Shown: positions 1 to 64,000 of the stretch, piece after piece
Layout of the letters: the number at the start of each line of letters is the position of its first letter
How positions within the stretch are numbered: the first letter of the stretch is position 1
From: a virus
Taxonomy: Duplodnaviria; Heunggongvirae; Uroviricota; Caudoviricetes
DNA: 64,000 nt
Virus record (IMG/VR): IMGVR_UViG_3300021400_000048
Location: 56,791 to 120,790 of that record
Reading direction: 5' to 3' (one strand)
Notes under the pieces: generated by a model
The model's input: the letters and a program-made list of their open reading frames with translations, nothing else
Told to the model about the DNA's origin: nothing
The model's database searches: none
Made by a program: the position numbers and the translations under genes

Positions 1-3000
1 CGCCAGAAGAATATGCACAATTTGTTAAACTCAAAGTATAATATGCATGTGTAGGTGATTTTGTATAGCTACCTGGGGCAGCACTAGTTGCTTGTGAAGT
101 AGTTGTTGTTCCTGTACTACTAAATGCATAATTAGCTGAAGCTGTTCAAGTAATAGTTATAGCTGCATTATACCAGCCACTTGACTGATTAGGAGAACAG
201 TTAGTTCCACTGATAGTTAAGTAGAAGTAATTTGCATTACCAGTATAAATATATGTACCTGTACCAACTGTAGACTTTTTAGTAGATGTTCCACTATTAT
301 CAAATGCATAATTTGTTGATGCTGTCCAAGTAATTTCAGTACCAACAGCATAAATTGTATTAGTTGTTTTATTAGCTGAACAATTTGTAGATGAAATTGA
401 TACCTTACAATATCCTGGACTCTTTGAATAAGTTCCAGCAGCAGTAATTGTTGCAGTTGTTGTATCTGAAACAGCACTTCCACCAAATGATCATCTATCA
501 CCCGCAGTTCAAGTAATAACAGTACCTGTATCATACCAACCAGTTGACTTATTAGCAGTACTATTTGTTGCATTAATTGTAACACTATATTGAACTATAT
601 ATGTAGCTGTTATTGTTCTAGCAGCTGTGACAGGACTTAAATCATCCCAAGCATTAAATCTTTGACGAGTAGTTCCACTTGTTACTGTTGGAGGTACTAC
701 TTCAGCTGTTGGAGTTGCACCATGTGCTACTGTAGTTGTAGCAGTAGTTCAAGTTCCATAAGCAGATTGTCATTTTCAAGTAACAGTATATGTATTTCGA
801 GGAGCTGTCTTAATTGATCCTACAGAAGATCATTTATCTTGAGTTTCAGTAGCAGAAGATTCTGTAAATTTAAATGTTGCTGTAACATTTCCAGTTACGC
901 CATCTGTTCCACTATAAGTTGAACTGTCTGCATGATCATATCTTGTTCTAGATTGTGTACCTTTTGCACTAATATAATAAGTTGTATTAAAACTTAGTCC
1001 ACTTTGTGTTTTAGTATCACCTGCTGTTGTTGAGCCTAAGCTTGTTCCACCAGTTGCATTTGTAGTATTATAATATAATGTTACTGTAGCAGTATGTTCA
1101 TTCTTAACTGTAATATTACCAGTCGTTGCTGCTCCTGTAGTAGTTGCTGATGGAGTAGCTATTGAAATTGGTAGTCAAGAACTATAACTTGAAGGATTTG
1201 CTGCATGAGTTCCAGTTAAAGTATCACCATAGTAAATTGTATCGCCATTATTTAATACGCCAGTAGCCGCGCCAGCCAAAGGTGAAGAAGTTCTCTTAAC
1301 TTGATAAGTTCCATAGCTGCTTCCAGTTATTGAAATTGTCAAAGTGTATTGTTTAACTGTACAATTATTAATTGCACTACCTTTATAAGTAGCAGTTCCA
1401 GCCTCAGTTGTAGAAGATATTGTAAAGTTAGTACTATTTAATGTCATTGAACCATAATAAGTTGCTGGTAAATTATATCCAGTAGATGCTGCAATTCTTC
1501 AATAAACTGTAGAATTATAAGATGCTTCTAATGTTGTTGTTCCACCAGAAGTTGTTATACTAGATGTAGACCAATAAACAGTACCACCTGTTCTTGGGTA
1601 TGCTTGAATAGTATAATTTAATGGTGTACAACTTCCTAAGCTACCACTATAAACAGCTGTTTTATTAGCTTCACTTAATGTAAAGTTAGTAGAATTAATT
1701 GCTTTTGTTCCAGTATATGTACTAGGTCTTGCATAATAGTTATTTGCAGAAATAGTCCAAGTTGCATTTGAGCCAATTGTTTTATTTCCAGACCAAGTAA
1801 CTGTTCCATTTGAAGCACTACCACCAGAAACAGTATAATCAAACTTATTCATAGTTAATGCACCAAAAGTATAATTTGCTGTTATTGTTGCATTACGTGT
1901 ATAAGATTTTCCATTATAGTATCTTACACTGCTTGCTGTATAGTCATATCCAATATCAGGAGTAACTGTTTGTGTAACAGACTGATTGTAATATGATCAG
2001 CTATAATTTATAGTTTCAGTAGCATTACTAATAGCTGTTTGTTCAACTGTATATTGTATTGGATTTAGTGTTAATGTAACTTCGCCATCTCCAACAGTTG
2101 TTCAAGTTCCACTAGTACTTTGTGAAGTGTATCCAGTTTTGCTATAAGTATAAGAATATGTACTATTATAAGTTACAGTTATTGTTGTATCTGTATCACT
2201 TGTAGTAGAAGTTGCTTTACTTTGAACTCCTGTAATAGCATAATATTTTCTATGAATTGTAAGAGTATAAGTATTAGCTGTACAAGTTCCCAAACTACCT
2301 AATGCATAAGCAGCTGTTCTATTAGAATCGCTAAAACTGAAATTATCACTATTAAGTGTTACAGTTCCAGAGTATGTAGAAGGTCTAGTATATCCAGGAT
2401 TAGCTGTAATTGTTCAAGTTGAGTTACTTCCATATGTAGCAGTTGCTGGGCTTCAACTTACAGTTCCGTTTGAAGCTATACCAGAAATAGTATATGTTAT
2501 AGCTACACAATTTTTAGTATATGTTGCAGTTTTATTTGCATAGTTAAAATCGCAGCTTGCTTTAGAAACATAAGATGAATATGGTGTATTATAAATATAA
2601 CTTGTTGAATTACAATAGTAGTGTTGTGCAGGATTGATCTTATATACTAAATAATTACTCATTGCACTATATGTCTTTGAAATAGTTGGTCTTGTTGTAG
2701 GTGTTCCTGATGTAGTACTACTTTCAATATAATAACAATAATTAGAATTACTTGAATTTACACTTCAACTATATGTTGTAGCTGTACATGCTATTAATGC
2801 ATATGTTGCTACACTTGTTGCATCATTAAATGTAAATGAAGTATAATTTACACTTGTAGTATAATTATTATTATAATAATATCTTGTATTGCTATAAGTT
2901 ACTTCATAATGTTGAGTAGGAGCTTGTTGTAAATAAATAGTTTTAGACTGATAAGTTAAACTTATTGTTGCACTATAACTACCGCTAGTTGTACCAAGCT

Positions 3001-6000
3001 TACAAGTAGAATTGCTTGCACTAACACTTGCAGTATAAGTAATTGCTACTATTGGATAAGTTGTTGTACTTAAGCTGACTGTCGCTGTCTTAATGCTATC
3101 ATTAAATGCAAATGTATTACCTTTTACATAATAACTACTTCCAGATAATGAATTTCCATTATAATATCTTGTGTCACTAATTGTCATTTGATAATGGCTA
3201 TTAGGTGTTACTTTTACATAAATACTTGGATTACTTGTATATAGCTCAGCATAAGTTTTACTTAATGATGTACTATAACTGCTTGTAGATGTTCCAACTT
3301 GTACATTTGCATTTCCTAATGATGCAGTAACAGTATAAGTAATTGCTGTACAATTAATAGCTAAAGTTGCAGTTCTATTAGAATCTGTAAATGTAAAATT
3401 GCTACCAACTGCATAATGGCTTGTATCACCAATTGGGCTACCATTATAACCTCGTTGACTATTATAAGTAACATCATATCTTGCACTTGGATTTATCTTA
3501 TAATAAATTTTTGTAGATGCTCTGTCTGCATAAGTTCCTGTTTGTGCAGTTGTACTTCCAGTTGATGGTTGAGTACTTCCATGATAACAATATGCACTAT
3601 TAGCACTTGTAATACTATAAGTATATACTATAGCTGTACAATCTGTAACAAAGTTTGCAGTAGCTGTTCCATCGGCAGTTGATGTACTAAATGTATAATT
3701 AGCAGTTGTTAATGCTTTATTTGTATATACATAAGTATTATTATGATAATATGCTGTACTTACATAATAATAATGTTCATTAGCATTTACAGTTATACTA
3801 GTTGAACTTCCATAAGTAACTGCATTTGTAGTTCCTGGTGTACATACACCATTTGCAGAAACTGCACTATATGTATAGCTAAATGGTGAACAAGTAATTG
3901 TACCAATATTAATAGTATTACCTGAAATTGTTCCAGTTACAGTATAAGCACCAGCTTCATAATAAGAACCATGATATTGTGATTTTCTACCGTAGTAATA
4001 ATAAGCATCAGGATTTACTTTAACATATACAACAGAATCATAAGCAGCAGTTGTTATTTCATTATTATAACCAGAATCAGAATAAAACTTAACTACACCA
4101 TAATTTGTAGTAGTTGTTAATACATAAGTTTTTGGTGTTCAATGTGCATATAAAGTTTTATTAGATGTTGCTGTATATGGAAATACAATTTGGCTACCAC
4201 CTGTTTCATCTGTTCATCAACTATTAAATGTATATCCAGTTTTTGTTGGCTCTGTTGGTGCTGTAATTGAACCCCTTACAGATAGTATTCTATTTCATTG
4301 TGCATAAAGTGGTTGTGTACTTGAAGGTTGTCAACTTGCACCCTGATCACCTACCTTAGTTCCACCAGAACTATTAGTATATCAACCAGCTGCAGTATAT
4401 TTATATGTATCTACAGCTGTCTTAGACGCAACGGCTGAGCCACCCGTAGAATCAAATGTTACAGTATATCCAGGACTTGTATCATTTGCTGGTGGTGTTG
4501 CTGTTGCCAATGTAATTGCAGTAACACCTTTATTATTATCTGTTCATTGGGCATATAATGTTGTAGTAGTATCTCGTAATGGAGTACCAACAGCATATTT
4601 TGTGCCAGTTCCTGCAGCATTAGTATTTCAATAATAAGCTTCTCATTTATAATTTAATGTAGTTGTATCGCTATCTTTACTTAAATCAGAACCGCCATTA
4701 GCATTATAAGTAATAGTATAAGTTGCATGAGCATGCGTATTAGTTGTTGTAGGTAATGATGGTAATACAATAGAGGCTTGTGCTGTTTCTTCATTTCAAG
4801 TACATTGAGCTGTAGCTGTTACATTTGCAGAAGGCGTATAGCTTGCACCACTTGCGCCAATATCTCAGCCATTTGCTTTTCTACTTCAAGTATCTTGTGC
4901 ACTAATTGGGTCGCTTAATCCAGTAATAGTACAAGGATGTGAACTACTACTTGGTGAGTTACCATTAAATGTAATAGTATAAGTATTTCTATTTGCATTA
5001 CTAAATGTTAAATTATTAGTTGCAAGAGTTACTGCATTATTTGTATATGTATTTGTTCAAGCAGCATATAATGTAACATTTGATGTAGGTGTATAGCTTC
5101 CACCTGCGCTAACAGCAGTGCCACTTACTGAATTTACATGCCAATCATTTCAATTTCAATGTCTTGTTCTTGTACTTGTTTGACTTGTTGGTAATGTTCC
5201 AGTTCCTTCGCCTTTAGCATAAGTTACAGTATAACCAGCAACTGAATCATCAACACGTGATATAGCTGAGCTAACTGTAATAGATGGGTAAGATCAACTT
5301 CCAGCTGTAGGTGTTTTTGGACTATATGTTACAGAACTATCTACTATTGCAGTTGTATTGGCTGTAGTTGAAATAGAAGTACTTCCTTTATTTCAACCAT
5401 TTACAGTATAATTTCTTGTTGGAGTAGTTGTTTGACTACTTGGAGTAGAGCTTCCACCATTTGCATTATAAGATACTGTTATAGTAGTACTTTCTTGCAC
5501 TGGAGCAGATTTTAATGTTACTGTTGCACCATTATCATATCAACCAGTTGAGCTACTACCACTTATATTTATATAAGCAGAAGTATTAGATACTGTAATA
5601 TAATATTGTAATGTTGGAGTAACAACAGTATATATAGCATTTCCTGTTACAGCCACTACAGTAGGTGTAATGCCAGCATAAACATATCTAGCATTATTAC
5701 TACTATTAGTTCTTGTTTCTTGTACAACATTTGGAATTGTTGGGACAGTTCCATATTCAACAGTAGTAGTTGTGGTAGTATATGTTTCAGAACCTACAGC
5801 GTTAAATGATGCAAAATATTTCCAAGTAATAGTATAAGTTGTTAATTCTTTAGTACTATATGCCACTCATACTGTAGTTTCTGCTTTAGGGAAAAACTTT
5901 CCACTAGTGTCTGATATATTAGAATATGTGTATTGCGTAGTAATATATGGCATTGGTGCAAAATCTTGTGGTCAAGACTCCGTATTATAGTCTGTTTTAA

Positions 6001-9000
6001 ATGGTCCAATAGTAGCAAATGTACTGCCCTCATATTTTAAATTAACATATACTGGTACTTCTGATGGTACAAGTGTTAATGTTGCACCAGCTGTAGTTGT
6101 TGATTTTACATCACTCATATTAATAGAATAATTTGCAGCAGCTGTTGTAGGTTTTGCTTTTGTAGTTTGTCCTATTGCAGTATAAATTACTGTACTAGCT
6201 GCAGAAACATCGCTAGACCAGCTTGAACCACCATTTACAGAATATTGATAAGTAGCAACACCTGTATTAGCTTTAACTATTACTTTATAATAATTAGCAC
6301 TTGGTGTCTGAGTAGTACCAGCTATAGAGCTACTAGAAGTAACATTAGCTGTTGTTGTACCAATTGAGCTAAATGCATAATTCTCATCAGCTGTATATAC
6401 TATATCTGTATCTTTTAATACAAAAGCACCACTTGTAAATCCACTAGGGCTATCTAATGTACAACGTGTAGTGGTAATTAATATTTTATAATATATATAA
6501 TTAGCTGTTTTCTCTAAGATTTGTCCAGCTGTTGTTACTGTATCATACACTGTCAAAGTTGGACTTAGTACATTAGTGTTAGTAAAGCTATATTTATAAT
6601 TTGTATCTGTATTTGCATTTCAAGTTATTACGGTATTTTTTAGAATATATCCAGAGTCGTAGTCTGCACTACAATTTTCAGCGCCTATAGTTACATTATA
6701 ATAAATATATTGAGCATTTTTTATATAATCTGTCTTAGCAGAAACTATTTCTTGCACAGTAACTGTAGGAGCTATTGCGCTACTATTTGTAAAGCTGTAT
6801 TTAGTATTTACATCAGTATCTGCGTTTCAAGTAATTGTAGTTCCACTTAATATATAATCACCACTAGATATTGTTGGAGTAGTTATTGAACAATTAGTAT
6901 TTGTAAATGTTATATAATAATAAATATAATCAGCATTATGTATATAAGCTAATTTATCTAAACTTAATACTTCAGTTTCTATTACAGTTGGAGATTTTAA
7001 ATTAGCATCGCTAAAACTATATTTGTAATCATTAGCTGAGCTTGCTGCTTCTCAGTAAACTGTTGTACCTACTGGATATACTATAGAATCTACCATAGTT
7101 TCTTTATTTTGGCCTACATATCTATAAATATTTGAACAGTTATTACCAGAGTAGCTTGCTTGCATATATTCAGGACTTGGAGCAGTATAAGTACCATTTC
7201 CATCTCATAAGTCTGTTTTTATAATAGAATCATCTTCTGTAGTTACACCATTATAAGAATAATGGCTTTTAGCTGTTCATGTAATTTGTGTAATGCTACT
7301 ATATCATGTATTAATAGTTATACTTGGTGTAGCATATGGGCTATTAATAACAAGAGCTTTAAAATATTGATTATAAGTAGCATCAATATTTCTATTACCT
7401 GTAACTTTTGCTAAACTATCTCAAGCATTAAACTCTAATTTACCAGTGCCTGCTGAATTTGTAACAGTAGTTGGAGTTGGAACTGTTCCAGAAATTGGAG
7501 TTGATGTTCCAGGTATATCATCATAATAATATACTACATTTACAGTTGTTCAATTAACAGCATCATATGTCATATCTGAATCATATGCATTTGCATATCT
7601 AAATGTAATTGTATAAGAATTTAAAGTTCTGTCATTTGTTGCTGTAATAGTTACATTAGTTGTAAGCTCATCTATGTCACCATTTGTAATAATAGGAGTA
7701 GTATATGAGTATTTAGCAGTATCAACAGCTTTATTTACTGTATTTGTTCATCTTGCTGTATCTAAATCATCTCATCTATAGCAAGTAATTGTTGTTCCAT
7801 TTACTTCTAATTTATCACCATAATAAGCTATTTTATCAGCAGAAGATGCTCAAGAACCATATGGAGGATTGCTAAATGATACAGTAAGTGCAATTCTAGT
7901 AGGGGCAGCAGAAACGCTTCCTGGAACAGGGTCTGAATCAGATGTTATAGGGCTATTTCCAAAAATATATCCAGTATTTGCTTTAAAATAAGTTATTTTT
8001 GAAGCCGCTATTTCAAATCAACCACTATTAACTTGAACTGTACATTCAGCATTGCTATAAGCTACGCAATTTGTAACATTAATTGCGTAATAACCATAAG
8101 TACATTCTGCACGATATACATAAGTATTGCTGTTTATTATAGCAGTTTCAGTAGACTTTCCATTAGCATCAAAAGCATAACTAGTTTCTCTTGTTCACGT
8201 AATTACTGTGCCTAATTCATAAATTGTATCAGTAGTCTTATCTGCTGTGCAGTGGTTACTACTTAAATCAATTTTACAAAAACTAGGACTTTTAGCTAAT
8301 TCACCACCTTGAATAATTGTACTTTGTGCAGTATCACTTACACTACTTCCTCCAAATGATCATCTTGGATTAGCAGTTCAAGTAATAATAGTATTTTCAT
8401 CATACCAGCCTGCTGTTGATGTTGTTGAACAGTTAGTTCCAGCAAAAGTAACATAATATTGTTGTTTATATGTACAAGTAATAGTTCTAGACGCAACTAC
8501 TTGACCTAAATCATCTCATGCTAAAGCTACTTGTTTATTATTTCCAGATACGACATCGCTAGGTAAAGTTCTGCTTGGATACTCACCATAGCTATATTGT
8601 TCATTTTCAACTGTCCAATGTCCATAGCTATCTTGTCATTTCCAAGTAATTGTATATTTATTTGTTACAACTTTCGCTGAAACAGCTATACTAGGGTCAG
8701 CAGCAGTTGCTACATCATCAACACAATAAGTTCTAGCACTAACTTCTGTTCAGTTATCTTGAGGCAAATAAGAATATTGTGCAGTATTATCTTTTAATGT
8801 AGCAAAACCATAAACACTTGAATTAATATCAAAGTATGTATTATTAGGGCTTCCTGATGTTGCAGCACTGTCTGTAGATAAATAAATAGAATTTGTTTTA
8901 CATTCTAAAGCTGACATAGAAACTTTAAATCAAGAAGGTTTAGCAACTATATTGCAATTTTCACTTCAAATATAAAGTTTTTCAGTAGTTGTTCCTGCTT

Positions 9001-12000
9001 CATCTCAAGCATAGCCACGTTCAGCATATACGGTAAAACTAGTTGGTAATCAATAGCCAGTTTCAGCATGCTCATTATGATTATATGCAGTAGTTTGATA
9101 AGTTGTGTATAAATAAGTAATTCGACCAAAGCAATAGTTAGGGCTTGCACTTAGTGTTGTAGGTACTTGTGCATTTGAAGCAGTTATAGTTAAACTTGTG
9201 CCACCTGTTGGCTTTTCAGCAGATGCACTTGCAGCAGCACCACTTGCAAAAGATCAATAAGTACTTGAATTAACTACTGTACTTAAGTTAGTTCCCTTAG
9301 CAACATATTGACCATTAGCGTGGCCTGAAGCATATTCACAGTGTGTTAAATCTAATGTTACTTGTACAAAATCTGGATTTGAAGTTAATGCACAATTTAA
9401 TGACCAAGTTTTTGTTTCAGTTGTTTCTGAAGCGCTATATGCATAGCCATTATTAGCTGTACAAGTTATTTGACCACCATTTGTAAAATAATAATTTGTT
9501 CCACTTGGGATTGTTGTACTTAAAACACTATCTGTTGCATAGCAATTTATACAAGTTATTTGACCAATCACACAAGTAGGGCTACCATTTATAACTCTTG
9601 GCTGATTCATTATCACAGTTTCTGAATAATTGCTTGCAGTAGTACCAGTACTAAATGAATAGTTAGACTTAGGTGTAAAGGTAGCAGTTACTGATGTTGC
9701 ATCTATAATTTTGTATCAAGCAGATGACTTATTACATGTACAATTTGAATCTACATTTATTGTTAAATAGCAGTGTGTAGGTGTTTTTGAATATGTATTA
9801 CCTGGTGTTATTAAATTATCACTTTCTGTTGTTTTTCCATTAGCGTCAAAAGCATAACCAGGATCTCTTGTTCAAGTACATTGAGTATTATATTGATATC
9901 AACCAGTAGTTGAAGGAGTTGTACAGCCTACTCCTGCAGAAATTATTACGTAAATATAATCCGCTGTTGGTGCATAATTAAATATATTTCTTGTTACATC
10001 TAAATATGTAGTTGTTTGAGTTCCATTAGCATTAAAAGCACAATTATTAGCTGCTGTAAAATTAATACGTGTACCTATTTCATACCAACCATCTGTGCTA
10101 GTAGAAGAACAACGAGTTCCACCAATAGTAATATCCATAAAGTCAGCAGAAGCAACATAATTTGTAATTGATGCTACAATAGTATCTTCTAAAACATTTG
10201 TTCCCTCTGAGTCAAAACCATAATCATCTAAAGCTATTCAGCTAAATGTAGTTCCTAACAATCTATAACCATCTGCCATTATCATGATATCATCTATGTA
10301 TGCATTACAAGATGTGCCATTAAATGTTACATATTTATAATCTGCAGACGCTTCATATAAGTATGGCGCAGCTAAAGATACAGATTGATAAGTTGATGCA
10401 CTTTGTGTTGTTCCTTCTGCAAAACTATATCCTATATCTGCTGTTCAAGTAATTCTTGTACCGCCTCTCATAAGACCTACCCAGCCACTTGGGATATTGA
10501 CACTACCATCATTTGCTTGACATCTTGTTGATTCAACTTTAATTTGTACATAAGGAGGAATCTTATCAAATGTGCCGCCGGCTGTTAATGTAACAGTAGT
10601 ATCATCTCCTATGCTAATTCCATTAAATGAGTGCTTATTATCAGCAGTTCAAGTTATTGTAAGATTATTTGGTGCATAATAAGTATTAGAATCTTTATCT
10701 ATTGCACTACAATAACTTCCAGTTATACTTGCAGCTTTTATATTTGTAGGGCTATTATCATAAGTACCAGGTGCTAAAACAGTTGTTGTAGCTTCTGTTT
10801 GAGTAGCTCCAGCACTAAATGAATAATAAGTATCTGGTGCTCAACGAATTATAGTATTTAAAGCTACAACACCACTTCAATTTGTAGCTCTTTGAGTAGA
10901 ACCTACATAAATAGTATCATTAGTTCCTTTAACTGTAATTCCAGCATATGTTGGACTTGCTGAAACAGTACCTGGTACTGCTGCTGTTTGGTCTAAGTAA
11001 TCATTTACAGTTGTTCCATTAAATGACCAATTATTCACAGCAGTAAATCTTGTAGTTTTACTTACAGCTAATTCATACCAACCACTGTTTACATTTGCTG
11101 TATATTTATCAGAATCGGCAGAAACAGTATAATAACCATAAGTTGGCGCATAATCATACGCATTTTTACCGGCTTCAGTTAAATGCTTACTAGCTGTTTG
11201 TGTTCCATTACTATCATAAGCATATAAATTATCAGCAGTTCAGGTACATTCTATATCATAACTAACTCATCTTCAACCATCAACAATAGCTGCACCGCCA
11301 ATGCTTGCAGCACTATTTGTTGATGCAATTTTTACATAAATATAATCTGCAGAATTTGAATAAATACCTGCTTGATTTGGAGTAATGCTTTGAACAGCTG
11401 TTTTTTGTGTACCATGTATATTAAAAGCATAATTATCTCTATCTGTTTCAGTTCCAGCAGTTCAAGTATATGTAAATGCTGTTGAGCTGCTATCATACCA
11501 ACCAGATGGATAATTACTATCTAACGTACAACGTGTACCATTAAATGTTAATTTATATTGACGTTTATATTGTGCGATAATAGTTCTATTTCCAGTAACT
11601 GGTGATAAATTATCCCATTGTAAGAAATATTCTCTGGCATTATCTTCACTATTAGTTACAGTTTCACCGACTCTACTTGGAGTCTCACCATATATATAAA
11701 CTTCTTCAACCTCAGTATAAGTATTTGGATAAGCTGTTAAATATTTCCAAGTAATTGTATAGCCATTAACAGTTTGTGTACCTCATATTATTTGTTGATA
11801 AACTTCATGTGTAATATTAGTAATTTCCACATCTTCCATATTACTATATGTATAATATGTTGTTACATATGTGCTATCTGTATATAAGTCTGAAGCTCAT
11901 ACACTATCACCATAATTTACAATATATGGGCCAGTTTCTGCAAATCTTGTTCCTTCATAATAATGTTGTAAATAAACTGGTACAGTCGCAGGAACTATTG

Positions 12001-13696
12001 TTACACTTGCTGGTAATGATGTAGATAATACAATAGTAGCAGTGTCTACCGTATAATTAGTATCCGCTGTGCAAGCTTTTACTTTAGCTATGTTTCCAGT
12101 AGGACAATTAAAGCTTGTGGCACTTACGTTATCTATTCAAGTAATGCCATCATCAGTACTATATGAATAAGTTACAACACCTGTAGCTCTTGTTACATTA
12201 ACAATAAAATATGCTGCTTGTGGAACAGTTGCAGATTGACTTGAATATGTACAAATTGCGTAAGGCTGATTATCTAGTACATAACCTGTAGTAGCTGTTG
12301 AAGCTTTAACATAACAAGTAGCGACATAATCTATATAAATATTATCACCAGAAGTATATTCAGTTGTAGACCAAGTAGTTCCATTTGTTGAATACTTAAA
12401 TTTAGCAACACCTGTACCTAAGCTAATAGTAGGATTCCAATTAATACGTGTTGCACCAACACTTGCAATAGTAGTATTTTCGTAATAAGCATTTGTAATA
12501 AATGGTGTACCACTAACAGTGCCATTTCAAGTATATAAGCCAGTTTCATCATCATATGTACAGTCTGTTTCAGTGATTGTGCATGTTGCATAGTTTGTTC
12601 CGCCACTACGCTCTCTTAATACTAAAGTTACTGGAAATTTATAGCCAGTTGTCATTGCAAATCTAATAGGGTCTGTTAACCAATTACCATTTCCAAGTAC
12701 TTGGATATTATTACCACTTGTAGGATATAAATTAGTAATGCCAGTCATAGCTGCTGTATCATTATAAATATTCATTATTTTACCAACAGCATTTACATTA
12801 ATTTCATCATAATAAGTATTTCCTGACATTGTATAGCTATTATTTCCAAAAGTTAATGTAATAATAGGCTCAGTAATATTTGCATAATCTAACCAATTTG
12901 CAGATCTTAAACCGCTAATATTGATTGCTAAAGGAGCATCAAATGTACCAACATTATTTACAGTAATAACTGCACCATTTGCTGTATTTTTAATAATATT
13001 ATAACTTTTTGGTGTAGGATTAACAGCTGGAGCAATAATTGCAGACCCTTCACCGGCAATAACAGTACCTTTATAAGTTGATTCTGCACCTGTAAATTCA
13101 TAGCCTGTGTCTGGGATAGCTTCTCAAGTAATTGCTGTTCCCCACCAAGGATAAGGATTATCTAAGTTAACACTACCAGAATTCACTGTTCCAGTATGTT
13201 CAACTCCATAAATATCAGTATATTTATAAGAAATAACTGCATGACTAAGTGAATTTACAATACTATGATTGGTAGCATATCTTCTAGCCTCATAACTATT
13301 TACAGCTTGTTCATCCAAAATTATAGTATTAGGGCTAGCTTGTGAAGTAGCAATATTACCACTATCTACACCATTAACAAAAAATCTACCTTGTACTGCT
13401 GGTGTAGTGCCAATATAAAAATATAAAATATCGCCACCAAAAAATACTTGGCCATCTTCGCACATACTTGTATCTTTTAAGTGAACTTGAGTAGCCAAAT
13501 CTGCAGGAGCGCTGATTTCTATGTAATTACCAGTAGCTGGGAACATTTCACCAGCTGCTCTAACATAAATATCAGTAATTCCTAATGTAAATTTAATATA
13601 TGGGTCTAAGCCTGGCCAATGTGCATTATACTTTAAGTAATACTCTCTTTTTGCAGATATTTTATACTCATTCTTAATATATTCTTTTGTTGCCAT
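1..13696 (-). CDS. giant repetitive virion-surface / tail-fibre-like protein (table 4); 5' end complete, 3' end beyond window, more than 4,560 codons in window
   Basis: ATG at 13694-13696 behind a GAGAGGA RBS. All T/S/Y/N/G-rich minus-strand fragments (ends 12829, 10138, 9616, 6556, 5866, 3187, 2662, 2293, 1852, 1447) share the frame of 13696. Fragments that were checked end in TGA (e.g. + strand tca at 13124-13126 and 9899-9901). Fragments in other frames (217..585, 5842..6033, 8947..9150) are Q/L low-complexity junk. Confidence 0.7.
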
Positions 13697-13721
13697 AATT
13701 TAATTCCTCTCTAAGAATACT

Positions 13722-14327
13722 TTAATTAGTAGCTTGTGTACTTTCGTATGTATAAATATTTCCTTGAATATATGTAACACCTTCTATAGTTGTTGTTGCA
13801 CCTGTATATCTATAATATATTCCTGCATTTGCAGCTATTAACTTGGCATGTAATTCTGCTGCTGTAATAACTGTAATAACGCCTTCAAGGCTACCGCTTG
13901 CAATATATCCATTTCCTCATGACAAAATATTGCCTTGTCTTGTTACTGAAACAGCATTAAAAGCACCAATACTAGAAATTACTCAAGCTGTTCCATTATA
14001 GACTAAGTCCAATATACAGTTTGCAGCTCAGTTATTTGCACTTACTCCTGAATTTATATTAGCAGTAATTGCTGTTGCTGCTACAATTTGTGTGCCACTT
14101 TCATCGTTAATTGTAAGTGTAGGGTTAATTGCAGTATTACCATTAACAAATCTTACTTTAAGTTGTAAGCCTTCCTCTAAAACTAAACTTGTTAATTGTG
14201 CGCTATTTATTACCTTTGCAGCTGTATTTGCAAGAGTTGAGCAAGTACCGTATGGAATAGCTATACTATATGAGTCAATAGTATTATTATTTTCATTTTC
14301 GATTTCAACAGTATATATTTTTGACAT
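13722..14327 (-). CDS. hypothetical 201-aa protein; paralog of 14345..14671 with an extra C-terminal domain; reads through 3 TGA
   Basis: Hand translation continues past the TGA at 14028 to a TAA at 13722-13724. Shares the (K/R)FVNGNT..P.ITIN motif with the next gene. Confidence 0.55.
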
Positions 14328-14344
14328 AAATAACTCCTTAAAGT

Positions 14345-14671
14345 TTATTTAAATAGCTTTGTAATAATAAGCTGATTATTTCCACCATATGTTACTTCAA
14401 CAATATTATCAATATCAATATTAGTCGGTAAACATGGGCTATTTCCTAAAATTATACAAGCAGTTCCATTAATTGTAATTGCAGGCGCACTTGAAGTATT
14501 GCCATTAACAAATTTAATTAACAACTGCTCGCCTATTTCTAAAACATCACTTGATATTCTATAGCTACCTTTATTTATTTCTGAATCTGCTATTTCTACA
14601 GGTATTTCAATTATTGGTAAACTAATACTATATTCATTTGTTGCTATTTCAATCATACTTATTTTTGCCAT
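14345..14671 (-). CDS. hypothetical 108-aa protein (FVNGNT motif family)
   Basis: ORF track; real TAA stop; RBS GGGGA upstream. Confidence 0.55.
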   Translation of the reverse strand: MAKISMIEIATNEYSISLPIIEIPVEIADSEINKGSYRISSDVLEIGEQLLIKFVNGNTSSAPAITINGTACIILGNSPCLPTNIDIDNIVEVTYGGNNQLIITKLFK

Positions 14672-14681
14672 ATAATTTCCC

Positions 14682-14891
14682 CTATAAAATTAATTTTCCA
14701 TCTTTTACTTCTCTTTTTTGATTTAAAAAAGGAAGGTCTCCAACTGTGTGAATACCATCCCCTATTTTTATTCTAGGAGAAGCATTTTCAAACTCATATA
14801 CAATAATAGTAAATTGATCTGGGACATAGTTTTTAGCCTTTTCTCAATTTTGAGCCAAATCGGTCTTAATTATAGCATTTTGTTTTTTCAT
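14682..14891 (-). CDS. small 69-aa protein, one TGA-Trp (IKIGDGIHTVGDLPF motif)
   Basis: ATG behind an AGGAGAAACATT RBS; hand translation MKKQNAIIKTDLAQNWEKAK...GKLIL; not in the ORF track because of its size and the TGA. Confidence 0.4.
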
Positions 14892-14954
14892 AATGTTTCT
14901 CCTATCTTTTCAAGAAGTTTTTAATGATTATCATTTCAAATCAATTTATTTTAT

Positions 14955-17666
14955 TTAATTATTGTTATTATCTTGGTTTTCAAATGTTACATCGGAAATA
15001 ACACTAACAGGTGTTGAATCTACACTAGTTATAACAGCTGCTCCATCTTGAGTGCTTCCAACTTGCCCTGTTGCAACTGTTGTTGCCTGAGCATTAGCAA
15101 TTGGAACATCTACATCTTCAAAAGTATATTGTGTAATTGTATTTTCTGTTTGTTTTGCTGGTATAACAGTTGTAGTTGCATTAGCAATTGGTGTTAGTCT
15201 TAAGCTACATTTATTAGCATTATAAGATGCTTTATAAGCAGCATCATTATTACTAAAGCCTGTCATTACAGTAACTGGAATATCTACATCGGCATTACCA
15301 CATGATTTATTTACAGAATTACTTACATGTGATGCAGTTTCTGTACTATCACCGACACCCTTAACGGTAGTAGTAGTTAAATAATGTGTTTCTGGTGATA
15401 CTGCTTGAACAACACTTTCTTGTTCAGTATTTAATTCTGGTTTATTATTTAAATCATTATAATCGCCACTAAAAGAAGATGTACCAGCGCCAATATTAGT
15501 TCTGGCATTCGCTTTTTGAGTATCATTTAGATTTTGAGCATTTGTATCATATCTAATATATCTATCATTAGTTAAATCACTGTCACTTTCTGGAATTGGT
15601 GTACTATTAAAAGCATTATCACCTAAACCATGAACAGATACTTCTGTGCCATCAACTCTAATAGTTCCATCAGTATTTCCTTCAATAACTGATTGGACTG
15701 CACTATCTGCTAGTTCTAAGCTATCTTGCACGCTATCAGCTAAATCTGTTTTTGGAATTCCTTCAGCAGGCTTATTATACTTATTATTTCAGCCGGCTAA
15801 AGTATTTTCAGTAAGGCTATCTAATAGAGTTTTATTTTCATGGGTATGTCTTGCAGTTGTATTATTGTTTATATCTATTACTAAATTTGTATTAATTCCG
15901 CTATTAATTGCTGCTCATTGATCAGCAGTAAATGAACTGTTATTTAAAGTATATTCATAAGCTCAGCTATTATTACTATATTTATATCTATCAAATTTAG
16001 TTGTCTCTGTTGCTACAACAGGGTCTGGAAAACTTACATATGCATAGTCATTAAGCGTTGGATTACTTACTGCTATTGCTAAAGCTGTAGCTATTTGTGC
16101 TTCTGTAGCATCGATAGTTAAACCTAAATCAGTCACTACATTAAATGTTCCTTTAAAATTAGCAGTTGCTGTAGCAATAGAACTATTAACAAAGTCTTTA
16201 TCTGCTAATTGATTACTTGATGATGCTTGTTCAGGAATTAAGCCTTCAATGGCGTCTAAGCTATCTCCTAAAGAACTTAACTCTTGTTTTGTAGCATAAT
16301 TAGCTAAGTCACTAGAAGTTACAAAATTTGAGTCATTATTTAAATCAGAAGTTTTTGTTGGAATAGTAGGTTTATTAAGTAAATCATCATAGTCACCAGA
16401 AGTGGCAACATTCGCTAAATCATTACTCTCTACATAATCAGCTAAAATATTAGTTAGTTCACTCTCCGTAATATAGTCACTTGGCACTTCTTGTAATGCA
16501 GTAGCTCCTAGAGCAGCTCCACTTCTAATTGTATCTAAGTCAGAAATAGTATTTTGTTTAGCATTAAGCCCAGTACTAACTTCTTGTTTAGTAGCAAAGC
16601 CAGTTAAATCAGGCTTATTTATTAAGTCATCATAATCACCAGTTGTTGCAACTATAGCTAAATCTGCATCCTCTACGTAATCTTCTAATTCAGTAGCTAA
16701 TTCAAGTTCTGTAACATAATCATTTAAAACTGCAGGTTGTACAGCAGTAGCACCAGCTGCTGCACCACTTCTAATAGCATCTAAATCATCAATAGTGTCT
16801 TGCTTATTATTTAGTGCTTCATCTACATACTGTTCTGTAGCATAACCATCTAAAGCATTTGATGTTATAAAATCGCTATCATTTGTTAAATCTGATGTCT
16901 TAGTAGGTATCGTTGGCTTATTATCCAAATCATTATAGTCCCCACTTGTTGCTACAGTAGCAAGGTCTTCTATTATATTTAAATAATTATCGGTAAAGTC
17001 ATTAGTACTTAAACCTTTGCCATTAACTTTATCAACTTTATCATCTAAACCAGCATCAAGAGCTTCTTGTGTAACAAAACTGCTATCATTAAATAAATCT
17101 GAAATCTTTAATTGTTCATTACCTAATTCAACATGGCCATATTTGTCATATCCAACTTTTCTTGCAATAGGTACTTGAGCAGCATTATATTTTTTGCTGT
17201 GTTTAATAGAAATATTATTATCTGTGCTATTACCTGTTACTTCAATTGGATTGTTTTCTGCAGTATCAGCAATAATATCTACAATTGCATTATCTGCAAA
17301 TTCTGTGTTACCAGACTTAACTTTTTGGTTAGCTGAAACTGCATTAGAGCTAATGATTACTTTAGGCGAATCCTCAAGCTCTTTTTCTACTTCTAAAATA
17401 ATATTTTCACCGGCAACTAGTTCAACTTCATCATTTGCACCAAAAGTTATTTCTTCTTCATCTACGAGAACTTTAATTTTTTGGTTTGCAGCAGGATCTC
17501 TTTTATCAAGTTCTTCACGCAAGCCAGTAATTGCCTCTATTGGATGTTGGTCAGGTAAATTTCTATTAGCTAATCTATTATGGTCTTTCACACCATTAAT
17601 TTCACCAACTTTACCATGAATATTAGGATCTGATGAAATTTTTCCAATAATTTTGCTACTTGGCAT
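14955..17666 (-). CDS. tail fibre protein, 903 aa, three Phage_fiber_2 repeats (SGDYNDLDNKP / TGDYDDLINKP / SGDYDDLLNKP plus a fourth GDYNDLNNKP)
   Basis: ORFs 15963..17666 and 14955..15731 are in the same frame. Hand translation of 15732-15962 has no TAA/TAG, only TGA at 15963, 15915 and 15789. AAAGGAG RBS before 17666. Confidence 0.8.
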
Positions 17667-17680
17667 ATATTAGCTCCTTT

Positions 17681-18070
17681 CTAGTCACAAATAATAAATT
17701 TTGTTTTATCTACAACAGTTTCAACTCCTGTAACTCTTTCTCCTGTAGTTTCATCTTCATGATCGAATTTAAGCTTAATTGCATAGTAATATTTTCCTGG
17801 AAGTAAATCTACAGTATCCTCAGGATTAATACACATTTCAATTATATCAGAATCTGCAACATAATCTTCTACAGTAAATTTTTTCTTAAGTATAGCATCT
17901 TCAAATTTTTGATGTGGAAGCATTAAGCCAAAATATAATATATCATTATCTTCTAATCTATAGATTTCTCCTGGATTATCAGATACATTTAAATCTAAAT
18001 TAAAAGCATATGAATCACCACGATTTATTACAATTATATTTCCTGGAAATGAAATTACTGATGATGACAT
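17681..18070 (-). CDS. hypothetical 129-aa protein, first gene of the tail-fibre operon
   Basis: ORF track; AAGGAG RBS; class A motif at 18101-18118. Confidence 0.55.
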   Translation of the reverse strand: MSSSVISFPGNIIVINRGDSYAFNLDLNVSDNPGEIYRLEDNDILYFGLMLPHQKFEDAILKKKFTVEDYVADSDIIEMCINPEDTVDLLPGKYYYAIKLKFDHEDETTGERVTGVETVVDKTKFIICD

Positions 18071-18100
18071 AATTTATTCTCCTTATTTTTTAAGTATCTA

Positions 18101-18118
18101 AATAATTTAGCAATTATA
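18101..18118 (-). promoter_or_regulatory. class A promoter motif (coding strand ATTGCTAAATTATTTAG) before the tail-fibre operon
   Basis: Variant of the TATTTGCTAAATTAA consensus, about 35 nt before the ATG at 18070, just after terminator 18131-18160. Confidence 0.5.
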
Positions 18119-18130
18119 TTCAGCATAAAA

Positions 18131-18160
18131 AAAGAAAAGCAATTAAAACTTGCTTTTCTT
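18131..18160 (-). terminator. rho-independent terminator (AAGAAAAGCAA / TTGCTTTTCTT perfect 11-bp stem)
   Basis: Directly 3' of the gene ending at 18166. Confidence 0.6.
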
Positions 18161-18165
18161 AATAA

Positions 18166-18606
18166 ATTAAGCAACTACTAAAATATAAGCTTGTTTTTTA
18201 ATTTCAACTGGTAAATTTTGATCTTTATAAATTAATTTGATAAAGTAAACTAATTTATCGTCTGACTTATTTATATATAATTTGTCTAAAAAAGTAGGAT
18301 CTAAAATAAAGCTGATTCCAACTAGCTCTTGTTGTGAATTAATAACCGGCTCAAAAGTGATACCATCTTCAGGAAATTCATTTCAAGAAATTTCATCATT
18401 ATTTCTCTCAAAAGCACTAAATTCAAAATTAAGTTCATCATTATCTGTAATACAAAAATGTACTTCTGAAAGCTTATCAAAAAAATCAACAACATTTCAA
18501 CAAAACTCAGCATTATTAGCACTTTTACTAATTGTATAAGTAGGAATATAAAATTTATTACATGGGTAAATACCTAAAGTAGTTTTAATATTAACAATAT
18601 TTGCCA
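18166..18606 (-). CDS. hypothetical 146-aa protein (2 TGA-Trp)
   Basis: Hand translation from an ATG behind a GGAAGGT RBS: MANIVNIKTTLGIYP...; ends TAA just before the terminator hairpin at 18131-18160. Confidence 0.5.
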
Positions 18607-18619
18607 TAACAATACCTTC

Positions 18620-19075
18620 CTATTTAATTTCTAATATTCCATCAGATTCTGAAAATAATATATATTCATTTCCATCAATAGTACAACTTAATTGCATTCT
18701 ATATACATCTTGTAATAAAGTATTATTTTCTGCTGGAATATAAATTTCTAATTCATTAAAGTTGTCAGAAAGTCTAAATAAAGCATTTGTTTCATTAAAA
18801 ATCAGTGGCTCATGCAAAACATTTACAATACTAAATTTAAAATCCATTAAATAACTACTGATATCAATATCACCGTCAATATCACCATCAAAATAAAAAT
18901 ATAATCTAATAGGATTACCCTTTTTTGTTGAAACACCGACAAACTCTCCTTTAATATTATAAATTATTTGCATATCAGCATTTCCTTTTATATTATTTTT
19001 GATTAAATCATCTTGTTTATCTTGACTTTTTTTATTAATATGATGCTCATAATTATAAAACATATCGCTTGCCAT
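18620..19075 (-). CDS. hypothetical 151-aa protein
   Basis: ORF track; AAGGAG RBS; class A motif 19108-19125 upstream. Confidence 0.55.
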   Translation of the reverse strand: MASDMFYNYEHHINKKSQDKQDDLIKNNIKGNADMQIIYNIKGEFVGVSTKKGNPIRLYFYFDGDIDGDIDISSYLMDFKFSIVNVLHEPLIFNETNALFRLSDNFNELEIYIPAENNTLLQDVYRMQLSCTIDGNEYILFSESDGILEIK

Positions 19076-19107
19076 AATAGAGTCTCCTTAAGAATTTTTT
19101 ATTCTCG

Positions 19108-19125
19108 TTTAATTTAGCAAATATT
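19108..19125 (-). promoter_or_regulatory. class A motif TATTTGCTAAATTAAACG
   Basis: Reads as an extended -10 (TG-C-TAAATT); about 35 nt before the ATG at 19075; follows terminator 19141-19162. Confidence 0.55.
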
Positions 19126-19140
19126 TAGTATAAAAATAAA

Positions 19141-19162
19141 AGCTATAAATTAAATTATAGCT
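19141..19162 (-). terminator. hairpin AGCTATAA..TTATAGCT followed by TTTTATTTTTAT
   Basis: 3' of the gene ending at 19181. Confidence 0.5.
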
Positions 19163-19180
19163 TTATTGTATTAAATATAA

Positions 19181-19501
19181 TTAGTTAACATTAACTTTCT
19201 TTGATCATTTACACATTTCTGAAATATAGTCAATTAATTTCTTAATAACTTTTTCATCAAACTTAATTCCAGCAGCAGTCATAGCAGTTTTAATTCCTTC
19301 AAGTGCCATATTTAATTTGTCTTCACTTGTCATTTCATGATGTGCTTTAGCAAATTCTTCAACATCTGCCATTACAGCTTTTGCAATTTCAGTAATAGCT
19401 TTCCAATTCTTGTCTTTAATTGATTTTACAATTAACATTACAAATGCAACAACTGCAGAAACTGCAGAAACTAATTCAGGTATAAATTTTACAAATTCCA
19501 T
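19181..19501 (-). CDS. small protein with an N-terminal TM helix, 106 aa (holin-like topology; function unknown)
   Basis: ORF 19205..19501 ends in TGA and extends 8 codons to a TAA at 19181; followed by a hairpin + T-run. Confidence 0.5.
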
Positions 19502-19509
19502 TCAGTCCA

Positions 19510-20055
19510 TTAATTTTCTCCTTTACTCTTATTTTTTGCTGATTTTTTTGAGACTAGATGTACATCTATTTCTTTAATTTCTTCTTTAACTGGAAGATTA
19601 TCAAATCTATTCATAATATCTTCTACAAAAGAATTACCATCCAGAGCTACATATGCTTCATATAGATCATGAATATTTTGATAGTCGTAATCATTACGAT
19701 ATCCCTTTTCTCGACATCTATAATAACAAGTTAAGATATCATTTCTCAGCGTAGCCAATGTACCTTCTGCAGTAGCTGCTAATTTTTTATCTAATCCATC
19801 TATTTTTTCAGTTAATGGCTTAATAGCTTCTTGAATAGTGTTATTTAATGTTTCTGTTAGTTTTTCATCAGCTTCTTGTTTTTTATAGTCTGCAAGCTCT
19901 TTTTCAGCGTCTTCTTTTTGTTTTCGTTCTTTATCAGCTTTATCAAAATATTTTGTCATTCAGCGCTTTAATAAAAAAGCAATGCAAGTAGTTAAAATGC
20001 AGCTCACAATAATTGGAACTGCCCAAGCTCAAAATTGCGCTCAAGTAAAAATCAT
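19510..20055 (-). CDS. membrane-anchored coiled-coil protein, 181 aa (4 TGA-Trp in the first 33 codons)
   Basis: GGGAG RBS then ATGATTTTTACTTGAGCGCAATTTTGAGCTTGG...CGCTGAATGACA, in frame with ORF 19510..19959; N-terminus MIFTWAQFWAWAVPIIVSCILTTCIAFLLKRW. Confidence 0.6.
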
Positions 20056-20114
20056 AATAAACTCCCTCTGATCTTATAAGATCATCCGATAAATAATAAA
20101 TTGCTATTTCTTAT

Positions 20115-20132
20115 CAATTAATTTAGCAAAAA
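20115..20132 (-). promoter_or_regulatory. class A motif TTTTTGCTAAATTAATTG
   Basis: About 60 nt before the ATG at 20055; AT-rich UP-like tract upstream. Confidence 0.55.
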
Positions 20133-20192
20133 TAAACTATTAATTTATTATTTTTATTTTATAATAGACTAATAAAAAATAGGTAGCTAATG

Positions 20193-20735
20193 CTATCTAT
20201 TTTTATTTATTTTTTGTTCATTAATATATTGAATTGCATATAGACCACACTGTGATGCTGCATCTTCAGCTCAGTATTGATCATAAGGTAGTGTTTTTAT
20301 TCCTTTTCTTTCTTTTATTTCTAATACTCAGTATCTTACCGCCGAATGAATTGCAATAGTAAAGAGATAAAGAGGTCCTAACCATAATTGACTAATTGTA
20401 TGTCCAAATTCATGGCTATCTAAATAGCTTTCAGAGGACTTTTGATCTCTTACATACATTAAGCCCATTTCAAAGCCGCCTCAGTATTCTGGTCCTGCTT
20501 TAATACCATAAATTCAACCATATTTTTTAAAGTGAATACTATCTTTGAAAAATAATTTTACATAAAATAATATTACAGTTATTAATAAGCCAATTACTGT
20601 TTGCAAAATTCCTCATGTACAAGCTAATAAATAATATAATCATCTATGCTTAACTAAAAATTTTGTTCAACCTGCACAAATATTAAATAAAAAGTTTCCA
20701 AGTTTTCCATGGTCATACTGTCTTTTGATTTCCAT
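20193..20735 (-). CDS. polytopic small membrane protein, 180 aa, with an HEFGH (HExxH) motif; 8 TGA-Trp
   Basis: Hand translation from an ATG behind a TAAGGAGC RBS; stop TAG at 20193-20195. Confidence 0.45.
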
Positions 20736-20748
20736 AATAAGCTCCTTA

Positions 20749-21519
20749 TTACTTTATTATTTTTTTTATTGCATCTATAATGGCATTTGAAAGATTAATA
20801 ACTGGCACAACTTTTTGTATAGACTGTGGTGGGGAATTGGTAGATTTGTCCTCAACCGAAGTGTCATGTCAAGGATATTGTTCAAGTAGACCTTGTAATG
20901 AAGTCTGTGGATTAATATTATTTTTTCATCGACTGGCCAATGTTATACTTAATAGCTTATTATTTGAATTATTTGTACCTCATATATTACAAGAAATATT
21001 ATAACTTAGTAAGCTAGTTTGGCTACTAACAGGTGATAAAGTAAGCAGATCTCAACTAATATCTGCTGATTTAATTTTATACGCGTCATTAGCTATTGTA
21101 AATTTTAAATAAATAAATTTTTTTTCTAAATACTGTGACATTAATAAAGCAGCAATTAAATTAGCTTTTATTATATTTAGAACATCTTTAATAGGTACCC
21201 CAATTTGATTGTTTGCAGACAATCAGTCTAGCAAAACGACCATGATATTAATATCAATATCTTGATAGTCTGATACGTCTAATAAATTAGGCTTATAACT
21301 TTTAATTATTTCAGCAAAAGACTTTTTAGTAGCAACTATATTATTGTTTTTATCTGATAGCCCAACTACAAATCTTTGATCATTAATTAAGTACTTAATA
21401 TCAGAATCTTTACTTCATACAGCGGTAAAAAATATGCCTATATAATTATTGTCTTTAATTTCCCTTCAAGACATATCTTTTAATTGGTCTATCGTTAAAT
21501 TTGTAAAAGTCTTAGCCAT
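20749..21519 (-). CDS. hypothetical 256-aa protein, 7 TGA-Trp
   Basis: Hand translation from an ATG behind a GGAG RBS; class A motif 21555-21571 upstream; stop TAA at 20749. Confidence 0.5.
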
Positions 21520-21554
21520 ATCAGTTCTCCAATAAATATTATTTAATCAATCAA

Positions 21555-21571
21555 ATAATTTAGCAAATAAA
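21555..21571 (-). promoter_or_regulatory. class A motif TTATTTGCTAAATTATTTG
   Basis: About 35 nt before the ATG at 21519; preceded by hairpin 21575-21600. Confidence 0.55.
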
Positions 21572-21700
21572 AAAAGATGCTAATTATTTTTTAGCACCTT
21601 TAAAATTTAGCTTTTTTTAGTTTTATTCTCTTCTACTAATACTTTATTAACTTTAAATAGAAAATGCGATATATGTCAAATTTTAAGCCTTATTTGACAA

Positions 21701-21715
21701 AATAATTTAGCTGCT
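21701..21715 (-). promoter_or_regulatory. class A variant (CAGCTAAATTATTTTG) next to palindrome 21668-21693
   Basis: Motif copy plus a further AAGCTAAATTTT copy at about 21595. Confidence 0.35.
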
Positions 21716-21720
21716 TAAAT

Positions 21721-21954
21721 TTATTTTGCTCTATTTAAAATTGTAATTTCATCTACATAAAATATATTAGCACCTATATCAGTAGCAGTCAGATGACCTT
21801 CTACTAATACTATATCATCTTCAAAAATTGCAGTAAAGTTAGATAAATAGCAATGGACATCTGTGCCCTTCTTTTTCTTATTATCTTTAATATTAACCGT
21901 AAACCATTGACCATCCGCCCAAGTAACAGTACCTTTAATAATTACTTTATTCAT
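21721..21954 (-). CDS. hypothetical 77-aa protein (TGG-only)
   Basis: ORF track; real TAA stop. Confidence 0.5.
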   Translation of the reverse strand: MNKVIIKGTVTWADGQWFTVNIKDNKKKKGTDVHCYLSNFTAIFEDDIVLVEGHLTATDIGANIFYVDEITILNRAK

Positions 21955-22204
21955 CTACCACCTCATAATTTTTGCTTATAGCTACAATATTAAATAAATC
22001 AACATATTTTTCTACAGGAATACTTTTATCTACTTTAGCACTATAACATTCTGGAATTGTATTAAATACCTCATATCTATCACTACCAAGCTTTAATAAT
22101 TGTGCACAATAATCTGGAATACTGCTAAATGCCTCCCAAATACCAAGCATAACTTTTAAATCAGTTTTTGTTAAGTATACTTTTCTATCTTTTAATTTAA
22201 TCAT
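21947..22204 (-). CDS. hypothetical 85-aa protein
   Basis: ORF track; overlaps neighbours by a few nt (coupled). Confidence 0.5.
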   Translation of the reverse strand: MIKLKDRKVYLTKTDLKVMLGIWEAFSSIPDYCAQLLKLGSDRYEVFNTIPECYSAKVDKSIPVEKYVDLFNIVAISKNYEVVDE

Positions 22205-22206
22205 AG

Positions 22207-22890
22207 TTATTCCTCCGAAAATAAATTATATGGTTTTGGTTTATCATCAACTTCTTCTTTTGGAGCAATCCATTTTATAGTTGGAAAGCCGTTATAAGTT
22301 GTATCAAAAATAAACCAACAATAACAAGCAGCAGAACCAATTTTTTTCTTATTTCCATCTTTATCAAGCTTAAATGTCCCATCTTCATTTTTTTGATAAC
22401 GTTCATCATTTTTATAGCAAGCAACACGTTTCGAGTATACATATACTGTTTTAAGCTTCATCTGTCTATAAATTTTTTCAAGTCGCTCTTGTCCCTCTAA
22501 AAATTGTATCTTTAAAAACATAGCCATTTTTCTACCAGGCCTTAAAACTTTTAGAGCATGCTCTACAATTTCTGTCTGACAGGTATATGGTGGATTAGTA
22601 ATAAGATCACAATCAATATCTTTATATGTAAAGAAATCAATACCAGACTTTCCATAACCATGATCATACAAATCAGTTGAAACAACTGTTTTTCCATATT
22701 CTTCCATTTTCTTTGAAAGATTCCCAGAACCACAGCAAGGCTCTAAAATTGTATCACTAAATTCTTCTACAGCAAATAAATCATCAATACAATCAGGATC
22801 AGTAGAATAAAAATCTGTTACCTCACGCTCTTCTTCACAGTGATTTGATGCACCAAGCATGCGAAATAAATCTTTAGTTGTACGTGGCAT
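22207..22890 (-). CDS. orphan DNA N6-adenine / N4-cytosine methyltransferase (motif I EPCCGSGNL, motif IV NPPY)
   Basis: LITNPPY and ExxxGxGxL motifs in the 227-aa ORF; no adjacent restriction gene. Confidence 0.7.
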   Translation of the reverse strand: MPRTTKDLFRMLGASNHCEEEREVTDFYSTDPDCIDDLFAVEEFSDTILEPCCGSGNLSKKMEEYGKTVVSTDLYDHGYGKSGIDFFTYKDIDCDLITNPPYTCQTEIVEHALKVLRPGRKMAMFLKIQFLEGQERLEKIYRQMKLKTVYVYSKRVACYKNDERYQKNEDGTFKLDKDGNKKKIGSAACYCWFIFDTTYNGFPTIKWIAPKEEVDDKPKPYNLFSEE

Positions 22891-22892
22891 AA

Positions 22893-23315
22893 TTACTCCT
22901 TATAATTTTTCTCAAATTCTTTTTCGAGTCTTACAAAATCTTGATCTGGATAAGCATCATAATAAGCTTGTCTATTAGGATAGTATTCTACCGTCTTTTG
23001 TGTATATTTAGCTTCATTATACATTATAAAATTGTCAAACAACAAATATGGATACTTATAATCATATTCTGTTTCTGAATAATAAGTATCTACTTGCCCA
23101 TTTTTCAGTTTTTTTTCAGTTATATGCCTAAAGTAGTAGTTATCATCTCTATCTTTAAATAATTGATATATTTCTGGAACATAAGTTAATTTAACTGGCC
23201 TACCTTTTGCAATACTTTTACTAAAATATTTCCAGACAGTCATTCTAATAATTTTATCACCAACTTTTAAGCCTAGAGCTTCAATTAATAAATTATAAAC
23301 TTTTTCTGCCTTCAT
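22893..23315 (-). CDS. hypothetical 140-aa protein, first gene behind class B promoter 23331-23350
   Basis: ORF track; RBS AGAGG. Confidence 0.5.
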   Translation of the reverse strand: MKAEKVYNLLIEALGLKVGDKIIRMTVWKYFSKSIAKGRPVKLTYVPEIYQLFKDRDDNYYFRHITEKKLKNGQVDTYYSETEYDYKYPYLLFDNFIMYNEAKYTQKTVEYYPNRQAYYDAYPDQDFVRLEKEFEKNYKE

Positions 23316-23330
23316 ATATAAATAACCTCT

Positions 23331-23350
23331 ATATTATTATACAATATTTT
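23331..23350 (-). promoter_or_regulatory. class B promoter (TTG-TATAAT; coding strand AAAAAATATTGTATAATAATAT)
   Basis: Near-consensus -10 about 20 nt before the ATG at 23315; follows terminator 23369-23394. Confidence 0.6.
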
Positions 23351-23368
23351 TTATATAAATAATTAAAA

Positions 23369-23394
23369 AAAGATAACTATTATTTTAGTTATCT
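23369..23394 (-). terminator. hairpin AAGATAACTA/TAGTTATCTT + T7
   Basis: 3' of the gene ending at 23413. Confidence 0.6.
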
Positions 23395-23412
23395 TTAGCT
23401 TCTTTATTTTAT

Positions 23413-24738
23413 TTAATTTTTAGCAAATTTAAAATTAACTGATTTTGCTTTCAAAACTGCATATATAGCATCTTTTAGCTTTTCATTAATACCGTCATTA
23501 TTTTTAGTCTTATCTATTGCTGGGTCAAATTCTGAAATTAGCTTTCCATTTTCATCATAAGCTACTCAATAAAATTCGCCTAAAATTGGCTCAAGTTCCC
23601 TAAAAGCACTAAATATTTCCATATCATAAGCAGCTCCTGCATTGCCATCATAGTCATTATCTGCTCAACTGTTAGCCTCTGAAGATATACGTTTTGTAAA
23701 TTTTGCTAATAGTTTTTTAAACAAGTCATTTATTTTTACTAATTGCTCATCAGTAAAATACTTGCCTGAATGCTTAATTAAAGTGATCAAATTATTTTTT
23801 GCGTCATCTTTTTCTTTTTCTTTTTGCAGCTTAGCTTTTATGCGTACTTCTTCTTTCTCATAATAAGGTAATGATTTTTGAACAAAAGATAAAATTCTTG
23901 CTAAGACATATTCCTTTAATTGCTTATTATCTATTTTAGCTTCAAATTTTTCTAATTCATTTATTTCATAGCCTGTACCAGTAATATGAAAGCTTTCATT
24001 CAAAAAAACTGGTCGTAGATCATTGCCCTTCGAATTTCCACTATCATCTAATGTATAGAATTCAACATATCAGCTATTAAATATAAATGAAGATTTTCAG
24101 ACAGTATCTGAGTATCATTCACTTTTATATTTTCATAAAGATAAGTCTGCTAAATTAAAATCTGTTCCTTTATTTCTATAGCTCTGCTTATCTGTAGTAA
24201 CACAAAAGGTTGCTAATTTTGCTAATTTAATAACATCTTTATTTTTAACAGCTTCTTGAGCTGCTTCAAAACATTGTGCTTCAATCTCGCTATCTTTAGC
24301 AATTATACGATCAAGAATTTCTTTAGCAATTGCTTTATTTTTTGCTTGTTCTTCCTCGCGTGCCTTTCTTTCAATTTCAGCACGTTTCTTTCTTTCCTCT
24401 TCCGCTTGTTTTTGTTTTTCTTTTTCTTCTGCATCAATATCTTTTGCATTATCTTTAAACTGAAGCACTCAAAGCTTTATTAAAGCTTTTCCAAAATAAT
24501 CGTCTGGATGTTGTTCACAATACTCTTTAATTTTGCCATATGTACCTTTGTTTTTTAGCTTATGCGTAAAAGTCTCAAATATGTTTGATAAACCATTTTC
24601 TTTAATTTCTTTAAAAAAGGTCTCATAAAAGTGTTTATAGCTAATTTCATTATTTTTTGCCATATCTCAAAATATTTTAGTCGCTAATCAACGATCACGC
24701 ACAACTTCAGTTAAATATTTTTTATTTAAATTAGTCAT
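23413..24738 (-). CDS. hypothetical 441-aa protein with a K/E-rich central region; 8 TGA-Trp, 0 TGG
   Basis: ORFs 24469..24663, 24133..24468 and 23665..24003 are in one frame. Hand translation bridges all gaps through TGA only. Start ATG at 24736-24738 behind AGGAGG; stop TAA at 23413. Confidence 0.65.
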
Positions 24739-24748
24739 ATAGCGCCTC

Positions 24749-25489
24749 CTAAATTAAATTAATAGCTGCTTCTAATGCACGTTTTAACTCTTTTACTAAG
24801 TCATCAATACTAAAAATTTTAACAAATAAATTTATTTTATTTCCTGTATTGTTTTCATAATAAGCAGCTTTTACTTTTAAGTCAATTTTTGGTAAATTAT
24901 ATTTAATAAAGTCTAAATCTGAGACTAATTGTTTAGAACAGTCTAAGTCAAATAAGTCATTATCTTCTGCAGTAATTTGTACATCAATAAAGCCATCATA
25001 AAGTTTATTAGTACTATTATCTAAAAGAGTATAGTTAATATTAATAACATCATCAATATCTTTATTATTAGTATTAATTTCTGGGTAATGCTCAAAAAAT
25101 TTTACAGAAAAAGTATAATCATTTCCTCTAGCATTGAATACTCATAAATGTTCTAATAATTTATCTATCATGATAAATTTACTAAGTATCGCACAAGCAT
25201 ATCTTATTAAATCACGCACAGTAATATTTTTCGCATTATTTACAAAATAAGTGTATTTTTTGTCATATAATTTTCTAATAATATTTCTAATAACAAATTC
25301 AGTATTTAGATCAAAAATATAATCATCACGGCGATTAATTCTACTATTAGTCCCAACAATTCATCTTTTTAAAATTTTTTTATTAATTAATTCTTGAACA
25401 AGTTTATCTTTATATATTAATTCAAAAGCTTCTTTATAAACTTGCATATCATCTGACATCTCTTGTCAAGTTGTATTTAAAGTTACCAT
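24749..25489 (-). CDS. hypothetical 246-aa protein (TGA-Trp)
   Basis: AAGAGGAAACGAATAA-ATG start; stop TAG overlapping the AGGAGG of the next gene. Confidence 0.5.
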
Positions 25490-25500
25490 TTATTCGTTTC

Positions 25501-26262
25501 CTCTTAATCTAATAAGTCTTCAATAGCCATCTTAATTATCGCTGGTAAATGTTTAATATCTGTAGTAGAAGATATATGACTATTACTATTATTAGCATTT
25601 TCAATATAAACTTCTATTGTTGTATTTTTTATTAAATCTTCTAATGTAGCAGTTTTTATATTTTTTATATTAATATGGTGTTGGTGTGCTCATCAATTAC
25701 AAATTATTATTTCAAATATGCCATTTTTTGAAGTAAGACTAGTGTTAGCAATATTTTTATTTATACCAGTAATATAGCTATATTTAACAATACTTGGTTT
25801 TATACTAACTGGAGCCTCTGAAAAAATATCACAAGTTAGCCCATAAAAAGTTATTCTTTTATATTGTCATTTACCATTAATATAGTCTAAGTTAGAAAAA
25901 ACTTGTACAATTGATTCAGCAATTAAAAAAGCAACAGCTATATTTGCTTTGATATATTTTATAGCATCTAAAATAGTGACTGTATCATCTAATCTTCCTT
26001 CATTACCTGAGTATGCATAATTTAATAGAGTTATCATTAAAGTCTTATCAGAAAAAGCACCCATAGAATTTGAACACAAAGTCTTAAAACTGCTATATTG
26101 ATAAGTTCATGCTTGATAGTCTATAACAAAATTATACTTATAAATTAATTGTTGCAGGCCAGTATCTTGTTTTCATACCAAATTAAATAGCTCATCTACA
26201 TAATCCTTTGCCAATATTCCTGGCCAAGACATGACTTCAAGTTGTTGTTTTGTTACTGCCAT
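25501..26262 (-). CDS. hypothetical 253-aa protein (6 TGA-Trp), first gene behind class A motif 26294-26309
   Basis: ORF 25867..26079 extended both ways by hand; start MAVTKQQLEVMSWPG behind a GGAG RBS. Confidence 0.5.
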
Positions 26263-26293
26263 AACTAGTCTCCAGTAAATTTTTAATAATCAT

Positions 26294-26309
26294 ATAATTT
26301 AGCAAATAA
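26294..26309 (-). promoter_or_regulatory. class A motif TTTATTTGCTAAATTATATG
   Basis: About 35 nt before the ATG at 26262; directly after the nrdG terminator. Confidence 0.55.
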
Positions 26310-26310
26310 A

Positions 26311-26333
26311 AAAGACAGTAATTAAACTGTCTT
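26311..26333 (-). terminator. hairpin AGACAGT-AATTAA-ACTGTCT + T6 after nrdG
   Basis: Overlaps the nrdG stop codon. Confidence 0.6.
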
Positions 26334-26859
26334 AATTATTATTAGGAATTCCTTCTAAAAATACTTTTTTATTTTGTTCTAATGACTTTTTAACATCAAT
26401 TACTCTTTGATTTCTACTGCCACGCCATCTATTATCATCTGAAATATCTCTTTGCTCTAAAATAAATGGTCCAACGACTACAACATCAATATATTGCATA
26501 ATTTCTAAATCTTTTACTTGTTCCCACTCATAACCTGTATAACACCAGATATCTTTATTTGGTAATTTTTCTTTAACTTTTTTAGCGATATCCAAAAAAC
26601 CATCTATATTGTTTTTGTGAAGTGGCTCTCCACCACAAAAAGTTAAGCCACGATAATACTCATGTGATAATTCTTTAAATAAACTATTTAAAACTGTTTG
26701 ATATTCTGCTTTATAATTTACACCCAAATCAAAGTCCCAAGCATTTTGATTATGACAACCTTTACAATGCAAATCACATCCGCTGCAATAAATTGATAAT
26801 CTTATCCCAGGCCCATCTGAAATTACACATTTTTTAATGTCTAAAATTCTCATAGCCAA
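26332..26859 (-). CDS. nrdG: anaerobic ribonucleotide reductase activating protein (radical SAM; CSGCDLHCKGC)
   Basis: 175-aa ORF, Cys motif, downstream of nrdD; hairpin + T-run terminator follows. Confidence 0.8.
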   Translation of the reverse strand: MAMRILDIKKCVISDGPGIRLSIYCSGCDLHCKGCHNQNAWDFDLGVNYKAEYQTVLNSLFKELSHEYYRGLTFCGGEPLHKNNIDGFLDIAKKVKEKLPNKDIWCYTGYEWEQVKDLEIMQYIDVVVVGPFILEQRDISDDNRWRGSRNQRVIDVKKSLEQNKKVFLEGIPNNN

Positions 26860-27415
26860 CCTCTAAAAATCTAATAAGTAGTGATCCAATAGCATTACCA
26901 ATTATTACAATACCAACTGCTAATAAGCCTTCCCAAGTTAATTCACAGGCACCATAATAGAAGCAGTCGGCAATACTATGCTCCATCGAACTAAGAATAA
27001 ATGCCATTACACAAATTATTACTGGAACACTAGAATCATACTTTTTCTTTAACTGAACAGCCAAATAAATTAAAGCACCACAGCCAATTCCATCAAATAA
27101 TAGTCTATACCATTCTTTTGCAAGTCTTGTATCCATTGCATGAGCTTCGCCTACAAATAGTTTATATAATAATCCACAAATAAAAGCTGTTGCTAAATTA
27201 ACTCCAAGAATAATTAAAGAGTCTAATAATTTTTGTTTATTATTAACATAGCCAATTTTTCCAGTAAATAAATTAGCTTCTAAAATAATTACAGCAATTA
27301 AACCAATACTAAATAAAAAAGCACCAACTATTTTATTTTCACAATTTAAATATATCATGCCAGCTAATGAAATTAATAAACCAGCTAAACTTGATTTTCT
27401 AATTAATTCTAACAT
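26834..27415 (-). CDS. 6-TM membrane protein, 193 aa, between nrdD and nrdG (ECF S-component-like; substrate unknown)
   Basis: ORF track; AGAGGTGAT RBS; class B cassette 27431-27466 immediately upstream. Confidence 0.5.
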   Translation of the reverse strand: MLELIRKSSLAGLLISLAGMIYLNCENKIVGAFLFSIGLIAVIILEANLFTGKIGYVNNKQKLLDSLIILGVNLATAFICGLLYKLFVGEAHAMDTRLAKEWYRLLFDGIGCGALIYLAVQLKKKYDSSVPVIICVMAFILSSMEHSIADCFYYGACELTWEGLLAVGIVIIGNAIGSLLIRFLEVGYENFRH

Positions 27416-27430
27416 TAAAAATCACCTCTA

Positions 27431-27450
27431 TATATTATACAATAAAAAGC
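27431..27450 (-). promoter_or_regulatory. class B promoter TTTTTATTGTATAATATATAG
   Basis: Fused to terminator hairpin 27443-27466 (nrdD stop); 18 nt before the ATG at 27415. Confidence 0.6.
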
Positions 27451-27466
27451 TGTATTTCTACAGCTT
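27443..27466 (-). terminator. hairpin AAAGCTGTA-TTTC-TACAGCTTT after nrdD
   Basis: Overlaps the nrdD stop; its T-run is the class B -10 upstream tract. Confidence 0.6.
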
Positions 27467-28413
27467 TAAATATGCTTTACTCTATCTTCTACTTCTTTTT
27501 GCTTTCCATAATTAAAAGCAGTTTTATAGTTGCCAGTCAAATATCCTGTTACTCTTCTTAATTGTTGTATATTATGACTTCCACATGCTGGACATTTATC
27601 ATTAAATTCACCAGTATAGCCACAGTCTAAACAAGTATCATTTGGAATATTAATTGCAAAATATGGAATATCTTTATCCATTGCATAATTAACTAATTGT
27701 TCTAAGGCTTCTAAATTACCTGTTGCAGCTGAGCTTAACTCAACATAAGTAATACAGCCAGCATTTGAATATCCTGTTAATTGTGATTCAATGTCTATTT
27801 TTTCAAAAGCAGTGACTTTTTCCCAAACAGGAACATGAATACTATTTGTAAAATATTCACGATCTGAAACATTTGGAATTACACCATATTTTTCTTTAAA
27901 CTTTTTCATTGCTGTATAACATAAGTTTTCAGCAGGAGTATAATAAACACCAAAGTTTAAATGATATTGCTTTTTAAATTCAGCGCATCTATCTTTAAAT
28001 AATTGTTCAATTCTCTTAGCTAATTCCATACCTTCAGGTGTACATTGATTTTTGCCAATTAACAATTCAAGAGTTTCAGCTAAAGCAATTTGTCCAATAA
28101 CTAAAGTTCCATGTTTTAAAGCACTTCTAATACCTTGCTCAGGATGATAACCAATCATTGTATTATTTTCATACATAAATTTTGCTGAGCTTGGGCTTTG
28201 AGCACACATATATTCATAACGTTCAATTAACATATCTTTTGCTTCATGAATTTTGGCATCTAAAATAGCCATAAACGCATCAACATCTCTGTCTGCCTCC
28301 ATTGCTAAGGTAGGTAAAATAATTGTGACTGGGGCTAAATTTCCACGTCCATCTTTTGTTTGCGGGTTAACTCCTGGCTCTGCATTAATATCTGCGCCAT
28401 TTGCAGTTCTACA
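27466..28413 (-). CDS. nrdD: anaerobic ribonucleotide reductase, exon 2 (glycyl-radical RVTGYL, C-terminal Zn ribbon CLDCGY...CPACGSH)
   Basis: Exon 2 starts at the CRTANGADINAEPG...DGRGNLAPVTIILPTLAMEA region, which matches the remembered E. coli NrdD MGCRSFLG...DGRNNLGVISLNLPRIALEA. Confidence 0.75.
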   Translation of the reverse strand, partial: CRTANGADINAEPGVNPQTKDGRGNLAPVTIILPTLAMEADRDVDAFMAILDAKIHEAKDMLIERYEYMCAQSPSSAKFMYENNTMIGYHPEQGIRSALKHGTLVIGQIALAETLELLIGKNQCTPEGMELAKRIEQLFKDRCAEFKKQYHLNFGVYYTPAENLCYTAMKKFKEKYGVIPNVSDREYFTNSIHVPVWEKVTAFEKIDIESQLTGYSNAGCITYVELSSAATGNLEALEQLVNYAMDKDIPYFAINIPNDTCLDCGYTGEFNDKCPACGSHNIQQLRRVTGYLTGNYKTAFNYGKQKEVEDRVKHI

Positions 28414-28543
28414 CATGTTCTCAAATATTACTATTTGCACTGACTATATGTTCCATACTTCTGTATGGCCCTCCGCTTGGAACTGGTGCTTATCTCCAGC
28501 TCTACTCCGCTACACTCATCACGGATAGTCGATACACATTTAG

Positions 28544-29149
28544 TTAGATAAAATCATTTTCTTCATAAGCAAATTTATATTTATTCATAAAAGGTGTTTT
28601 TAACATATTCATGCAACGTCTTGTAACAAATTGATGATTTCCATAATTGAAATATCTTCTTGCGTCTTCAGCTGTTTCAAAATGAATAATTTCACCAGTT
28701 TCAATATTTAAACACTTAACTGCGTGAGCATTTGGATTTTTTCCACTCATTTTAGTTTGTCTAATTTTCTCTTTAATATCAAGCATTTCATCTTCAGTTT
28801 TACCTGCATATGTGTTACCACCACAACTAACTAAAGGATCTTGCACATTATAACCTTCTTCAATAGTATTTAATTTGAATACTCAATAATGTTCTCTTTC
28901 AGTTAATTGTTTTCTTGTACAATTTTCTAAATGCTCAAGTTCTTCAATTTGAAAATTATCAACACCATATTTTCTAATAGCTCTTGCAAACTTTGTATCT
29001 ATTTGATATTTATTACCAATAGAATCTTTTTGATGTTTTAATCATCTTCATTCAAGTGTTTTTGTTGTTTGACCAATATAAATTTTTTGATTAATTAAAT
29101 TAGTTATTTTATAAATATAACCAATTTCAAATGTTTTTGCTTTTGTCAT
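28544..29149 (-). CDS. GIY-YIG homing endonuclease (I-TevI-like; GYIYKITN...KIYIGQT; NUMOD3-like KMSGKNPNAH), 201 aa, 3 TGA-Trp
   Basis: Hand translation MTKAKTFEIGYIYKITNLINQKIYIGQTTKTLEWRWLKHQKD...EREHYWVFKLN. The TGA codons sit where I-TevI has Trp (FEKRWKRHFKD, ERENFWIKELN). Own class A motif at 29166-29184. Confidence 0.75.
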
Positions 29150-29165
29150 ATGCAATACCGTCCTA

Positions 29166-29184
29166 CAATTAATTTAGCAAATAA
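29166..29184 (-). promoter_or_regulatory. class A motif inside the nrdD intron, before the homing-endonuclease ORF
   Basis: TTATTTGCTAAATTAATTG, identical core to 20115-20132; about 20 nt before the ATG at 29149. Confidence 0.5.
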
Positions 29185-29318
29185 TTTTAGGGGTGTTGTA
29201 CATTTTTTATCTAACATTTAGCACGGTCTCATCCATTACAGGACCTAACCGTTAGCCGCTTTCGCGACACCCTTTAAGCAAGGTTCGAAGGGTTTTAGAT
29301 GGGCTATAGTTTACGCTT

Positions 29319-30554
29319 ACCCATCGTAGAAAAATATGTTTTAGGATCATTCCTATCATAACCAGCATTATTAGACCAGTCTACATTTGCATAATTTGGA
29401 TATAATCGTTTTGATGTAGATTTTAATGCTAATTGATACATATCATAATTTGGTGTTCCAGGTTTATCATTAACACCTTTCATATATTGGAATATACCAC
29501 AAGGGAAAATTGGTGTTCTATGAAGTTTTCCAACACCTTTTAAACTACCTTCAAGCAATGATTTAATAACCATTCTTCCTTCAGTTGATGTGCAAGTTCC
29601 GTAGTTGATGCTTGTAAATGGCAATTGGTTGCCCGAACGTGATTGTAGTGTGTTTAGATTGTGATACATTCCTTCAACTGCTTGATCTAATTCACGTTTA
29701 GTCATTTTTAAAGCATACTTATAGGCACCTTCATACTTTTGATATTCTTTAGCATCAATTGGTCTATTTATTGCTTCATAGCAGAAAAAAGTATCTTTTG
29801 GTTCATCTATATTTTCAACAAATTCAAGTCCATCTTTAAAATGTTTTGCAAATGATTTTCTAACATAAGGAACCATTGTCCAGTCTAAATGTGTTGCAGA
29901 AACACCACCAAATTGTTGTAAGCTTTGTAATTGGAATATTACAGCAACTAATTGAAATGCTGTATTTACTGAGCTTGCTGGCCTTATATCTGTCTGTCTT
30001 GTATTGAAGCCTTTTGCAAGTAAATCATCAAATGGAATTGATAAACAATTGTGCATTCCAACAGCATAACTATCTAAATCATGAATATAAATTTCATTAT
30101 TTAAATGATTATTTCTTGATTTTTCAGACATACAATAATTTAAAGCAAGTTCTTTCATTAATACTGAATCAGCTTCACCTTTTCTACCACCAAATGAGTG
30201 TTCGTCAACATTCGCGTTCTGATTAACAATATGCATACCAGAAAGCTTATCACCAATTTCCTTCATCATTTTAGACTTGCCTTGTCTAATTCTCGTTCTT
30301 TGGTCTCTATACAAGATATATTGTTTTGCAGTAGCTTTAAACTTACTAACTAATAAAGCATGCTCAACTAAATCTTGAATTTGTTCAACATTTAAATCTG
30401 TAATGTTTTCACATTTACTTACTACTGAAGCTACAATTTTATCAATTTCTTCTTCAGTCATTTCTAAACTTCTACTATTAGCTTTACTAATTGCAGATCT
30501 AATTTTGGAACTATCAAAATCACGTTTAGTTCCGTCACGTTTTGTAATTAACAT
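29319..30554 (-). CDS. nrdD: anaerobic ribonucleotide reductase, exon 1 (ATP-cone N-terminus)
   Basis: ORF 29304..30554 minus its last 5 codons, which are intron; AAAGGTGAT RBS. Confidence 0.75.
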
Positions 30555-30660
30555 AAAAAATCACCTTTCTGGAGTCAGTTATCTGTTAGTCTCCAAATTT
30601 ATAGATAAATAAGACCGCTATCAACATCTTTATTATCAATAGCGGTTAATTTTATTGCAT

Positions 30661-30676
30661 TTAATTTAGCACAAAA
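30661..30676 (-). promoter_or_regulatory. class A variant (TTTTTGTGCTAAATTAAATG) upstream of nrdD
   Basis: One mismatch to the consensus; about 110 nt before the ATG at 30554; followed by an 8-bp hairpin ACCGCTAT/ATAGCGGT in the leader. Confidence 0.4.
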
Positions 30677-30688
30677 ATTTATATAATT

Positions 30689-31363
30689 TTAACTGCAAAT
30701 TTTTGTAAAAGCAGCTTTAAAATCTTGTAGCATAGTTGGTCAACTTGCTTGCACTGTAAGCTGACGCGGGCCAATTCCAAGTGCTTTTAAATTATCACTG
30801 TTTGCTGCAACTAATTTTAATTTTATTGGTAAATTAATATTATATTTAATTGAATTATTATTTCAACTGCCTCTGCGTAAAAATTCATCAAAAGATAAAA
30901 ATGTTAAAAGACATTTTATACTTGCTACACTTTGTTTACCACGCTTATTATTTCACATAGCAAATGAAACAGTTAATTTTCCTTCACTTAAACTATCTCA
31001 AGCTGTATTATAATTAGATCCTAAAATATCACCACCAAAATCAAAAAATCTAGCAGGTCCTAATTTTTCAACAAGCTTATCAGCCATTAAAATATTTGCT
31101 AAACAATATAAAATATATTGACTTGCCGCTGATAAATCAAAACAATTATTTTCAATATTACTTAAGCAGCTTTTAAAAAATCTTGAAATAACACTATCAA
31201 AATCTGTAAAAATTTCTGACATTGCATGAATATTGCCTCAAGTTCCTCACCTGCTGTGTGGAATTTTATTGACATCAATTAAAGAATCTATCTCACTTTT
31301 TAACTTTGGCTCTTCATTTATTAAAAAATTTATAAGATCTATTGGTTGTGCAGGTTTTCCCAT
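30689..31363 (-). CDS. hypothetical 224-aa protein, 6 TGA-Trp
   Basis: ORF 30998..31222 extended by hand; start MGKPAQPIDL; class A motif 31410-31426 upstream. Confidence 0.5.
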
Positions 31364-31409
31364 ACTAATTCTCCAAAATAAAAGCTAAATAAAAAGCTCC
31401 TTTATACTA

Positions 31410-31426
31410 TTAATTTAGCAAATAAA
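31410..31426 (-). promoter_or_regulatory. class A motif TTTATTTGCTAAATTAATAG
   Basis: About 50 nt before the ATG at 31363; after the SPFH gene stop. Confidence 0.55.
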
Positions 31427-31448
31427 GAAGCTTATTATTAACTGTTTT

Positions 31449-32546
31449 CTATGGAATAACTACAGTTGATACATCATCTGAACTCATATATGTTTCTGGT
31501 AAAATACCATTCCATTGTTGAGTATAGTAATACTTAATTAGATTTTCTGCACCAACTTTTAATTCAGCATCAGATACTAATGTTCCATCTGGTTTAACTA
31601 ACGTATTAATACCTTCATTATTTGTAACAACTGTCCAACCATTAATTGAAGCTAGTCTTTGCATTGCAATACTTGCTTCTTTCTTACCTTGATATTCAGC
31701 ACTATCAGCACCAATTTGTGCAACATCTTTGTCTGCTTGTGCTTTAATTCTTGCAACTTCTGCTTCAGCTTCAGCTCGCTTTGTAGCAGCTTCTGCTTCA
31801 GCTTCTGCTTGCAAAATAGCAACTTGTTTTTGATTTTCTGCTTCAGCTAATTTTTGTTCTTGTTCAATTAGAGCTTGTTGCTTCTTTTGTTCTTGAGCAA
31901 CTTTAGCTGCTACTGCAGCTTCAAAATCATCGGTAAAATCAATATTAGTTAATACAATAGTTTTAACATTAACATAATAGCCAGTATTGATACTTGCATC
32001 TACTGTTTGACTGATATTTGCACTAATTTGACTTCTATTGTTAATTACATCAGTCGCTGTATTTTGTGCAAATACTGATTTAATATTATCTAATGCAATA
32101 GATGTAATTTTTGATTCAAGTTTTTCGATTGAACCATATTCAGTAGCAATCTTATCAACTTGTGCAGCATCAATAGTGTATTGTAAATCAGCAGTTACAC
32201 CAATAATCTGATTATCCTTAGAGTAAGTCTGAGTTTCAATATTAATTTCCCTAACCTTAGTATCATACTTTTCATATTTATTAGTAAAATATGAATCCCA
32301 ATGAACACCAGCTTCTCTTGTACCAGTGACCTTTCCTAAATGTCTAACAACTGCAACTTCACCAGTATCTACTTGATGAATGTTACCAGGAATTGCAATT
32401 GTCAAAATTAAGAATAAAATTGCTAAAATACTTCCAGCGATTTTTCCGCCATTACTTTCATCTTCAGCGAATGATACGCCAGCCCAAATACCTGTACCAA
32501 TTGTAGCTAAAATAAATACTACAAATAAAATAATTTTAATAGCCAT
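31449..32546 (-). CDS. SPFH / band-7 (prohibitin-HflKC-like) membrane protein with an Ala/Glu coiled coil
   Basis: N-terminal TM, SPFH-like core, AEAEAEAATKRAEAEAE coiled coil; real TAG stop. Confidence 0.65.
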   Translation of the reverse strand: MAIKIILFVVFILATIGTGIWAGVSFAEDESNGGKIAGSILAILFLILTIAIPGNIHQVDTGEVAVVRHLGKVTGTREAGVHWDSYFTNKYEKYDTKVREINIETQTYSKDNQIIGVTADLQYTIDAAQVDKIATEYGSIEKLESKITSIALDNIKSVFAQNTATDVINNRSQISANISQTVDASINTGYYVNVKTIVLTNIDFTDDFEAAVAAKVAQEQKKQQALIEQEQKLAEAENQKQVAILQAEAEAEAATKRAEAEAEVARIKAQADKDVAQIGADSAEYQGKKEASIAMQRLASINGWTVVTNNEGINTLVKPDGTLVSDAELKVGAENLIKYYYTQQWNGILPETYMSSDDVSTVVIP

Positions 32547-34891
32547 TATTTAATTTCCTTTCGTGCTAAAAATTTTTCTCTCATTGAAATAATATCTGTT
32601 TTATAAGGATATTCTTTTGTTTCAGGATCTCTATCATTTTTATAGCATTCTCTACAAAAACCGTAGAATAAATTCTTTTCAGGAGTTAGTAATGAACCAA
32701 CTCTACTATAACCACCACAGCGTAATGTAGAATCTGCAACACCTCTTAAATGTTTCCAATTATTATAGTATTCAGATTTACATTTTGTCATAAAGCCATC
32801 TTCATCTACAAACACAAAGCCTTCAATATAATTTCCATTATATTTATATTCTTCATCTTGTAATGCATTATATAACTCATTAAATTCATCAAAATCTTTT
32901 AATGTATAAGCTAATTCTTTAACTGGACAACCAATTTCAGTTGCAAGTTGTTTTAAAGCATTATAAGGCATAGTTTCAAACTTTAAGTCATTTCTAATTG
33001 CATCAAGTAAAACTACTTTTGGTTTGTCATATTTAATAATATGTGGGTCATTTTCTGGATCAATACATTCAAATACTAATGACCAAGATAAATTATGCTT
33101 GCCAAATAGCTTTGCAGTTTCATAACAACCTTTAAGTGTTGCTAATAGCTTTTCTTTATAAGGCTCAATAATAGTCTTAATATAACCAGCATAATCTCCA
33201 GTATTAGTTGATTTAGAAGCAATAAATAAATCATCATTCTTATAATCGTAAGAAACAATAGCTAAGAAACCATTTTCTTTAACATAAGCTTGAACTGGGA
33301 ATTTTAATTTAGATCTTAAGTTTACAATATTAGTTGCTTTTGTTTCATTAATTCTGAAAAACTTTTCATATGAACGAGCCATAATTTTATTATTTTCAGT
33401 ATCAATAAATAAACCACGAGCTAAAACTGTTTGTCTATTCCAGTTAGCAGAATAAAAAGCTTCTCTTGTAAAGTTAAATGATGAAATTCCATTTGCTAAT
33501 TGCTTTTCACTTACAAATTGATTTTCTCTTAAATATTTAACTGCATCTTCAACAGTTTCAACTTTAACAAGACCTAATTCTTTTTCTTCTTGTGTAATTG
33601 GTTGAACACTTTCTAATTCAACAGAATTCCATTTATACATAGTATTTAGACCAACACAAATTCTAGAACCTTTTGGAAATGGCCCATCATCTGTTGTATA
33701 GCCATATTCTGGCATATAACCAAGATGTTCTAATTCAACAATTCTTAACTTACCACCAAACTCAACACCACCTTCAAGATTAAATACTCTATCAGCATAT
33801 TGAATAGGATCTTCATTTGTATTTCTGTGACCATGAATTAAATATTGATTATCTTTTGTAGTTGTCATCCAAGTATCTGCAACTGTTGAATAATCTTTAT
33901 ATTGACCTACGCCATTAATAAATGCATATGTTGGAATTGTCATTAATGTCTCTGGAAGTGATGGAATACCGCCATGACAAGCCATAATTTCCATATTACC
34001 CCATTTAATATATGACATTTGACGAAGTTTTGAACAAAATACTCTTGCTTGTTTTGGAGTAATATTCCCAGCAATTAATTCAGGTTTTGTTTTTTCTTCA
34101 AATTCCATTGATTTAGATTTTAATTCATTTCCATAGTCTTTTAAATGTTTTTCATGATTGCCTTCTAATAAACAAACATTTGGTTTATCTTTAATAGACA
34201 TTAAAAAATTGAATACTTCTACATTTTGATGGCCTCTGTCTAAATAATCACCGATAAAAATATATTCAGTATCATCTTTTAAACCATCTTTGAAATCAGG
34301 ATATTGCATTAAAGTATCATAACAGCCATGAATATCACCAATAAAAACTAATTTTCTATATGATGATAAATCAACTGGCTCAGCTTTAATAATATCTTTA
34401 AATTCTTCCGGTTTAATTATAGTAAGACCAGACGGAACAGGTTGAGACTCAAATCTTGCATAAATATTTTTAACTGCTGCTTCTGGAACAATTTTATATT
34501 GGTCTCTCATTTTATTTTGTGCTAAACAAGTTTCAAGTGGAACTGTTGTAAAGTCAACAACATAAATATGATAACGATAAATAGCAGCAATATCTTTATA
34601 TTGTTTTAAATCTTTTGTTTTTGAAGCTGTTGCATCAATAACTGTCATTTCACCACGCTTCATTCTATATTCTAAAATATTGAATAAAGTTGCCCAAACA
34701 GCATTTTCAGTAGCAGGTTCTTGCTCAATACAAAAACTACCATCTGGTTGCCATTTCTTTGAGCTGTGTAAAACTCTTAATTCATCAGGACAAATAGTAT
34801 AAGCTTCTAAATGATTTTCTCTAATCCAAGTAGATTTACCTGCACCAGGAGCACCACGAGTAATAAATAAGGCTCTAATAATAATCACCAC
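32546..34891 (-). CDS. Pnkp-like RNA/DNA end-healing and sealing enzyme: P-loop 5' kinase (GAPGAGKST) + calcineurin-type phosphoesterase (GDIHG, GDYLDRG, GNHE) + C-terminal ligase-like adenylyltransferase (KENG)
   Basis: Motifs in the 781-aa ORF in the order kinase-phosphatase-ligase, as in bacterial Pnkp; alternative GTG start; 8 TGG, 0 TGA. Confidence 0.7.
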   Translation of the reverse strand: MVIIIRALFITRGAPGAGKSTWIRENHLEAYTICPDELRVLHSSKKWQPDGSFCIEQEPATENAVWATLFNILEYRMKRGEMTVIDATASKTKDLKQYKDIAAIYRYHIYVVDFTTVPLETCLAQNKMRDQYKIVPEAAVKNIYARFESQPVPSGLTIIKPEEFKDIIKAEPVDLSSYRKLVFIGDIHGCYDTLMQYPDFKDGLKDDTEYIFIGDYLDRGHQNVEVFNFLMSIKDKPNVCLLEGNHEKHLKDYGNELKSKSMEFEEKTKPELIAGNITPKQARVFCSKLRQMSYIKWGNMEIMACHGGIPSLPETLMTIPTYAFINGVGQYKDYSTVADTWMTTTKDNQYLIHGHRNTNEDPIQYADRVFNLEGGVEFGGKLRIVELEHLGYMPEYGYTTDDGPFPKGSRICVGLNTMYKWNSVELESVQPITQEEKELGLVKVETVEDAVKYLRENQFVSEKQLANGISSFNFTREAFYSANWNRQTVLARGLFIDTENNKIMARSYEKFFRINETKATNIVNLRSKLKFPVQAYVKENGFLAIVSYDYKNDDLFIASKSTNTGDYAGYIKTIIEPYKEKLLATLKGCYETAKLFGKHNLSWSLVFECIDPENDPHIIKYDKPKVVLLDAIRNDLKFETMPYNALKQLATEIGCPVKELAYTLKDFDEFNELYNALQDEEYKYNGNYIEGFVFVDEDGFMTKCKSEYYNNWKHLRGVADSTLRCGGYSRVGSLLTPEKNLFYGFCRECYKNDRDPETKEYPYKTDIISMREKFLARKEIK

Positions 34892-34910
34892 CTTTTATTA
34901 TATTTTCTTT

Positions 34911-34930
34911 ACATATTATTATACAATGAA
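34911..34930 (-). promoter_or_regulatory. class B promoter (CATTGTATAATAATATG)
   Basis: Before the Pnkp-like gene start at 34891. Confidence 0.5.
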
Positions 34931-34960
34931 AAAAGACCTTTTAGAGGCCTTTTTAAAAAA

Positions 34961-35365
34961 TTATTTAACTTTTTCTTCTGCCTTTACATTTTCAATAGCT
35001 TCATCTAACACAGCATCAACTTCTTTTTCAGCAGCTTCTTTAGCTTTTTTCTTTTCAGCAATAAGTTCAGCTTTATGTTGTTTAATATATCTTTCAATGC
35101 ATTTTCTTAAGGCTGGGCTCATTCTTGACCATTCATTCTTACCTAATTCGCCAAAGAAATAAGCTTTTGCTGCAGGTTCAATATTTACAGTACTTGTATT
35201 AAGTCTTGATTGTAATTGTTTTTGTCGCTTAATAGCTTTTAGTGATGGCGTAGGTGGTGCTAAATGTTCTATAGGCTCATTTGAAAATTCTGGTTCAATA
35301 GCAGTTGAATTCTTTTCTGCTTCAATTTCTTCTGGAGTTTTTGTTCTTGTGTCAAGTTCTTTCAT
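34961..35365 (-). CDS. hypothetical 134-aa K/E-rich protein
   Basis: ORF track; real TAA. Confidence 0.45.
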   Translation of the reverse strand: MKELDTRTKTPEEIEAEKNSTAIEPEFSNEPIEHLAPPTPSLKAIKRQKQLQSRLNTSTVNIEPAAKAYFFGELGKNEWSRMSPALRKCIERYIKQHKAELIAEKKKAKEAAEKEVDAVLDEAIENVKAEEKVK

Positions 35366-35379
35366 TTTAGTTTCCTCTC

Positions 35380-36645
35380 TTAAATGTCTTCTCTTACTCT
35401 TAGATATATTGGAAATCTAAGTGATGGTAATTTTGTCTTTGAATCATAAGTTTCTTCAAAATATTTAACTGTGATATACTTATTTAAATATTTATCTTTA
35501 TTTGTCCAGAAATAAGCTCTATCTTCATCACTTAAGCCGGAACCAACTTTAACAATATTATTTTTATATTCACAAATAAATGCACCAAGAGTTCCAGTTA
35601 ACTTATTTATTCCTTCTTCAAAACCAATAATTTTTAATTCAGTATCTTGAAACTTTTTAACTTTTAATAAATTATTTGTTCTCTTAAATTCATATGGTGC
35701 ATCAGTAATATTTATCATAATGCCTTCTTGTCCAGCAGCTGTTTGCTCATTAAGAATATCAATAATCTTGGCAGTATCTTTACCTTTATAAAGCATTGGC
35801 AACAATTCAAAATATTTAAAATTATTTAAATCAAATATTGCACTTAATTCAGCTCGTCTTGTAGAATAAGCTATTGGGCATTTTTGTAATAAAAAATTCA
35901 TAACTGGCATATAATCAAATACTAACATTTTTAAACCATGTTTTTCTAAATCTTTTGTTCGACTTAATTTCATAGTATTTTTATATGTATTTTCTAAATC
36001 TGTATCAATAGCAACAAGTTCACCATCAAATATAAAGTTATCATCATTTATATTTTTAAGCTCGTTTTCTAAATCAACAAGACCTTCATATTTTTGACCT
36101 TGACGTGTCCAGAAACTAACTTGCCCATGATCTTTCATAGCAATAATTCTGCTGCCATCAATTTTAGTTGTTAAAACAAATTCTTTACCTTCGACTATTT
36201 CTGGCTTATCAAAATATTTATTAGCTAGCATTACATTGAATTCTGGGATAAGATCTGGGATAACTTTATTAATTGTTTTTGAGTCAATTCCAAGTTGAAG
36301 ATTTTTTGTAACGATTTTTTCAAATAGATTTCTTAATTCTTTGTCTTGTATATAAATATTTTCATAGTCATGTAGCCAGCCAATAATCCAATCTTTACCA
36401 GTATTATTTTCTAATAGTTGATTTAAAACTTCTATAATAGTATGTTCATTTACAAAATGATGTTCACCTATTACTTTATTATATTTTTTATCTGAAATAC
36501 CAGTTGTAATATAAGGATTATAAACAAAGTTTAAAAGATATTTAATATCTTCATCATCTTTATATTTTTCTAAAACAGAAATTTTATAATTTCTTCCGTT
36601 TTCTGCATTAATCTCATCTACAAATTGTTTAAATTTTGCTAGCAT
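35380..36645 (-). CDS. ATP-dependent DNA ligase (motif I KIDG, FDGELV, EGIMIN, LKVKK)
   Basis: Nucleotidyltransferase motifs I, III, IV and V in the 421-aa ORF. Confidence 0.8.
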   Translation of the reverse strand: MLAKFKQFVDEINAENGRNYKISVLEKYKDDEDIKYLLNFVYNPYITTGISDKKYNKVIGEHHFVNEHTIIEVLNQLLENNTGKDWIIGWLHDYENIYIQDKELRNLFEKIVTKNLQLGIDSKTINKVIPDLIPEFNVMLANKYFDKPEIVEGKEFVLTTKIDGSRIIAMKDHGQVSFWTRQGQKYEGLVDLENELKNINDDNFIFDGELVAIDTDLENTYKNTMKLSRTKDLEKHGLKMLVFDYMPVMNFLLQKCPIAYSTRRAELSAIFDLNNFKYFELLPMLYKGKDTAKIIDILNEQTAAGQEGIMINITDAPYEFKRTNNLLKVKKFQDTELKIIGFEEGINKLTGTLGAFICEYKNNIVKVGSGLSDEDRAYFWTNKDKYLNKYITVKYFEETYDSKTKLPSLRFPIYLRVREDI

Positions 36646-36647
36646 AA

Positions 36648-37070
36648 TTACTCCTTATCTTTAACATAGGCACCAACTGATAATAATTCATAATCTGTAA
36701 CTTTATTATTTTCATCTACATTTCCTGCACCATTGCAAGAAAAAGCAACTGTTGTATTATTAATAAAATCATTCAATATCTTTCCTTGTACAGTATCCAA
36801 AACAGCAATATCTGCTTTTAAGTCATTACCATCAAAAGATAAATTTTCAACACTAAAAGCAACATTACCTAGGTTGACATTAGCATATGGTTCTTCATCA
36901 TTGCTTGGGAATTCACATAAAAACATTCTATTTGCTAATTTTTCTGTAACAATTGGATCTTCTATAACAGATTTTTCAATTAAAGTTTTTGGATAGATTT
37001 TACCAGTTCTTGTCGGCTTATCACAAGTTAAAACTGTAGTGGTAAATCTTTTTAAAACATGATCTTTCAT
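36648..37070 (-). CDS. hypothetical 140-aa protein
   Basis: ORF track; GGAGG RBS; class B cassette 37091-37140. Confidence 0.5.
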   Translation of the reverse strand: MKDHVLKRFTTTVLTCDKPTRTGKIYPKTLIEKSVIEDPIVTEKLANRMFLCEFPSNDEEPYANVNLGNVAFSVENLSFDGNDLKADIAVLDTVQGKILNDFINNTTVAFSCNGAGNVDENNKVTDYELLSVGAYVKDKE

Positions 37071-37090
37071 AAAACCTCCATTATTTTACA

Positions 37091-37110
37091 ATATATTATA
37101 CAATAAAAAA
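37091..37110 (-). promoter_or_regulatory. class B promoter TTTTTTATTGTATAATATATTG
   Basis: Hairpin 37111-37140 + T6 runs into the -10; 25 nt before the ATG at 37070. Confidence 0.6.
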
Positions 37111-37153
37111 GACAGATTTATTTAAAAATCTGCCTCATTTTTAATATTTTTAC

Positions 37154-39109
37154 TTAAATTGTTGCACCATTTGCAATAGCTACAAGTTTTTCTAATTCAT
37201 AAGTTCTTACAACTTTTTGATTTTCAGTTGGAACATATGTATTATCAAATACAATATCAGCTTCTGCTGGGTCAGCTACAACTTCACCACGTGCTCTTGC
37301 AACAAGGCCTACATTTAATTCTAAGAAATTAGAATCCATATATTTCTTAACAATTTCATAATCTGATAATCTTACAACTCTATCGTCTGAGTCTAGAGCT
37401 ATATTTAAAATAATCATTTCATTAGTTGTTAAGTCAATACCAAATGTAGCAGCTACTCTTGAATCTACACTAGGAACTTTAAATTGCATTGCAATATTTT
37501 TAGGATTCCAAGCCCTTGTATTTAAATCTTCTTTATTTTGATAGCCGCAGAAAACTTCACCTTCATTAAAATTGCCATTATAAGCATTAAGACTGTACAA
37601 TACAGCAACATAACCTTTTTCACGAAGTTCATCTAGCTTAATATCATAATATTCTGCACCTTTACTTGAACGATTATCGCCTGAGAATAAGATGCTTGTT
37701 CCATAAGGCTTTTCATAATAATTAGCAAAATAAATACAATCTAATGTACCATCTGCTTTAACAAGAGTTAATGAAGCATCAATATCATAAACATCTTTCC
37801 AGTAAACAAATGTTCTAATATTATTATAAGGAATAGCTACACGCGAACCAGTAGGAAGCATATCAATGCCTTTTCCACCAGCTGAAGTATTTGTAGGAAT
37901 ACCTAATTTATCAAAGCTATCTGATACATAAACTTTTCCAAGTTTATCCATTGCTTCATAAGCATTAATAACTTTTTCTAAAGCAGCATCATGAAGAAGC
38001 TTTCTAGTTGCATCATTAAGTCTAGACTTTCTCCATCTAGCTTCATAATCAGTTTCAGTGTGTTTCTTTACTTTATTATTTTTTGTAAAAGTAAATGTAC
38101 GATTATCAATAGTATCTTCACTTAATGTAGCTACCATTTGATAAAGTGCCATTGGATTCTTTGCAGGTAACATTTCAAGAATTTTAACAGCTTCTACTGG
38201 ATTTGCTCTTGAAAGTAAGAATTTAATATTTCTTTCAAGTAATGAGCCATTACGAGCATAAATTTCAGCTGCACCTAAAACATTGCCTTTAGCTAATTCA
38301 GCATTTGCAAGTTTATAAGGTGATCTTGAATTATCAGCTTTTACAACCTTAGCATTACACATTATAGCTAACTTATTAAAATATTTAGCTTGCTTTTTAC
38401 TCATTGGACAATTACGAACATATGGTAAGCATTTTGCAATTAAGTCTAAAGTTTCTTTATCTTCAGGACTAAATGTCTTTCTGTCACCATATTTAGCAAC
38501 AGATAATTTAACCATATCCTTCTTATCTAAGAATCTAGCAAAAGTAATATCTTTTTCTAATAAAGTAAAGATATTATCACGACATTTAATTTCTTTTCCT
38601 TCAGTATAATAACCATTAGTAAATAAGAATTCAAATTCAGCTAATTCATCTAAAGCAAATGGTCTAGTATAATCACAGTATGCATCAGCAATACCTTTTA
38701 AAACTTCAACAGCTTCATCTTCTGTTACAATCTTAAATTCACGTAATGTAATTTCATCACCAACTTTATATTCTGGTAAATCTTTTTCAAAAATTTCAGG
38801 ACGACTATAAATACCAGTTCCTGTTTCTACTAAGAAATAAGATACTAGTTGTTCAATTAATAATTCAGCCTTAGTAAAATAAGCCATATGTTGTGGATTA
38901 GCATAAAAACTTGCTGGAACATTTAATTTAAAAATGTCTGAAATTACTTCCATGCCTTCTTTTGTTAAAAGTTGAGGCTTATCAACAATAACACCACAGT
39001 TAGCTAAAAGATATGCATTGTAATATGCAACTTTACTCTTATCTAATTCTGTGTAAGTACTTAATAAATAATGACGATTTGCTAAAATTGATTGAATTGT
39101 TGTTTTCAT
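37154..39109 (-). CDS. large hypothetical protein, 652 aa from MKTTIQ (the track ORF extends 24 codons further, to 39181)
   Basis: GAAAGGAAAAATT-ATG at about 39109 preferred over the upstream in-frame ATG, which lies inside a leader hairpin. Confidence 0.55.
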   Translation of the reverse strand: MKTTIQSILANRHYLLSTYTELDKSKVAYYNAYLLANCGVIVDKPQLLTKEGMEVISDIFKLNVPASFYANPQHMAYFTKAELLIEQLVSYFLVETGTGIYSRPEIFEKDLPEYKVGDEITLREFKIVTEDEAVEVLKGIADAYCDYTRPFALDELAEFEFLFTNGYYTEGKEIKCRDNIFTLLEKDITFARFLDKKDMVKLSVAKYGDRKTFSPEDKETLDLIAKCLPYVRNCPMSKKQAKYFNKLAIMCNAKVVKADNSRSPYKLANAELAKGNVLGAAEIYARNGSLLERNIKFLLSRANPVEAVKILEMLPAKNPMALYQMVATLSEDTIDNRTFTFTKNNKVKKHTETDYEARWRKSRLNDATRKLLHDAALEKVINAYEAMDKLGKVYVSDSFDKLGIPTNTSAGGKGIDMLPTGSRVAIPYNNIRTFVYWKDVYDIDASLTLVKADGTLDCIYFANYYEKPYGTSILFSGDNRSSKGAEYYDIKLDELREKGYVAVLYSLNAYNGNFNEGEVFCGYQNKEDLNTRAWNPKNIAMQFKVPSVDSRVAATFGIDLTTNEMIILNIALDSDDRVVRLSDYEIVKKYMDSNFLELNVGLVARARGEVVADPAEADIVFDNTYVPTENQKVVRTYELEKLVAIANGATI

Positions 39110-39370
39110 AATTTTTCCTTTCAAAATAAAAAGCAGTATATATAAAATAAATTTTGGCCTATTACCAAGTTTATGATACATATACTGCTTTATGTAATTA
39201 TTTGGTCTGACTAATTATAATAACCTTTTTCATGTAAAATTAAGAAATAAGTACAGACTCTTATATTGTATATCTATAAACTTGGCCTAACTAAATAACC
39301 TTAGATTTTGCAGATCTCTTCTTTAGAAATAAGTATAGGCTCTATTTTTGTGAGTTAATTACTCTCACAT

Positions 39371-39390
39371 ATATATTATACAATATTTTT
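39371..39390 (-). promoter_or_regulatory. class B promoter heading a roughly 255-nt leader
   Basis: AAAAAAATATTGTATAATATATATG; first downstream start codon is at about 39109. Confidence 0.55.
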
Positions 39391-39408
39391 TTTAAATTTT
39401 TATTTATT

Positions 39409-40059
39409 TTATTTATTATCTTTCAAAAATGGAAAAGCGTCAGATTTTACTATTCAACTTGCACCAAAGAAGAATAATGCTATTGCTTCTACAATTCAAG
39501 TTAAATTATAAATCTCCACTCCTGGGATTAATCTTAATAATAATAGTAAGAAAGATCCCATCATTCCAATTCCACAAACTCTATAAATTATATTTTTAAT
39601 TTTCTTTTGCTTTGTCATTCTAGGCTTAGCTATTTGTCCAACTTGCCATTCATATGTTTTAGTAAATAAGAAGAAAGACATAAATGCTAAAATTGCAAAA
39701 AATGCAAATGCACTAATACAATGAAAAATATTACTTGTAGTGGAAACTAAATGAAATATTCCAACTTTTGTTTCTGGACTCTCCGCAAATGTCATTGGAA
39801 ATAAACAAATTAATATTCCAAATATTCCTGCAAGTGTTGCAGTTATATCATCTACTTTATCATAACCTTTATAATTAATTAATAAAATTCCTGCACTACC
39901 AAGAACAACCATAAATGTTCCGACTGCAAATCAAGAATAATAAGTGCAAGAAATTGATTCAGGTCAACTTAAAGTAATTAATGCAACTAATCAAGGAAGT
40001 AACATTCCAAGAATACCTATCATAATTCGCATTCTTTTAGTATCGACTGTTACATTCAT
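39409..40059 (-). CDS. polytopic membrane protein, about 216 aa, 5 TGA-Trp
   Basis: ORF 39496..39912 extended through TGA at both ends by hand; start behind GAGGCGAGG. Confidence 0.5.
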
Positions 40060-40065
40060 AAATTA

Positions 40066-40515
40066 TTACATTTGGGCCTCGCCTCAAGCACTTATTACTA
40101 ATTCTACTTCATTGATATCTCCATTAGTCATAGGTTGACCTTCTGCATCTTCAACTCCAAAGACTAAAGAAGTACTTGATGATGGGCGGACGCCCATATA
40201 ACAAGGAGCTGTGCCACATAAACCGAATTGAAAACCAATTGCTAATGCACGACGATTTTGTGAATTTTGTATCATAGCAACAATTGCAGTTGTTTGGTCT
40301 TGAGTTAAATTATTAACAAAAAAGTCTGTTAATTGCTCTACTGTAAAACCTCTCATTTTATAAACCTCAGTTCGTCTAATTCCACGATTCCCATCATCAG
40401 CTTTTTCATATACTTTTCTACATAATGAATAAAAATTAATAGTAGTATGAGGGGTAATTACTCCTTGGTAAGGACTTTCATAATTTAATAAATCTTTTAA
40501 ATACATATTACTCAT
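40066..40515 (-). CDS. hypothetical 149-aa protein (1 TGA)
   Basis: ORF 40084..40515 extends through TGA to a TAA at 40066; AGGAGG RBS. Confidence 0.5.
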
Positions 40516-40531
40516 AATTATTGCCTCCTAA

Positions 40532-41956
40532 TTATTCTTCCTCGTGCCTATTAATGTGAATATTGGCAATAAAACCTTCTATACTGTTTTCAGGAAAATC
40601 TCCAAATCATTCTAATTTTATATATCCTTCATTAGTATAAGAATCACTCGTATATGATACACGAACATCTCGGTATTCATCACCTGGATTATAATCAGTA
40701 ACCGGCTCTACATCAACACTAAAACCAGTAATTTCTTCTTCAGCTGCAAACATTGCCACATTAATAGGTTGGCCTACTCGTTCAATAAGAAATGTAGGTA
40801 AATTAAATTCTAAGCTTTCTTTATCAGCAAGTGAAGCATATTTGGCTTGCATTAACATATAAAAGTCATCAGTAAGATATTCTACTGGGGCATCATTTTC
40901 TCATTGAACTGTATATTTTAAGATAGGGATCACTTTGCTAGTATGCTCTTTTGGTACATTATTATCTACATATGGAACACCTACATAGCAGCCAATTAAG
41001 CCTGAAGTAGGAGTAGGTGTAACTCCGCCACCTGGCAAAACAAAATAATCTCATATAACATTAAAAATAAATTTGTTCTCATGATCATGATCAGGTTGCA
41101 TAGCTATAATGATTGGACCATTTGCAGTATATATCTCAATATTTTGATTTAAATCTGCTTCAACTCCCACTACAGCAAGAGGTGGATTTTGTGCTTCACT
41201 ATCAGTAAAAATTACTATTGTAAGTGATGTTAATGCTCCTATCTTCTGAGCTAAATAACTATAGTCCTCAGTAGTTAAGTCTTGAAGTCAATCTAAACTA
41301 TTAGGAGTACTTTCACCATAAACTAAATTAAGATATAAATCACTCTCTATTTTGAAATTTTGAAATGTTGGATTAAATATTATTCCTTCTTCCTCTTCAT
41401 CATCAGTTGCATTTATTTGTAAATCACCAAAATCACTAGTTAAGTAAATTTCTACATTATTGTCATTTCTTTGACAATGAAAATAACTAACTTTGTCATA
41501 GAACTTGCCAGAATATTGATGTTCAAATTCAGTAACAATATAATGTCCATTATAAGGTGCAAGTATTTCGTATAATTCAGCAATTGTAGTATATTCTGGA
41601 ATATTTCTACCATTTATCTCAAAGTAGCCTGAAAATATTTCGCAATATAAAGATATATCTGTTACTAATTCACTACTTGTGCTACCACCTTCTGGAATTT
41701 TATACTTATTTCCGTCAATTTCAATTCCTGTTAAGTCTGGCTCACTGCCTTCCATTTCTGGATTAGCTATAACACTACCGCCGCCAACAGGAATATCTCC
41801 TTCGCCAACAATAGGAATACCATTAATTGTTTTAAATAGTGTTTCTGATTGCTCATTTAAAGCTTCTGCAACAGCAGTTTCATCTGTAGGTGATGGAATA
41901 CCTTTTGAAGTAACTTTAATGTCGCCAGCTTTATCTTGATAATAAAGTTTGCCCAT
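40532..41956 (-). CDS. hypothetical 474-aa protein (3 TGA-Trp)
   Basis: ORFs 41288..41956 and 40607..40858 are in the same frame. The 428-nt gap hand-translates with no TAA/TAG. AAGGAG RBS; class A motif 41991-42007. Confidence 0.6.
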
Positions 41957-41990
41957 AATCTATTCTCCTTTATTTATTTTTTATTTTCTA

Positions 41991-42007
41991 CTTAATTTAG
42001 CAAATAT
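41991..42007 (-). promoter_or_regulatory. class A motif TATTTGCTAAATTAAGTAG
   Basis: About 40 nt before the ATG at 41956. Confidence 0.55.
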
Positions 42008-42033
42008 TTTAATAAAAAAGACCTTAATATAAA

Positions 42034-42792
42034 TTAAAGTCTCTTATGTTTTAATTTCTGTCTTTCATTAAATTTTAATATATCTTCTAGTAATTCTGCG
42101 TCTGCAAAATTAGCAATAGCTGGCACATCTTTATCCAGACAATGACTAGAAAAATACGGGTGATCTTTATAGACAAATGTATGACTTGGATTTACACGTG
42201 GATCTAAAATAAATAATTCTCTTAAGTCTTCATAATCAACACCAATATTATTTGCTATTTCATAAAATTGACAGCAAAAAGCTACTTTTGTTGCTAACCA
42301 AGAATTTTCCATATATTTTGCCAGTTCTGCTGTTTTACTATCAACTATTCTAAATGTATGCCTTGCATCATAAACATTTTGTAATAATTGTTGAACTTCT
42401 AGACAATCTTTTTTATCTCCACCTAAGATAGTAAAATCAAAATAAAAATTATTACAATGTTGTGTTCCACCGTAATATTCAGGACTAAAAACTATTTTTT
42501 TCTTTGTTATTTCTTTTAGCTTATCAATACTTCCTGGCAAGATAGTTGATTTAATGATATAAATATTTGCATCATGCTCATTTATTACCTCAATTAAATC
42601 ATCTATAGGTGCTTCAACAGTATCCATTTTTTTAGTATCTATACAGATAAAACAAAAGTCATATTTAGTCTTTTTCTTAACACTATAACTTGGTTTATAT
42701 TTATCATAAATATCTGGTTCTAATACTTTTATTTCTTCGTATAAATTATGACCAACTACACCATATCCTACAATTAAAACTTTTTTTCTCAT
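42034..42792 (-). CDS. nucleotide-sugar dehydrogenase-like protein (NAD-binding LIVGYGVVG, STILPGS, central AELAKYMENSWLATK); lacks the C-terminal UDP-binding domain
   Basis: UDP-glucose/GDP-mannose dehydrogenase family motifs in the 252-aa ORF; class B cassette 42806-42850 upstream. Confidence 0.55.
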   Translation of the reverse strand: MRKKVLIVGYGVVGHNLYEEIKVLEPDIYDKYKPSYSVKKKTKYDFCFICIDTKKMDTVEAPIDDLIEVINEHDANIYIIKSTILPGSIDKLKEITKKKIVFSPEYYGGTQHCNNFYFDFTILGGDKKDCLEVQQLLQNVYDARHTFRIVDSKTAELAKYMENSWLATKVAFCCQFYEIANNIGVDYEDLRELFILDPRVNPSHTFVYKDHPYFSSHCLDKDVPAIANFADAELLEDILKFNERQKLKHKRL

Positions 42793-42805
42793 ATAAAACC
42801 TCTTT

Positions 42806-42828
42806 ATATATTATACAATAATAAAAAG
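42806..42828 (-). promoter_or_regulatory. class B promoter TTATTATTGTATAATATATAAAGAGG
   Basis: Fused to perfect 10-bp hairpin 42826-42849; before the ATG at 42792. Confidence 0.6.
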
Positions 42829-42849
42829 ACTAATTTAATAATTAGTCTT
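42826..42849 (-). terminator. hairpin AAGACTAATT-TAAT-AATTAGTCTT
   Basis: 3' of the gene ending at 42842; fused to a class B promoter. Confidence 0.6.
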
Positions 42850-44407
42850 CATTTATAATTTTTCATAATGCATCTTCTAATTCTTTACTTCAGCCTTCTA
42901 CACTATTACAGATAAATTTTATATTAGGATTTTGTAATGCATCTGCAAATTTATTATCAAATATTTCTTTACTTCAAATACCAAGCCTAATATTATCATC
43001 TAAAATAGGTGCTTTATGCGCAAATGAATTAAAATAAACATCCTCAGGAACATAGCTTTCTTCTCGCATATTAAATTTATCTCACAAATTCTTAAGCCTC
43101 TCAAATTCAAAATAGCAAGGAAAATGCGTAGTATAATTTATATGGGTAAAATTTTCTCTGTCCATTAATTGTCTTGTTTTTCATTTATCATGTTTTCAAT
43201 ATGATGTTGGTAAATCTTTTCTACCAATAAAAGTTGGTTGATGATAATATATAGTATTTATATCTTTAAAGCTAAAAGGTTTAATAGCATAATTATCATC
43301 TACCATATAAATAAAACCATCATACTTATCTTTAAAATGATCGTAGGCTATTTCCATTTTATGCTGAATATCTAAATGTGGATTATACTGACCTAATTTT
43401 TTTTCTTTATTTTTAATATATATAAAATCTACCCAAGGAAATTCTTCAATTAATGACTGTTCAAATTCGCCAATAACAGCAAAATGATACTTAAAAGTAC
43501 AAAATTTTTTCCAACAATTTAAAGCTAATTTTATTTCATTACCTTGTGCATGACTTTGGCTAAAAGGTAATACAACTAAAATTTCTTTATTTAATTCATC
43601 TAACAATTGCTTTTTTAACTGTAGCATATCTGAATTTATCGTAAAAAAGGCATCAAATGTTCTAACTATACCCATAAAATAACCTCTTAAAGTTTTTTTT
43701 CAGATATATTCTTCTCAAGATTTAGTTATATAATGTCTTAAATAAATATTATTGTAGACAAGCTCATTTGGGTCTTTGTTAAATTTTGTATTGCAAAAAT
43801 TACAAATATCATTTGGAATATGATTAGTATTTCAAAATTCTTTTTTATACTTTTTTAAATTATAGCAAGGTTTTTTATTACAAGTTCTATCTTTTAAACG
43901 AACAAAACCAGATATTTTTTTAGTAAAAGTTTCTATAACACCTTTATTTGAATAATCTGGCCTATCTATTAACCCATTGGCACCATAGCATTCTCATGAT
44001 AATATAAAAGCATCATAATCTACAAATAAATTAAATATATCTGATAATGATTTATCTTTTTCTAATGTAATAAATTCATCATTATCGATAACAAAAACTC
44101 AATCATAGCTTTCAGAATATTTAGCTTTTAAAAAATTCATACCACTTCTTAAATATATCTGTTGTGCACTACTCTTCTTTGTTTTTTTATATTCAATTGC
44201 CTTATTAATGCCTACTTCTGTAAGTATAGCTGTAATACTTTGCAGTGTTACTCTATCGCCATATTTATCTGTAATAGCTTTATGTGATAAACTATCTATA
44301 TCTTCAAATATAAATATATGATTAACACCTATATCTAAATGATATTTTATTCACTCATCTAAATATAGGTGTTCATTTTTAATAACTGTTAATATACAAG
44401 AAGTCAT
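42842..44407 (-). CDS. two-domain glycosyltransferase, 521 aa: GT92-like N-terminus (NEHLYLDEWIKYHLDIGVNHIFIFED) + GT-A-like C-terminus (FIYMVDDNY); about 10 TGA-Trp
   Basis: Continuous in-frame hand translation from the ATG at 44405-44407 (TAATG overlap with the upstream stop) through ORF 43196..43675 to a TAA at 42842; no stop between the two halves. Confidence 0.55.
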
Positions 44408-45636
44408 TATTCGTAATAGTCTTCTCCTGGCTCTTCTTCGCTATTAGCATCTCCATTGCCTGAGCCTGATCCAGATCCACTGCCTGAACCTCCGCCGCCA
44501 CCATTATAGGCTTCTGCTGCTGTTGTACTTCAAGTTTCATCATTACATATAATGGCAAGATTCATATTTTCGTTTGCACAATAAAAAGCAAATAATACAT
44601 TATCTTTATATGTTGTATCATCCTTAATTCCATCTATAGTGCCATCATAATAAATAGTAGCACTACTAAGATAATCAGATGCTTCCTCTGTGTTATTAAA
44701 AGCATCAGCTGCTACACTAGTTACAGTCCTTGGTATAGTGATGGAAGTAAGTGCAGTACCCTTAAAAGCAGAGTTGCCAATTGTAGTCAAAGCAGCAGGT
44801 AAACTTATATATTGTAATTCTTCACAGCCTTCAAAAGCATAGCTACCAATTACTTCAACATCTTCACGAATATTAATTTGTGAAAGGCTTGTACACCCTT
44901 GAAAACAACTATCTGAAATGCCAGCTTCACTTGATCAAATAACACTAGTTAAATTATCACATTCACAAAAAGCACCATTACCAACAACAATTACATCCCC
45001 AGGAATTGTAATACTTGATATTCCGCATCTTCTAAAAGCATAAATTCCAATCTCTTCCAGATACTCAGGTAATGTTAGATTAGTTAAACTAGAAGTATCT
45101 TCGAAAGCAGATATTCCAATTTTTTTAAGTTCTGGTGGAAAAATTATACCTACAAGATCTCCATCATCTTTAAAAATATTATCAAATAACATTGTTATGT
45201 CATGCTCATTCCCACTACTATCTACAAATATTGCTGGTATATTAGCTATATGAGTCGAATCTGTAGATATTCCCTGTGGTGCAGCTACTATTTGATTGAT
45301 AATAGTGCCAAAAGGAACTGTTGTTCTGCCTTTAGTCTGCGCTTCTGCTAAGCATTTTAAGATATTTCTAAAATAATCTTTTGTATCAACACTTGTCTCA
45401 GAGCTGCTGGGGCAGTTATAAATATGTGCACCAACCGCATATATTCCAGCTGTTGGTACATTGAAGTAGTATGATATAAATTTACTACCCTTTAATTCAT
45501 CTAAGATGTTTTCTCCTAAAATATCACCCGAAACATTCTTTGACCCTCTGATTATATCAGCAGCTTTACCTAACACTTCTCTTAAATCATTAATATCATA
45601 ATTAGGCATATTAGAAACGCTCCTGTAATAATGCAT
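44407..45636 (-). CDS. BspA-type leucine-rich-repeat protein with a C-terminal Gly/Ser linker and acidic tail, 409 aa (2 TGA-Trp)
   Basis: ORFs 44935..45636 and 44530..44790 in the same frame joined through TGA; repeats IGISAFEDTSSLTNLTLP / IGIYAFRRCGISSITIP / VIGSYAFEGCEELQYISLP; tail GGGGGSGSGSGSGSGNGD. Confidence 0.6.
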
Positions 45637-46033
45637 CTAAATCAGCAGAGTGATTATCAAATGTTCCAGTTACTCCTAAAATAGTTACACCAGACCTAAT
45701 GTTTCCAACTACTAAATCTGCATCTACAACTTGTGCAGTAGCATAAGCAGCTACATCTACTTGTTCTGTAGTTGTAATATCAATATTTCCTATTGGTGTT
45801 GGTCCACCGCCTTGAACATCTACATCTGCAGAAGCATATTCTGCAACATCATAAGTGCCATTTTCAGTAATACTAATAGTTCCTGTAGGTACTGGTGCTG
45901 GTTCTTCCTCACCATCTAAAACTGCTCTATCAATAAGAGCAACATCATCATTAGCAGGAATTCCTGAATAGCTACCAGTAAGAGTTCCTTGCTTTTCATA
46001 AACTAATTTAAATTTTTTGTTTTCTTCTGCCAT
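45611..46033 (-). CDS. 140-aa protein sharing its N-terminal about 45 aa with 46056..46556
   Basis: MAEENKKFKLVYEKQGTLTGSYSGIPANDD... versus MAETKQYKLVYEKEGELKGSYSGIPANDD... Confidence 0.55.
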   Translation of the reverse strand: MAEENKKFKLVYEKQGTLTGSYSGIPANDDVALIDRAVLDGEEEPAPVPTGTISITENGTYDVAEYASADVDVQGGGPTPIGNIDITTTEQVDVAAYATAQVVDADLVVGNIRSGVTILGVTGTFDNHSADLDALLQERF

Positions 46034-46055
46034 TTTATATCTCCTTAATTAACAA

Positions 46056-46556
46056 TTACTTTGTTGTTAAATATGCGTCTAATGGTGTTCCAACTTCAGC
46101 ATCTATCTCACAAATGATTGAATCAAAAGTGTTATGTTCTTCAGCACTTGGGTCATCTGCATAAATATCAACTAGATTATTTAAATTTTTATAATAATCT
46201 TCTTCAACTGTATCATATGCTACTATTATATATTCTTTATCATTATATATAAATCTAAATGGACAATGATAGTCTGCATTTACACTTAGTTCTATAATAT
46301 CATTAATAGTGAGATAAACACTTTCATCGAAATGATAATGATTATCTTCAGCATTAAAAACTGTTTCACCTAAATCGAATGGTACTAATTTGTGGTATAT
46401 TTCAGTTGGATCTGTCGGTGTAACAGGATCTTCTTTTCCTTCTAATACAGCTCTTTTAATAACATCAGTATCATCATTTGCTGGAATGCCACTATAACTT
46501 CCTTTTAATTCACCTTCTTTTTCATAAACTAATTTGTATTGTTTTGTTTCTGCCAT
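46056..46556 (-). CDS. 166-aa paralog, same N-terminal module with a different C-terminus
   Basis: ORF track; shared N-terminus with the gene above. Confidence 0.55.
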   Translation of the reverse strand: MAETKQYKLVYEKEGELKGSYSGIPANDDTDVIKRAVLEGKEDPVTPTDPTEIYHKLVPFDLGETVFNAEDNHYHFDESVYLTINDIIELSVNADYHCPFRFIYNDKEYIIVAYDTVEEDYYKNLNNLVDIYADDPSAEEHNTFDSIICEIDAEVGTPLDAYLTTK

Positions 46557-46577
46557 ATATAAGCTCCTTTTATTATA

Positions 46578-47648
46578 TTAATCTATATAGTCATTAATAA
46601 GGGCATCTAATCCATTATTAATTAAACTATCATCTTTTTGTTTTTTATAAAAATTAAAATCATTATTAAATAAATTAAGAATTGCTTGTGCGAGAGGCAC
46701 ACTACTTATTGTATAATCATCTGCCATTTGATTCATTGATTTAGTTTCTTGTGTTGCTTGTCTCTTTGCATCTGCAATAATAGTCTTGATATTATTAGGT
46801 ACATCAGCTACCTTAGTATCAAATGTAACATCAGCTGCTAAATTTCATAAGTCTTTTCTTGTATCATCAGAATTTGCTGTATGTCTATAAATAAAGTCTT
46901 CACCCTCTTTTGCATTTGGATATTTTCTTTCAAATGAGTCTTTAATAGCTTCTAAATTATCAATTACAGCATTTTCTTTTTCAATATCTTCTGCATCATC
47001 AATAGTATAAAATACAATATCACTTTCGTCATCAATAAATGGAATTTTAAATTTAATTCCAGTAACATGATCTTTAAATCAAGCTTTTGCAGCATCTTTG
47101 TCTTCTATTGACATATTATTTAATGCTCTTTTTAAACCACTTCTTCTATTAGTTGAATCTTTAAGTCTTTGCGCATAATATTTACGAACTAAAGCTTCTG
47201 CAAAGGCTGCTTGGTGAACTTTTGTCAATAACTGTCTTTTTGTCTTATAATCTAAACTACCAGTATTAGTATATTTTTTTGCATTAGCTAATGCATTAGC
47301 ATAAATTTCATCTGCTGTTGATTCACCATCACCAAAATAAGCAAGATTATAATAATAAATATCACTATCCATTACATCCTTTAATTCATTTTCCTTACGA
47401 TCAAGCATATCAGTATAAATTGCTTTAATTATTTTTACAGCATAAGAAAATGCCTCTTTAAGTACTTCTTGATCTTTTAAAAACTCAGAAATACTAATTG
47501 TTTTTAAATAATTTTTTGTTCTTACTGACGGTGCCACTTTTCCATCATCTGGTCCTACATATCAATTTGGATCTTTTGTTAAAAAGTCTTTATAATTTAG
47601 AGTACCAGTTAATTTATTTCCCTCAGTTAAGTTTATATTTTCTTGCAT
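46578..47648 (-). CDS. hypothetical 356-aa protein (4 TGA-Trp)
   Basis: ORF 47079..47537 extended upstream to the ATG at 47646-47648 (GGAGATTTAT RBS) and downstream through TGA to a TAA at 46578; class A variant 47677-47692. Confidence 0.5.
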
Positions 47649-47676
47649 ATAAATCTCCTATTAAATTAACTCTATA

Positions 47677-47692
47677 TAATTTAGCTAAAATA
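47677..47692 (-). promoter_or_regulatory. class A variant (TTTTAGCTAAATTATATAG)
   Basis: About 35 nt before the ATG at 47648; directly after palindromic terminator 47690-47722. Confidence 0.45.
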
Positions 47693-47722
47693 AAAGCTAG
47701 CTTTTTAGTTAAGCTAGCTTTT
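47690..47722 (-). terminator. palindromic hairpin AAAGCTAGCTT...AAGCTAGCTTT
   Basis: Between the genes ending at 47726 and starting at 47648. Confidence 0.55.
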
Positions 47723-47725
47723 ATA

Positions 47726-47896
47726 ATTTTAAAAATTAACAAATAATTTTTTAAATGTTTCGTATGTTGCTTCATCTAAGTCTCTAAGAACCATTTGAAC
47801 ACCATGCTCATTGTAGATTTCAACAGACTTCATTGTAACATTTACTCTAATATGATCCTTAAAAGCTTCTACTAATAATCCTAAATCATCTAACAT
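47726..47896 (-). CDS. small 56-aa protein
   Basis: ATG behind GAAAGGAAAT; hand translation MLDDLGLLVEAFKDHIRVN... Confidence 0.35.
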
Positions 47897-47923
47897 AAAT
47901 TTAAATTTCCTTTCTAAATATTT

Positions 47924-48781
47924 TTATACATATAAATCTTCTTCTCGACCAGCTATTAATGTGCAATTAGTGTAGTCAATAGAATTTAATATATTATCTG
48001 AATAACCACATTTTTTAAAATGCTTGTTGTAATGTTTATCAAACTTTTTTCTTATAAGAATATCAAAGTTATTATTATAAATTCCTTTAATAAATTTAAC
48101 AAGGTCTTTATAGCTAAATGTATATCTATACTCTTTAACTTCACGATCCCAGCTATCTTTACCATAAGAATAAGTAAATGCCATATTTAAAACTTTAATT
48201 GGATAAGGTACTCTTCTTTCACTTAGCTTTTTAGTGTCATTAAATAACTTTTGAAAATCCTTATCAGTGACATTTAATATTTCTTCCATAGCGATATTTT
48301 GTTCCTCTAATGAAGTAAATGGTAAACAAATTCTTTTATCATCATGCCATCTTTGATAATAAGGCTCTCTAATAATAACAATACAGTCATCAGTTACTAT
48401 CTTACATAAGTTCTTTTTTAAGTAGTTAAATTCTTTTTTATTTAATTCATGAAGCACAGCAGATAAAATAATACAATCATACTTAGGATATTTAGTTAGT
48501 GAATACTTAAAAACGTCAACTTGATTCTTAACAAAAGTTACTAAGTCCATTGGAACATAAATAAGTTTTTCTGTAGATTTAATATCTTCAGTTTTAAAGT
48601 TATTATCAACAGCAACACAAGTTATTCCTGCTTCAGATATTAACTTACTAATAATACCTGTGCCAGCTCCAAGGTCTAATACCATTTTTCTATTATATTT
48701 AATAACTAAATCTGCTACTTCTTTTTTATCTGGTGAAGCATCCATTTGCTTACCAAATTCTAATTCTTCTTTTCTATTCAT
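47924..48781 (-). CDS. class I SAM-dependent methyltransferase (VLDLGAGTG), substrate unknown
   Basis: Motif I in the 285-aa ORF; no NPPY or PCQ DNA-methyltransferase motif. Confidence 0.6.
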   Translation of the reverse strand: MNRKEELEFGKQMDASPDKKEVADLVIKYNRKMVLDLGAGTGIISKLISEAGITCVAVDNNFKTEDIKSTEKLIYVPMDLVTFVKNQVDVFKYSLTKYPKYDCIILSAVLHELNKKEFNYLKKNLCKIVTDDCIVIIREPYYQRWHDDKRICLPFTSLEEQNIAMEEILNVTDKDFQKLFNDTKKLSERRVPYPIKVLNMAFTYSYGKDSWDREVKEYRYTFSYKDLVKFIKGIYNNNFDILIRKKFDKHYNKHFKKCGYSDNILNSIDYTNCTLIAGREEDLYV

Positions 48782-48799
48782 AATCTTATTAGGCTCCTT

Positions 48800-49045
48800 T
48801 TATCTTACAACTAATGCTATACCTAAAACTACCATAACAATGCTAACAAGCATTCCTACTAATGCAAATGTTTTTACTTTACAAGTCATATGATAAGCTT
48901 CTTCTTCTGGTAAAGGATTACCTGACTCAGAAAGTTGCTTATAAAATGACTCCCAATTTTCTTCGTTTTTTAGTGCTAGTGTAACAGCCATAAAAATAAA
49001 ACCTATAAAAAGAAACAATAATATTCCAATAATTATAAATACCAT
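48800..49045 (-). CDS. small 2-TM membrane protein (81 aa)
   Basis: ORF track; hydrophobic termini. Confidence 0.5.
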   Translation of the reverse strand: MVFIIIGILLFLFIGFIFMAVTLALKNEENWESFYKQLSESGNPLPEEEAYHMTCKVKTFALVGMLVSIVMVVLGIALVVR

Positions 49046-49055
49046 TTATTTTTAC

Positions 49056-49304
49056 CTACTTTATATTAAAACGACTAAGTTGCTCAATTTGAGTATCAAC
49101 CTCTGCCAAGTTCTTTTTATAATTTTCTAAATCTTCAGTGTATTGTTTAATTTCATTATTTGACAATAAATGCTTATCTGCCAATATTACTTCACAATTT
49201 TCAATACTCATTACAAGTAAATCATGTCTATATTCAAGCATTGTTATTCCAGTTAATTTATTTGGATATTCTGTTAAATTATTTTTGTATTTTTTATATG
49301 CCAT
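49056..49304 (-). CDS. hypothetical 82-aa protein
   Basis: ORF track; AGGAGG RBS. Confidence 0.5.
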   Translation of the reverse strand: MAYKKYKNNLTEYPNKLTGITMLEYRHDLLVMSIENCEVILADKHLLSNNEIKQYTEDLENYKKNLAEVDTQIEQLSRFNIK

Positions 49305-49313
49305 TTTAGCCTC

Positions 49314-50216
49314 CTAAATAGTAGCTTGATGATTTCTTACATAATCAAACATTGGCTTGATATCATCAAGTAGTGGTTGTCTTTCATTTACTGGCGTAGT
49401 TGAACTTGTACTAAATGTATTTTCAACTAAATCAATAAACATAGTATGCGTGCCATCTTTTCCCATAAAGAATTGATTCCATTCATCTTCAGTTAATAAT
49501 CTTTTAACGTCTAATTGTGCTAAAGCTAGGTTATCAAAACTAACTACTGCAAAATGTTTAGTAATTTCATCTAAATGATCATAGATATCAGATTTAATTT
49601 CTTCAGTTGTGCAAAGATGTGATTTATAAAAATCATTTCCGCGTCTGAATTCTTTATAGCCAAGAATTAAAATCTTTAAATTATTATCATATAATTTTTG
49701 ATAATCTTCTAATTTATGCACACCATTAATCATATGAATAACTGCATTTGGAAATTGCTTTACTAATTCAATAAATTCTTTGCTTGGATTAACTAAAGAG
49801 ACCCCTAAGCCATAAATTAATTTATTATCAACTAATTCTTTTACTAAAGCGATATCTTTCATAAAATGAAATTGATTAATAGTCATATTTGGAATCAATT
49901 TTAATTTTTTACACTTTTCTAAAAATGGAATTAAATCTGGATGCTCAAGTGGATTACCACCACCAATAGCAAGTTCTGTATAAGGCAATAAAGTTTCTAA
50001 AAACTTTGCATTCATAATATCACCATGCTTGCCATCTTTAGTTGAGGCTTCATGGCAGAAAGCACAGCCTCTATCACACATATTAGTAATTTTAATATCC
50101 ATTGATTCTGGCTTTTCTGGAATAAAACAATCTTTATCATTCTTTCTAATTTTAGTTCCACTGTCTAAATCAAAATAAATATCATAATTTCCATTTCTTA
50201 CTTTTACAAATTTCAT
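49314..50216 (-). CDS. radical SAM domain protein (CDRGCAFC, GGGNPL), 300 aa
   Basis: Cx3Cx2C motif near the N-terminus. Confidence 0.6.
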   Translation of the reverse strand: MKFVKVRNGNYDIYFDLDSGTKIRKNDKDCFIPEKPESMDIKITNMCDRGCAFCHEASTKDGKHGDIMNAKFLETLLPYTELAIGGGNPLEHPDLIPFLEKCKKLKLIPNMTINQFHFMKDIALVKELVDNKLIYGLGVSLVNPSKEFIELVKQFPNAVIHMINGVHKLEDYQKLYDNNLKILILGYKEFRRGNDFYKSHLCTTEEIKSDIYDHLDEITKHFAVVSFDNLALAQLDVKRLLTEDEWNQFFMGKDGTHTMFIDLVENTFSTSSTTPVNERQPLLDDIKPMFDYVRNHQATI

Positions 50217-50218
50217 AT

Positions 50219-50542
50219 TTATTTACCTCCATGTATTTTAATAAGATTTGAATCAAATTTAATAGATAAATCATATCCTTGTATACTACCAGAATTTGGC
50301 TTACCATAACGATATGTAACACCATCTTCTAAAGGTTTCTTTTTTCTATAACATTCTTTAATATAATCTGAAGCTAAGAATCTTTTCTTTTCTTCATCAT
50401 TTAGCCAATGTGTAATTCTCCAGCCAGTAACTTTATGTTGTAGATAAGCTTTTACATTACCGTCATCAGTAACAATAAAAGTTTTTAATTTATATTCATG
50501 CTTTACTGCAGCAAAATCTTTTCCTTGTAATCTTTGAAGCAT
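50219..50542 (-). CDS. hypothetical 107-aa protein
   Basis: ORF track. Confidence 0.5.
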   Translation of the reverse strand: MLQRLQGKDFAAVKHEYKLKTFIVTDDGNVKAYLQHKVTGWRITHWLNDEEKKRFLASDYIKECYRKKKPLEDGVTYRYGKPNSGSIQGYDLSIKFDSNLIKIHGGK

Positions 50543-50554
50543 AAATAAATACTC

Positions 50555-50950
50555 CTAATCTTTCTTTAATAAATCAAGATAGTTAATATTCTTTTCAAAA
50601 TTTACTGTTAAGTTTCTGTCTAACTTAAAAATTGGTTGCAATATAGGCATACTTGATGCACCAAGTGTACGCCAATAAGCACCATAAATGCCTGTGATAG
50701 GATTATTAGACTTTACATTAAGAGTATAAACGTCCAAGTAATCTTGCAGCTCATAAAAAGAGTTTAAAACAATAGGTGTTTTGTCATGCTCTCTAACAAC
50801 TAACCATTGATCACACAATTCTTTTGGATCGGTAACTGGTTCTTTAATTATATGACTTGGTTGTGATAGAAGCACAGGTTGATCCATTTTATCGGCTTCA
50901 TCATCATAGCGAATTACTTGTCCGCCATCTGTAGTTATATATTTAATCAT
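50555..50950 (-). CDS. hypothetical 131-aa protein (start MIKYITTDGG; the track's upstream extension lies inside the promoter)
   Basis: AGGAGG RBS 8 nt before the ATG at 50950; class B cassette 50968-51013. Confidence 0.5.
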   Translation of the reverse strand: MIKYITTDGGQVIRYDDEADKMDQPVLLSQPSHIIKEPVTDPKELCDQWLVVREHDKTPIVLNSFYELQDYLDVYTLNVKSNNPITGIYGAYWRTLGASSMPILQPIFKLDRNLTVNFEKNINYLDLLKKD

Positions 50951-50967
50951 AAATAATTTTCCTCCTA

Positions 50968-50988
50968 TAATATTATACAATAAAAAAG
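50968..50988 (-). promoter_or_regulatory. class B promoter
   Basis: TTTTTTATTGTATAATATTATAGGAGG before the ATG at 50950; hairpin 50983-51013 abuts. Confidence 0.6.
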
Positions 50989-51013
50989 ACCAAATAAATG
51001 GTCTTTTTTATTA
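50983..51013 (-). terminator. hairpin AAAAGACCA-AATAAA-TGGTCTTTT + T-run
   Basis: 3' of the gene ending at 51075. Confidence 0.6.
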
Positions 51014-51074
51014 AAATTTTTTATTTTTTCTTTTTTCCAAATTCTCAACCATTAGCCAAATTTACCAAAAAAAA

Positions 51075-51494
51075 TTAATAATTACAGCCAAAAGCACCAA
51101 AAGCATGAATTATTTTGCCATCTTTTGTTTTATATTTTTCTTCATAAGTTTCCATTTCACATTCTTGTTCAAATTGCTCAAAAGTATGATAATCATACCT
51201 TAAGCTATCGTCACTTCCATTACAAAAACCATCAATAATAGACTTAGCAAAATCTTCATAGCTCTCAGGATTTAAGCCAGTTTCTTTACAATATTTCTCC
51301 CATTGCTCTTTATTATAGCGTTCAAGACTTTTTATTAAATTTTCTTTTTTTACAATATCCATACCATAATAAAAACTACCAACAAGAAATGCTTCATTAT
51401 TTTTTAAAGCTTTGAAGTCATCATCTTCACACATTACTAAACTGTGTGTTGAACTTGAGTTTGTTTCAAAACAATTTCGTCTAATTTGTAACAT
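51075..51494 (-). CDS. 139-aa protein with an ML.IRRN.FETNSSS.HSLV N-terminus (paralog of 51756..52673)
   Basis: ORF track; shared N-terminal motif. Confidence 0.5.
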   Translation of the reverse strand: MLQIRRNCFETNSSSTHSLVMCEDDDFKALKNNEAFLVGSFYYGMDIVKKENLIKSLERYNKEQWEKYCKETGLNPESYEDFAKSIIDGFCNGSDDSLRYDYHTFEQFEQECEMETYEEKYKTKDGKIIHAFGAFGCNY

Positions 51495-51507
51495 CTTAGT
51501 TTCCTTT

Positions 51508-51756
51508 CTATTTATTAAAAATTACGTCTTCTTCCAATTCTTTAGCTAATTTACTAATAGAGACTTTATTTGTAAGATGTGTTATCTCTTTAATAAAAGA
51601 AGCTTTAAAACAATATTTTTTCCAAATATCATCAAGTGGTAATAATAAATATTCTTTATTTTTTGGTACTAACCAGCCATTAAATTTATCGCCATCAATA
51701 GTTTCTACTATAACTGCTTTATATAAAGCATAATTATCTATATAACTTTTTTTCAT
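51508..51756 (-). CDS. hypothetical 82-aa protein
   Basis: ORF track. Confidence 0.45.
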   Translation of the reverse strand: MKKSYIDNYALYKAVIVETIDGDKFNGWLVPKNKEYLLLPLDDIWKKYCFKASFIKEITHLTNKVSISKLAKELEEDVIFNK

Positions 51757-52673
51757 TATAAACCTACCACTTGTTCATCATCACATTCAACAACAACTTC
51801 ATCAAAAATAGATTTATCAATAGATGAGACATCAATTACTTCTGTTGTATCATTATCAATGATTAATCTAATCTTTAATTCTGGCTTTGTTTCTTTTGCT
51901 AACTTAATAATATCTTTAACTTTGCTTTTACTGTTATTAAATTTAACAACAGCTTCTTGTTCATAAATCTTGAAATCAATTGTTTTAACTTTATCATCAA
52001 TATCAGCGATAAGTTCTTCATCATTTTCTTTAGTCCAATCTTTAAGCCAGCTAGCATAAATAGTATAGTTAGCATTATTCCAGAAATCGACACCAGAAGA
52101 AATATCTTCAAAGTTATCTGTATTAATAATTCTTGCTTCAACTAAATCTTTGAAATTTTGAATTTCATCACCATCGACAATGATAATATATTTTGGATTT
52201 AAAATTAAGTCTTCCCAATCAATTCCTTTTCTTTTGACAAAATGCATTGGGTCTTCACCAGTATCATTACTATAAACTGCACCATAATTTTTATTCTTAT
52301 TTTCTTTCCTATCCCAATGATTAACTCTATACAAAAAAACTTTAGCTGGGTCATCAATGCCAGTTTGTTTCATAACAAAGTTTTTAATTCTGTCAACATC
52401 TTTCTTATTAGGTTCACCACGCCAAGTTCCTAAAGTGTATGCAGAATAATATCTTAACTTTTGAAGTGGTGTTGATAAAATTTGAAAAGGTGATCTTTCA
52501 TAGCTCATATCACTTTCATCACAATATCTCCAAAGTTCAAATGCTTTTTGATACTCAGGATTATAATTTAATGCCAACTCTTCTTTAGTATAAGTTCTTG
52601 CTTGCTTAGTAATAACTAAACTATGCATACTTGAACTGTTTGTTTCAAAAACATTTCTTCTAATATTAAGCAT
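51756..52673 (-). CDS. 305-aa protein, same FETNSSS.HSLV N-terminal module
   Basis: ORF track; TAATG overlap with the downstream gene. Confidence 0.5.
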   Translation of the reverse strand: MLNIRRNVFETNSSSMHSLVITKQARTYTKEELALNYNPEYQKAFELWRYCDESDMSYERSPFQILSTPLQKLRYYSAYTLGTWRGEPNKKDVDRIKNFVMKQTGIDDPAKVFLYRVNHWDRKENKNKNYGAVYSNDTGEDPMHFVKRKGIDWEDLILNPKYIIIVDGDEIQNFKDLVEARIINTDNFEDISSGVDFWNNANYTIYASWLKDWTKENDEELIADIDDKVKTIDFKIYEQEAVVKFNNSKSKVKDIIKLAKETKPELKIRLIIDNDTTEVIDVSSIDKSIFDEVVVECDDEQVVGL

Positions 52674-52700
52674 TTTAATCTCCTTGATTTATTAATAATT

Positions 52701-53864
52701 TTAGTCTTTTAAAAATAATTTATTATATTCTTCTTCAGTTAAAAACTTATATTCTTGTTCAAACTTTCTATAGCCACCATCTTTACAGTAAAACAATTCA
52801 TTAAACTTATCAATTAAAAACTTTTTAATTTCTTCTTTATCATATGTATCTGGCCTATCGCTGTGTGCCTTCAATTGTCGTGCGTAATCCCAACCATATC
52901 TAGGTGATTGATAATGAGAATCAGCCTTAGCTCGTTCCTGCTCCCATACAGCTATTTTATCACTATTATATTTATATAAATACTCAGCCGCAGTTGTGTC
53001 CAAATCCATATGATCAATTATAAGTCGTTTAGGCTTAGTAAGTGTTTCAGTGTAATAGTCAGTTAATTTTTCTTCACCTGACTCCCAATGTTTATAAAAG
53101 CCTCTAAAAATATGAACTAATTTTGGCTTGTCATAAATAACAACATATTTATCACTATATCTATAACCTTGCTCAAAAGAATAATATTTATAAATACTTC
53201 CAAGATATAATTGTTTCTCTTTTAAAGTTCCTACTATATCACCAGGAATATATTTATTATTTGCTTTCTTAACAGCATTTCTTTGTTCCTCATCTAACTT
53301 AGCTTGTTTAAAATCTTCCATAGCTTCAGTGAATACACCAACTTGATTTCCACCAACTCTACCTAACCAAACTTTTTCTTGACAAGTTCCATTAATAAAA
53401 GTAGTTGACATAAGTAGATGTAATAGTAGCTCTGAATTAATACCAACTAAAAAACTATTTCCATCAGAAGCTGTAATGATACAATTCCAGAAAGATAACT
53501 TTCCACCTTGACTAGAACCCTTAGCAGATTCTGATAGGCTAATAGTAAATGAACCATTATCATATTCATGAACTACACCTTCCATTTCTTTTCTAGTGGC
53601 ATCATAAGCAGCTTCAGCTTCTTTTGCTTCTTTACTATCATAGCCAAATTTATTTCTAGCTTCCCAATATTTGTTATTGAGGTCTCGATCAAAGTAAGTC
53701 CACTTAGCCCAGCGTAAAGCAGTGTCAAGCATTTTCTTATTATCTGGATCTACTACATAACCTTGATTAACTGTTCTTCCACGCCAGTTATAACCACCAT
53801 CAGTAATGTCAGTTCTTTCTACTATTGTTATTTTATTATAAATTTTAATTCCTTTATAATCCAT
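52701..53864 (-). CDS. hypothetical 387-aa protein (9 TGG, 0 TGA)
   Basis: ORF track. Confidence 0.5.
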   Translation of the reverse strand: MDYKGIKIYNKITIVERTDITDGGYNWRGRTVNQGYVVDPDNKKMLDTALRWAKWTYFDRDLNNKYWEARNKFGYDSKEAKEAEAAYDATRKEMEGVVHEYDNGSFTISLSESAKGSSQGGKLSFWNCIITASDGNSFLVGINSELLLHLLMSTTFINGTCQEKVWLGRVGGNQVGVFTEAMEDFKQAKLDEEQRNAVKKANNKYIPGDIVGTLKEKQLYLGSIYKYYSFEQGYRYSDKYVVIYDKPKLVHIFRGFYKHWESGEEKLTDYYTETLTKPKRLIIDHMDLDTTAAEYLYKYNSDKIAVWEQERAKADSHYQSPRYGWDYARQLKAHSDRPDTYDKEEIKKFLIDKFNELFYCKDGGYRKFEQEYKFLTEEEYNKLFLKD

Positions 53865-53877
53865 TATTTAATTCCTT

Positions 53878-54060
53878 TTAAATATTAGTCTTTAGTATAT
53901 CAATTAATTGATCAGCTAGTTCTTTCTTTCCTAGACTAACTGTATCTGTTCTTTCAGGATGCTCTGTGCAATAGTCTTTATAGAAAGAAAGTATATCCCA
54001 TAGATTATAAATATCATTATCTTCTAAAACTATTGTTACTTTATTTAATTCTATTTGCAT
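53878..54060 (-). CDS. small early-type protein (60 aa)
   Basis: ORF track; tandem compact array. Confidence 0.4.
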   Translation of the reverse strand: MQIELNKVTIVLEDNDIYNLWDILSFYKDYCTEHPERTDTVSLGKKELADQLIDILKTNI

Positions 54061-54292
54061 TTAAACTATTCCTCCAGTCTGCTGTTCTATTATTTAAAAA
54101 AGTAATAATATCTTCTAAACAACTTGCATCAAAAATAACTGCTTCACTTGGCTCAAAGATAAATTTTCTCCAAGCACCATAAAATTTAATTATACCTAAT
54201 TGACAATTTGATTGTCTATTCCTTACAGCATAAATTGGCAACTTATGTCCAGGTATAGTATGTTCTTCAAAAATTAAATATTCACTTTCCAT
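54041..54292 (-). CDS. small protein (83 aa)
   Basis: ORF track. Confidence 0.4.
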   Translation of the reverse strand: MESEYLIFEEHTIPGHKLPIYAVRNRQSNCQLGIIKFYGAWRKFIFEPSEAVIFDASCLEDIITFLNNRTADWRNSLNANRIK

Positions 54293-54313
54293 TATTCTAT
54301 CTCTTCATTTTAT

Positions 54314-54682
54314 TTATTTTATTAATTCTTTCAATATATAATTTTTTAAATTATCGCTAAAATTAGAATAATTTTGCAGTAATTTTTTAAATCTTTCTTT
54401 TGGATATATTCTTCGTTTTAGATAATAAGGTTTTCTTTCAAGATTATTTTTTTCAAAATGTGCATATAAACCTTCAAGCCATTTTGAATAATCAATATTC
54501 CAGCTCTCTTCATAAGAATAAGCATAATCTATTGCAAAATTTCCTTTAACAAAATATGTGTCTATATAAATATCTGAATTGCCTCTTAGATAATCTATTT
54601 CAAAATATCTTTCTTCAGGGGCAGTATAATCTTTATCTTTTTTTAAAATAATTTCATCTTTAAAATTATCAAATAAAAACAT
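54314..54682 (-). CDS. small protein (122 aa)
   Basis: ORF track. Confidence 0.4.
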   Translation of the reverse strand: MFLFDNFKDEIILKKDKDYTAPEERYFEIDYLRGNSDIYIDTYFVKGNFAIDYAYSYEESWNIDYSKWLEGLYAHFEKNNLERKPYYLKRRIYPKERFKKLLQNYSNFSDNLKNYILKELIK

Positions 54683-54687
54683 ATTTA

Positions 54688-55161
54688 TTATTCTTCTACC
54701 TCAGTCATTTCATCAATAAGTTTAACTGTATTAGCTACAGCTTTCTTTAGTATTTCTTCATCAAATTCTAATGGTCTAATTTTACCACTTCTTGCTTTGC
54801 CAGCACATATACAATCTACTATTGTTTCTATAATATCTAGTAGATTAATATCATCATGACAATAACTAAATGGATGATGCTTTTCATATGCTATATGTTT
54901 TTGATACCAAGTATTAGATACAAAATCTTTTTTATTTAAAATAGCGTCTAAATAATTTTCATAGAATTCAGCTTCATATCATATTTTAGTCCAGTCATGA
55001 CAATTGCCCTTAGCTTTTAATATATTAACTAAGACTTTCATTACAGCTCTAACATCTTTAATATGATCTATATTAGCTTTATGGAAATCACTAAATGTTG
55101 CTGGCTCAGTAACTGTGCGAGAGTCTCCATTTGGATTATGTTTAATCTTTATCTTTTTCAT
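54688..55161 (-). CDS. 157-aa protein (ORF 54979..55161 extended through its single TGA)
   Basis: Hand translation to a TAA at 54688. Confidence 0.45.
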
Positions 55162-55185
55162 ATTATTTCTTCTTTCTTTGCCAAT

Positions 55186-55521
55186 TTAATTTTTTGAATC
55201 TTGGTCTTTTTGATAACAAGATTTATTTAACTGTTTCCAAGTTAATTTTGAAAATGATTCTAAAACATCTTCAAAATTTTCTATATAATCGCCATCATTA
55301 AAATCTTCGGAGCAGCCATACTTAGTTGTAATTTTATGCGTTCTTTTATTTACAGAACAATATAATGTTGTAGGAATATCCATACCACCAATACCATCAT
55401 AGCTTGGCATACCATAATAATAAAAACAATGATCAGTTTTAGTATTACAGTATACAGGGTCACCACAAGCATTGTGAATATTTAATCCATTAATAAATTC
55501 TTTGCTTGTTATTACTTTCAT
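55186..55521 (-). CDS. Cys-rich small protein (111 aa)
   Basis: ORF track. Confidence 0.4.
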   Translation of the reverse strand: MKVITSKEFINGLNIHNACGDPVYCNTKTDHCFYYYGMPSYDGIGGMDIPTTLYCSVNKRTHKITTKYGCSEDFNDGDYIENFEDVLESFSKLTWKQLNKSCYQKDQDSKN

Positions 55522-55549
55522 TATTATCTCCCCTTTATTTTTAATCTTC

Positions 55550-55696
55550 TTCTTTTCTTAGTACAAAAAGAATATCTGGATAGGCTCTAATTCCTTTACA
55601 GTCTAGAGCTATTGTATTAATAACTTTCCAGCCTTCTTGTAATAAGTTGTTTAAATAAAATGTATCACCTTTTTCAATAATTATAACTTTATCCAT
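55550..55696 (-). CDS. possible 48-aa protein
   Basis: ATG...TAA found by hand (MDKVIIIEKGDTFYLNN...). Confidence 0.25.
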
Positions 55697-55716
55697 TAAT
55701 TTTAAACCTTTTTTTA

Positions 55717-56124
55717 CTAATTATTATTGCTATTTTCATTAATAAATCTCTCAGCAGTAGCTTTCAAAACTTGATTAATGATTTCATCAATTCTATCAAT
55801 ATATCTTTGTTTCTTAGCTTCTAAAAACTCTTTAACCTTTGCTCGCATTTCTGCTTCACTATAAGGTCTTTCAGAGTAAATAATATATATAGAACCACTA
55901 TCATAATCTTTTATTTTATCAAGATCTTCTTCAGTAAATAACCAATCATACTCTTCAACAGCCCAAGAAGAATAATGAAAACCATAATAGCCATTTTCAT
56001 CACCTCTACAGTCAATAATATAGTAATTCTTTTTTATTGTCTTATATACATACTTATTTTCTTTGTATACATATTCAAGTGCATTAGTATATAATATTTT
56101 TTGCTTTTGCCCAGGTTTAATCAT
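55717..56124 (-). CDS. small protein (135 aa)
   Basis: ORF track. Confidence 0.4.
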   Translation of the reverse strand: MIKPGQKQKILYTNALEYVYKENKYVYKTIKKNYYIIDCRGDENGYYGFHYSSWAVEEYDWLFTEEDLDKIKDYDSGSIYIIYSERPYSEAEMRAKVKEFLEAKKQRYIDRIDEIINQVLKATAERFINENSNNN

Positions 56125-56440
56125 TAGTAAGCTCCTCCTCTGTAAATGCCCAATCTATTCCATACTTATCTACAGGTAAGGTATCTTCACATTCATAACC
56201 ATATACTTCAATATTGTTTGTTAAAAAATTATAAGCTGTACTAAGACTTGTGTAATCTTCTTCATATATTTTATTAAGGCCATTTTTATATATTGGCAAC
56301 TTAGTTATCTTTTCGCATAAATCTGCAATATCTTCTAGCTTACCTAACTTTTTATATACAAGCTCTTCAGTACTAAAAGTATAATCTTCTGGAAGACTAT
56401 CTAGCCACTCCAAGGACCTTTTTAATGTTAATCTTTTCAT
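56117..56440 (-). CDS. small protein (107 aa)
   Basis: ORF track. Confidence 0.4.
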   Translation of the reverse strand: MKRLTLKRSLEWLDSLPEDYTFSTEELVYKKLGKLEDIADLCEKITKLPIYKNGLNKIYEEDYTSLSTAYNFLTNNIEVYGYECEDTLPVDKYGIDWAFTEEELTND

Positions 56441-56546
56441 TATTTGATTTCTCCTTGTATAATTTCTAAAGTATTAATTAAACTAGTAATCAACAAGTCA
56501 AGCACTCTAAGTACATTACTATATTTACTCATATGTATAGCCTCCA

Positions 56547-56566
56547 TATATATTATACAATAAAAT
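56547..56566 (-). promoter_or_regulatory. class B promoter
   Basis: TTTTATTGTATAATATATATGGAGG; possible 30-aa ORF 56440..56532 follows. Confidence 0.55.
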
Positions 56567-56614
56567 GTAATAAAAAAGTCCATATTATTAAAAAATAATA
56601 CGGAATTTATTTAA

Positions 56615-56983
56615 CTACCACCAGTGTAAATTATCACAATTTGTAGCTCTTTGTGCAAAGACTTCCATAGCATAAATACAAGTATCCATATTACCATCAC
56701 CAATGAAGTCGTCCATTTCTTGCTCATATTTAGCGATTAAGTCTTGGCCTTCTTTAAAATTGCAGTCATATGTAGATATTGCTGCGAGCATACAAATATT
56801 ATCTAAATTGTTATTTAATTTATTATAAAACCATTCTGGTGAAAGATATTCTTTTTTTATCTTATTATCAACATCTGTCTCTAAATACCATTCTGTACAG
56901 TCTATTTGAATAGAAATTGTGCCTTCCGCAAATCTAAAAACTAAGCCATTATTTGCTTCAATTAATTTATCTTTATTTGTCAT
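56615..56983 (-). CDS. small protein (122 aa)
   Basis: ORF track. Confidence 0.4.
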   Translation of the reverse strand: MTNKDKLIEANNGLVFRFAEGTISIQIDCTEWYLETDVDNKIKKEYLSPEWFYNKLNNNLDNICMLAAISTYDCNFKEGQDLIAKYEQEMDDFIGDGNMDTCIYAMEVFAQRATNCDNLHWW

Positions 56984-57248
56984 GTATTATCTTCCTCAAA
57001 TCATCTAATATTATAAATGCGCCTAAATTATATTGTGATCGTTGACATTTTTCACAATCTTCGATATTAGTTTTATCTAAAGCTTTATATTTTTTATATA
57101 ATATATTAACATATTTTTTTACTTCATTTAAAGTATTAAAAGCATTTTCAATAACTTCAAATGCTTTATCCTCTTCATCATCTAAGTATCCTTCATCATA
57201 TGGAAGTAGACTATCTTTTAATTTTGCCACTGCTTCTTTATCTATCAT
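56973..57248 (-). CDS. small protein (91 aa)
   Basis: ORF track. Confidence 0.4.
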   Translation of the reverse strand: MIDKEAVAKLKDSLLPYDEGYLDDEEDKAFEVIENAFNTLNEVKKYVNILYKKYKALDKTNIEDCEKCQRSQYNLGAFIILDDLRKIIHDK

Positions 57249-57543
57249 TCTCTAATACCTTTTTTAATTCAAATAATAATTCTAATCTTTTATTATTGTA
57301 ATTATATTCTATATAACATTCCATATCACCTAAACAACTGTTTAAATATTCTTGTCTTTTTTGTAGGGCATCAATCCTTGTTTGAATTTCACTTTCTAGT
57401 TTATCTAATCTATTTAAACTATCATCAATAGAAGATAGGCATTTACCTACTAGCTGAGCTTGCTCGATACTTTGATTTTGTGGTAAATATAAACTTTCTT
57501 CACAACAATAGCTAATTATTTCTAATGCTTCTTTATCTACCAT
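57238..57543 (-). CDS. small coiled-coil protein (101 aa)
   Basis: ORF track. Confidence 0.4.
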   Translation of the reverse strand: MVDKEALEIISYCCEESLYLPQNQSIEQAQLVGKCLSSIDDSLNRLDKLESEIQTRIDALQKRQEYLNSCLGDMECYIEYNYNNKRLELLFELKKVLENDR

Positions 57544-57728
57544 TTTTCTCTATTCCTCTTCTTCAAGTATATCAGTTTCCATACAACCCATTAATTGTGA
57601 AACAGACATTGAATTAATTTGTTCTATCATTTGAATTTCAGCATCTTCTTCATTCTCAGCTAAAAATGTATCTTCTAATTCGAATCTAATTATATATCGT
57701 TTCATTCTTCATCTCCTGCAAAACTTTA

Positions 57729-57929
57729 TTACTCTCTTGCATCTTTTCTTTCTTCTTCACTGATTCCAATAATATCACAAAGCATATCATAATCTTCTTC
57801 ATCATCACTAAAGACTTGAATTGTTATTTCATTTAAATCACAATTTTCGCCTGCAAAGATATCAAATCTTGCATTTCTTTGTATTAAATCTATTATTTCT
57901 TGTTTTGTGTATTTAATCTTCTTCATCAT
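57729..57929 (-). CDS. small acidic protein (66 aa)
   Basis: ORF track. Confidence 0.4.
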   Translation of the reverse strand: MMKKIKYTKQEIIDLIQRNARFDIFAGENCDLNEITIQVFSDDEEDYDMLCDIIGISEEERKDARE

Positions 57930-58137
57930 CTTCTCCTATAGATTCAAATCCATTATCACATCCGATATATTCCCCGCCTTCACAAGTGGCTAATATATCA
58001 CAATCATGAAAGTATTTACAATCTTCACAAAAATTGACTATGTCTACTAATTTACATGTATTATAATGTTCGCAATCAATACAATTATTCATTTTAATAT
58101 TTCCTTTAGCTAAAACTCTTTGGACGAATTTGAACAT
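57913..58137 (-). CDS. Cys-rich zinc-finger-like small protein (74 aa)
   Basis: CIDCEHYNTC...CEDCKYFHDC pattern. Confidence 0.4.
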   Translation of the reverse strand: MFKFVQRVLAKGNIKMNNCIDCEHYNTCKLVDIVNFCEDCKYFHDCDILATCEGGEYIGCDNGFESIGEDDEED

Positions 58138-58555
58138 GTAAAGTGAAACTACTTATATCAAAGTAAGTGTCTGCTTTTAACTTCTCAAAAAGCTTTTCAT
58201 CAAAAGAGAAAGAATTAACAATTTCTTTTGATATTTGTGAAGTAATCGCCTCTATTCCCTTGTAATATTTAAGTTCATTTTGTAGTCTATTATATTCTTC
58301 TAAAGGAATAGTAATAGAACTTCTATCAAGTATTTCTTTTTCATGTTCAATTACTTCTTCTCTTTCAGCTCTTAAATTACTAAGCATAATTGATCTTGCT
58401 GTTTCAGAATCTCCAATAAAACGAAGATATTCACTATACTCTTTACTATTAGGATCAAGTTTGTCTAATTCCTCAGCACAGCGTTTTGATACTGCTCTGT
58501 TAGTTTCTTCTAAATCTTTAATTGCTTTATTTATTTGTTTTAATCTATCACTCAT
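58106..58555 (-). CDS. small protein (149 aa)
   Basis: ORF track. Confidence 0.4.
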   Translation of the reverse strand: MSDRLKQINKAIKDLEETNRAVSKRCAEELDKLDPNSKEYSEYLRFIGDSETARSIMLSNLRAEREEVIEHEKEILDRSSITIPLEEYNRLQNELKYYKGIEAITSQISKEIVNSFSFDEKLFEKLKADTYFDISSFTLHVQIRPKSFS

Positions 58556-58880
58556 TTTTAAATACCTTATTTAGTAAATCAAATTCTTCTTGATTTAGTT
58601 TAAATTTATTTTGATGATTTGTTCTATCTAACCAATCGTTATAATCAGAAAGACTTCTATGAAACATACAAAACATCACTATATTTATTTGTTTTTCTTT
58701 TATAATTTCAATAGCCTTCTCTAATTTTTTCAATCTTTGTAAATCTTGTCTAATATCTTTTGAATAATTAACAATGTTATCAGCCTGTTCTTCTGTCAAG
58801 TCAAAATTTTCATCTTCTATTTTATCACATAAATTAAATAAAAGATTGGTAATAAAAAACAATTTATCTATGCTTGTCAT
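58548..58880 (-). CDS. small protein (110 aa)
   Basis: ORF track. Confidence 0.4.
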   Translation of the reverse strand: MTSIDKLFFITNLLFNLCDKIEDENFDLTEEQADNIVNYSKDIRQDLQRLKKLEKAIEIIKEKQINIVMFCMFHRSLSDYNDWLDRTNHQNKFKLNQEEFDLLNKVFKNE

Positions 58881-59253
58881 ATTTAACTCCCTTCGTTTTT
58901 AAATATACTACTACTGGCTGAGTTATAATAAATTCTTTTAGCATCATGTTAACTTTCAATGTATGGATATATTCATTATTACTTGGAATAATTGTCATGT
59001 TTTCATATAATTGCTCTAATATATATTTTTCTGCTTCTTCAATTTTTGATTGATCCTCTATGAGCTTTCTTAATTGTTCATTTTCTTTTAACAACTCTTT
59101 TTTATCTAACTCTTTCAAAGTAATTCTTTCTTGAAGTGAATTTTCTAACATTTTATTTTCTTCTTCGAGTTTTTCAATTCTTTTCTCAAGTTGTCTTTCT
59201 CTTTCATAAATAAATTCATCAGGTCTTGCGCCTAAAAATCCTGTGTCATTCAT
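58864..59253 (-). CDS. coiled-coil protein (129 aa)
   Basis: ORF track. Confidence 0.4.
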   Translation of the reverse strand: MNDTGFLGARPDEFIYERERQLEKRIEKLEEENKMLENSLQERITLKELDKKELLKENEQLRKLIEDQSKIEEAEKYILEQLYENMTIIPSNNEYIHTLKVNMMLKEFIITQPVVVYLKTKGVKYDKHR

Positions 59254-59918
59254 TATAGCATACCTCTCAATATTTTTTTCTTAACTATAGTAGTACACTC
59301 GCCATTAAGTATTTTACACATTAACTCAGGTCTTATGCTTATTAAAACATAATTTTCAAAATAATCATCAAGTCCTATATAATGATTTTCAACATACATA
59401 GGCTCTCCTAAATGCTCTACTGCATTCATCATATTTTGTGGTGCTTTTGTTATAGGTATTAAAGCTCCGTCTTCATCAAATTTACAATAATCGCTTAATT
59501 CTTTCGGCTCATCAAATATATGCAAGTTCTTAATGTGGATTGCTTTGCCATCTTTATTGCCTAAATAATCCATTATAGCATCTGAATCTAAGCAACTTTC
59601 TTTGGCTAGTTCACATTTATAATTACCAATATTTAATCCTCTATATTCCCACCACCACTCATTGTGCAATCTGCCTGAATCATCTCTTTCATAAATATGA
59701 TTAAACTTTATCTTTTCAATATCATAATCGCACTCAGCAACAATTTTACCATTAAGTGCTTCTTCTAAAGATAACCCTTCATCATAAAAATATTGCCTAT
59801 TTACAGTACAGAAATTATCATAGCTACAACACATATCATTATAGTCATAATCACCACTTTCATGTATTAAATACGGTCTGCCCTTAGGACAATATAATAA
59901 TGCTTTTAATACTTCCAT
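59253..59918 (-). CDS. hypothetical 221-aa protein
   Basis: ORF track. Confidence 0.45.
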   Translation of the reverse strand: MEVLKALLYCPKGRPYLIHESGDYDYNDMCCSYDNFCTVNRQYFYDEGLSLEEALNGKIVAECDYDIEKIKFNHIYERDDSGRLHNEWWWEYRGLNIGNYKCELAKESCLDSDAIMDYLGNKDGKAIHIKNLHIFDEPKELSDYCKFDEDGALIPITKAPQNMMNAVEHLGEPMYVENHYIGLDDYFENYVLISIRPELMCKILNGECTTIVKKKILRGML

Positions 59919-59953
59919 CGTCTTATTACCTCTTACTAAGTATTCCTATTATA

Positions 59954-60196
59954 TTAATTATTAAAACAAGCATGCAGCTCCTCTACATCCTTTAAGTAAA
60001 CTTTAAATAAACATGCTCGTTCTTTTCGTAGGCTCTCCGTATAGTCTGCTAAGCCTCTACGTTGTTCTTCTGACATATAACAATATGAAGACGATGAAGA
60101 TAAGCGTGAATAAGTATCATCTATTTCCTTCATTCTTGTCAGTAGCTTATCAATAGCAGAATTTATTTGTGATACTTTATTATAATCAATATTCAT
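59954..60196 (-). CDS. small protein (80 aa)
   Basis: ORF track. Confidence 0.4.
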   Translation of the reverse strand: MNIDYNKVSQINSAIDKLLTRMKEIDDTYSRLSSSSSYCYMSEEQRRGLADYTESLRKERACLFKVYLKDVEELHACFNN

Positions 60197-60213
60197 AAAT
60201 TTGCACTTTCTAA

Positions 60214-60879
60214 TTACTTTTCTGGCTGCCAGTTATAAATTACAACTTTATAAATGTCTTTATAAGTATCAGGAAAAATAGGATCTGTAACAGTTTCACA
60301 ATGATCATATTTAACTTCAATATTAGTTTCAAAATCTTTTGTATATTTTCTGAAGCCTAGCTCCTTAGTTAAATATTTAGTTATAGTATCTGCAGCATCT
60401 AATGTAATATTTTGTCTGTTTTCATATCCATATAATTTTACATTATCATCTGTAATAGGTATTGTAAAACAGCTTACTTCTAATTGCTCAGGATGTGCTT
60501 TTATTTGTGTACTAATCTTTTCCTTTAAGTCTGCTTTAACAGTAGCCATTTCAGCATTAAAATTATAAACAGCTAAATCATACTCTGCACTATCTTTTCC
60601 TGTAGCAGCACTTGCCTTATCTATATTTTCTCTATATAATTGCTCAGATAATGTTTCTGTCTTTTCTTTGCTTCCTTCTTTTTTATTTAAGATGCAGTTT
60701 GCAATAAAGCTTGCTAAGAATACTACAAAACTACCTATACATATACCGCCTAATAAAGCTTGTGTAATTGGATAACTGCTTGTAAACATAGCCGCAAACA
60801 TACAAATACTTGTAATTACAAAACTAATAAAACATGTCCAACCTAAAATACTGTCTAAAACTTGTGATTTTTCTTTCAT
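60214..60879 (-). CDS. 2-TM membrane protein, 221 aa
   Basis: ORF track; class B cassette 60941-61012 upstream. Confidence 0.5.
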   Translation of the reverse strand: MKEKSQVLDSILGWTCFISFVITSICMFAAMFTSSYPITQALLGGICIGSFVVFLASFIANCILNKKEGSKEKTETLSEQLYRENIDKASAATGKDSAEYDLAVYNFNAEMATVKADLKEKISTQIKAHPEQLEVSCFTIPITDDNVKLYGYENRQNITLDAADTITKYLTKELGFRKYTKDFETNIEVKYDHCETVTDPIFPDTYKDIYKVVIYNWQPEK

Positions 60880-60940
60880 ATGAATTTCCTCTCTATTTCA
60901 TTTATTTAATCCTGATAAAAATAAATAGCTTTTATCTACT

Positions 60941-60956
60941 ATATTATACAATAAAC
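60941..60956 (-). promoter_or_regulatory. class B promoter
   Basis: TTTATTGTATAATATAGTAG before the ATG at 60879; hairpin 60975-61012 upstream. Confidence 0.55.
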
Positions 60957-60974
60957 ATTTGTAAAATTACTATA

Positions 60975-61012
60975 AAAATAAAAAAAATATAACTATGTAT
61001 TTTTTAAGTTAT
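60975..61012 (-). terminator. hairpin AATATAACT...AGTTATATT + T-run
   Basis: 3' of the gene ending at 61039. Confidence 0.5.
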
Positions 61013-61038
61013 ATTTTTTATACGCTTTATTATTGTTT

Positions 61039-61431
61039 TTAATATTCACCATCTTCATTAAAGAACTTTTCATAGAAACATTCTTCATCAACTAAATAGC
61101 AACTTCTACCGCCAAGACATTGTTGATATAGAGTTTGTCTTTGCTCCTTAGTTAGTTTCATTAAATCATGAATATTTGTATACTTAGGAACATCTCTTAA
61201 TCTCATAGTAGCACCGCCAGATAATTCCTTTTCCTCTGCAGCTTTATAAACAGTTTCTAGTTTATCCATTAGTTCTTTTATTTTTAAAACTTCACTGTGA
61301 ACATCTGCATAATCACTTTCTTTAAAAAGAAGCGCATCTAGTTTTTCCTGTGCATTCAATAATTCTATTTGAAGTCTGCGTCTATCTCTTTCAAGTTGAT
61401 ATAATGTTATTTCTTGCATAATTTTAACCAC
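61039..61431 (-). CDS. hypothetical 130-aa protein
   Basis: ORF track. Confidence 0.45.
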   Translation of the reverse strand: MVKIMQEITLYQLERDRRRLQIELLNAQEKLDALLFKESDYADVHSEVLKIKELMDKLETVYKAAEEKELSGGATMRLRDVPKYTNIHDLMKLTKEQRQTLYQQCLGGRSCYLVDEECFYEKFFNEDGEY

Positions 61432-61445
61432 CCAATTATTTCTTA

Positions 61446-61835
61446 TTAATCTAACTGCTCAATAACTTTCTTAACATCTTCAAAAATTTCTTTTGTAGTA
61501 TATTTCTTTTCTTCTTCTTGAATTACAGCATTAATAGCATTAATTAAAAAATAATATCCAACAAAATCACCCGCATGTGCATAATCCCAGCCAATATAAT
61601 AATCTGACTTAGATCCTATATTAATATCAGCTAAGCTGCTTCCATAAGTTAATCCGCCGTGCACAGTTATATCTAATTCTCTATAATCTTTATCATAATA
61701 TTTATGATCTTTTGGTATTTCTACATATGCACATGGATGCACTCCATATGATATAATTACATAATGATAACCTTTATAAGTATCATCTGCAAGTATTGTC
61801 ACTTCTCTAGTTGGCTTATAGATCATTTCTTTCAT
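61446..61835 (-). CDS. hypothetical 129-aa protein
   Basis: ORF track. Confidence 0.45.
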   Translation of the reverse strand: MKEMIYKPTREVTILADDTYKGYHYVIISYGVHPCAYVEIPKDHKYYDKDYRELDITVHGGLTYGSSLADINIGSKSDYYIGWDYAHAGDFVGYYFLINAINAVIQEEEKKYTTKEIFEDVKKVIEQLD

Positions 61836-61847
61836 AGTTAATACCTC

Positions 61848-62207
61848 TTATCCTCTTCCCTTTCCTCTGCTTCTTGTAGGTGCACTTACTGGAAAATTAC
61901 TATAAACATCTCTATAGTAATAGCTACTACTTATAGCAGATGTAAAAGCATTAATTGCAGCAAGTGGTGTCGTAATTCTTGCTAAGCGACCGCTAGATTT
62001 AGATCTTGAACGCTCGTAGCTTAGCTTACGCCATAGCATTAATCTATCATATTTCTCTTTAGAAATTTCAGCCAGCTTTACAATTTCAATGTTTTTATCA
62101 TACATTTTTTGTAGTTGAAATATTACACCTTTTGGCTTAGCAGCTGTAATTAATTCTGCACGCTCAGTATTTAAATATTTAAATTTAACATAATAACATT
62201 TATACAT
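61848..62207 (-). CDS. 119-aa protein with a basic C-terminal tail
   Basis: ORF track; GTGAGGG RBS; class B variant 62235-62256. Confidence 0.45.
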   Translation of the reverse strand: MYKCYYVKFKYLNTERAELITAAKPKGVIFQLQKMYDKNIEIVKLAEISKEKYDRLMLWRKLSYERSRSKSSGRLARITTPLAAINAFTSAISSSYYYRDVYSNFPVSAPTRSRGKGRG

Positions 62208-62234
62208 ATATCTGTATCCCTCACTATTCTATCT

Positions 62235-62256
62235 ATATATATTATACCGCAAAATA
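62235..62256 (-). promoter_or_regulatory. class B variant (TTTTGCGGTATAATATATATAG)
   Basis: Before the ATG at 62207; also marks the 3' boundary of the ncRNA candidate. Confidence 0.5.
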
Positions 62257-62334
62257 AAATATTTGTAAATAGTTTTTATATATGAAAACGCTTTCGTTAA
62301 ATACATAAAATAAAAAATCAAAACCATTATACTA

Positions 62335-63105
62335 GTGTAAAGGTTTAACGGCCGAGCTTACCTTTCTTGTTAGAGCTCACCTCATACGAGGGCTCTTGCA
62401 TACTAACCTCGTCCAACGCTTATTCAACAGATCGTGTTGTAAAGATCTTATTCGTCGTCTGGCTAACCACTAATAGGTTTTGATTTGATTTAAATCTTTC
62501 GTTTACAGCTATAGGTACGAAAGCAACCTACCTCAAGTAGCCATGTTTGCACTCTTTCGGCAATGGCTGGGTACCGCTTATATTTTCCACGCAGCTTGCA
62601 CTCACTATGACCACTAGGCCTATGATCAGTAGGCTCTTGTGCAGCACACCTCGTAATAAGTAAATTTGGAAACATATAACTGTATAACAGAGATTCAAAC
62701 TCTGTATTCACCATAGTCGGTTTACTAATATTTTTCAGGCCACACTTCAATAGTATCACGTTCATACTACACAGTCAAAGAAGTCTCGTTTTTAATTATG
62801 ACTGCTTTAGATCTCCTTACTACTATTATTAGTAAACTCACTATGATGATGTAAGGTCAGCTCGTGCCCACGGTCTTCGCAGGTGAGGGGCCGATGGTTT
62901 ACGTCTCCGACACTCTACCTTACATTTAAATCATTTTCGTTCAGGTTGGATTCCTTACCTGTTCTTGTAGTTCACTCTAGCGTATTGGCTCTACCAACAT
63001 CCACGGGCTTTGGACTTTAGAATATATCAGGCCTTGAGTCCTTACTCTGTTTAATCGGCCTGCCTGCCTGACACCTAATATATTCATCACTACTCGCCGT
63101 AGTCG
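62335..63105 (-). ncRNA. candidate large structured ncRNA (about 770 nt; GC-rich, ORF-free, immediately 3' of a tRNA-like gene)
   Basis: Visibly GC-richer than all flanking sequence. The only track ORF here (62490..62765) is composition noise. Many local helices, e.g. CTTTCGT/ACGAAAG at 62497-62525 and GGCTCTTG repeats. Lies in the transcription unit of class B promoter 63408-63427. Confidence 0.45.
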
Positions 63106-63108
63106 ACC

Positions 63109-63183
63109 TACTACTAACAGGAATCGAACCTGTGCATAGATGCTTACACAGCACCATGCTCTTAGCCACTGAGCTATAGTAAT
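63109..63183 (-). tRNA. tRNA-like gene with an aberrant anticodon arm (UGU/Thr or GUG/His reading; no encoded CCA)
   Basis: Minus-strand sequence ATTACTA-TA-GCTC-AGTGGCTAA-GAGC-AT-GGTGC-TGTGTAA-GCATC-TATGC-ACAGG-TTCGATT-CCTGT-TAGTAGT-A. Acceptor (1 G.U), D arm and T arm (GGTTCGATTCC) are canonical. The anticodon loop has G at position 33 in the only 5-bp-stem fold. Confidence 0.6.
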
Positions 63184-63407
63184 AAGTTCACTACGACGAA
63201 GTAATTGTAGGCCGTATAATTCGAATTGACTCCGATATATAGCTCTTTTCCGGATAGTGTGATATATACCTTCAAGCCCTTCCTTTATAATATCTTCTAA
63301 GACATATTATCCGTCAATAACTGTTTCTTATATTTTTTTATAATGGTGCTTCTACATATTACTCTCATAGATGTCATAGGAAGTCAACTAAGACTTCTCA
63401 TGTTTCA

Positions 63408-63427
63408 TATTATATTATACAATAAAA
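63408..63427 (-). promoter_or_regulatory. class B promoter driving the tRNA-like gene and the large ncRNA candidate
   Basis: AATTTTTATTGTATAATATAATATG; no protein start for more than 1 kb downstream. A 220-nt leader with hairpin GAAGTC-TTAGTT-GACTTC (63372-63390) precedes the tRNA. Confidence 0.55.
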
Positions 63428-63524
63428 ATTCTAAATTTTAAAATTATTTTGCACTTTTAATTAAAACAAATATTATTACGCTGATAAATAATATAATATA
63501 AACTAAATCAGTAATAAGCATAAA

Positions 63525-63806
63525 CTATTTCTTTTTATCTTTACATAATATACATTCACCGTGAACTAATGCACAGTCAGTTGAGTGTAATAGTAATACT
63601 GAATCATCTTTTAGTATAACTTGAATTTGATCACTATCATCATAATCACGCCAAGACTTTATCTCATAGCATTTTCCTGTTTCATAAATATGCACGTGAT
63701 CAAATGTATATTTAAAGTCAAATACTTGTCTATTACAGCCAGACAAAGCAAATGCTATAAATACTAAACAAACAATAGTTAAAATTAAAATTAATAGTTT
63801 TTTCAT
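63525..63806 (-). CDS. lipoprotein (signal peptide + lipobox ALSGC), 93 aa
   Basis: MKKLLILILTIVCLVFIAFALSGC...; AAGAGGG RBS. Confidence 0.6.
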   Translation of the reverse strand: MKKLLILILTIVCLVFIAFALSGCNRQVFDFKYTFDHVHIYETGKCYEIKSWRDYDDSDQIQVILKDDSVLLLHSTDCALVHGECILCKDKKK

Positions 63807-64000
63807 TGGGCCCTCTTATTATTTTCTATATGGAATAATTCATGAAGTGGATAACGATCATTTATAGTTTCCATTTCTTCTGCATCAACTAATTGAATAA
63901 AGTGAAAATCATTAACACCCGCATCGCCATCAAACATAGCTAATAATGAATGAATAAAACCATCTACAGTTTCCTTCGCATCGCCTTTACCAGCTTTTAG
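63794..64000 (-). CDS. 3' end of a gene whose start lies beyond the window (1 TGA-Trp near its end)
   Basis: In-frame hand translation ...NDRYPLHELFHIENNKRAQWKNY*; overlaps the lipoprotein start. Confidence 0.35.

Follow-up and report, generated by a model that had tools for sequence, protein, structure and literature searches.

A TGA-dependent gene cassette of a recoded phage pairs a Gly-Ser-tailed LRR protein with putative sugar-transferring enzymes

The window (the whole stretch of DNA analysed, 64,000 nucleotides) comes from a gut phage, probably of the rumen, and holds no terminase gene. Re-examination found all five cassette genes densely packed and in the same orientation (Table 1), and the coordinates and gene order given in the first-pass annotation were correct. 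The observation stood for the five genes and their order, but not for a standard-code 521-aa ORF, an LRR start at 45636 and a GT-A second half. The products match all three families guessed there, namely a BspA-type LRR protein, a GT92-like enzyme and a dehydrogenase relative without its C-terminal domain. Inspection by eye revealed no signal peptide or membrane segment in the five products.

Table 1. Features of the cassette and its neighbours, in positions of the window
Feature	Position	Strand	Description
Downstream neighbour, 474 aa	40532..41956	-	4 in-frame TGA; no family match
Short UDP-glucose/GDP-mannose dehydrogenase relative, 252 aa	42034..42792	-	Rossmann and central domain
521-aa enzyme, C-terminal domain (residues ~262-521)	42842..43624	-	Divergent Stealth-like fold; 6 TGA
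521-aa enzyme, N-terminal domain (residues ~1-245)	43673..44407	-	GT92-like GT-A glycosyltransferase; IDNDEF; 6 TGA
BspA-type LRR protein, 400 aa	44407..45609	-	2 in-frame TGA: 44935-44937, 44530-44532
(Gly-Ser)5 run	44461..44490	-	Inside LRR tail GGGGGSGSGSGSGSGNGDANSEEEPGEDYYE; proposed glycan acceptor
par2, 140 aa	45611..46033	-	N-module, Pro-rich linker, two ~27-aa repeats, NIRSGVTILGVTGTF motif, tail ADLDALLQERF
par1, 166 aa	46056..46556	-	45-aa N-module, Pro/Thr linker, par1-type C-terminal domain
Upstream neighbour, 356 aa	46578..47648	-	3 in-frame TGA; no family match

Neither the LRR gene nor the 521-aa ORF of the window stays open unless TGA is read as tryptophan, a recoding left unstated in the first-pass annotation. 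The 521-aa ORF had been described as having no stop; the fusion is real under this reading and absent in the standard code, as the ORF contains 12 in-frame TGA codons (two in the LRR gene). Alignment placed 10 of the 12 opposite TGG-encoded tryptophan in orthologues, so the 521-aa reading is correct, and a frameshift or assembly artefact is ruled out. The recoding changes the nature of the cassette, which is a member of a TGA-dependent gene class.

TGA is read as tryptophan in about a third of this phage's genes, and code 4 yields 76 minus-strand genes covering 94% of the window. Tryptophan codon use among window genes is bimodal (chi2 170, df 59, p 1e-12): 35 of the tryptophan-containing genes use TGG only, for example those for NrdD, NrdG, DNA ligase and the kinase-phosphatase-RNA-ligase, and 13 use TGA only. 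The users of TGA include a 903-aa fibre-like protein, holin-like and spanin-like genes, a giant repeat protein and the cassette genes; wherever a function can be recognised in this group, it is that of a fibre-like or lysis gene. Few genes of the window carry TGA as densely as the enzyme gene, and the upstream neighbour belongs to the same TGA-dependent class. The par1 and par2 genes contain no tryptophan codon and the short dehydrogenase gene has one TGG and no TGA. The same TGG/TGA split between gene classes has been described in recoded gut phages (Borges et al., bioRxiv 10.1101/2021.08.26.457843), for which late translation of TGA-dependent genes is the published model (same source) and a presumption here.

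This timing would lose its basis if the host itself used code 4, as a Mollicute-like bacterium does, and we judge such a host improbable. It would suit the AT-rich genome (25-34% GC), the binning of one related contig into a 'Tenericutes' MAG, the fusion in some relatives of par2-type repeats to DUF285, first described in Mycoplasma, and the outcome of a search for a suppressor tRNA, which found none. However, it gives no reason to avoid TGA in nucleotide-metabolism genes, as the 35 TGG-only against 13 TGA-only genes indicate. Enzyme orthologues in sister phages use TGG throughout, one with an in-frame TAG, so the code differs among close relatives; even the enzyme gene on the 'Tenericutes' contig has 19 TGG and one TGA. 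Furthermore, an early gene harbours a recoded homing endonuclease, which fits the published model with a standard-code host.

Comparison of par1 and par2 by BLASTP revealed 32 identical residues out of 52 at the N-terminus (E 5e-19) and no significant similarity between the C-termini, in agreement with the common 45-aa N-terminus and unrelated C-termini first noticed. Their DNA differs at many synonymous sites, which indicates an old duplication kept at the protein level. The C-terminal swapping suspected from this pair is family-wide in relatives: the N-module heads ~110 clusters of proteins, 65-873 aa long, whose C-termini are of at least four types. In family members the N-module is followed by a Pro linker, ~27-aa repeats in varying number and a variable head; domain shuffling includes par2-type repeats fused to LRR_5/DUF285 domains, and in some relatives N-module, repeats and GS tail lie within one 873-aa polypeptide. 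The N-terminus of the downstream neighbour did not match the N-module significantly (E 0.16). The two par2 repeats follow the consensus ITENGTYDVxxYAxAxVxV, and a protein identical to par2 (P0121) was found on public contigs of 97 and 109 kb. Relatives of par1 conserve an xTDAETGDS motif close to the C-terminal end. A diversifying apparatus had also been suggested; no diversifying mechanism was seen.

The LRR protein matches Pfam LRR_5 (BspA type, E 6e-42) and carries the expected (GS)n tract near its end. Its gene most likely starts at 45609, one nucleotide past the par2 stop; AGGAG precedes it as an upstream motif, and at its far end the stop and the enzyme start codon overlap (TAATG). The (Gly-Ser)5 run is encoded by mixed serine codons (TCA, AGT and TCT). 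Six-frame translation of the window and of 21 fetched loci gave 2,237 ORFs; with a threshold of at least four GS repeats, a survey of these identified 13 distinct ORFs, all LRR-type and at most 3.6 kb from the enzyme gene; in the fetched loci such runs were confined to proteins beside that gene. The run-bearing gene lies directly upstream of the enzyme gene in 9 of 12 independent loci surveyed, and in 10 of 13 when the separately fetched L023 is added, whose run-bearing protein is a non-LRR protein of 265 aa ending in SGSGSGSGN. One locus (L020) carries (GS)15. In the three loci lacking a directly upstream Gly-Ser gene, the upstream LRR is cut off by the contig end (L003), the LRR neighbour is absent (L005) or an epimerase gene intervenes (L006). 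The loci surveyed were picked for having the enzyme and are of common ancestry, so the cases of Gly-Ser association are not independent of one another. Gly-Ser runs also serve as ordinary flexible linkers, which counts against the acceptor role favoured below.

The GT92-like fusion in one ORF is genuine, since more than 120 homologues of ~520 aa with 55-64% identity keep both domains. AF2 models were obtained with pLDDT of 91.8 and 92.6. The N-terminal domain matches by fold GalS1 (GT92) and the flagellin O-GlcNAc transferase GmaR, and the enzyme's weaker fold matches include TarP, a prophage teichoic-acid transferase. The C-terminal domain, assigned to GT-A (DxD) in the first-pass annotation, is unrecognisable as such by sequence; in the predicted models its fold is closest to the Stealth hexose-1-phosphate transferases. 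Sequence comparison gave no Pfam Stealth match and no PDB match for this domain. Its motifs are an invariant DD pair (MVDDNY) and C-N-S; 'CNS' stands in place of the 'CLND/CIND' of Stealth CR4, and no residue could be assigned as the essential CR3 arginine. Among 185,579 bacterial and archaeal species genomes only three matches occur, all on MAG contigs; the enzyme family is almost absent from bacteria and archaea and essentially phage-restricted.

Glycosylation of phage DNA (hypermodified bases) to evade restriction, a common role of phage glycosyltransferases, is highly improbable for this enzyme. Nucleotide-metabolism genes are present in the window; however, the scanned proteins included no recognisable hydroxymethylase or other product of a base-modification gene, the enzyme falls in the TGA class rather than the replication class, and adjacency to Gly-Ser proteins would be unexplained. 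Neither the GT92 nor the Stealth fold is known to include DNA transferases.

The short dehydrogenase matches the UDPG_MGDP_dh central domain (E 4e-14) and, weakly, the N domain, and has no C-terminal (nucleotide-sugar-binding) domain, as first described. The Rossmann motif (GYGVVG) and the catalytic K..N and C-L-D-K-D motifs are intact. This short form constitutes a large family of ~250 aa with intact catalytic motifs. Lack of the domain that normally holds the nucleotide sugar counts against a glycosylating role for the cassette.

Analysis of related loci revealed LRR genes flanking the enzyme gene in most of them. The genes form a row: a fibre protein ending in ..D(A/E)L(L/M)QExF, an LRR protein with a (GS)n tail, the two-domain enzyme and the short dehydrogenase, with an AsnB-like amidotransferase and a GT2 as optional members between the last two. 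The row recurs in two distant TGA-recoded relatives (L016 and L019), with AsnB-like, GT2 and pyruvyl-transferase genes added. In L016 it is flanked by a Gp23 (capsid) fragment and, directly downstream, by a T4 gp13-like neck gene, which puts it where T4 has wac; in L019 a collagen-like fibre gene stands beside it. The IMG/VR loci with the enzyme lack the par1, par2 and short dehydrogenase genes, so the full five-gene cassette is conserved only in closer relatives. The pairing of an LRR/Gly-Ser gene with sugar enzymes recurs in many large uncultured phages and is previously undescribed. The link between glycans and a surface protein, proposed earlier with a mis-assigned second enzyme domain, is strengthened by this conserved synteny and the Gly-Ser association.

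These neighbourhoods bear on whether the LRR and par proteins are instead soluble effectors, intracellular or released by lysis, with Gly-Ser runs as plain linkers and the enzymes serving another target. Searches of PHROGs and Pfam assigned none of par1, par2, the LRR N-domain and the neighbours to a structural family, LRR domains serve in protein binding generally, and three enzyme loci lack an adjacent Gly-Ser protein. Nevertheless, we find this reading quite unlikely: cassette products fall, like those of fibre-like and lysis genes, in the TGA-dependent class, the N-module layout is fibre-like, and the row adjoins fibre, capsid and neck genes in L019 and L016. In small siphophages a par2-type repeat protein sits between the major capsid and head-closure genes, a head-decoration position; this sole positional clue for the repeats points to the head and not to a tail receptor-binding site, which argues against an adhesin as well.

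The enzymes might also act on a polymer of the host envelope, be it wall teichoic acid, capsule or a different surface glycan, e.g. to block superinfection or keep progeny from sticking to debris, with the LRR and par proteins as mere neighbours. Phage-encoded cytoplasmic GT-A enzymes act so elsewhere (TarP being such a match), bacterial Stealth enzymes make phosphodiester-linked capsule polymers, duplicated-GT92 architectures resemble polymerases, and the AsnB-like, GT2, epimerase and pyruvyl-transferase genes of relatives are a typical polysaccharide toolkit. Yet the loci examined have no priming transferase, flippase, polymerase or export gene, the TGA-dense enzyme gene would be late by the published model, when host-surface remodelling is of little value, and the tight, repeated adjacency (stop/start overlap) to Gly-Ser-tract proteins is left unexplained. 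We regard this explanation as unlikely.

Overall, we tentatively propose, with slightly less than even confidence, that the cassette is a virion fibre or adhesin module in which the adjacent enzymes glycosylate, and possibly phosphoglycosylate, the Gly-Ser tract. This TGA-dependent module would combine surface parts with enzymes decorating one of them. The N-module may be a common docking piece for alternative bodies at one particle site, a par1-type head or a par2-type repeat shaft, with par2 carrying the LRR protein at its end. Serines of the (GS)n tract would be modified in the cytoplasm of the infected cell: the Stealth-like domain is a candidate for the transfer of sugar-1-phosphate and the GT92-like domain for adding or extending a sugar, and the short dehydrogenase may supply or create uronic acid. 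The adhesin would thereby gain a stalk that is glycan-coated, protease-resistant or adhesive. As the cassette genes need TGA suppression, their proteins would be made only after the phage's code switch.

T4 fibritin and tail fibres and lactococcal receptor-binding proteins have a conserved N-terminal anchor and exchangeable distal parts. The cassette family resembles them in its short conserved N-terminus, linker, variable-length repeat shaft and variable heads; no sequence or fold relation to them was found, and particle attachment is a proposal here. The Stealth family (human GNPTAB, M. tuberculosis CpsY and meningococcal capsule polymerases) differs in that the cassette domain has no sequence-level match to it and is fused to a GT92-like domain. 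GalS1 (a GT92 galactan synthase) and Listeria GmaR share ~15% identity with the cassette enzyme. Cultured lytic Microbacterium cluster EC phages (e.g. Gina gp89/gp90) have a pair of overlapping genes for a glycosyltransferase and a 'UDP-glucose dehydrogenase' (266 aa, ~30% identity across 98% of the short dehydrogenase of the window); the glycosyltransferase there is of another kind and has only 246 aa, and no LRR or Gly-Ser protein is adjacent.

Mycobacteriophages put glycans on terminal extensions of structural proteins with their own glycosyltransferases (Freeman et al. 2023, via PMC12619734), likewise cytoplasmic and phage-encoded. Their targets are capsid and tail-tube C-termini, whereas the target proposed here, from gene content, is the LRR Gly-Ser tract; no Stealth-like domain or short dehydrogenase is described for those phages. 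By analogy only, the tract may be likened to Dictyostelium proteinase I (GlcNAc-1-P-Ser phosphoglycosylation), given the Stealth-like fold, and to the environmental TLP-2 'glycofibril', modelled as (X-Ser)n with Ser-phosphodiester-linked glycans (bioRxiv 10.1101/2025.09.30.679562). Each has one serine per dipeptide unit, here beside a sugar-1-phosphate-transferase-type fold; TLP-2 forms long fibrils, whereas the tracts here are of just 4-15 repeats and lie terminally or within a linker of a folded protein. Finally, the phage differs from 'Agate'-type gut and rumen phages in that no suppressor tRNA was found, and the cassette is not described by Borges et al. (bioRxiv 10.1101/2021.08.26.457843). 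It resembles them in reading TGA as tryptophan in fibre-like and lysis genes rather than replication and nucleotide genes, in a recoded homing endonuclease inside an early gene, and in low-GC contigs of ~90-110 kb with close relatives using other codes.

Analysis of the minus-strand cassette at 42034-46556 in the standard code revealed clean open reading frames for the paralogues par1 and par2, which have a common N-terminal module of 45 aa, and for the short dehydrogenase; the gene for the leucine-rich-repeat (LRR) protein and that for the two-domain enzyme were fragmented. The enzyme frame, read from 44407 down to 42842 with the three stop codons marked separately, contains 12 TGA and no TAA or TAG, and the LRR frame contains two in-frame TGA. 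A codon alignment with eight IMG/VR orthologues, most of which have no TGA at all in this gene, placed TGG-encoded tryptophan at 10 of the 12 TGA positions of the enzyme, which indicates that TGA is read as tryptophan and that the 521-aa product is real. The uninterrupted 521-aa ORF of the first-pass annotation therefore does not exist in the standard code and stands once TGA is read as tryptophan; a frameshift or assembly artefact, which had been considered as an explanation of the fusion, is excluded by the same alignment. A public 97-kb scaffold from sample SAMN02144230, which we take to be a sheep-rumen sample, already carries this row (166, 140, 400, 521 and 252 aa) in gene calls made with code 4 (TGA read as tryptophan).

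Features of the window and of related loci (coordinates of L-numbered loci, fetched around enzyme homologues, are those of the locus)
Feature	Coordinates	Strand	Size	Remarks
par1	46056..46556	-	166 aa	
par2	45611..46033	-	140 aa	
LRR protein	44407..45609	-	400 aa	C-terminal (Gly-Ser)5 run
Two-domain enzyme	42842..44407	-	521 aa	GT92-like N-domain, Stealth-like C-domain
Short dehydrogenase	42034..42792	-	252 aa	
Giant ORF	1..13696	-	>4,565 codons	runs past window start; 74 in-frame TGA, 28 TGG
Tandem pair	13722..14327; 14345..14671	-		39% identical over 76 aa (E 4e-7), divergent remainders; directly upstream of giant ORF
Holin-like and spanin-like genes	19181..20055	-		adjacent genes: holin-like (PHROG E 1e-6); spanin-like or membrane-anchored coiled-coil
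Distant paralogues	20749..21519; 25504..26262	-		25% identical over 203 aa (E 2e-9); 7 and 5 TGA
Transporter ORF	26834..27415	-	193 aa	match to formate/nitrite transporter family, E 4e-20; flanked by nrdG and nrdD C-part
Split nrdD	27466..30554	-		
nrdD C-part	27466..28440	-	324 aa	
GIY-YIG-type endonuclease ORF	28544..29155	-		3 TGA, no TGG
nrdD N-part	29304..30554	-	416 aa	
Kinase-phosphatase-ligase	32546..34891	-	781 aa	TGG only, 9 Trp
Common-head pair	51075..51494; 51756..52673	-		small ORF between; first 23 aa 74% identical (E 3e-7), rest divergent
tRNA-Thr(UGU)	63108..63184	-		sole RNA gene found in window
L001, enzyme orthologue	10001..11539			TAA between the two domains
L008, enzyme orthologue	2790..4352			two in-frame TAG
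L019, collagen-like protein	4837..6219		460 aa	G-x-y repeat; two genes upstream of LRR gene
L020, (GS)15 protein	8603..9994			491-kb phage
L025, stand-alone Stealth-like domain	5980..6741		253 aa	62% identical

The window has a GC content of 25-34%, with nearly every gene on the minus strand; code 4 gives 76 minus-strand genes, which together span 94% of the window and none of which ends in TGA. Analysis of tryptophan codons revealed a bimodal distribution across genes, with TGG only in 35, TGA only in 13 and both in 12 (chi2 170, df 59, p 1e-12). The TGG-only set includes both NrdD halves, NrdG, DNA ligase and the kinase-phosphatase-RNA-ligase, and the TGA set includes a 903-aa fibre-like protein, the holin-like and spanin-like genes, the GIY-YIG endonuclease, the giant ORF, the enzyme, the LRR gene and both cassette-flanking genes (474 aa downstream and 356 aa upstream). 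Recoding is confined to a subset of genes (structural, lysis), the early genes being in the standard code, and the in-frame TGA of the holin-like and spanin-like genes is consistent with lysis-gene recoding. A rival reading is that the host itself uses code 4: no suppressor tRNA or code-change gene was found in the window and the 10 kb past its right end (on a related contig), a search that covered all but about 33 kb of the source scaffold; beside this stand the early genes in the standard code. The same partial pattern, including a recoded intron endonuclease in an early gene, occurs in recoded gut phages (Borges et al., bioRxiv 10.1101/2021.08.26.457843), and partial TGA recoding is an already-known kind of phenomenon. 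The recoded endonuclease ORF that interrupts nrdD in the window matches the arrangement reported for Agate phages; no group I intron was found at the nrdD split at the Rfam gathering score, and nrdD is intact (738 aa) in L003 and L010.

The code of the enzyme gene varies among relatives. The L008 orthologue has in-frame TAG where others have glutamine or proline, which suggests a TAG-to-Gln recoded phage, and L002 and L009 share with L001 the TAA between the enzyme's two domains. Judged by these codons, the same enzyme gene seems to be read in three different codes among sister phages. For annotation, the standard code breaks two central cassette genes and hides a nearby gene of >4,500 codons entirely: the 13.7 kb of the giant ORF look almost non-coding in it. 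This ORF is rich in threonine, serine and asparagine, has repeated '..TITWTA..YAF' units and by eye contains stretches resembling Listeria-Bacteroides repeats ('YTVTFDSTGGS'); since coordinate mapping extends the source scaffold about 15 kb past the window start, the giant protein may be much larger. Among the other genes of the window, the 781-aa protein is an RNA-repair enzyme in which P-loop kinase, calcineurin-like phosphatase and T4 Rnl1-type RNA ligase parts are fused; it is 37-41% identical to SPbeta-like, Staphylococcus K-like and Alicyclobacillus phage proteins. The transporter ORF, shorter than its 240-position profile, is unusual phage cargo.

The two-domain enzyme belongs to a family of >120 proteins of about 520 aa, 55-64% identical over their full length, on contigs of up to 491 kb. 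Pfam Glyco_tranf_2_4 matches residues 10-123 of the window enzyme and GT92 (PF01697) matches many homologues; with this profile match and a DxD-type motif, the enzyme has the features of GT92 and GT-A proteins. The family profile gave weak PDB matches to GalS1 (GT92) and to the flagellin O-GlcNAc transferase GmaR. Variants have the GT92-like domain duplicated, an epimerase/dehydratase fused, the halves split by TAA, or a single half alone. A tblastn search of 50,697 phage records with the enzyme gave one weak partial match only.

The second domain had been annotated as GT-A (DxD) and is re-assigned here, its fold being closest to the Stealth transferases. In a structure model of the orthologue P0010 (64% identical to the window enzyme), the C-domain is predicted to have the catalytic-domain fold of Stealth hexose-1-phosphate transferases. 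The best fold matches (score; matched length) were human GNPTAB (19.3; 229), a second GNPTAB entry (18.8; 224), fly GNPT (17.7; 214) and M. tuberculosis CpsY (17.1; 209 of 263), followed by generic GT-A folds at 11.9 or less, and giant-virus 'Stealth protein' entries were also among the viral fold matches. Comparison by eye, without superposition, with published Stealth motifs (PMC10668966) revealed partial likeness of ILVVLPF in the window to CR1 'IDVVYTF'; the Mg-binding aspartic acid of CR2 lies in N-x-D and the window has V-D-D with DD invariant, and CR4 'CLND/CIND' compares with FICNS, in which C-N-S is invariant. Stealth transferases have in addition an arginine in CR3 that is essential and touches the phosphate of the donor. 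The C-domain sequences of 15 family members gave no Pfam match at E up to 10 and no PDB match. Because a match in sequence is absent and the motifs are partial, the domain is called Stealth-like by fold and not a member of the family. A stand-alone copy occurs in L025, a red deer contig binned as Candidatus Gastranaerophilales and one of just three matches among 185,579 species genomes; it lies about 1.9 kb downstream of a 278-aa ORF that appears GT2-like by eye.

We surveyed all six-frame ORFs of the window together with those of 21 fetched loci, in total 2,237 ORFs with 303,425 residues. Just 13 distinct ORFs contain (GS) runs of at least four, and all 13 are LRR-type and lie within 3.6 kb of the enzyme gene. 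A run-bearing gene is directly upstream of the enzyme gene in nine of the 12 independent loci of the survey, and at a 13th locus (L023, from a MAG) this place is taken by a 265-aa non-LRR protein that ends SGSGSGSGN, giving 10 of 13; the pattern is absent from three loci. All the loci were chosen via the enzyme and share common ancestry. In the window, L007, L016, L019 and L023 the tract forms a C-terminal tail; elsewhere it is an N-proximal linker. The L020 protein, encoded directly upstream of an enzyme-epimerase fusion, has the longest tracts seen, (GS)15 and (GS)7, near its N-terminus. The tract is mostly absent from LRR paralogues farther from the enzyme, and the mixed serine codons of the window tract indicate that it is not a simple DNA microsatellite. 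A rival reading is that the enzymes modify a host envelope polymer.

The dehydrogenase aligns to residues 78-280 of GDP-mannose dehydrogenase and keeps the Lys/Asn pair and the Cys-x3-Asp motif; in the alignment, SSHCLDKD of the window corresponds to GGSCLPKD of AlgD and AKYMEN to IKYTCN. The central domain PF00984 scored 52.9 bits against a cut-off of 25.4, and the NAD-binding domain PF03721 scored 19.3 bits, under its cut-off of 27, with a GYGVVG motif present and precomputed PF03721 matches in many homologues. The protein ends about 20 residues past the catalytic cysteine motif and is without the C-terminal nucleotide-sugar-binding domain. The PF00984 match and the early end confirm the initial description as a nucleotide-sugar dehydrogenase lacking that domain. 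The best 120 of 1,675 homologues (E up to 1e-10) are all 242-287 aa long, with 64-97% identity, so the short form is not a truncation; judged from sequence, the protein is a distinct short subfamily and not a canonical UDP-glucose/GDP-mannose dehydrogenase. Several homologues share contigs with enzyme homologues.

par1 and par2 are 62% identical over their first 52 residues (E 5e-19), with many synonymous DNA differences, and no significant further copy was found in the window. The downstream 474-aa gene has a similar N-terminus at E about 1 and 0.16 and is not claimed as a third copy. A database search with par2, followed by an N-module profile search, yielded proteins of 65-873 aa that are headed by the N-module and fall into about 110 clusters at the 50% identity level. 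The N-module has the consensus MAxxKKFKLVYEKxGxLKGSYSGIPAxDDVxLIERAVLEG and is followed by a Pro-rich linker. The module is always N-terminal and in some proteins doubled; it is followed by 0 to about 10 repeats of ~27 aa (ITENGxYDVxxYAxAxVxVP) and then by one of several unrelated ends. The proposal of a shared N-terminus with swappable C-termini is thus correct for the two paralogues and general across this family. The par2 type is 'repeat + NIKKDVxILGVxGT + DELMQExF', the par1 type has a conserved xTDAETGDS motif, and one 873-aa protein has N-module, repeats and a large body and ends in QSGSGSGSGSGY. The ~27-aa repeats are found ahead of LRR_5 or DUF285 domains as well, and in proteins of 128-158 aa that begin with another N-module; on 36-kb siphophage contigs, the gene for a protein of this latter kind lies one 69-aa ORF 3' of the major capsid gene and 5' of the head-closure gene. 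No Pfam or PHROGs family was matched by par1, by par2, by either flanking gene or by any of ten long N-module proteins, and par2 found nothing by tblastn in the 50,697 phage records. Elsewhere in the window, two more pairs (the tandem pair and the common-head pair) repeat the design of a common head with different bodies.

Pfam LRR_5 (PF13306) matches the LRR protein in two stretches at 143 bits (cut-off 27.7, E 6e-42), far over the curated cut-off, which bears out its assignment as BspA-type. Its C-terminus consists of the Gly-Ser run and an acidic tail. BspA-type bacterial surface proteins have an export signal or anchor; no hydrophobic one was visible by eye in the N-terminus of the window protein, MPNYDINDLREVLGK. 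A rival reading takes the LRR and par proteins as non-virion effectors; the three enzyme loci without the Gly-Ser pattern speak for it, and the position of the siphophage repeat proteins close to the capsid gene speaks against it. A par2-LRR frameshift fusion was considered and dropped, since one nucleotide separates the par2 stop from the LRR start and a good ribosome-binding site (AGGAG) with ATG explains the junction; the LRR stop overlaps the enzyme start in TAATG. Scans for sigma-70-type promoters and terminators were at chance level, and the T4 late-promoter motif TATAAATA was found 35 times (26 expected), not clearly enriched and not positioned upstream of genes.

In most related loci LRR genes flank the enzyme gene, often as paralogue arrays with a shared N-module of their own and a Pro-rich linker, and the whole row is kept in two more distant TGA-recoded contigs. 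L016 has a small GT-A-like gene, a par2-like gene, an LRR gene ending GGSGSGSGSGSGY, the enzyme, an AsnB-like gene, the short dehydrogenase (73% identical) and a T4 gp13-like gene, with a Gp23 fragment and a pyruvyl-transferase gene upstream. L019 has the collagen-like gene, a 732-aa repeat fibre ending DALDELMQESF, an LRR gene ending GGGGGGGSGSGSGSGY, the enzyme, an AsnB-like gene, a GT2 gene and the short dehydrogenase. The LRR N-domains are related between these two (E 2e-27) and each to the window at 0.002-0.04. The 13 enzyme-bearing IMG/VR loci are without par1, par2, the dehydrogenase, the LRR N-domain and the flanking genes; IMG/VR searches with par1 and with the dehydrogenase gave zero confirmed loci, and megablast of 20 kb against the 50,697 phage records gave no match.

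The cassette is most simply explained as a TGA-dependent module that would encode parts of surface fibres or adhesins, with the Gly-Ser tract glycosylated by the enzymes encoded next to it. We infer the steps of this account, namely that the products are virion components, that serine is the acceptor, that a phosphodiester is formed and that expression is late. The initial interpretation as a glycosylation or adsorption cassette is partly supported: the conserved synteny of LRR, enzyme and dehydrogenase genes and the Gly-Ser association strengthen a link between glycans and a surface protein, and the second enzyme domain had been mis-assigned. DNA glycosylation by these enzymes is ranked lowest among the rival readings. 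The Stealth-like fold raises the further possibility that sugar-1-phosphate is put on serine. A rather improbable version of the glycosylation account would have the Stealth-like domain place sugar-1-phosphate on the (Gly-Ser)n serines, with extension by the GT92-like domain and accessory enzymes, giving a virion-adhesin stalk sheathed in glycan; glycan coats on adhesins could bear on host range, on adhesion to mucus or plant fibre and on immune recognition.

Serine-linked sugar-1-phosphate (protein phosphoglycosylation) is so far known from protists, e.g. Dictyostelium; in the environmental 'glycofibrils' made of dipeptide repeats, for which no gene of origin is known, its presence is an inference (bioRxiv 10.1101/2025.09.30.679562). 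If the phosphoglycosylation reading is true, the cassette would be the first genetic system in prokaryotic viruses to join an (X-Ser)n acceptor with the phosphoglycosyl transferase that acts on it. Neither the pairing of a Gly-Ser-tract protein, a GT92/Stealth-like enzyme and a short dehydrogenase nor the N-module fibre family has been described, as far as the literature consulted shows. In cultured Microbacterium cluster EC phages, a 266-aa dehydrogenase relative, known from annotation, overlaps a glycosyltransferase gene. Mycobacteriophages glycosylate their own structural proteins (as summarised in PMC12619734), and a few actinobacteriophages are the only phages whose particles have been shown to be glycosylated. 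If correct, the glycosylation account would add to these the large uncultured phages of gut and rumen, some with genomes of up to 491 kb, and would bring a new enzyme architecture, a GT92-like domain with a sequence-invisible Stealth-like fold, together with a simple predicted acceptor, the Gly-Ser tract.

What the first reader, a model, noticed from the sequence alone, without database searches (positions are those of the whole stretch)
62335..63105. About 770-nt GC-rich ORF-free element directly downstream of a tRNA-like gene: candidate large ornate ncRNA
This is the only GC-rich tract in the whole window. The coding strand carries no credible ORF. It sits in a unit that begins with a class B promoter (63408-63427) and a tRNA-like gene. 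It ends just before another class B site (62235-62256).

Many short complementary segments are visible. Examples are CTTTCGT...ACGAAAG near 62497-62525, a GAAA-type loop context, and GGCTCTTG repeats at about 62391 and 62633. Large structured RNAs of the GOLLD and ROOL type are characteristically found in phages and prophages next to tRNAs. This could be one of those or a new class. tmRNA, RNase P RNA or intron RNA are alternatives I could not confirm by eye.
Basis: partly seen in the sequence, partly recalled or inferred. Interest (0 to 1): 0.85.

Follow-up and report, generated by a model that had tools for sequence, protein, structure and literature searches.

The report
Modular noncoding RNA cassette beside phage tRNA
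The GC-rich, gene-free stretch next to a tRNA in this rumen-type phage is real and noncoding, but it is a string of separate folded RNA modules rather than one giant RNA, and its last ~150 bases belong to a previously uncatalogued, strongly conserved small RNA family found in the tRNA clusters of uncultivated gut and rumen phages.

Summary
Window 62315-63205 (RNA sense = minus strand) is the longest GC-rich tract in the window. It has no credible ORF under any stop-codon reassignment, sits between two promoter-like sites, and follows a tRNA-Thr-like gene.

The interpretation as one large GOLLD/ROOL-type RNA is not supported. Rfam 15 gives no hit even at E<=10. Comparison with 13 metagenome contigs shows that the tract is modular:
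- **tRNA module:** the tRNA sits in a conserved 16-bp leader/trailer helix.
- **Module A (63085-62842):** shared only with one syntenic relative.
- **Module B (62841-62487):** absent from that relative and found nowhere else.
- **Module C (62486-62315):** a member of a new structured-RNA family.

Module C has covarying helices P1-P3 (0/500 shuffles reach the observed scores) and a near-invariant 27-nt core, AAAGGUAAGCUCGGCCGUUAAACCUUU. It occurs once per locus, always co-oriented with the neighbouring tRNAs. It can lie directly between tRNAs, and in one phage (L033) it lies 8 nt upstream of a classic terminator, with no tRNA in the 8.4 kb of that locus that were fetched.

I found the family in no Rfam model, GenBank phage, GTDB genome or searched paper. 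Its function is unknown. My best guess is a small stable RNA released from the tRNA-operon precursor.

The parts
63414..63442 (-). Promoter-like site (TTTAAA-17-TATAAT) at the start of the noncoding unit
Evidence: Consensus scan, 10/12 match. Function is inferred, not shown.
63190..63205 (-). Leader strand of the helix that encloses the tRNA (AUUACUUCGUCGUAGU)
   Evidence: Pairs with 63103-63086 as 10 + 6 bp in the local MFE. The inner 10 bp are conserved in the window, L022, L023 and L024 although the enclosed tRNA body differs. L022 carries one compensatory change (G-C to A-U) and one C-G to U-G change.
63108..63184 (-). tRNA-Thr(UGU)-like gene with an atypical anticodon loop (G at position 33)
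   Evidence: ARAGORN, Rfam tRNA 46.1 bits, own tRNA model 54.3 bits. G33 is read directly from the sequence. The homologous position in L022 has a 12-nt duplication and a UGA anticodon, and L023/L024 carry an unassignable tRNA-like gene.
63086..63103 (-). Trailer strand of the tRNA-enclosing helix (ACUACGGCGAGUAGUGAU)
63020..63085 (-). Module A1: hairpin closed by a 12-bp stem
   Evidence: Inverted repeat I5 and MFE. It has diverged from L022, including indels, but the closing stem is kept with one compensatory pair and one U-G to U-A change.
62842..63019 (-). Module A2: GC-rich segment shared only with the syntenic relative L022
   Evidence: 118/120 identical over 63010-62891, against about 70-95% per 60 nt in the flanking coding DNA. 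No other homologue was found. With only two sequences, this could equally reflect recent recombination.
62487..62841 (-). Module B: orphan insert of about 355 nt, absent from L022 and L019
   Evidence: It is a gap in the alignment to L022. It includes sub-module B1, whose 23-nt arms (87% complementary) lie at 62849-62827 and 62730-62708 (I1), and a T-arm-like hairpin at 62703-62689 (E=4.6, not significant). No homologue in INPHARED, the protein database, the fetched loci or GTDB genomes. Fold z-score -1.95.
62315..62486 (-). Module C: member of a new conserved structured-RNA family, including the window-specific outer extension of its closing stem P1
   Evidence: The covariance model hits 62476-62329 at 80.4 bits, though the window copy was a training sequence. 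P1 is 62477-62468 paired with 62337-62330, plus the 11-bp outer helix I4 at 62486-62476 / 62325-62315. Covariation is shown.
62413..62467 (-). Module C 5' domain: junction GUUAG, helix P2 (62462-62456 / 62418-62413), conserved junctions GACGAAUAAG and UUGAAUAAGC, helix P3 (62447-62444 / 62433-62430) with loop UUUACAACAC
   Evidence: 60/60 identical to L022 over 62470-62411. P2 has 2 of 6 pairs, and P3 has 3 of 4 pairs, with changes on both sides. L033 has entirely different P2 and P3 sequences that still pair.
62366..62410 (-). Module C variable insert (hairpin P4)
   Evidence: Length and sequence differ in every lineage (0-85 nt), and the insert is absent in L017, L033 and the L020 type.
62339..62365 (-). 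Near-invariant 27-nt core AAAGGUAAGCUCGGCCGUUAAACCUUU. Possible hairpin P5 (AAAGG(U)/(A)CCUUU) whose loop contains the palindrome CGGCCG
   Evidence: 27/27 in 13 contigs, but the central 20 nt were the search pattern. In L033, which was found independently through the 5' domain, it is 26/27, and the single A-to-G change is compatible with a U-G pair. No diverged copy with up to 7 mismatches in the 254 kb held. P5 itself never varies, so it is untested.
62241..62269 (-). Promoter-like site (TTTACA-17-TATAAT) of the next gene (61848-62207), which marks the end of the noncoding unit
   Evidence: 11/12 match. It is conserved in L019, L022, L023 and L024.

Best explanation
The tract is a noncoding RNA operon in a phage that reads TGA as Trp. 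It is a degenerate 'tRNA island'.

**Proposed mechanism**
- One promoter (about 63442-63414) drives a precursor that carries several independently folding units. Each unit is closed by its own long helix.
- The units are a tRNA-Thr-like gene clamped in a 16-bp leader/trailer helix, modules A1 and A2, module B, and the terminal module C.
- Inferred: the modules are separated by the host's tRNA-processing enzymes (RNase P, RNase Z) and by a duplex-specific nuclease of the RNase III type acting on the 12-23-bp closing helices. Module C would then accumulate as a small stable RNA of about 150 nt.

**Module C**
- It is the only part with broad conservation.
- It is a multi-helix junction with about 50 near-invariant nucleotides. 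These lie in two internal-loop strands, the P3 loop, and a 27-nt 3' segment.
- That 27-nt segment probably forms a hairpin that displays a palindromic CGGCCG loop.
- This amount of sequence conservation points to a specific partner. The partner could be a protein, or a second copy bound through loop-loop pairing. It does not look like a simple antisense regulator.

**Modules A and B**
- They are lineage-specific additions, and B is an orphan.
- They may be functional RNAs of narrow distribution, or they may be decaying remnants.

**Shown:** noncoding status, modularity, RNA-level covariation and strand of module C, its phage and tRNA-island context, and its absence from known families.

**Inferred:** co-transcription, processing, and any function.
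For: **Noncoding status**
- No credible ORF appears under any stop-codon reassignment.
- The GC island is real.

**Modularity**
- L022 is syntenic: it has the same 93-aa and 119-aa flanking genes. It carries leader, tRNA, A and C but not B.
- L023 and L024 keep the leader/trailer helix and C, with different sequence in between.
- In L025/L029 and L018/L031, C follows a tRNA within tens of bases.
- In L033, C lies 8 nt upstream of a classic terminator, and no tRNA was found in the 8.4 kb fetched.

**RNA structure of module C**
- 95.8% of cells are paired, and 11 of 24 pairs changed on both sides. None of 500 shuffles reached any of the observed measures. With the partner columns slid, only 27-43% of cells pair.
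- All 9 P1 pairs covary across 9 lineages.
- The helices are kept with unrelated sequences in L033 and in the short forms.
- G-U pairs occur only on this strand, and the motif is co-oriented with the tRNAs in all 11 loci that have tRNAs.

**Copy number, distribution and closing helices**
- There is one copy per locus, and the model finds non-training members at 39-71 bits.
- It is absent from Rfam, INPHARED, 185,579 GTDB genomes and the paper library.
- Long closing helices are present.
Against: - There is no expression or processing data. Transcript ends and cleavage are pure inference.
- Modules A2 and B rest on one relative or none. Their folding z-scores are not significant.
- The invariance of the 27-mer is inflated, because the central 20 nt were the search key. 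Only L033 is an independent sample.
- P5 and the proposed loop-loop pairing have no covariation support.
- Seven lineages do carry an ORF-free, often GC-rich region of 245-770 nt directly upstream of module C. That pattern is also what a large RNA with a variable 5' half would look like.
- I made the alignments used for pair counting after cutting out the variable insert by hand, and I derived the structure from these same sequences.
Confidence: 0.62

Rival explanations
1. The whole unit is one large RNA built like GOLLD. It would have a universally conserved 3' domain (module C), a long, poorly conserved and insertion-tolerant 5' region (A and B), and a tRNA embedded in it. It might assemble into homo-oligomers through the palindromic loop.
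For: - GOLLD is described as having a conserved 3' region, a variable 5' region, and tRNAs sometimes in its linker, next to phage tRNA islands (PMC12286853).
- In the window, L022, L023/L014, L024 and the L020/L021/L026 group, an ORF-free region of 245-770 nt directly precedes module C.
- The tRNA sits inside a conserved helix.
- The whole-tract fold z-score is -2.3.
Against: - Module C occurs without any upstream domain: directly after a tRNA in L025 and L018, and in L033 as a compact locus with no tRNA in the 8.4 kb fetched.
- L022 lacks B with no other change.
- The upstream regions share no detectable similarity with one another.
- P1 closes module C on itself in every lineage.
- The Rfam GOLLD and ROOL models do not hit.
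Confidence: 0.15
2. Only module C, and perhaps the tRNA, is functional. Modules A and B are non-functional debris of a decaying tRNA island: former tRNAs or other RNA genes eroded by recombination. They keep a high GC content simply because they are recent.
For: - B is absent from the closest relative and is an orphan.
- The tRNA at this position is abnormal in three lineages.
- L024 has a borderline tRNA-like hit (29.1 bits) in its corresponding spacer.
- A2 contains a D-loop-like GUUGGUAGAGCC, and B contains a T-arm-like hairpin.
- These regions are mosaic, and L018 fuses the same leader to a different tRNA.
Against: - A dedicated tRNA model with filters off finds no tRNA remnant in A or B; the best hit is 6.4 bits.
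- A2 is 98% identical to L022, while the flanking genes are about 85% identical.
- A1 keeps its closing stem through a compensatory change.
- B has long, near-perfect closing helices.
Confidence: 0.17
3. The conserved 27-bp core acts at the DNA level. It would be a target for a homing endonuclease or recombinase, or a recombination hot spot that shuffles tRNA-island cassettes. The flanking inverted repeats would be DNA hairpins.
For: - The core is extremely conserved while the neighbouring regions are mosaic.
- The core is partly palindromic.
- Assembly graphs break at it: the Logan contigs L006 and L004 overlap only at 62338-62367.
- Homing endonucleases exist in this phage, for example the GIY-YIG ORF inside nrdD.
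Against: - The helices contain G-U pairs, which would be A-C mismatches on the other strand.
- The orientation always matches the tRNAs.
- Three nested helices with conserved asymmetric internal loops are not what a DNA site looks like.
- There is one copy per genome, and no endonuclease or recombinase gene is shared among the loci.
Confidence: 0.05
4. The tract encodes a protein under an unusual genetic code or with frameshifts.
For: The phage does reassign TGA.
Against: - With TGA, TAG or TAA read as sense, the longest frames that do not run across the tRNA gene or into the flanking 119-aa gene reach only 94-111 codons.
- The 91-aa ORF has an atypical composition and no Pfam or PHROG hit.
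- No predicted protein in 5.8 billion clusters resembles any of the six frames.
- Substitutions follow base-pairing, not codon positions.
Confidence: 0.01

Closest known systems
GOLLD RNA (Rfam RF01998)
   Same: It is a phage or prophage RNA next to tRNA islands. It has a conserved 3' part and a variable 5' part, a tRNA can be embedded in it, and its function is unknown (PMC12286853).
   Different: There is no match to the covariance model even at E<=10. The conserved part here is about 80-160 nt, not about 400 nt, and it occurs alone. No tested pair links the 5' modules to it.
ROOL RNA (Rfam RF03087)
   Same: It originates from the rumen and gut, occurs in phages and prophages near tRNAs, and has unknown function (PMC5737381).
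   Different: There is no model match. [quoted passage not shown] Nothing comparable is conserved here.
Small stable RNAs of phage tRNA regions: T4 RNAC/RNAD, and the two phage K lncRNAs next to tRNA genes
   Same: These are noncoding RNAs of unknown function expressed from or beside phage tRNA clusters. T4 RNAC/RNAD are described as RNAs of unknown function (PMC9697503). The phage K lncRNAs lie near tRNAs and are abundantly transcribed (PMC9241854). That RNAC/RNAD lie in the T4 tRNA cluster and are matured with the tRNAs is from my own knowledge.
   Different: A search of the whole GenBank phage collection, first with the 1251-nt region and then with the 103-nt motif, found no similarity. Homology with these particular RNAs was not tested directly.
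Small self-cleaving ribozymes common in phages (pistol, twister, hatchet, hammerhead)
   Same: They are compact multi-helix RNAs with many invariant nucleotides and occur in phage genomes. One motif-bearing contig (the one that holds both L001 and L031) also carries a pistol ribozyme (54.8 bits) and a twister-P5 ribozyme (38.2 bits). The string CGUUAAAC occurs in both that pistol and the core.
   Different: No Rfam ribozyme model hits module C in seven loci at E<=10. The pistol and twister copies lie about 85 kb away on that contig. No cleavage site can be inferred.
tRNA-linked release of other RNAs (MALAT1/mascRNA, gammaherpesvirus tRNA-miRNA units)
   Same: The idea of using flanking tRNA structures and their processing enzymes to define the ends of a neighbouring noncoding RNA (from my own knowledge).
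   Different: Those systems are eukaryotic or eukaryotic-viral. The comparison is an analogy of mechanism only, and it is untested here.

Membership tests
GOLLD (RF01998) | Match to the family covariance model at or above the gathering score | tested here: not met
   No hit at the gathering score or at E<=10 on 62000-63500.
GOLLD (RF01998) | Location in a phage or prophage next to tRNA genes | tested here: met
   The window carries phage genes, and a tRNA lies immediately upstream.
ROOL (RF03087) | Match to the family covariance model | tested here: not met
   No hit. No hit in the 13 related loci either.
HEARO / IscB omega RNA | Model match and an adjacent IscB-type ORF | tested here: not met
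   No Rfam hit. The only ORF of 100 aa or more within 500 nt, under either code, is the unrelated 119-aa gene at 61848-62207; the others are shorter and unrelated.
tmRNA | tRNA-like domain plus a tag reading frame | tested here: not met
   ARAGORN finds no tmRNA in the window, and Rfam finds none.
RNase P RNA | Match to the bacterial type A or type B models | tested here: not met
   No hit at E<=10.
Group I / group II introns | Model match, and interruption of a host gene with joinable exons | tested here: not met
   No Rfam hit, and the flanking tRNA and genes are intact. The negative from the group I model is weak. The obvious intervening sequence in nrdD of this same window, which carries a GIY-YIG ORF, is also missed at E<=10.
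tRNA (the adjacent gene) | Cloverleaf matching the tRNA model | tested here: met
   46.1 bits against a gathering score of 29; 54.3 bits with my own model.
tRNA (the adjacent gene) | Canonical 7-nt anticodon loop with U33 | tested here: not met
   The loop reads U-G-UGU-A-A, so position 33 is G. Whether the tRNA decodes is not testable with these tools.
Decayed tRNA genes (modules A and B) | Residual match to a tRNA covariance model | tested here: not met
   Own model R2, built from 31 phage tRNAs, with filters off: the best non-tRNA hit is 6.4 bits, E=0.46, and it lies on the wrong strand.
New family defined here (module C) | Closing helix P1, junction RUUAG, and the 27-nt core AAAGGUAAGCUCGGCCGUUAARCCUUU directly before the 3' strand of P1 | tested here: met
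   The window copy at 62477-62330 has all three. Model R1 scores it at 80.4 bits, though it was a training sequence.
New family defined here (module C) | Helices supported by compensatory changes across members | tested here: met
   P1 has 9 of 9, P3 has 3 of 4, and P2 has 2 of 6 pairs with changes on both sides, and 0/500 shuffles reach the observed scores. P5 never varies, so it is inconclusive.
Self-cleaving ribozymes (pistol, twister, twister-sister, hatchet, hammerhead) | Match to the family model | tested here: not met
   No hit in the window region or in six other motif-bearing loci at E<=10. Catalytic activity itself is not testable with these tools.

The most novel reading that the evidence does not exclude
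Module C is the catalytic or assembly core of a new class of phage RNA. It could be a new self-cleaving or tRNA-directed ribozyme. It could also be an RNA that self-associates through its CGGCCG loop into an RNA-only particle, onto which lineage-specific 5' domains (A, B) and tRNAs are grafted. In that case it would be a third, independent solution alongside GOLLD and ROOL.
Probability: 0.12. Interest if true: 0.85.

Novelty: new variant of a known kind. Interest (0 to 1): 0.55.

Why it matters
Phage tRNA islands are known to harbour enigmatic RNAs. GOLLD and ROOL form nanocages, and T4 RNAC/RNAD are still of unknown function decades after their discovery.

This locus adds a compact, sharply conserved and easily synthesised RNA of about 80-160 nt from uncultivated rumen and gut phages. 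It has clear covariation, an unusually rigid 27-nt core, and a modular way of acquiring extra domains. RNAs with that profile often turn out to be ribozymes, protein decoys or assembly modules.

The locus also shows how a tract that looks like one giant ornate RNA can be a mosaic of independently evolving units. That is a caution for scans that look for GC-rich intergenic regions in AT-rich genomes.

Tried and rejected
- **Known RNA families:** Rfam at the gathering score and at E<=10 on the window, on related loci, and on six motif-bearing loci gave only tRNAs.
- **GenBank phages:** blastn against INPHARED with the whole unit, and with the 103-nt motif at E<=10, gave nothing.
- **Synteny through neighbouring genes:** homologues of the 119-aa and 93-aa flanking proteins (L001, L007-L013) have ordinary genes where the RNA would be.
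- **Pseudo-protein search:** a six-frame translation of the tract searched against 5.8 billion protein clusters, to catch spurious ORFs called on homologous RNA, gave no hit.
- **Other exact patterns in IMG/VR:** a module A 22-mer and the tRNA 3' end gave nothing.
- **Patterns meant to reveal variation in the core or the P5 stem:** these returned only the same three contigs plus chance hits in coding DNA, namely L028, L030 and L032.
- **Module B 20-mer in GTDB genomes:** three chance matches in unrelated GC-rich MAGs.
- **Alternative genetic codes:** rejected.
- **tRNA remnants in A and B:** rejected with a dedicated model.
- **Pairing between A2 (62955-62929) and the T arm of the tRNA (inverted repeat I2):** L022 shows no compensating changes, so I treat it as chance.
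- **Long-range pairs between 62983-62973 and 62341-62331 in the whole-tract MFE:** rejected, because they compete with the covariation-supported P1.
- **Shared proteins among motif-bearing loci:** none beyond the synteny with L022.
- **Link between the motif and TGA recoding:** not consistent across loci.

Full report
**1. The observation**

All genes in the window lie on the minus strand, so I read the tract on that strand.
- GC is 0.36-0.50 from 62314 to 63254, against a window mean of 0.295. This is the longest such island, but shorter ones exist.
- The longest ORF is 91 aa (62490-62765). It has no Pfam or PHROG match.
With TGA open, 1-13699 becomes one frame of at least 4,566 codons, and many other genes carry in-frame TGAs.
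- Within the repeats of that giant protein, the same positions use TGG in some copies and TGA in others. TGA therefore means Trp.
- Under TGA, TAG or TAA read-through, the frames in the target that do not run across the tRNA gene or into the flanking 119-aa gene reach only 94-111 codons. The tract is noncoding.
- A tRNA lies at 63184-63108.
- Sigma-70-like sites at 63442-63414 and 62269-62241 bracket the unit.
- Folding energy alone is only mildly unusual, with z = -2.3.

**2. Known families**

- Rfam 15 finds only the tRNA, both at the gathering score and at E<=10 on 62000-63500.
- There is no GOLLD, ROOL, HEARO, tmRNA, RNase P RNA, intron or ribozyme hit.
- One caveat applies. The evident group I-type intervening sequence that splits nrdD (28441-29303, carrying a GIY-YIG ORF) is also missed. 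The group I negative is therefore weak.
- INPHARED has nothing similar.

**3. Finding relatives**

- The same sequence occurs, 100% identical, in three public assemblies.
- Homologues of the two flanking genes sit in other phages without the RNA.
- A six-frame pseudo-protein search found nothing.
- The lead came from the Logan assembly, which breaks at 62338-62367. That suggested a k-mer shared with other genomes in the same sample.
- A 20-mer from this spot hit 13 metagenome contigs, where about one hit is expected by chance.

**4. The tract is modular**

- L022 has the same flanking 93-aa and 119-aa genes. It aligns to 63460-62842 and to 62475-61823 but lacks 62841-62476.
- L023 and L024 share the leader, the trailer and the last 240 nt, with unrelated sequence in between.
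- L014 and L025 share only the last ~150-220 nt.
- L015-L017, L020, L021 and L026 share only a 27-mer; L016 also shares a 46-nt piece of the 5' domain.
- I therefore distinguish four units:
  - a tRNA unit (63205-63086);
  - module A (63085-62842);
  - module B (62841-62487);
  - module C (62486-62315).
- Each unit is closed by its own long helix:
  - 16 bp around the tRNA;
  - 12 bp for A1;
  - 23-nt arms (87% complementary) for B1;
  - 8 + 11 bp for C.

**5. The tRNA unit**

- The inner 10 bp of the leader/trailer helix are conserved in four lineages, although the enclosed tRNA differs.
- L022 shows one G-C to A-U compensatory change.
- The tRNA itself is odd:
  - G33 in the window;
  - a 12-nt duplication that creates a long variable arm, plus a UGA anticodon, in L022;
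  - an unassignable anticodon in L023 and L024.
- L018/L031 fuse the same leader to a normal tRNA-Asp.

**6. Modules A and B**

- A is shared only with L022.
- Its 3' part is 118/120 identical, where the flanking genes are about 85% identical.
- Its first hairpin has diverged but keeps its closing stem, with one compensatory pair.
- With only two sequences, this is weak evidence of constraint.
- B has no homologue anywhere I could search.
- A dedicated tRNA model finds no tRNA remnant in A or B.

**7. Module C is a new structured-RNA family**

The architecture, in order, is:
- P1 5' strand;
- junction RUUAG;
- P2, enclosing the conserved junction strands GACGAA... and ...GA(A/C)UAAGC and the hairpin P3 with loop UUUACAA(C/G)AC;
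- an optional variable hairpin of 0-85 nt;
- the core AAAGGUAAGCUCGGCCGUUAAACCUUU;
- one nucleotide;
- P1 3' strand.

Short forms exist. L017 and the L020/L021/L026 group replace the P2/P3 domain with a simple hairpin.

Evidence for the structure:
- On eight long forms, 95.8% of cells pair and 11 of 24 pairs changed on both sides. No shuffle out of 500 reaches the observed values. Slid controls give 27-43% pairing.
- Across nine lineages, all nine P1 pairs covary.
- G-U pairs, and co-orientation with the tRNAs in all 11 loci that have tRNAs, fix the strand.

Because the 20-mer was my search key, its invariance is partly circular. I therefore searched IMG/VR with a degenerate pattern taken from the 5' domain only. 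That search found L033:
- L033 has new P1, P2 and P3 sequences that still pair.
- Its core differs at one position, A to G, which is compatible with a U-G pair in an extended P5.
- L033 has no tRNA in the 8.4 kb fetched, and a classic terminator follows the motif after 8 nt.

A covariance model finds exactly one copy per locus. It scores members outside its training set at 39-71 bits.

The family is absent from:
- Rfam;
- GenBank phages;
- 185,579 GTDB species genomes;
- the searched literature.

**8. Interpretation**

- The evidence favours a noncoding operon of independently folding modules over a single ornate RNA. C occurs alone, B is dispensable, and every lineage closes C on itself.
- Co-transcription and release by tRNA-processing enzymes and an RNase III-type enzyme are inferences from the anatomy. 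T4 RNAC/RNAD and the phage K lncRNAs are precedents for small RNAs in or beside phage tRNA regions.
- The many invariant nucleotides of C, and its palindromic CGGCCG in a probable hairpin loop, suggest a specific partner or self-association. Nothing tests this.
- The GOLLD-like reading (conserved 3' domain, variable 5' half, embedded tRNA) remains possible at about 15%. Seven lineages do carry a long ORF-free region directly upstream of C.

**9. Verdict**

- The feature is real and noncoding.
- The 'large ornate RNA' reading is not supported as stated.
- The 3' 150 nt are a new, well-supported RNA family of unknown function in tRNA islands of uncultivated gut and rumen phages.
- The remaining ~600 nt are lineage-specific.
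- Interest is moderate (0.55).

Noticed in passing
window 1-13699 (minus strand), and many genes between 13.7 and 61 kb: The phage reads TGA as Trp. With TGA open, 1-13699 is one frame of at least 4,566 codons that runs off the window. It encodes a repetitive Thr/Ser/Asn/Tyr-rich protein and uses 74 TGA against 28 TGG codons. The same repeat positions use either codon. Standard-code ORF calling shatters this gene.
   Followed up: partly
window 27466-30554 (minus strand): The anaerobic ribonucleotide reductase gene nrdD is split into two ORFs (29304-30554 and 27466-28440). About 860 nt lie between them, with GC-rich ends and a GIY-YIG-type ORF (28544-29173). This looks like a group I intron with a homing endonuclease, yet Rfam does not detect it even at E<=10.
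   Followed up: partly
L001:523-586 and L001:1243-1293 (IMGVR_UViG_3300021399_000119): A related phage contig carries a pistol ribozyme (54.8 bits) and a twister-P5 ribozyme (38.2 bits) about 700 nt apart. The same contig carries module C about 85 kb away, at L031.
   Followed up: no
window 63108-63184; L022:3053-3140; L023:2774-2862; L024:1566-1654: The tRNA held in the conserved leader/trailer helix is abnormal in every lineage. The window copy has G33. L022 has a 12-nt duplication that forms a perfect long variable arm, together with an anticodon change from UGU to UGA. L023 and L024 have an 89-nt tRNA-like gene with no assignable anticodon.
   Followed up: partly
L026:5310-5580, L021 and L020 (equivalent regions): In these contigs a GC-rich region of about 270 nt lies between a tRNA and the short form of module C, and it matches no family. 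L029 also has long unexplained gaps inside its 18-tRNA array, for example 5077-6225.
   Followed up: no
window 62338-62367: The two Logan contigs from SRR873599 overlap only over these 30 nt, which cover the invariant 27-mer. This is probably a de Bruijn graph branch caused by other phages in the same sample that carry the same core, for example AUXO014001580.1 = L018.
   Followed up: partly
window 62929-62955 versus 63119-63145: A segment of module A2 is 74% complementary over 27 nt to the T arm of the upstream tRNA (I2). Module A2 also contains a D-loop-like GUUGGUAGAGCC. L022 shows no compensating changes, so this is probably chance or a very old tRNA trace.
   Followed up: partly
window 32546-34891 (minus strand): A 781-aa fusion of polynucleotide kinase/phosphatase and RNA ligase, a tRNA-repair type enzyme. 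Its closest relatives are in Alicyclobacillus, SPbeta-like Bacillus and Staphylococcus phages, at about 37-41% identity.
   Followed up: no
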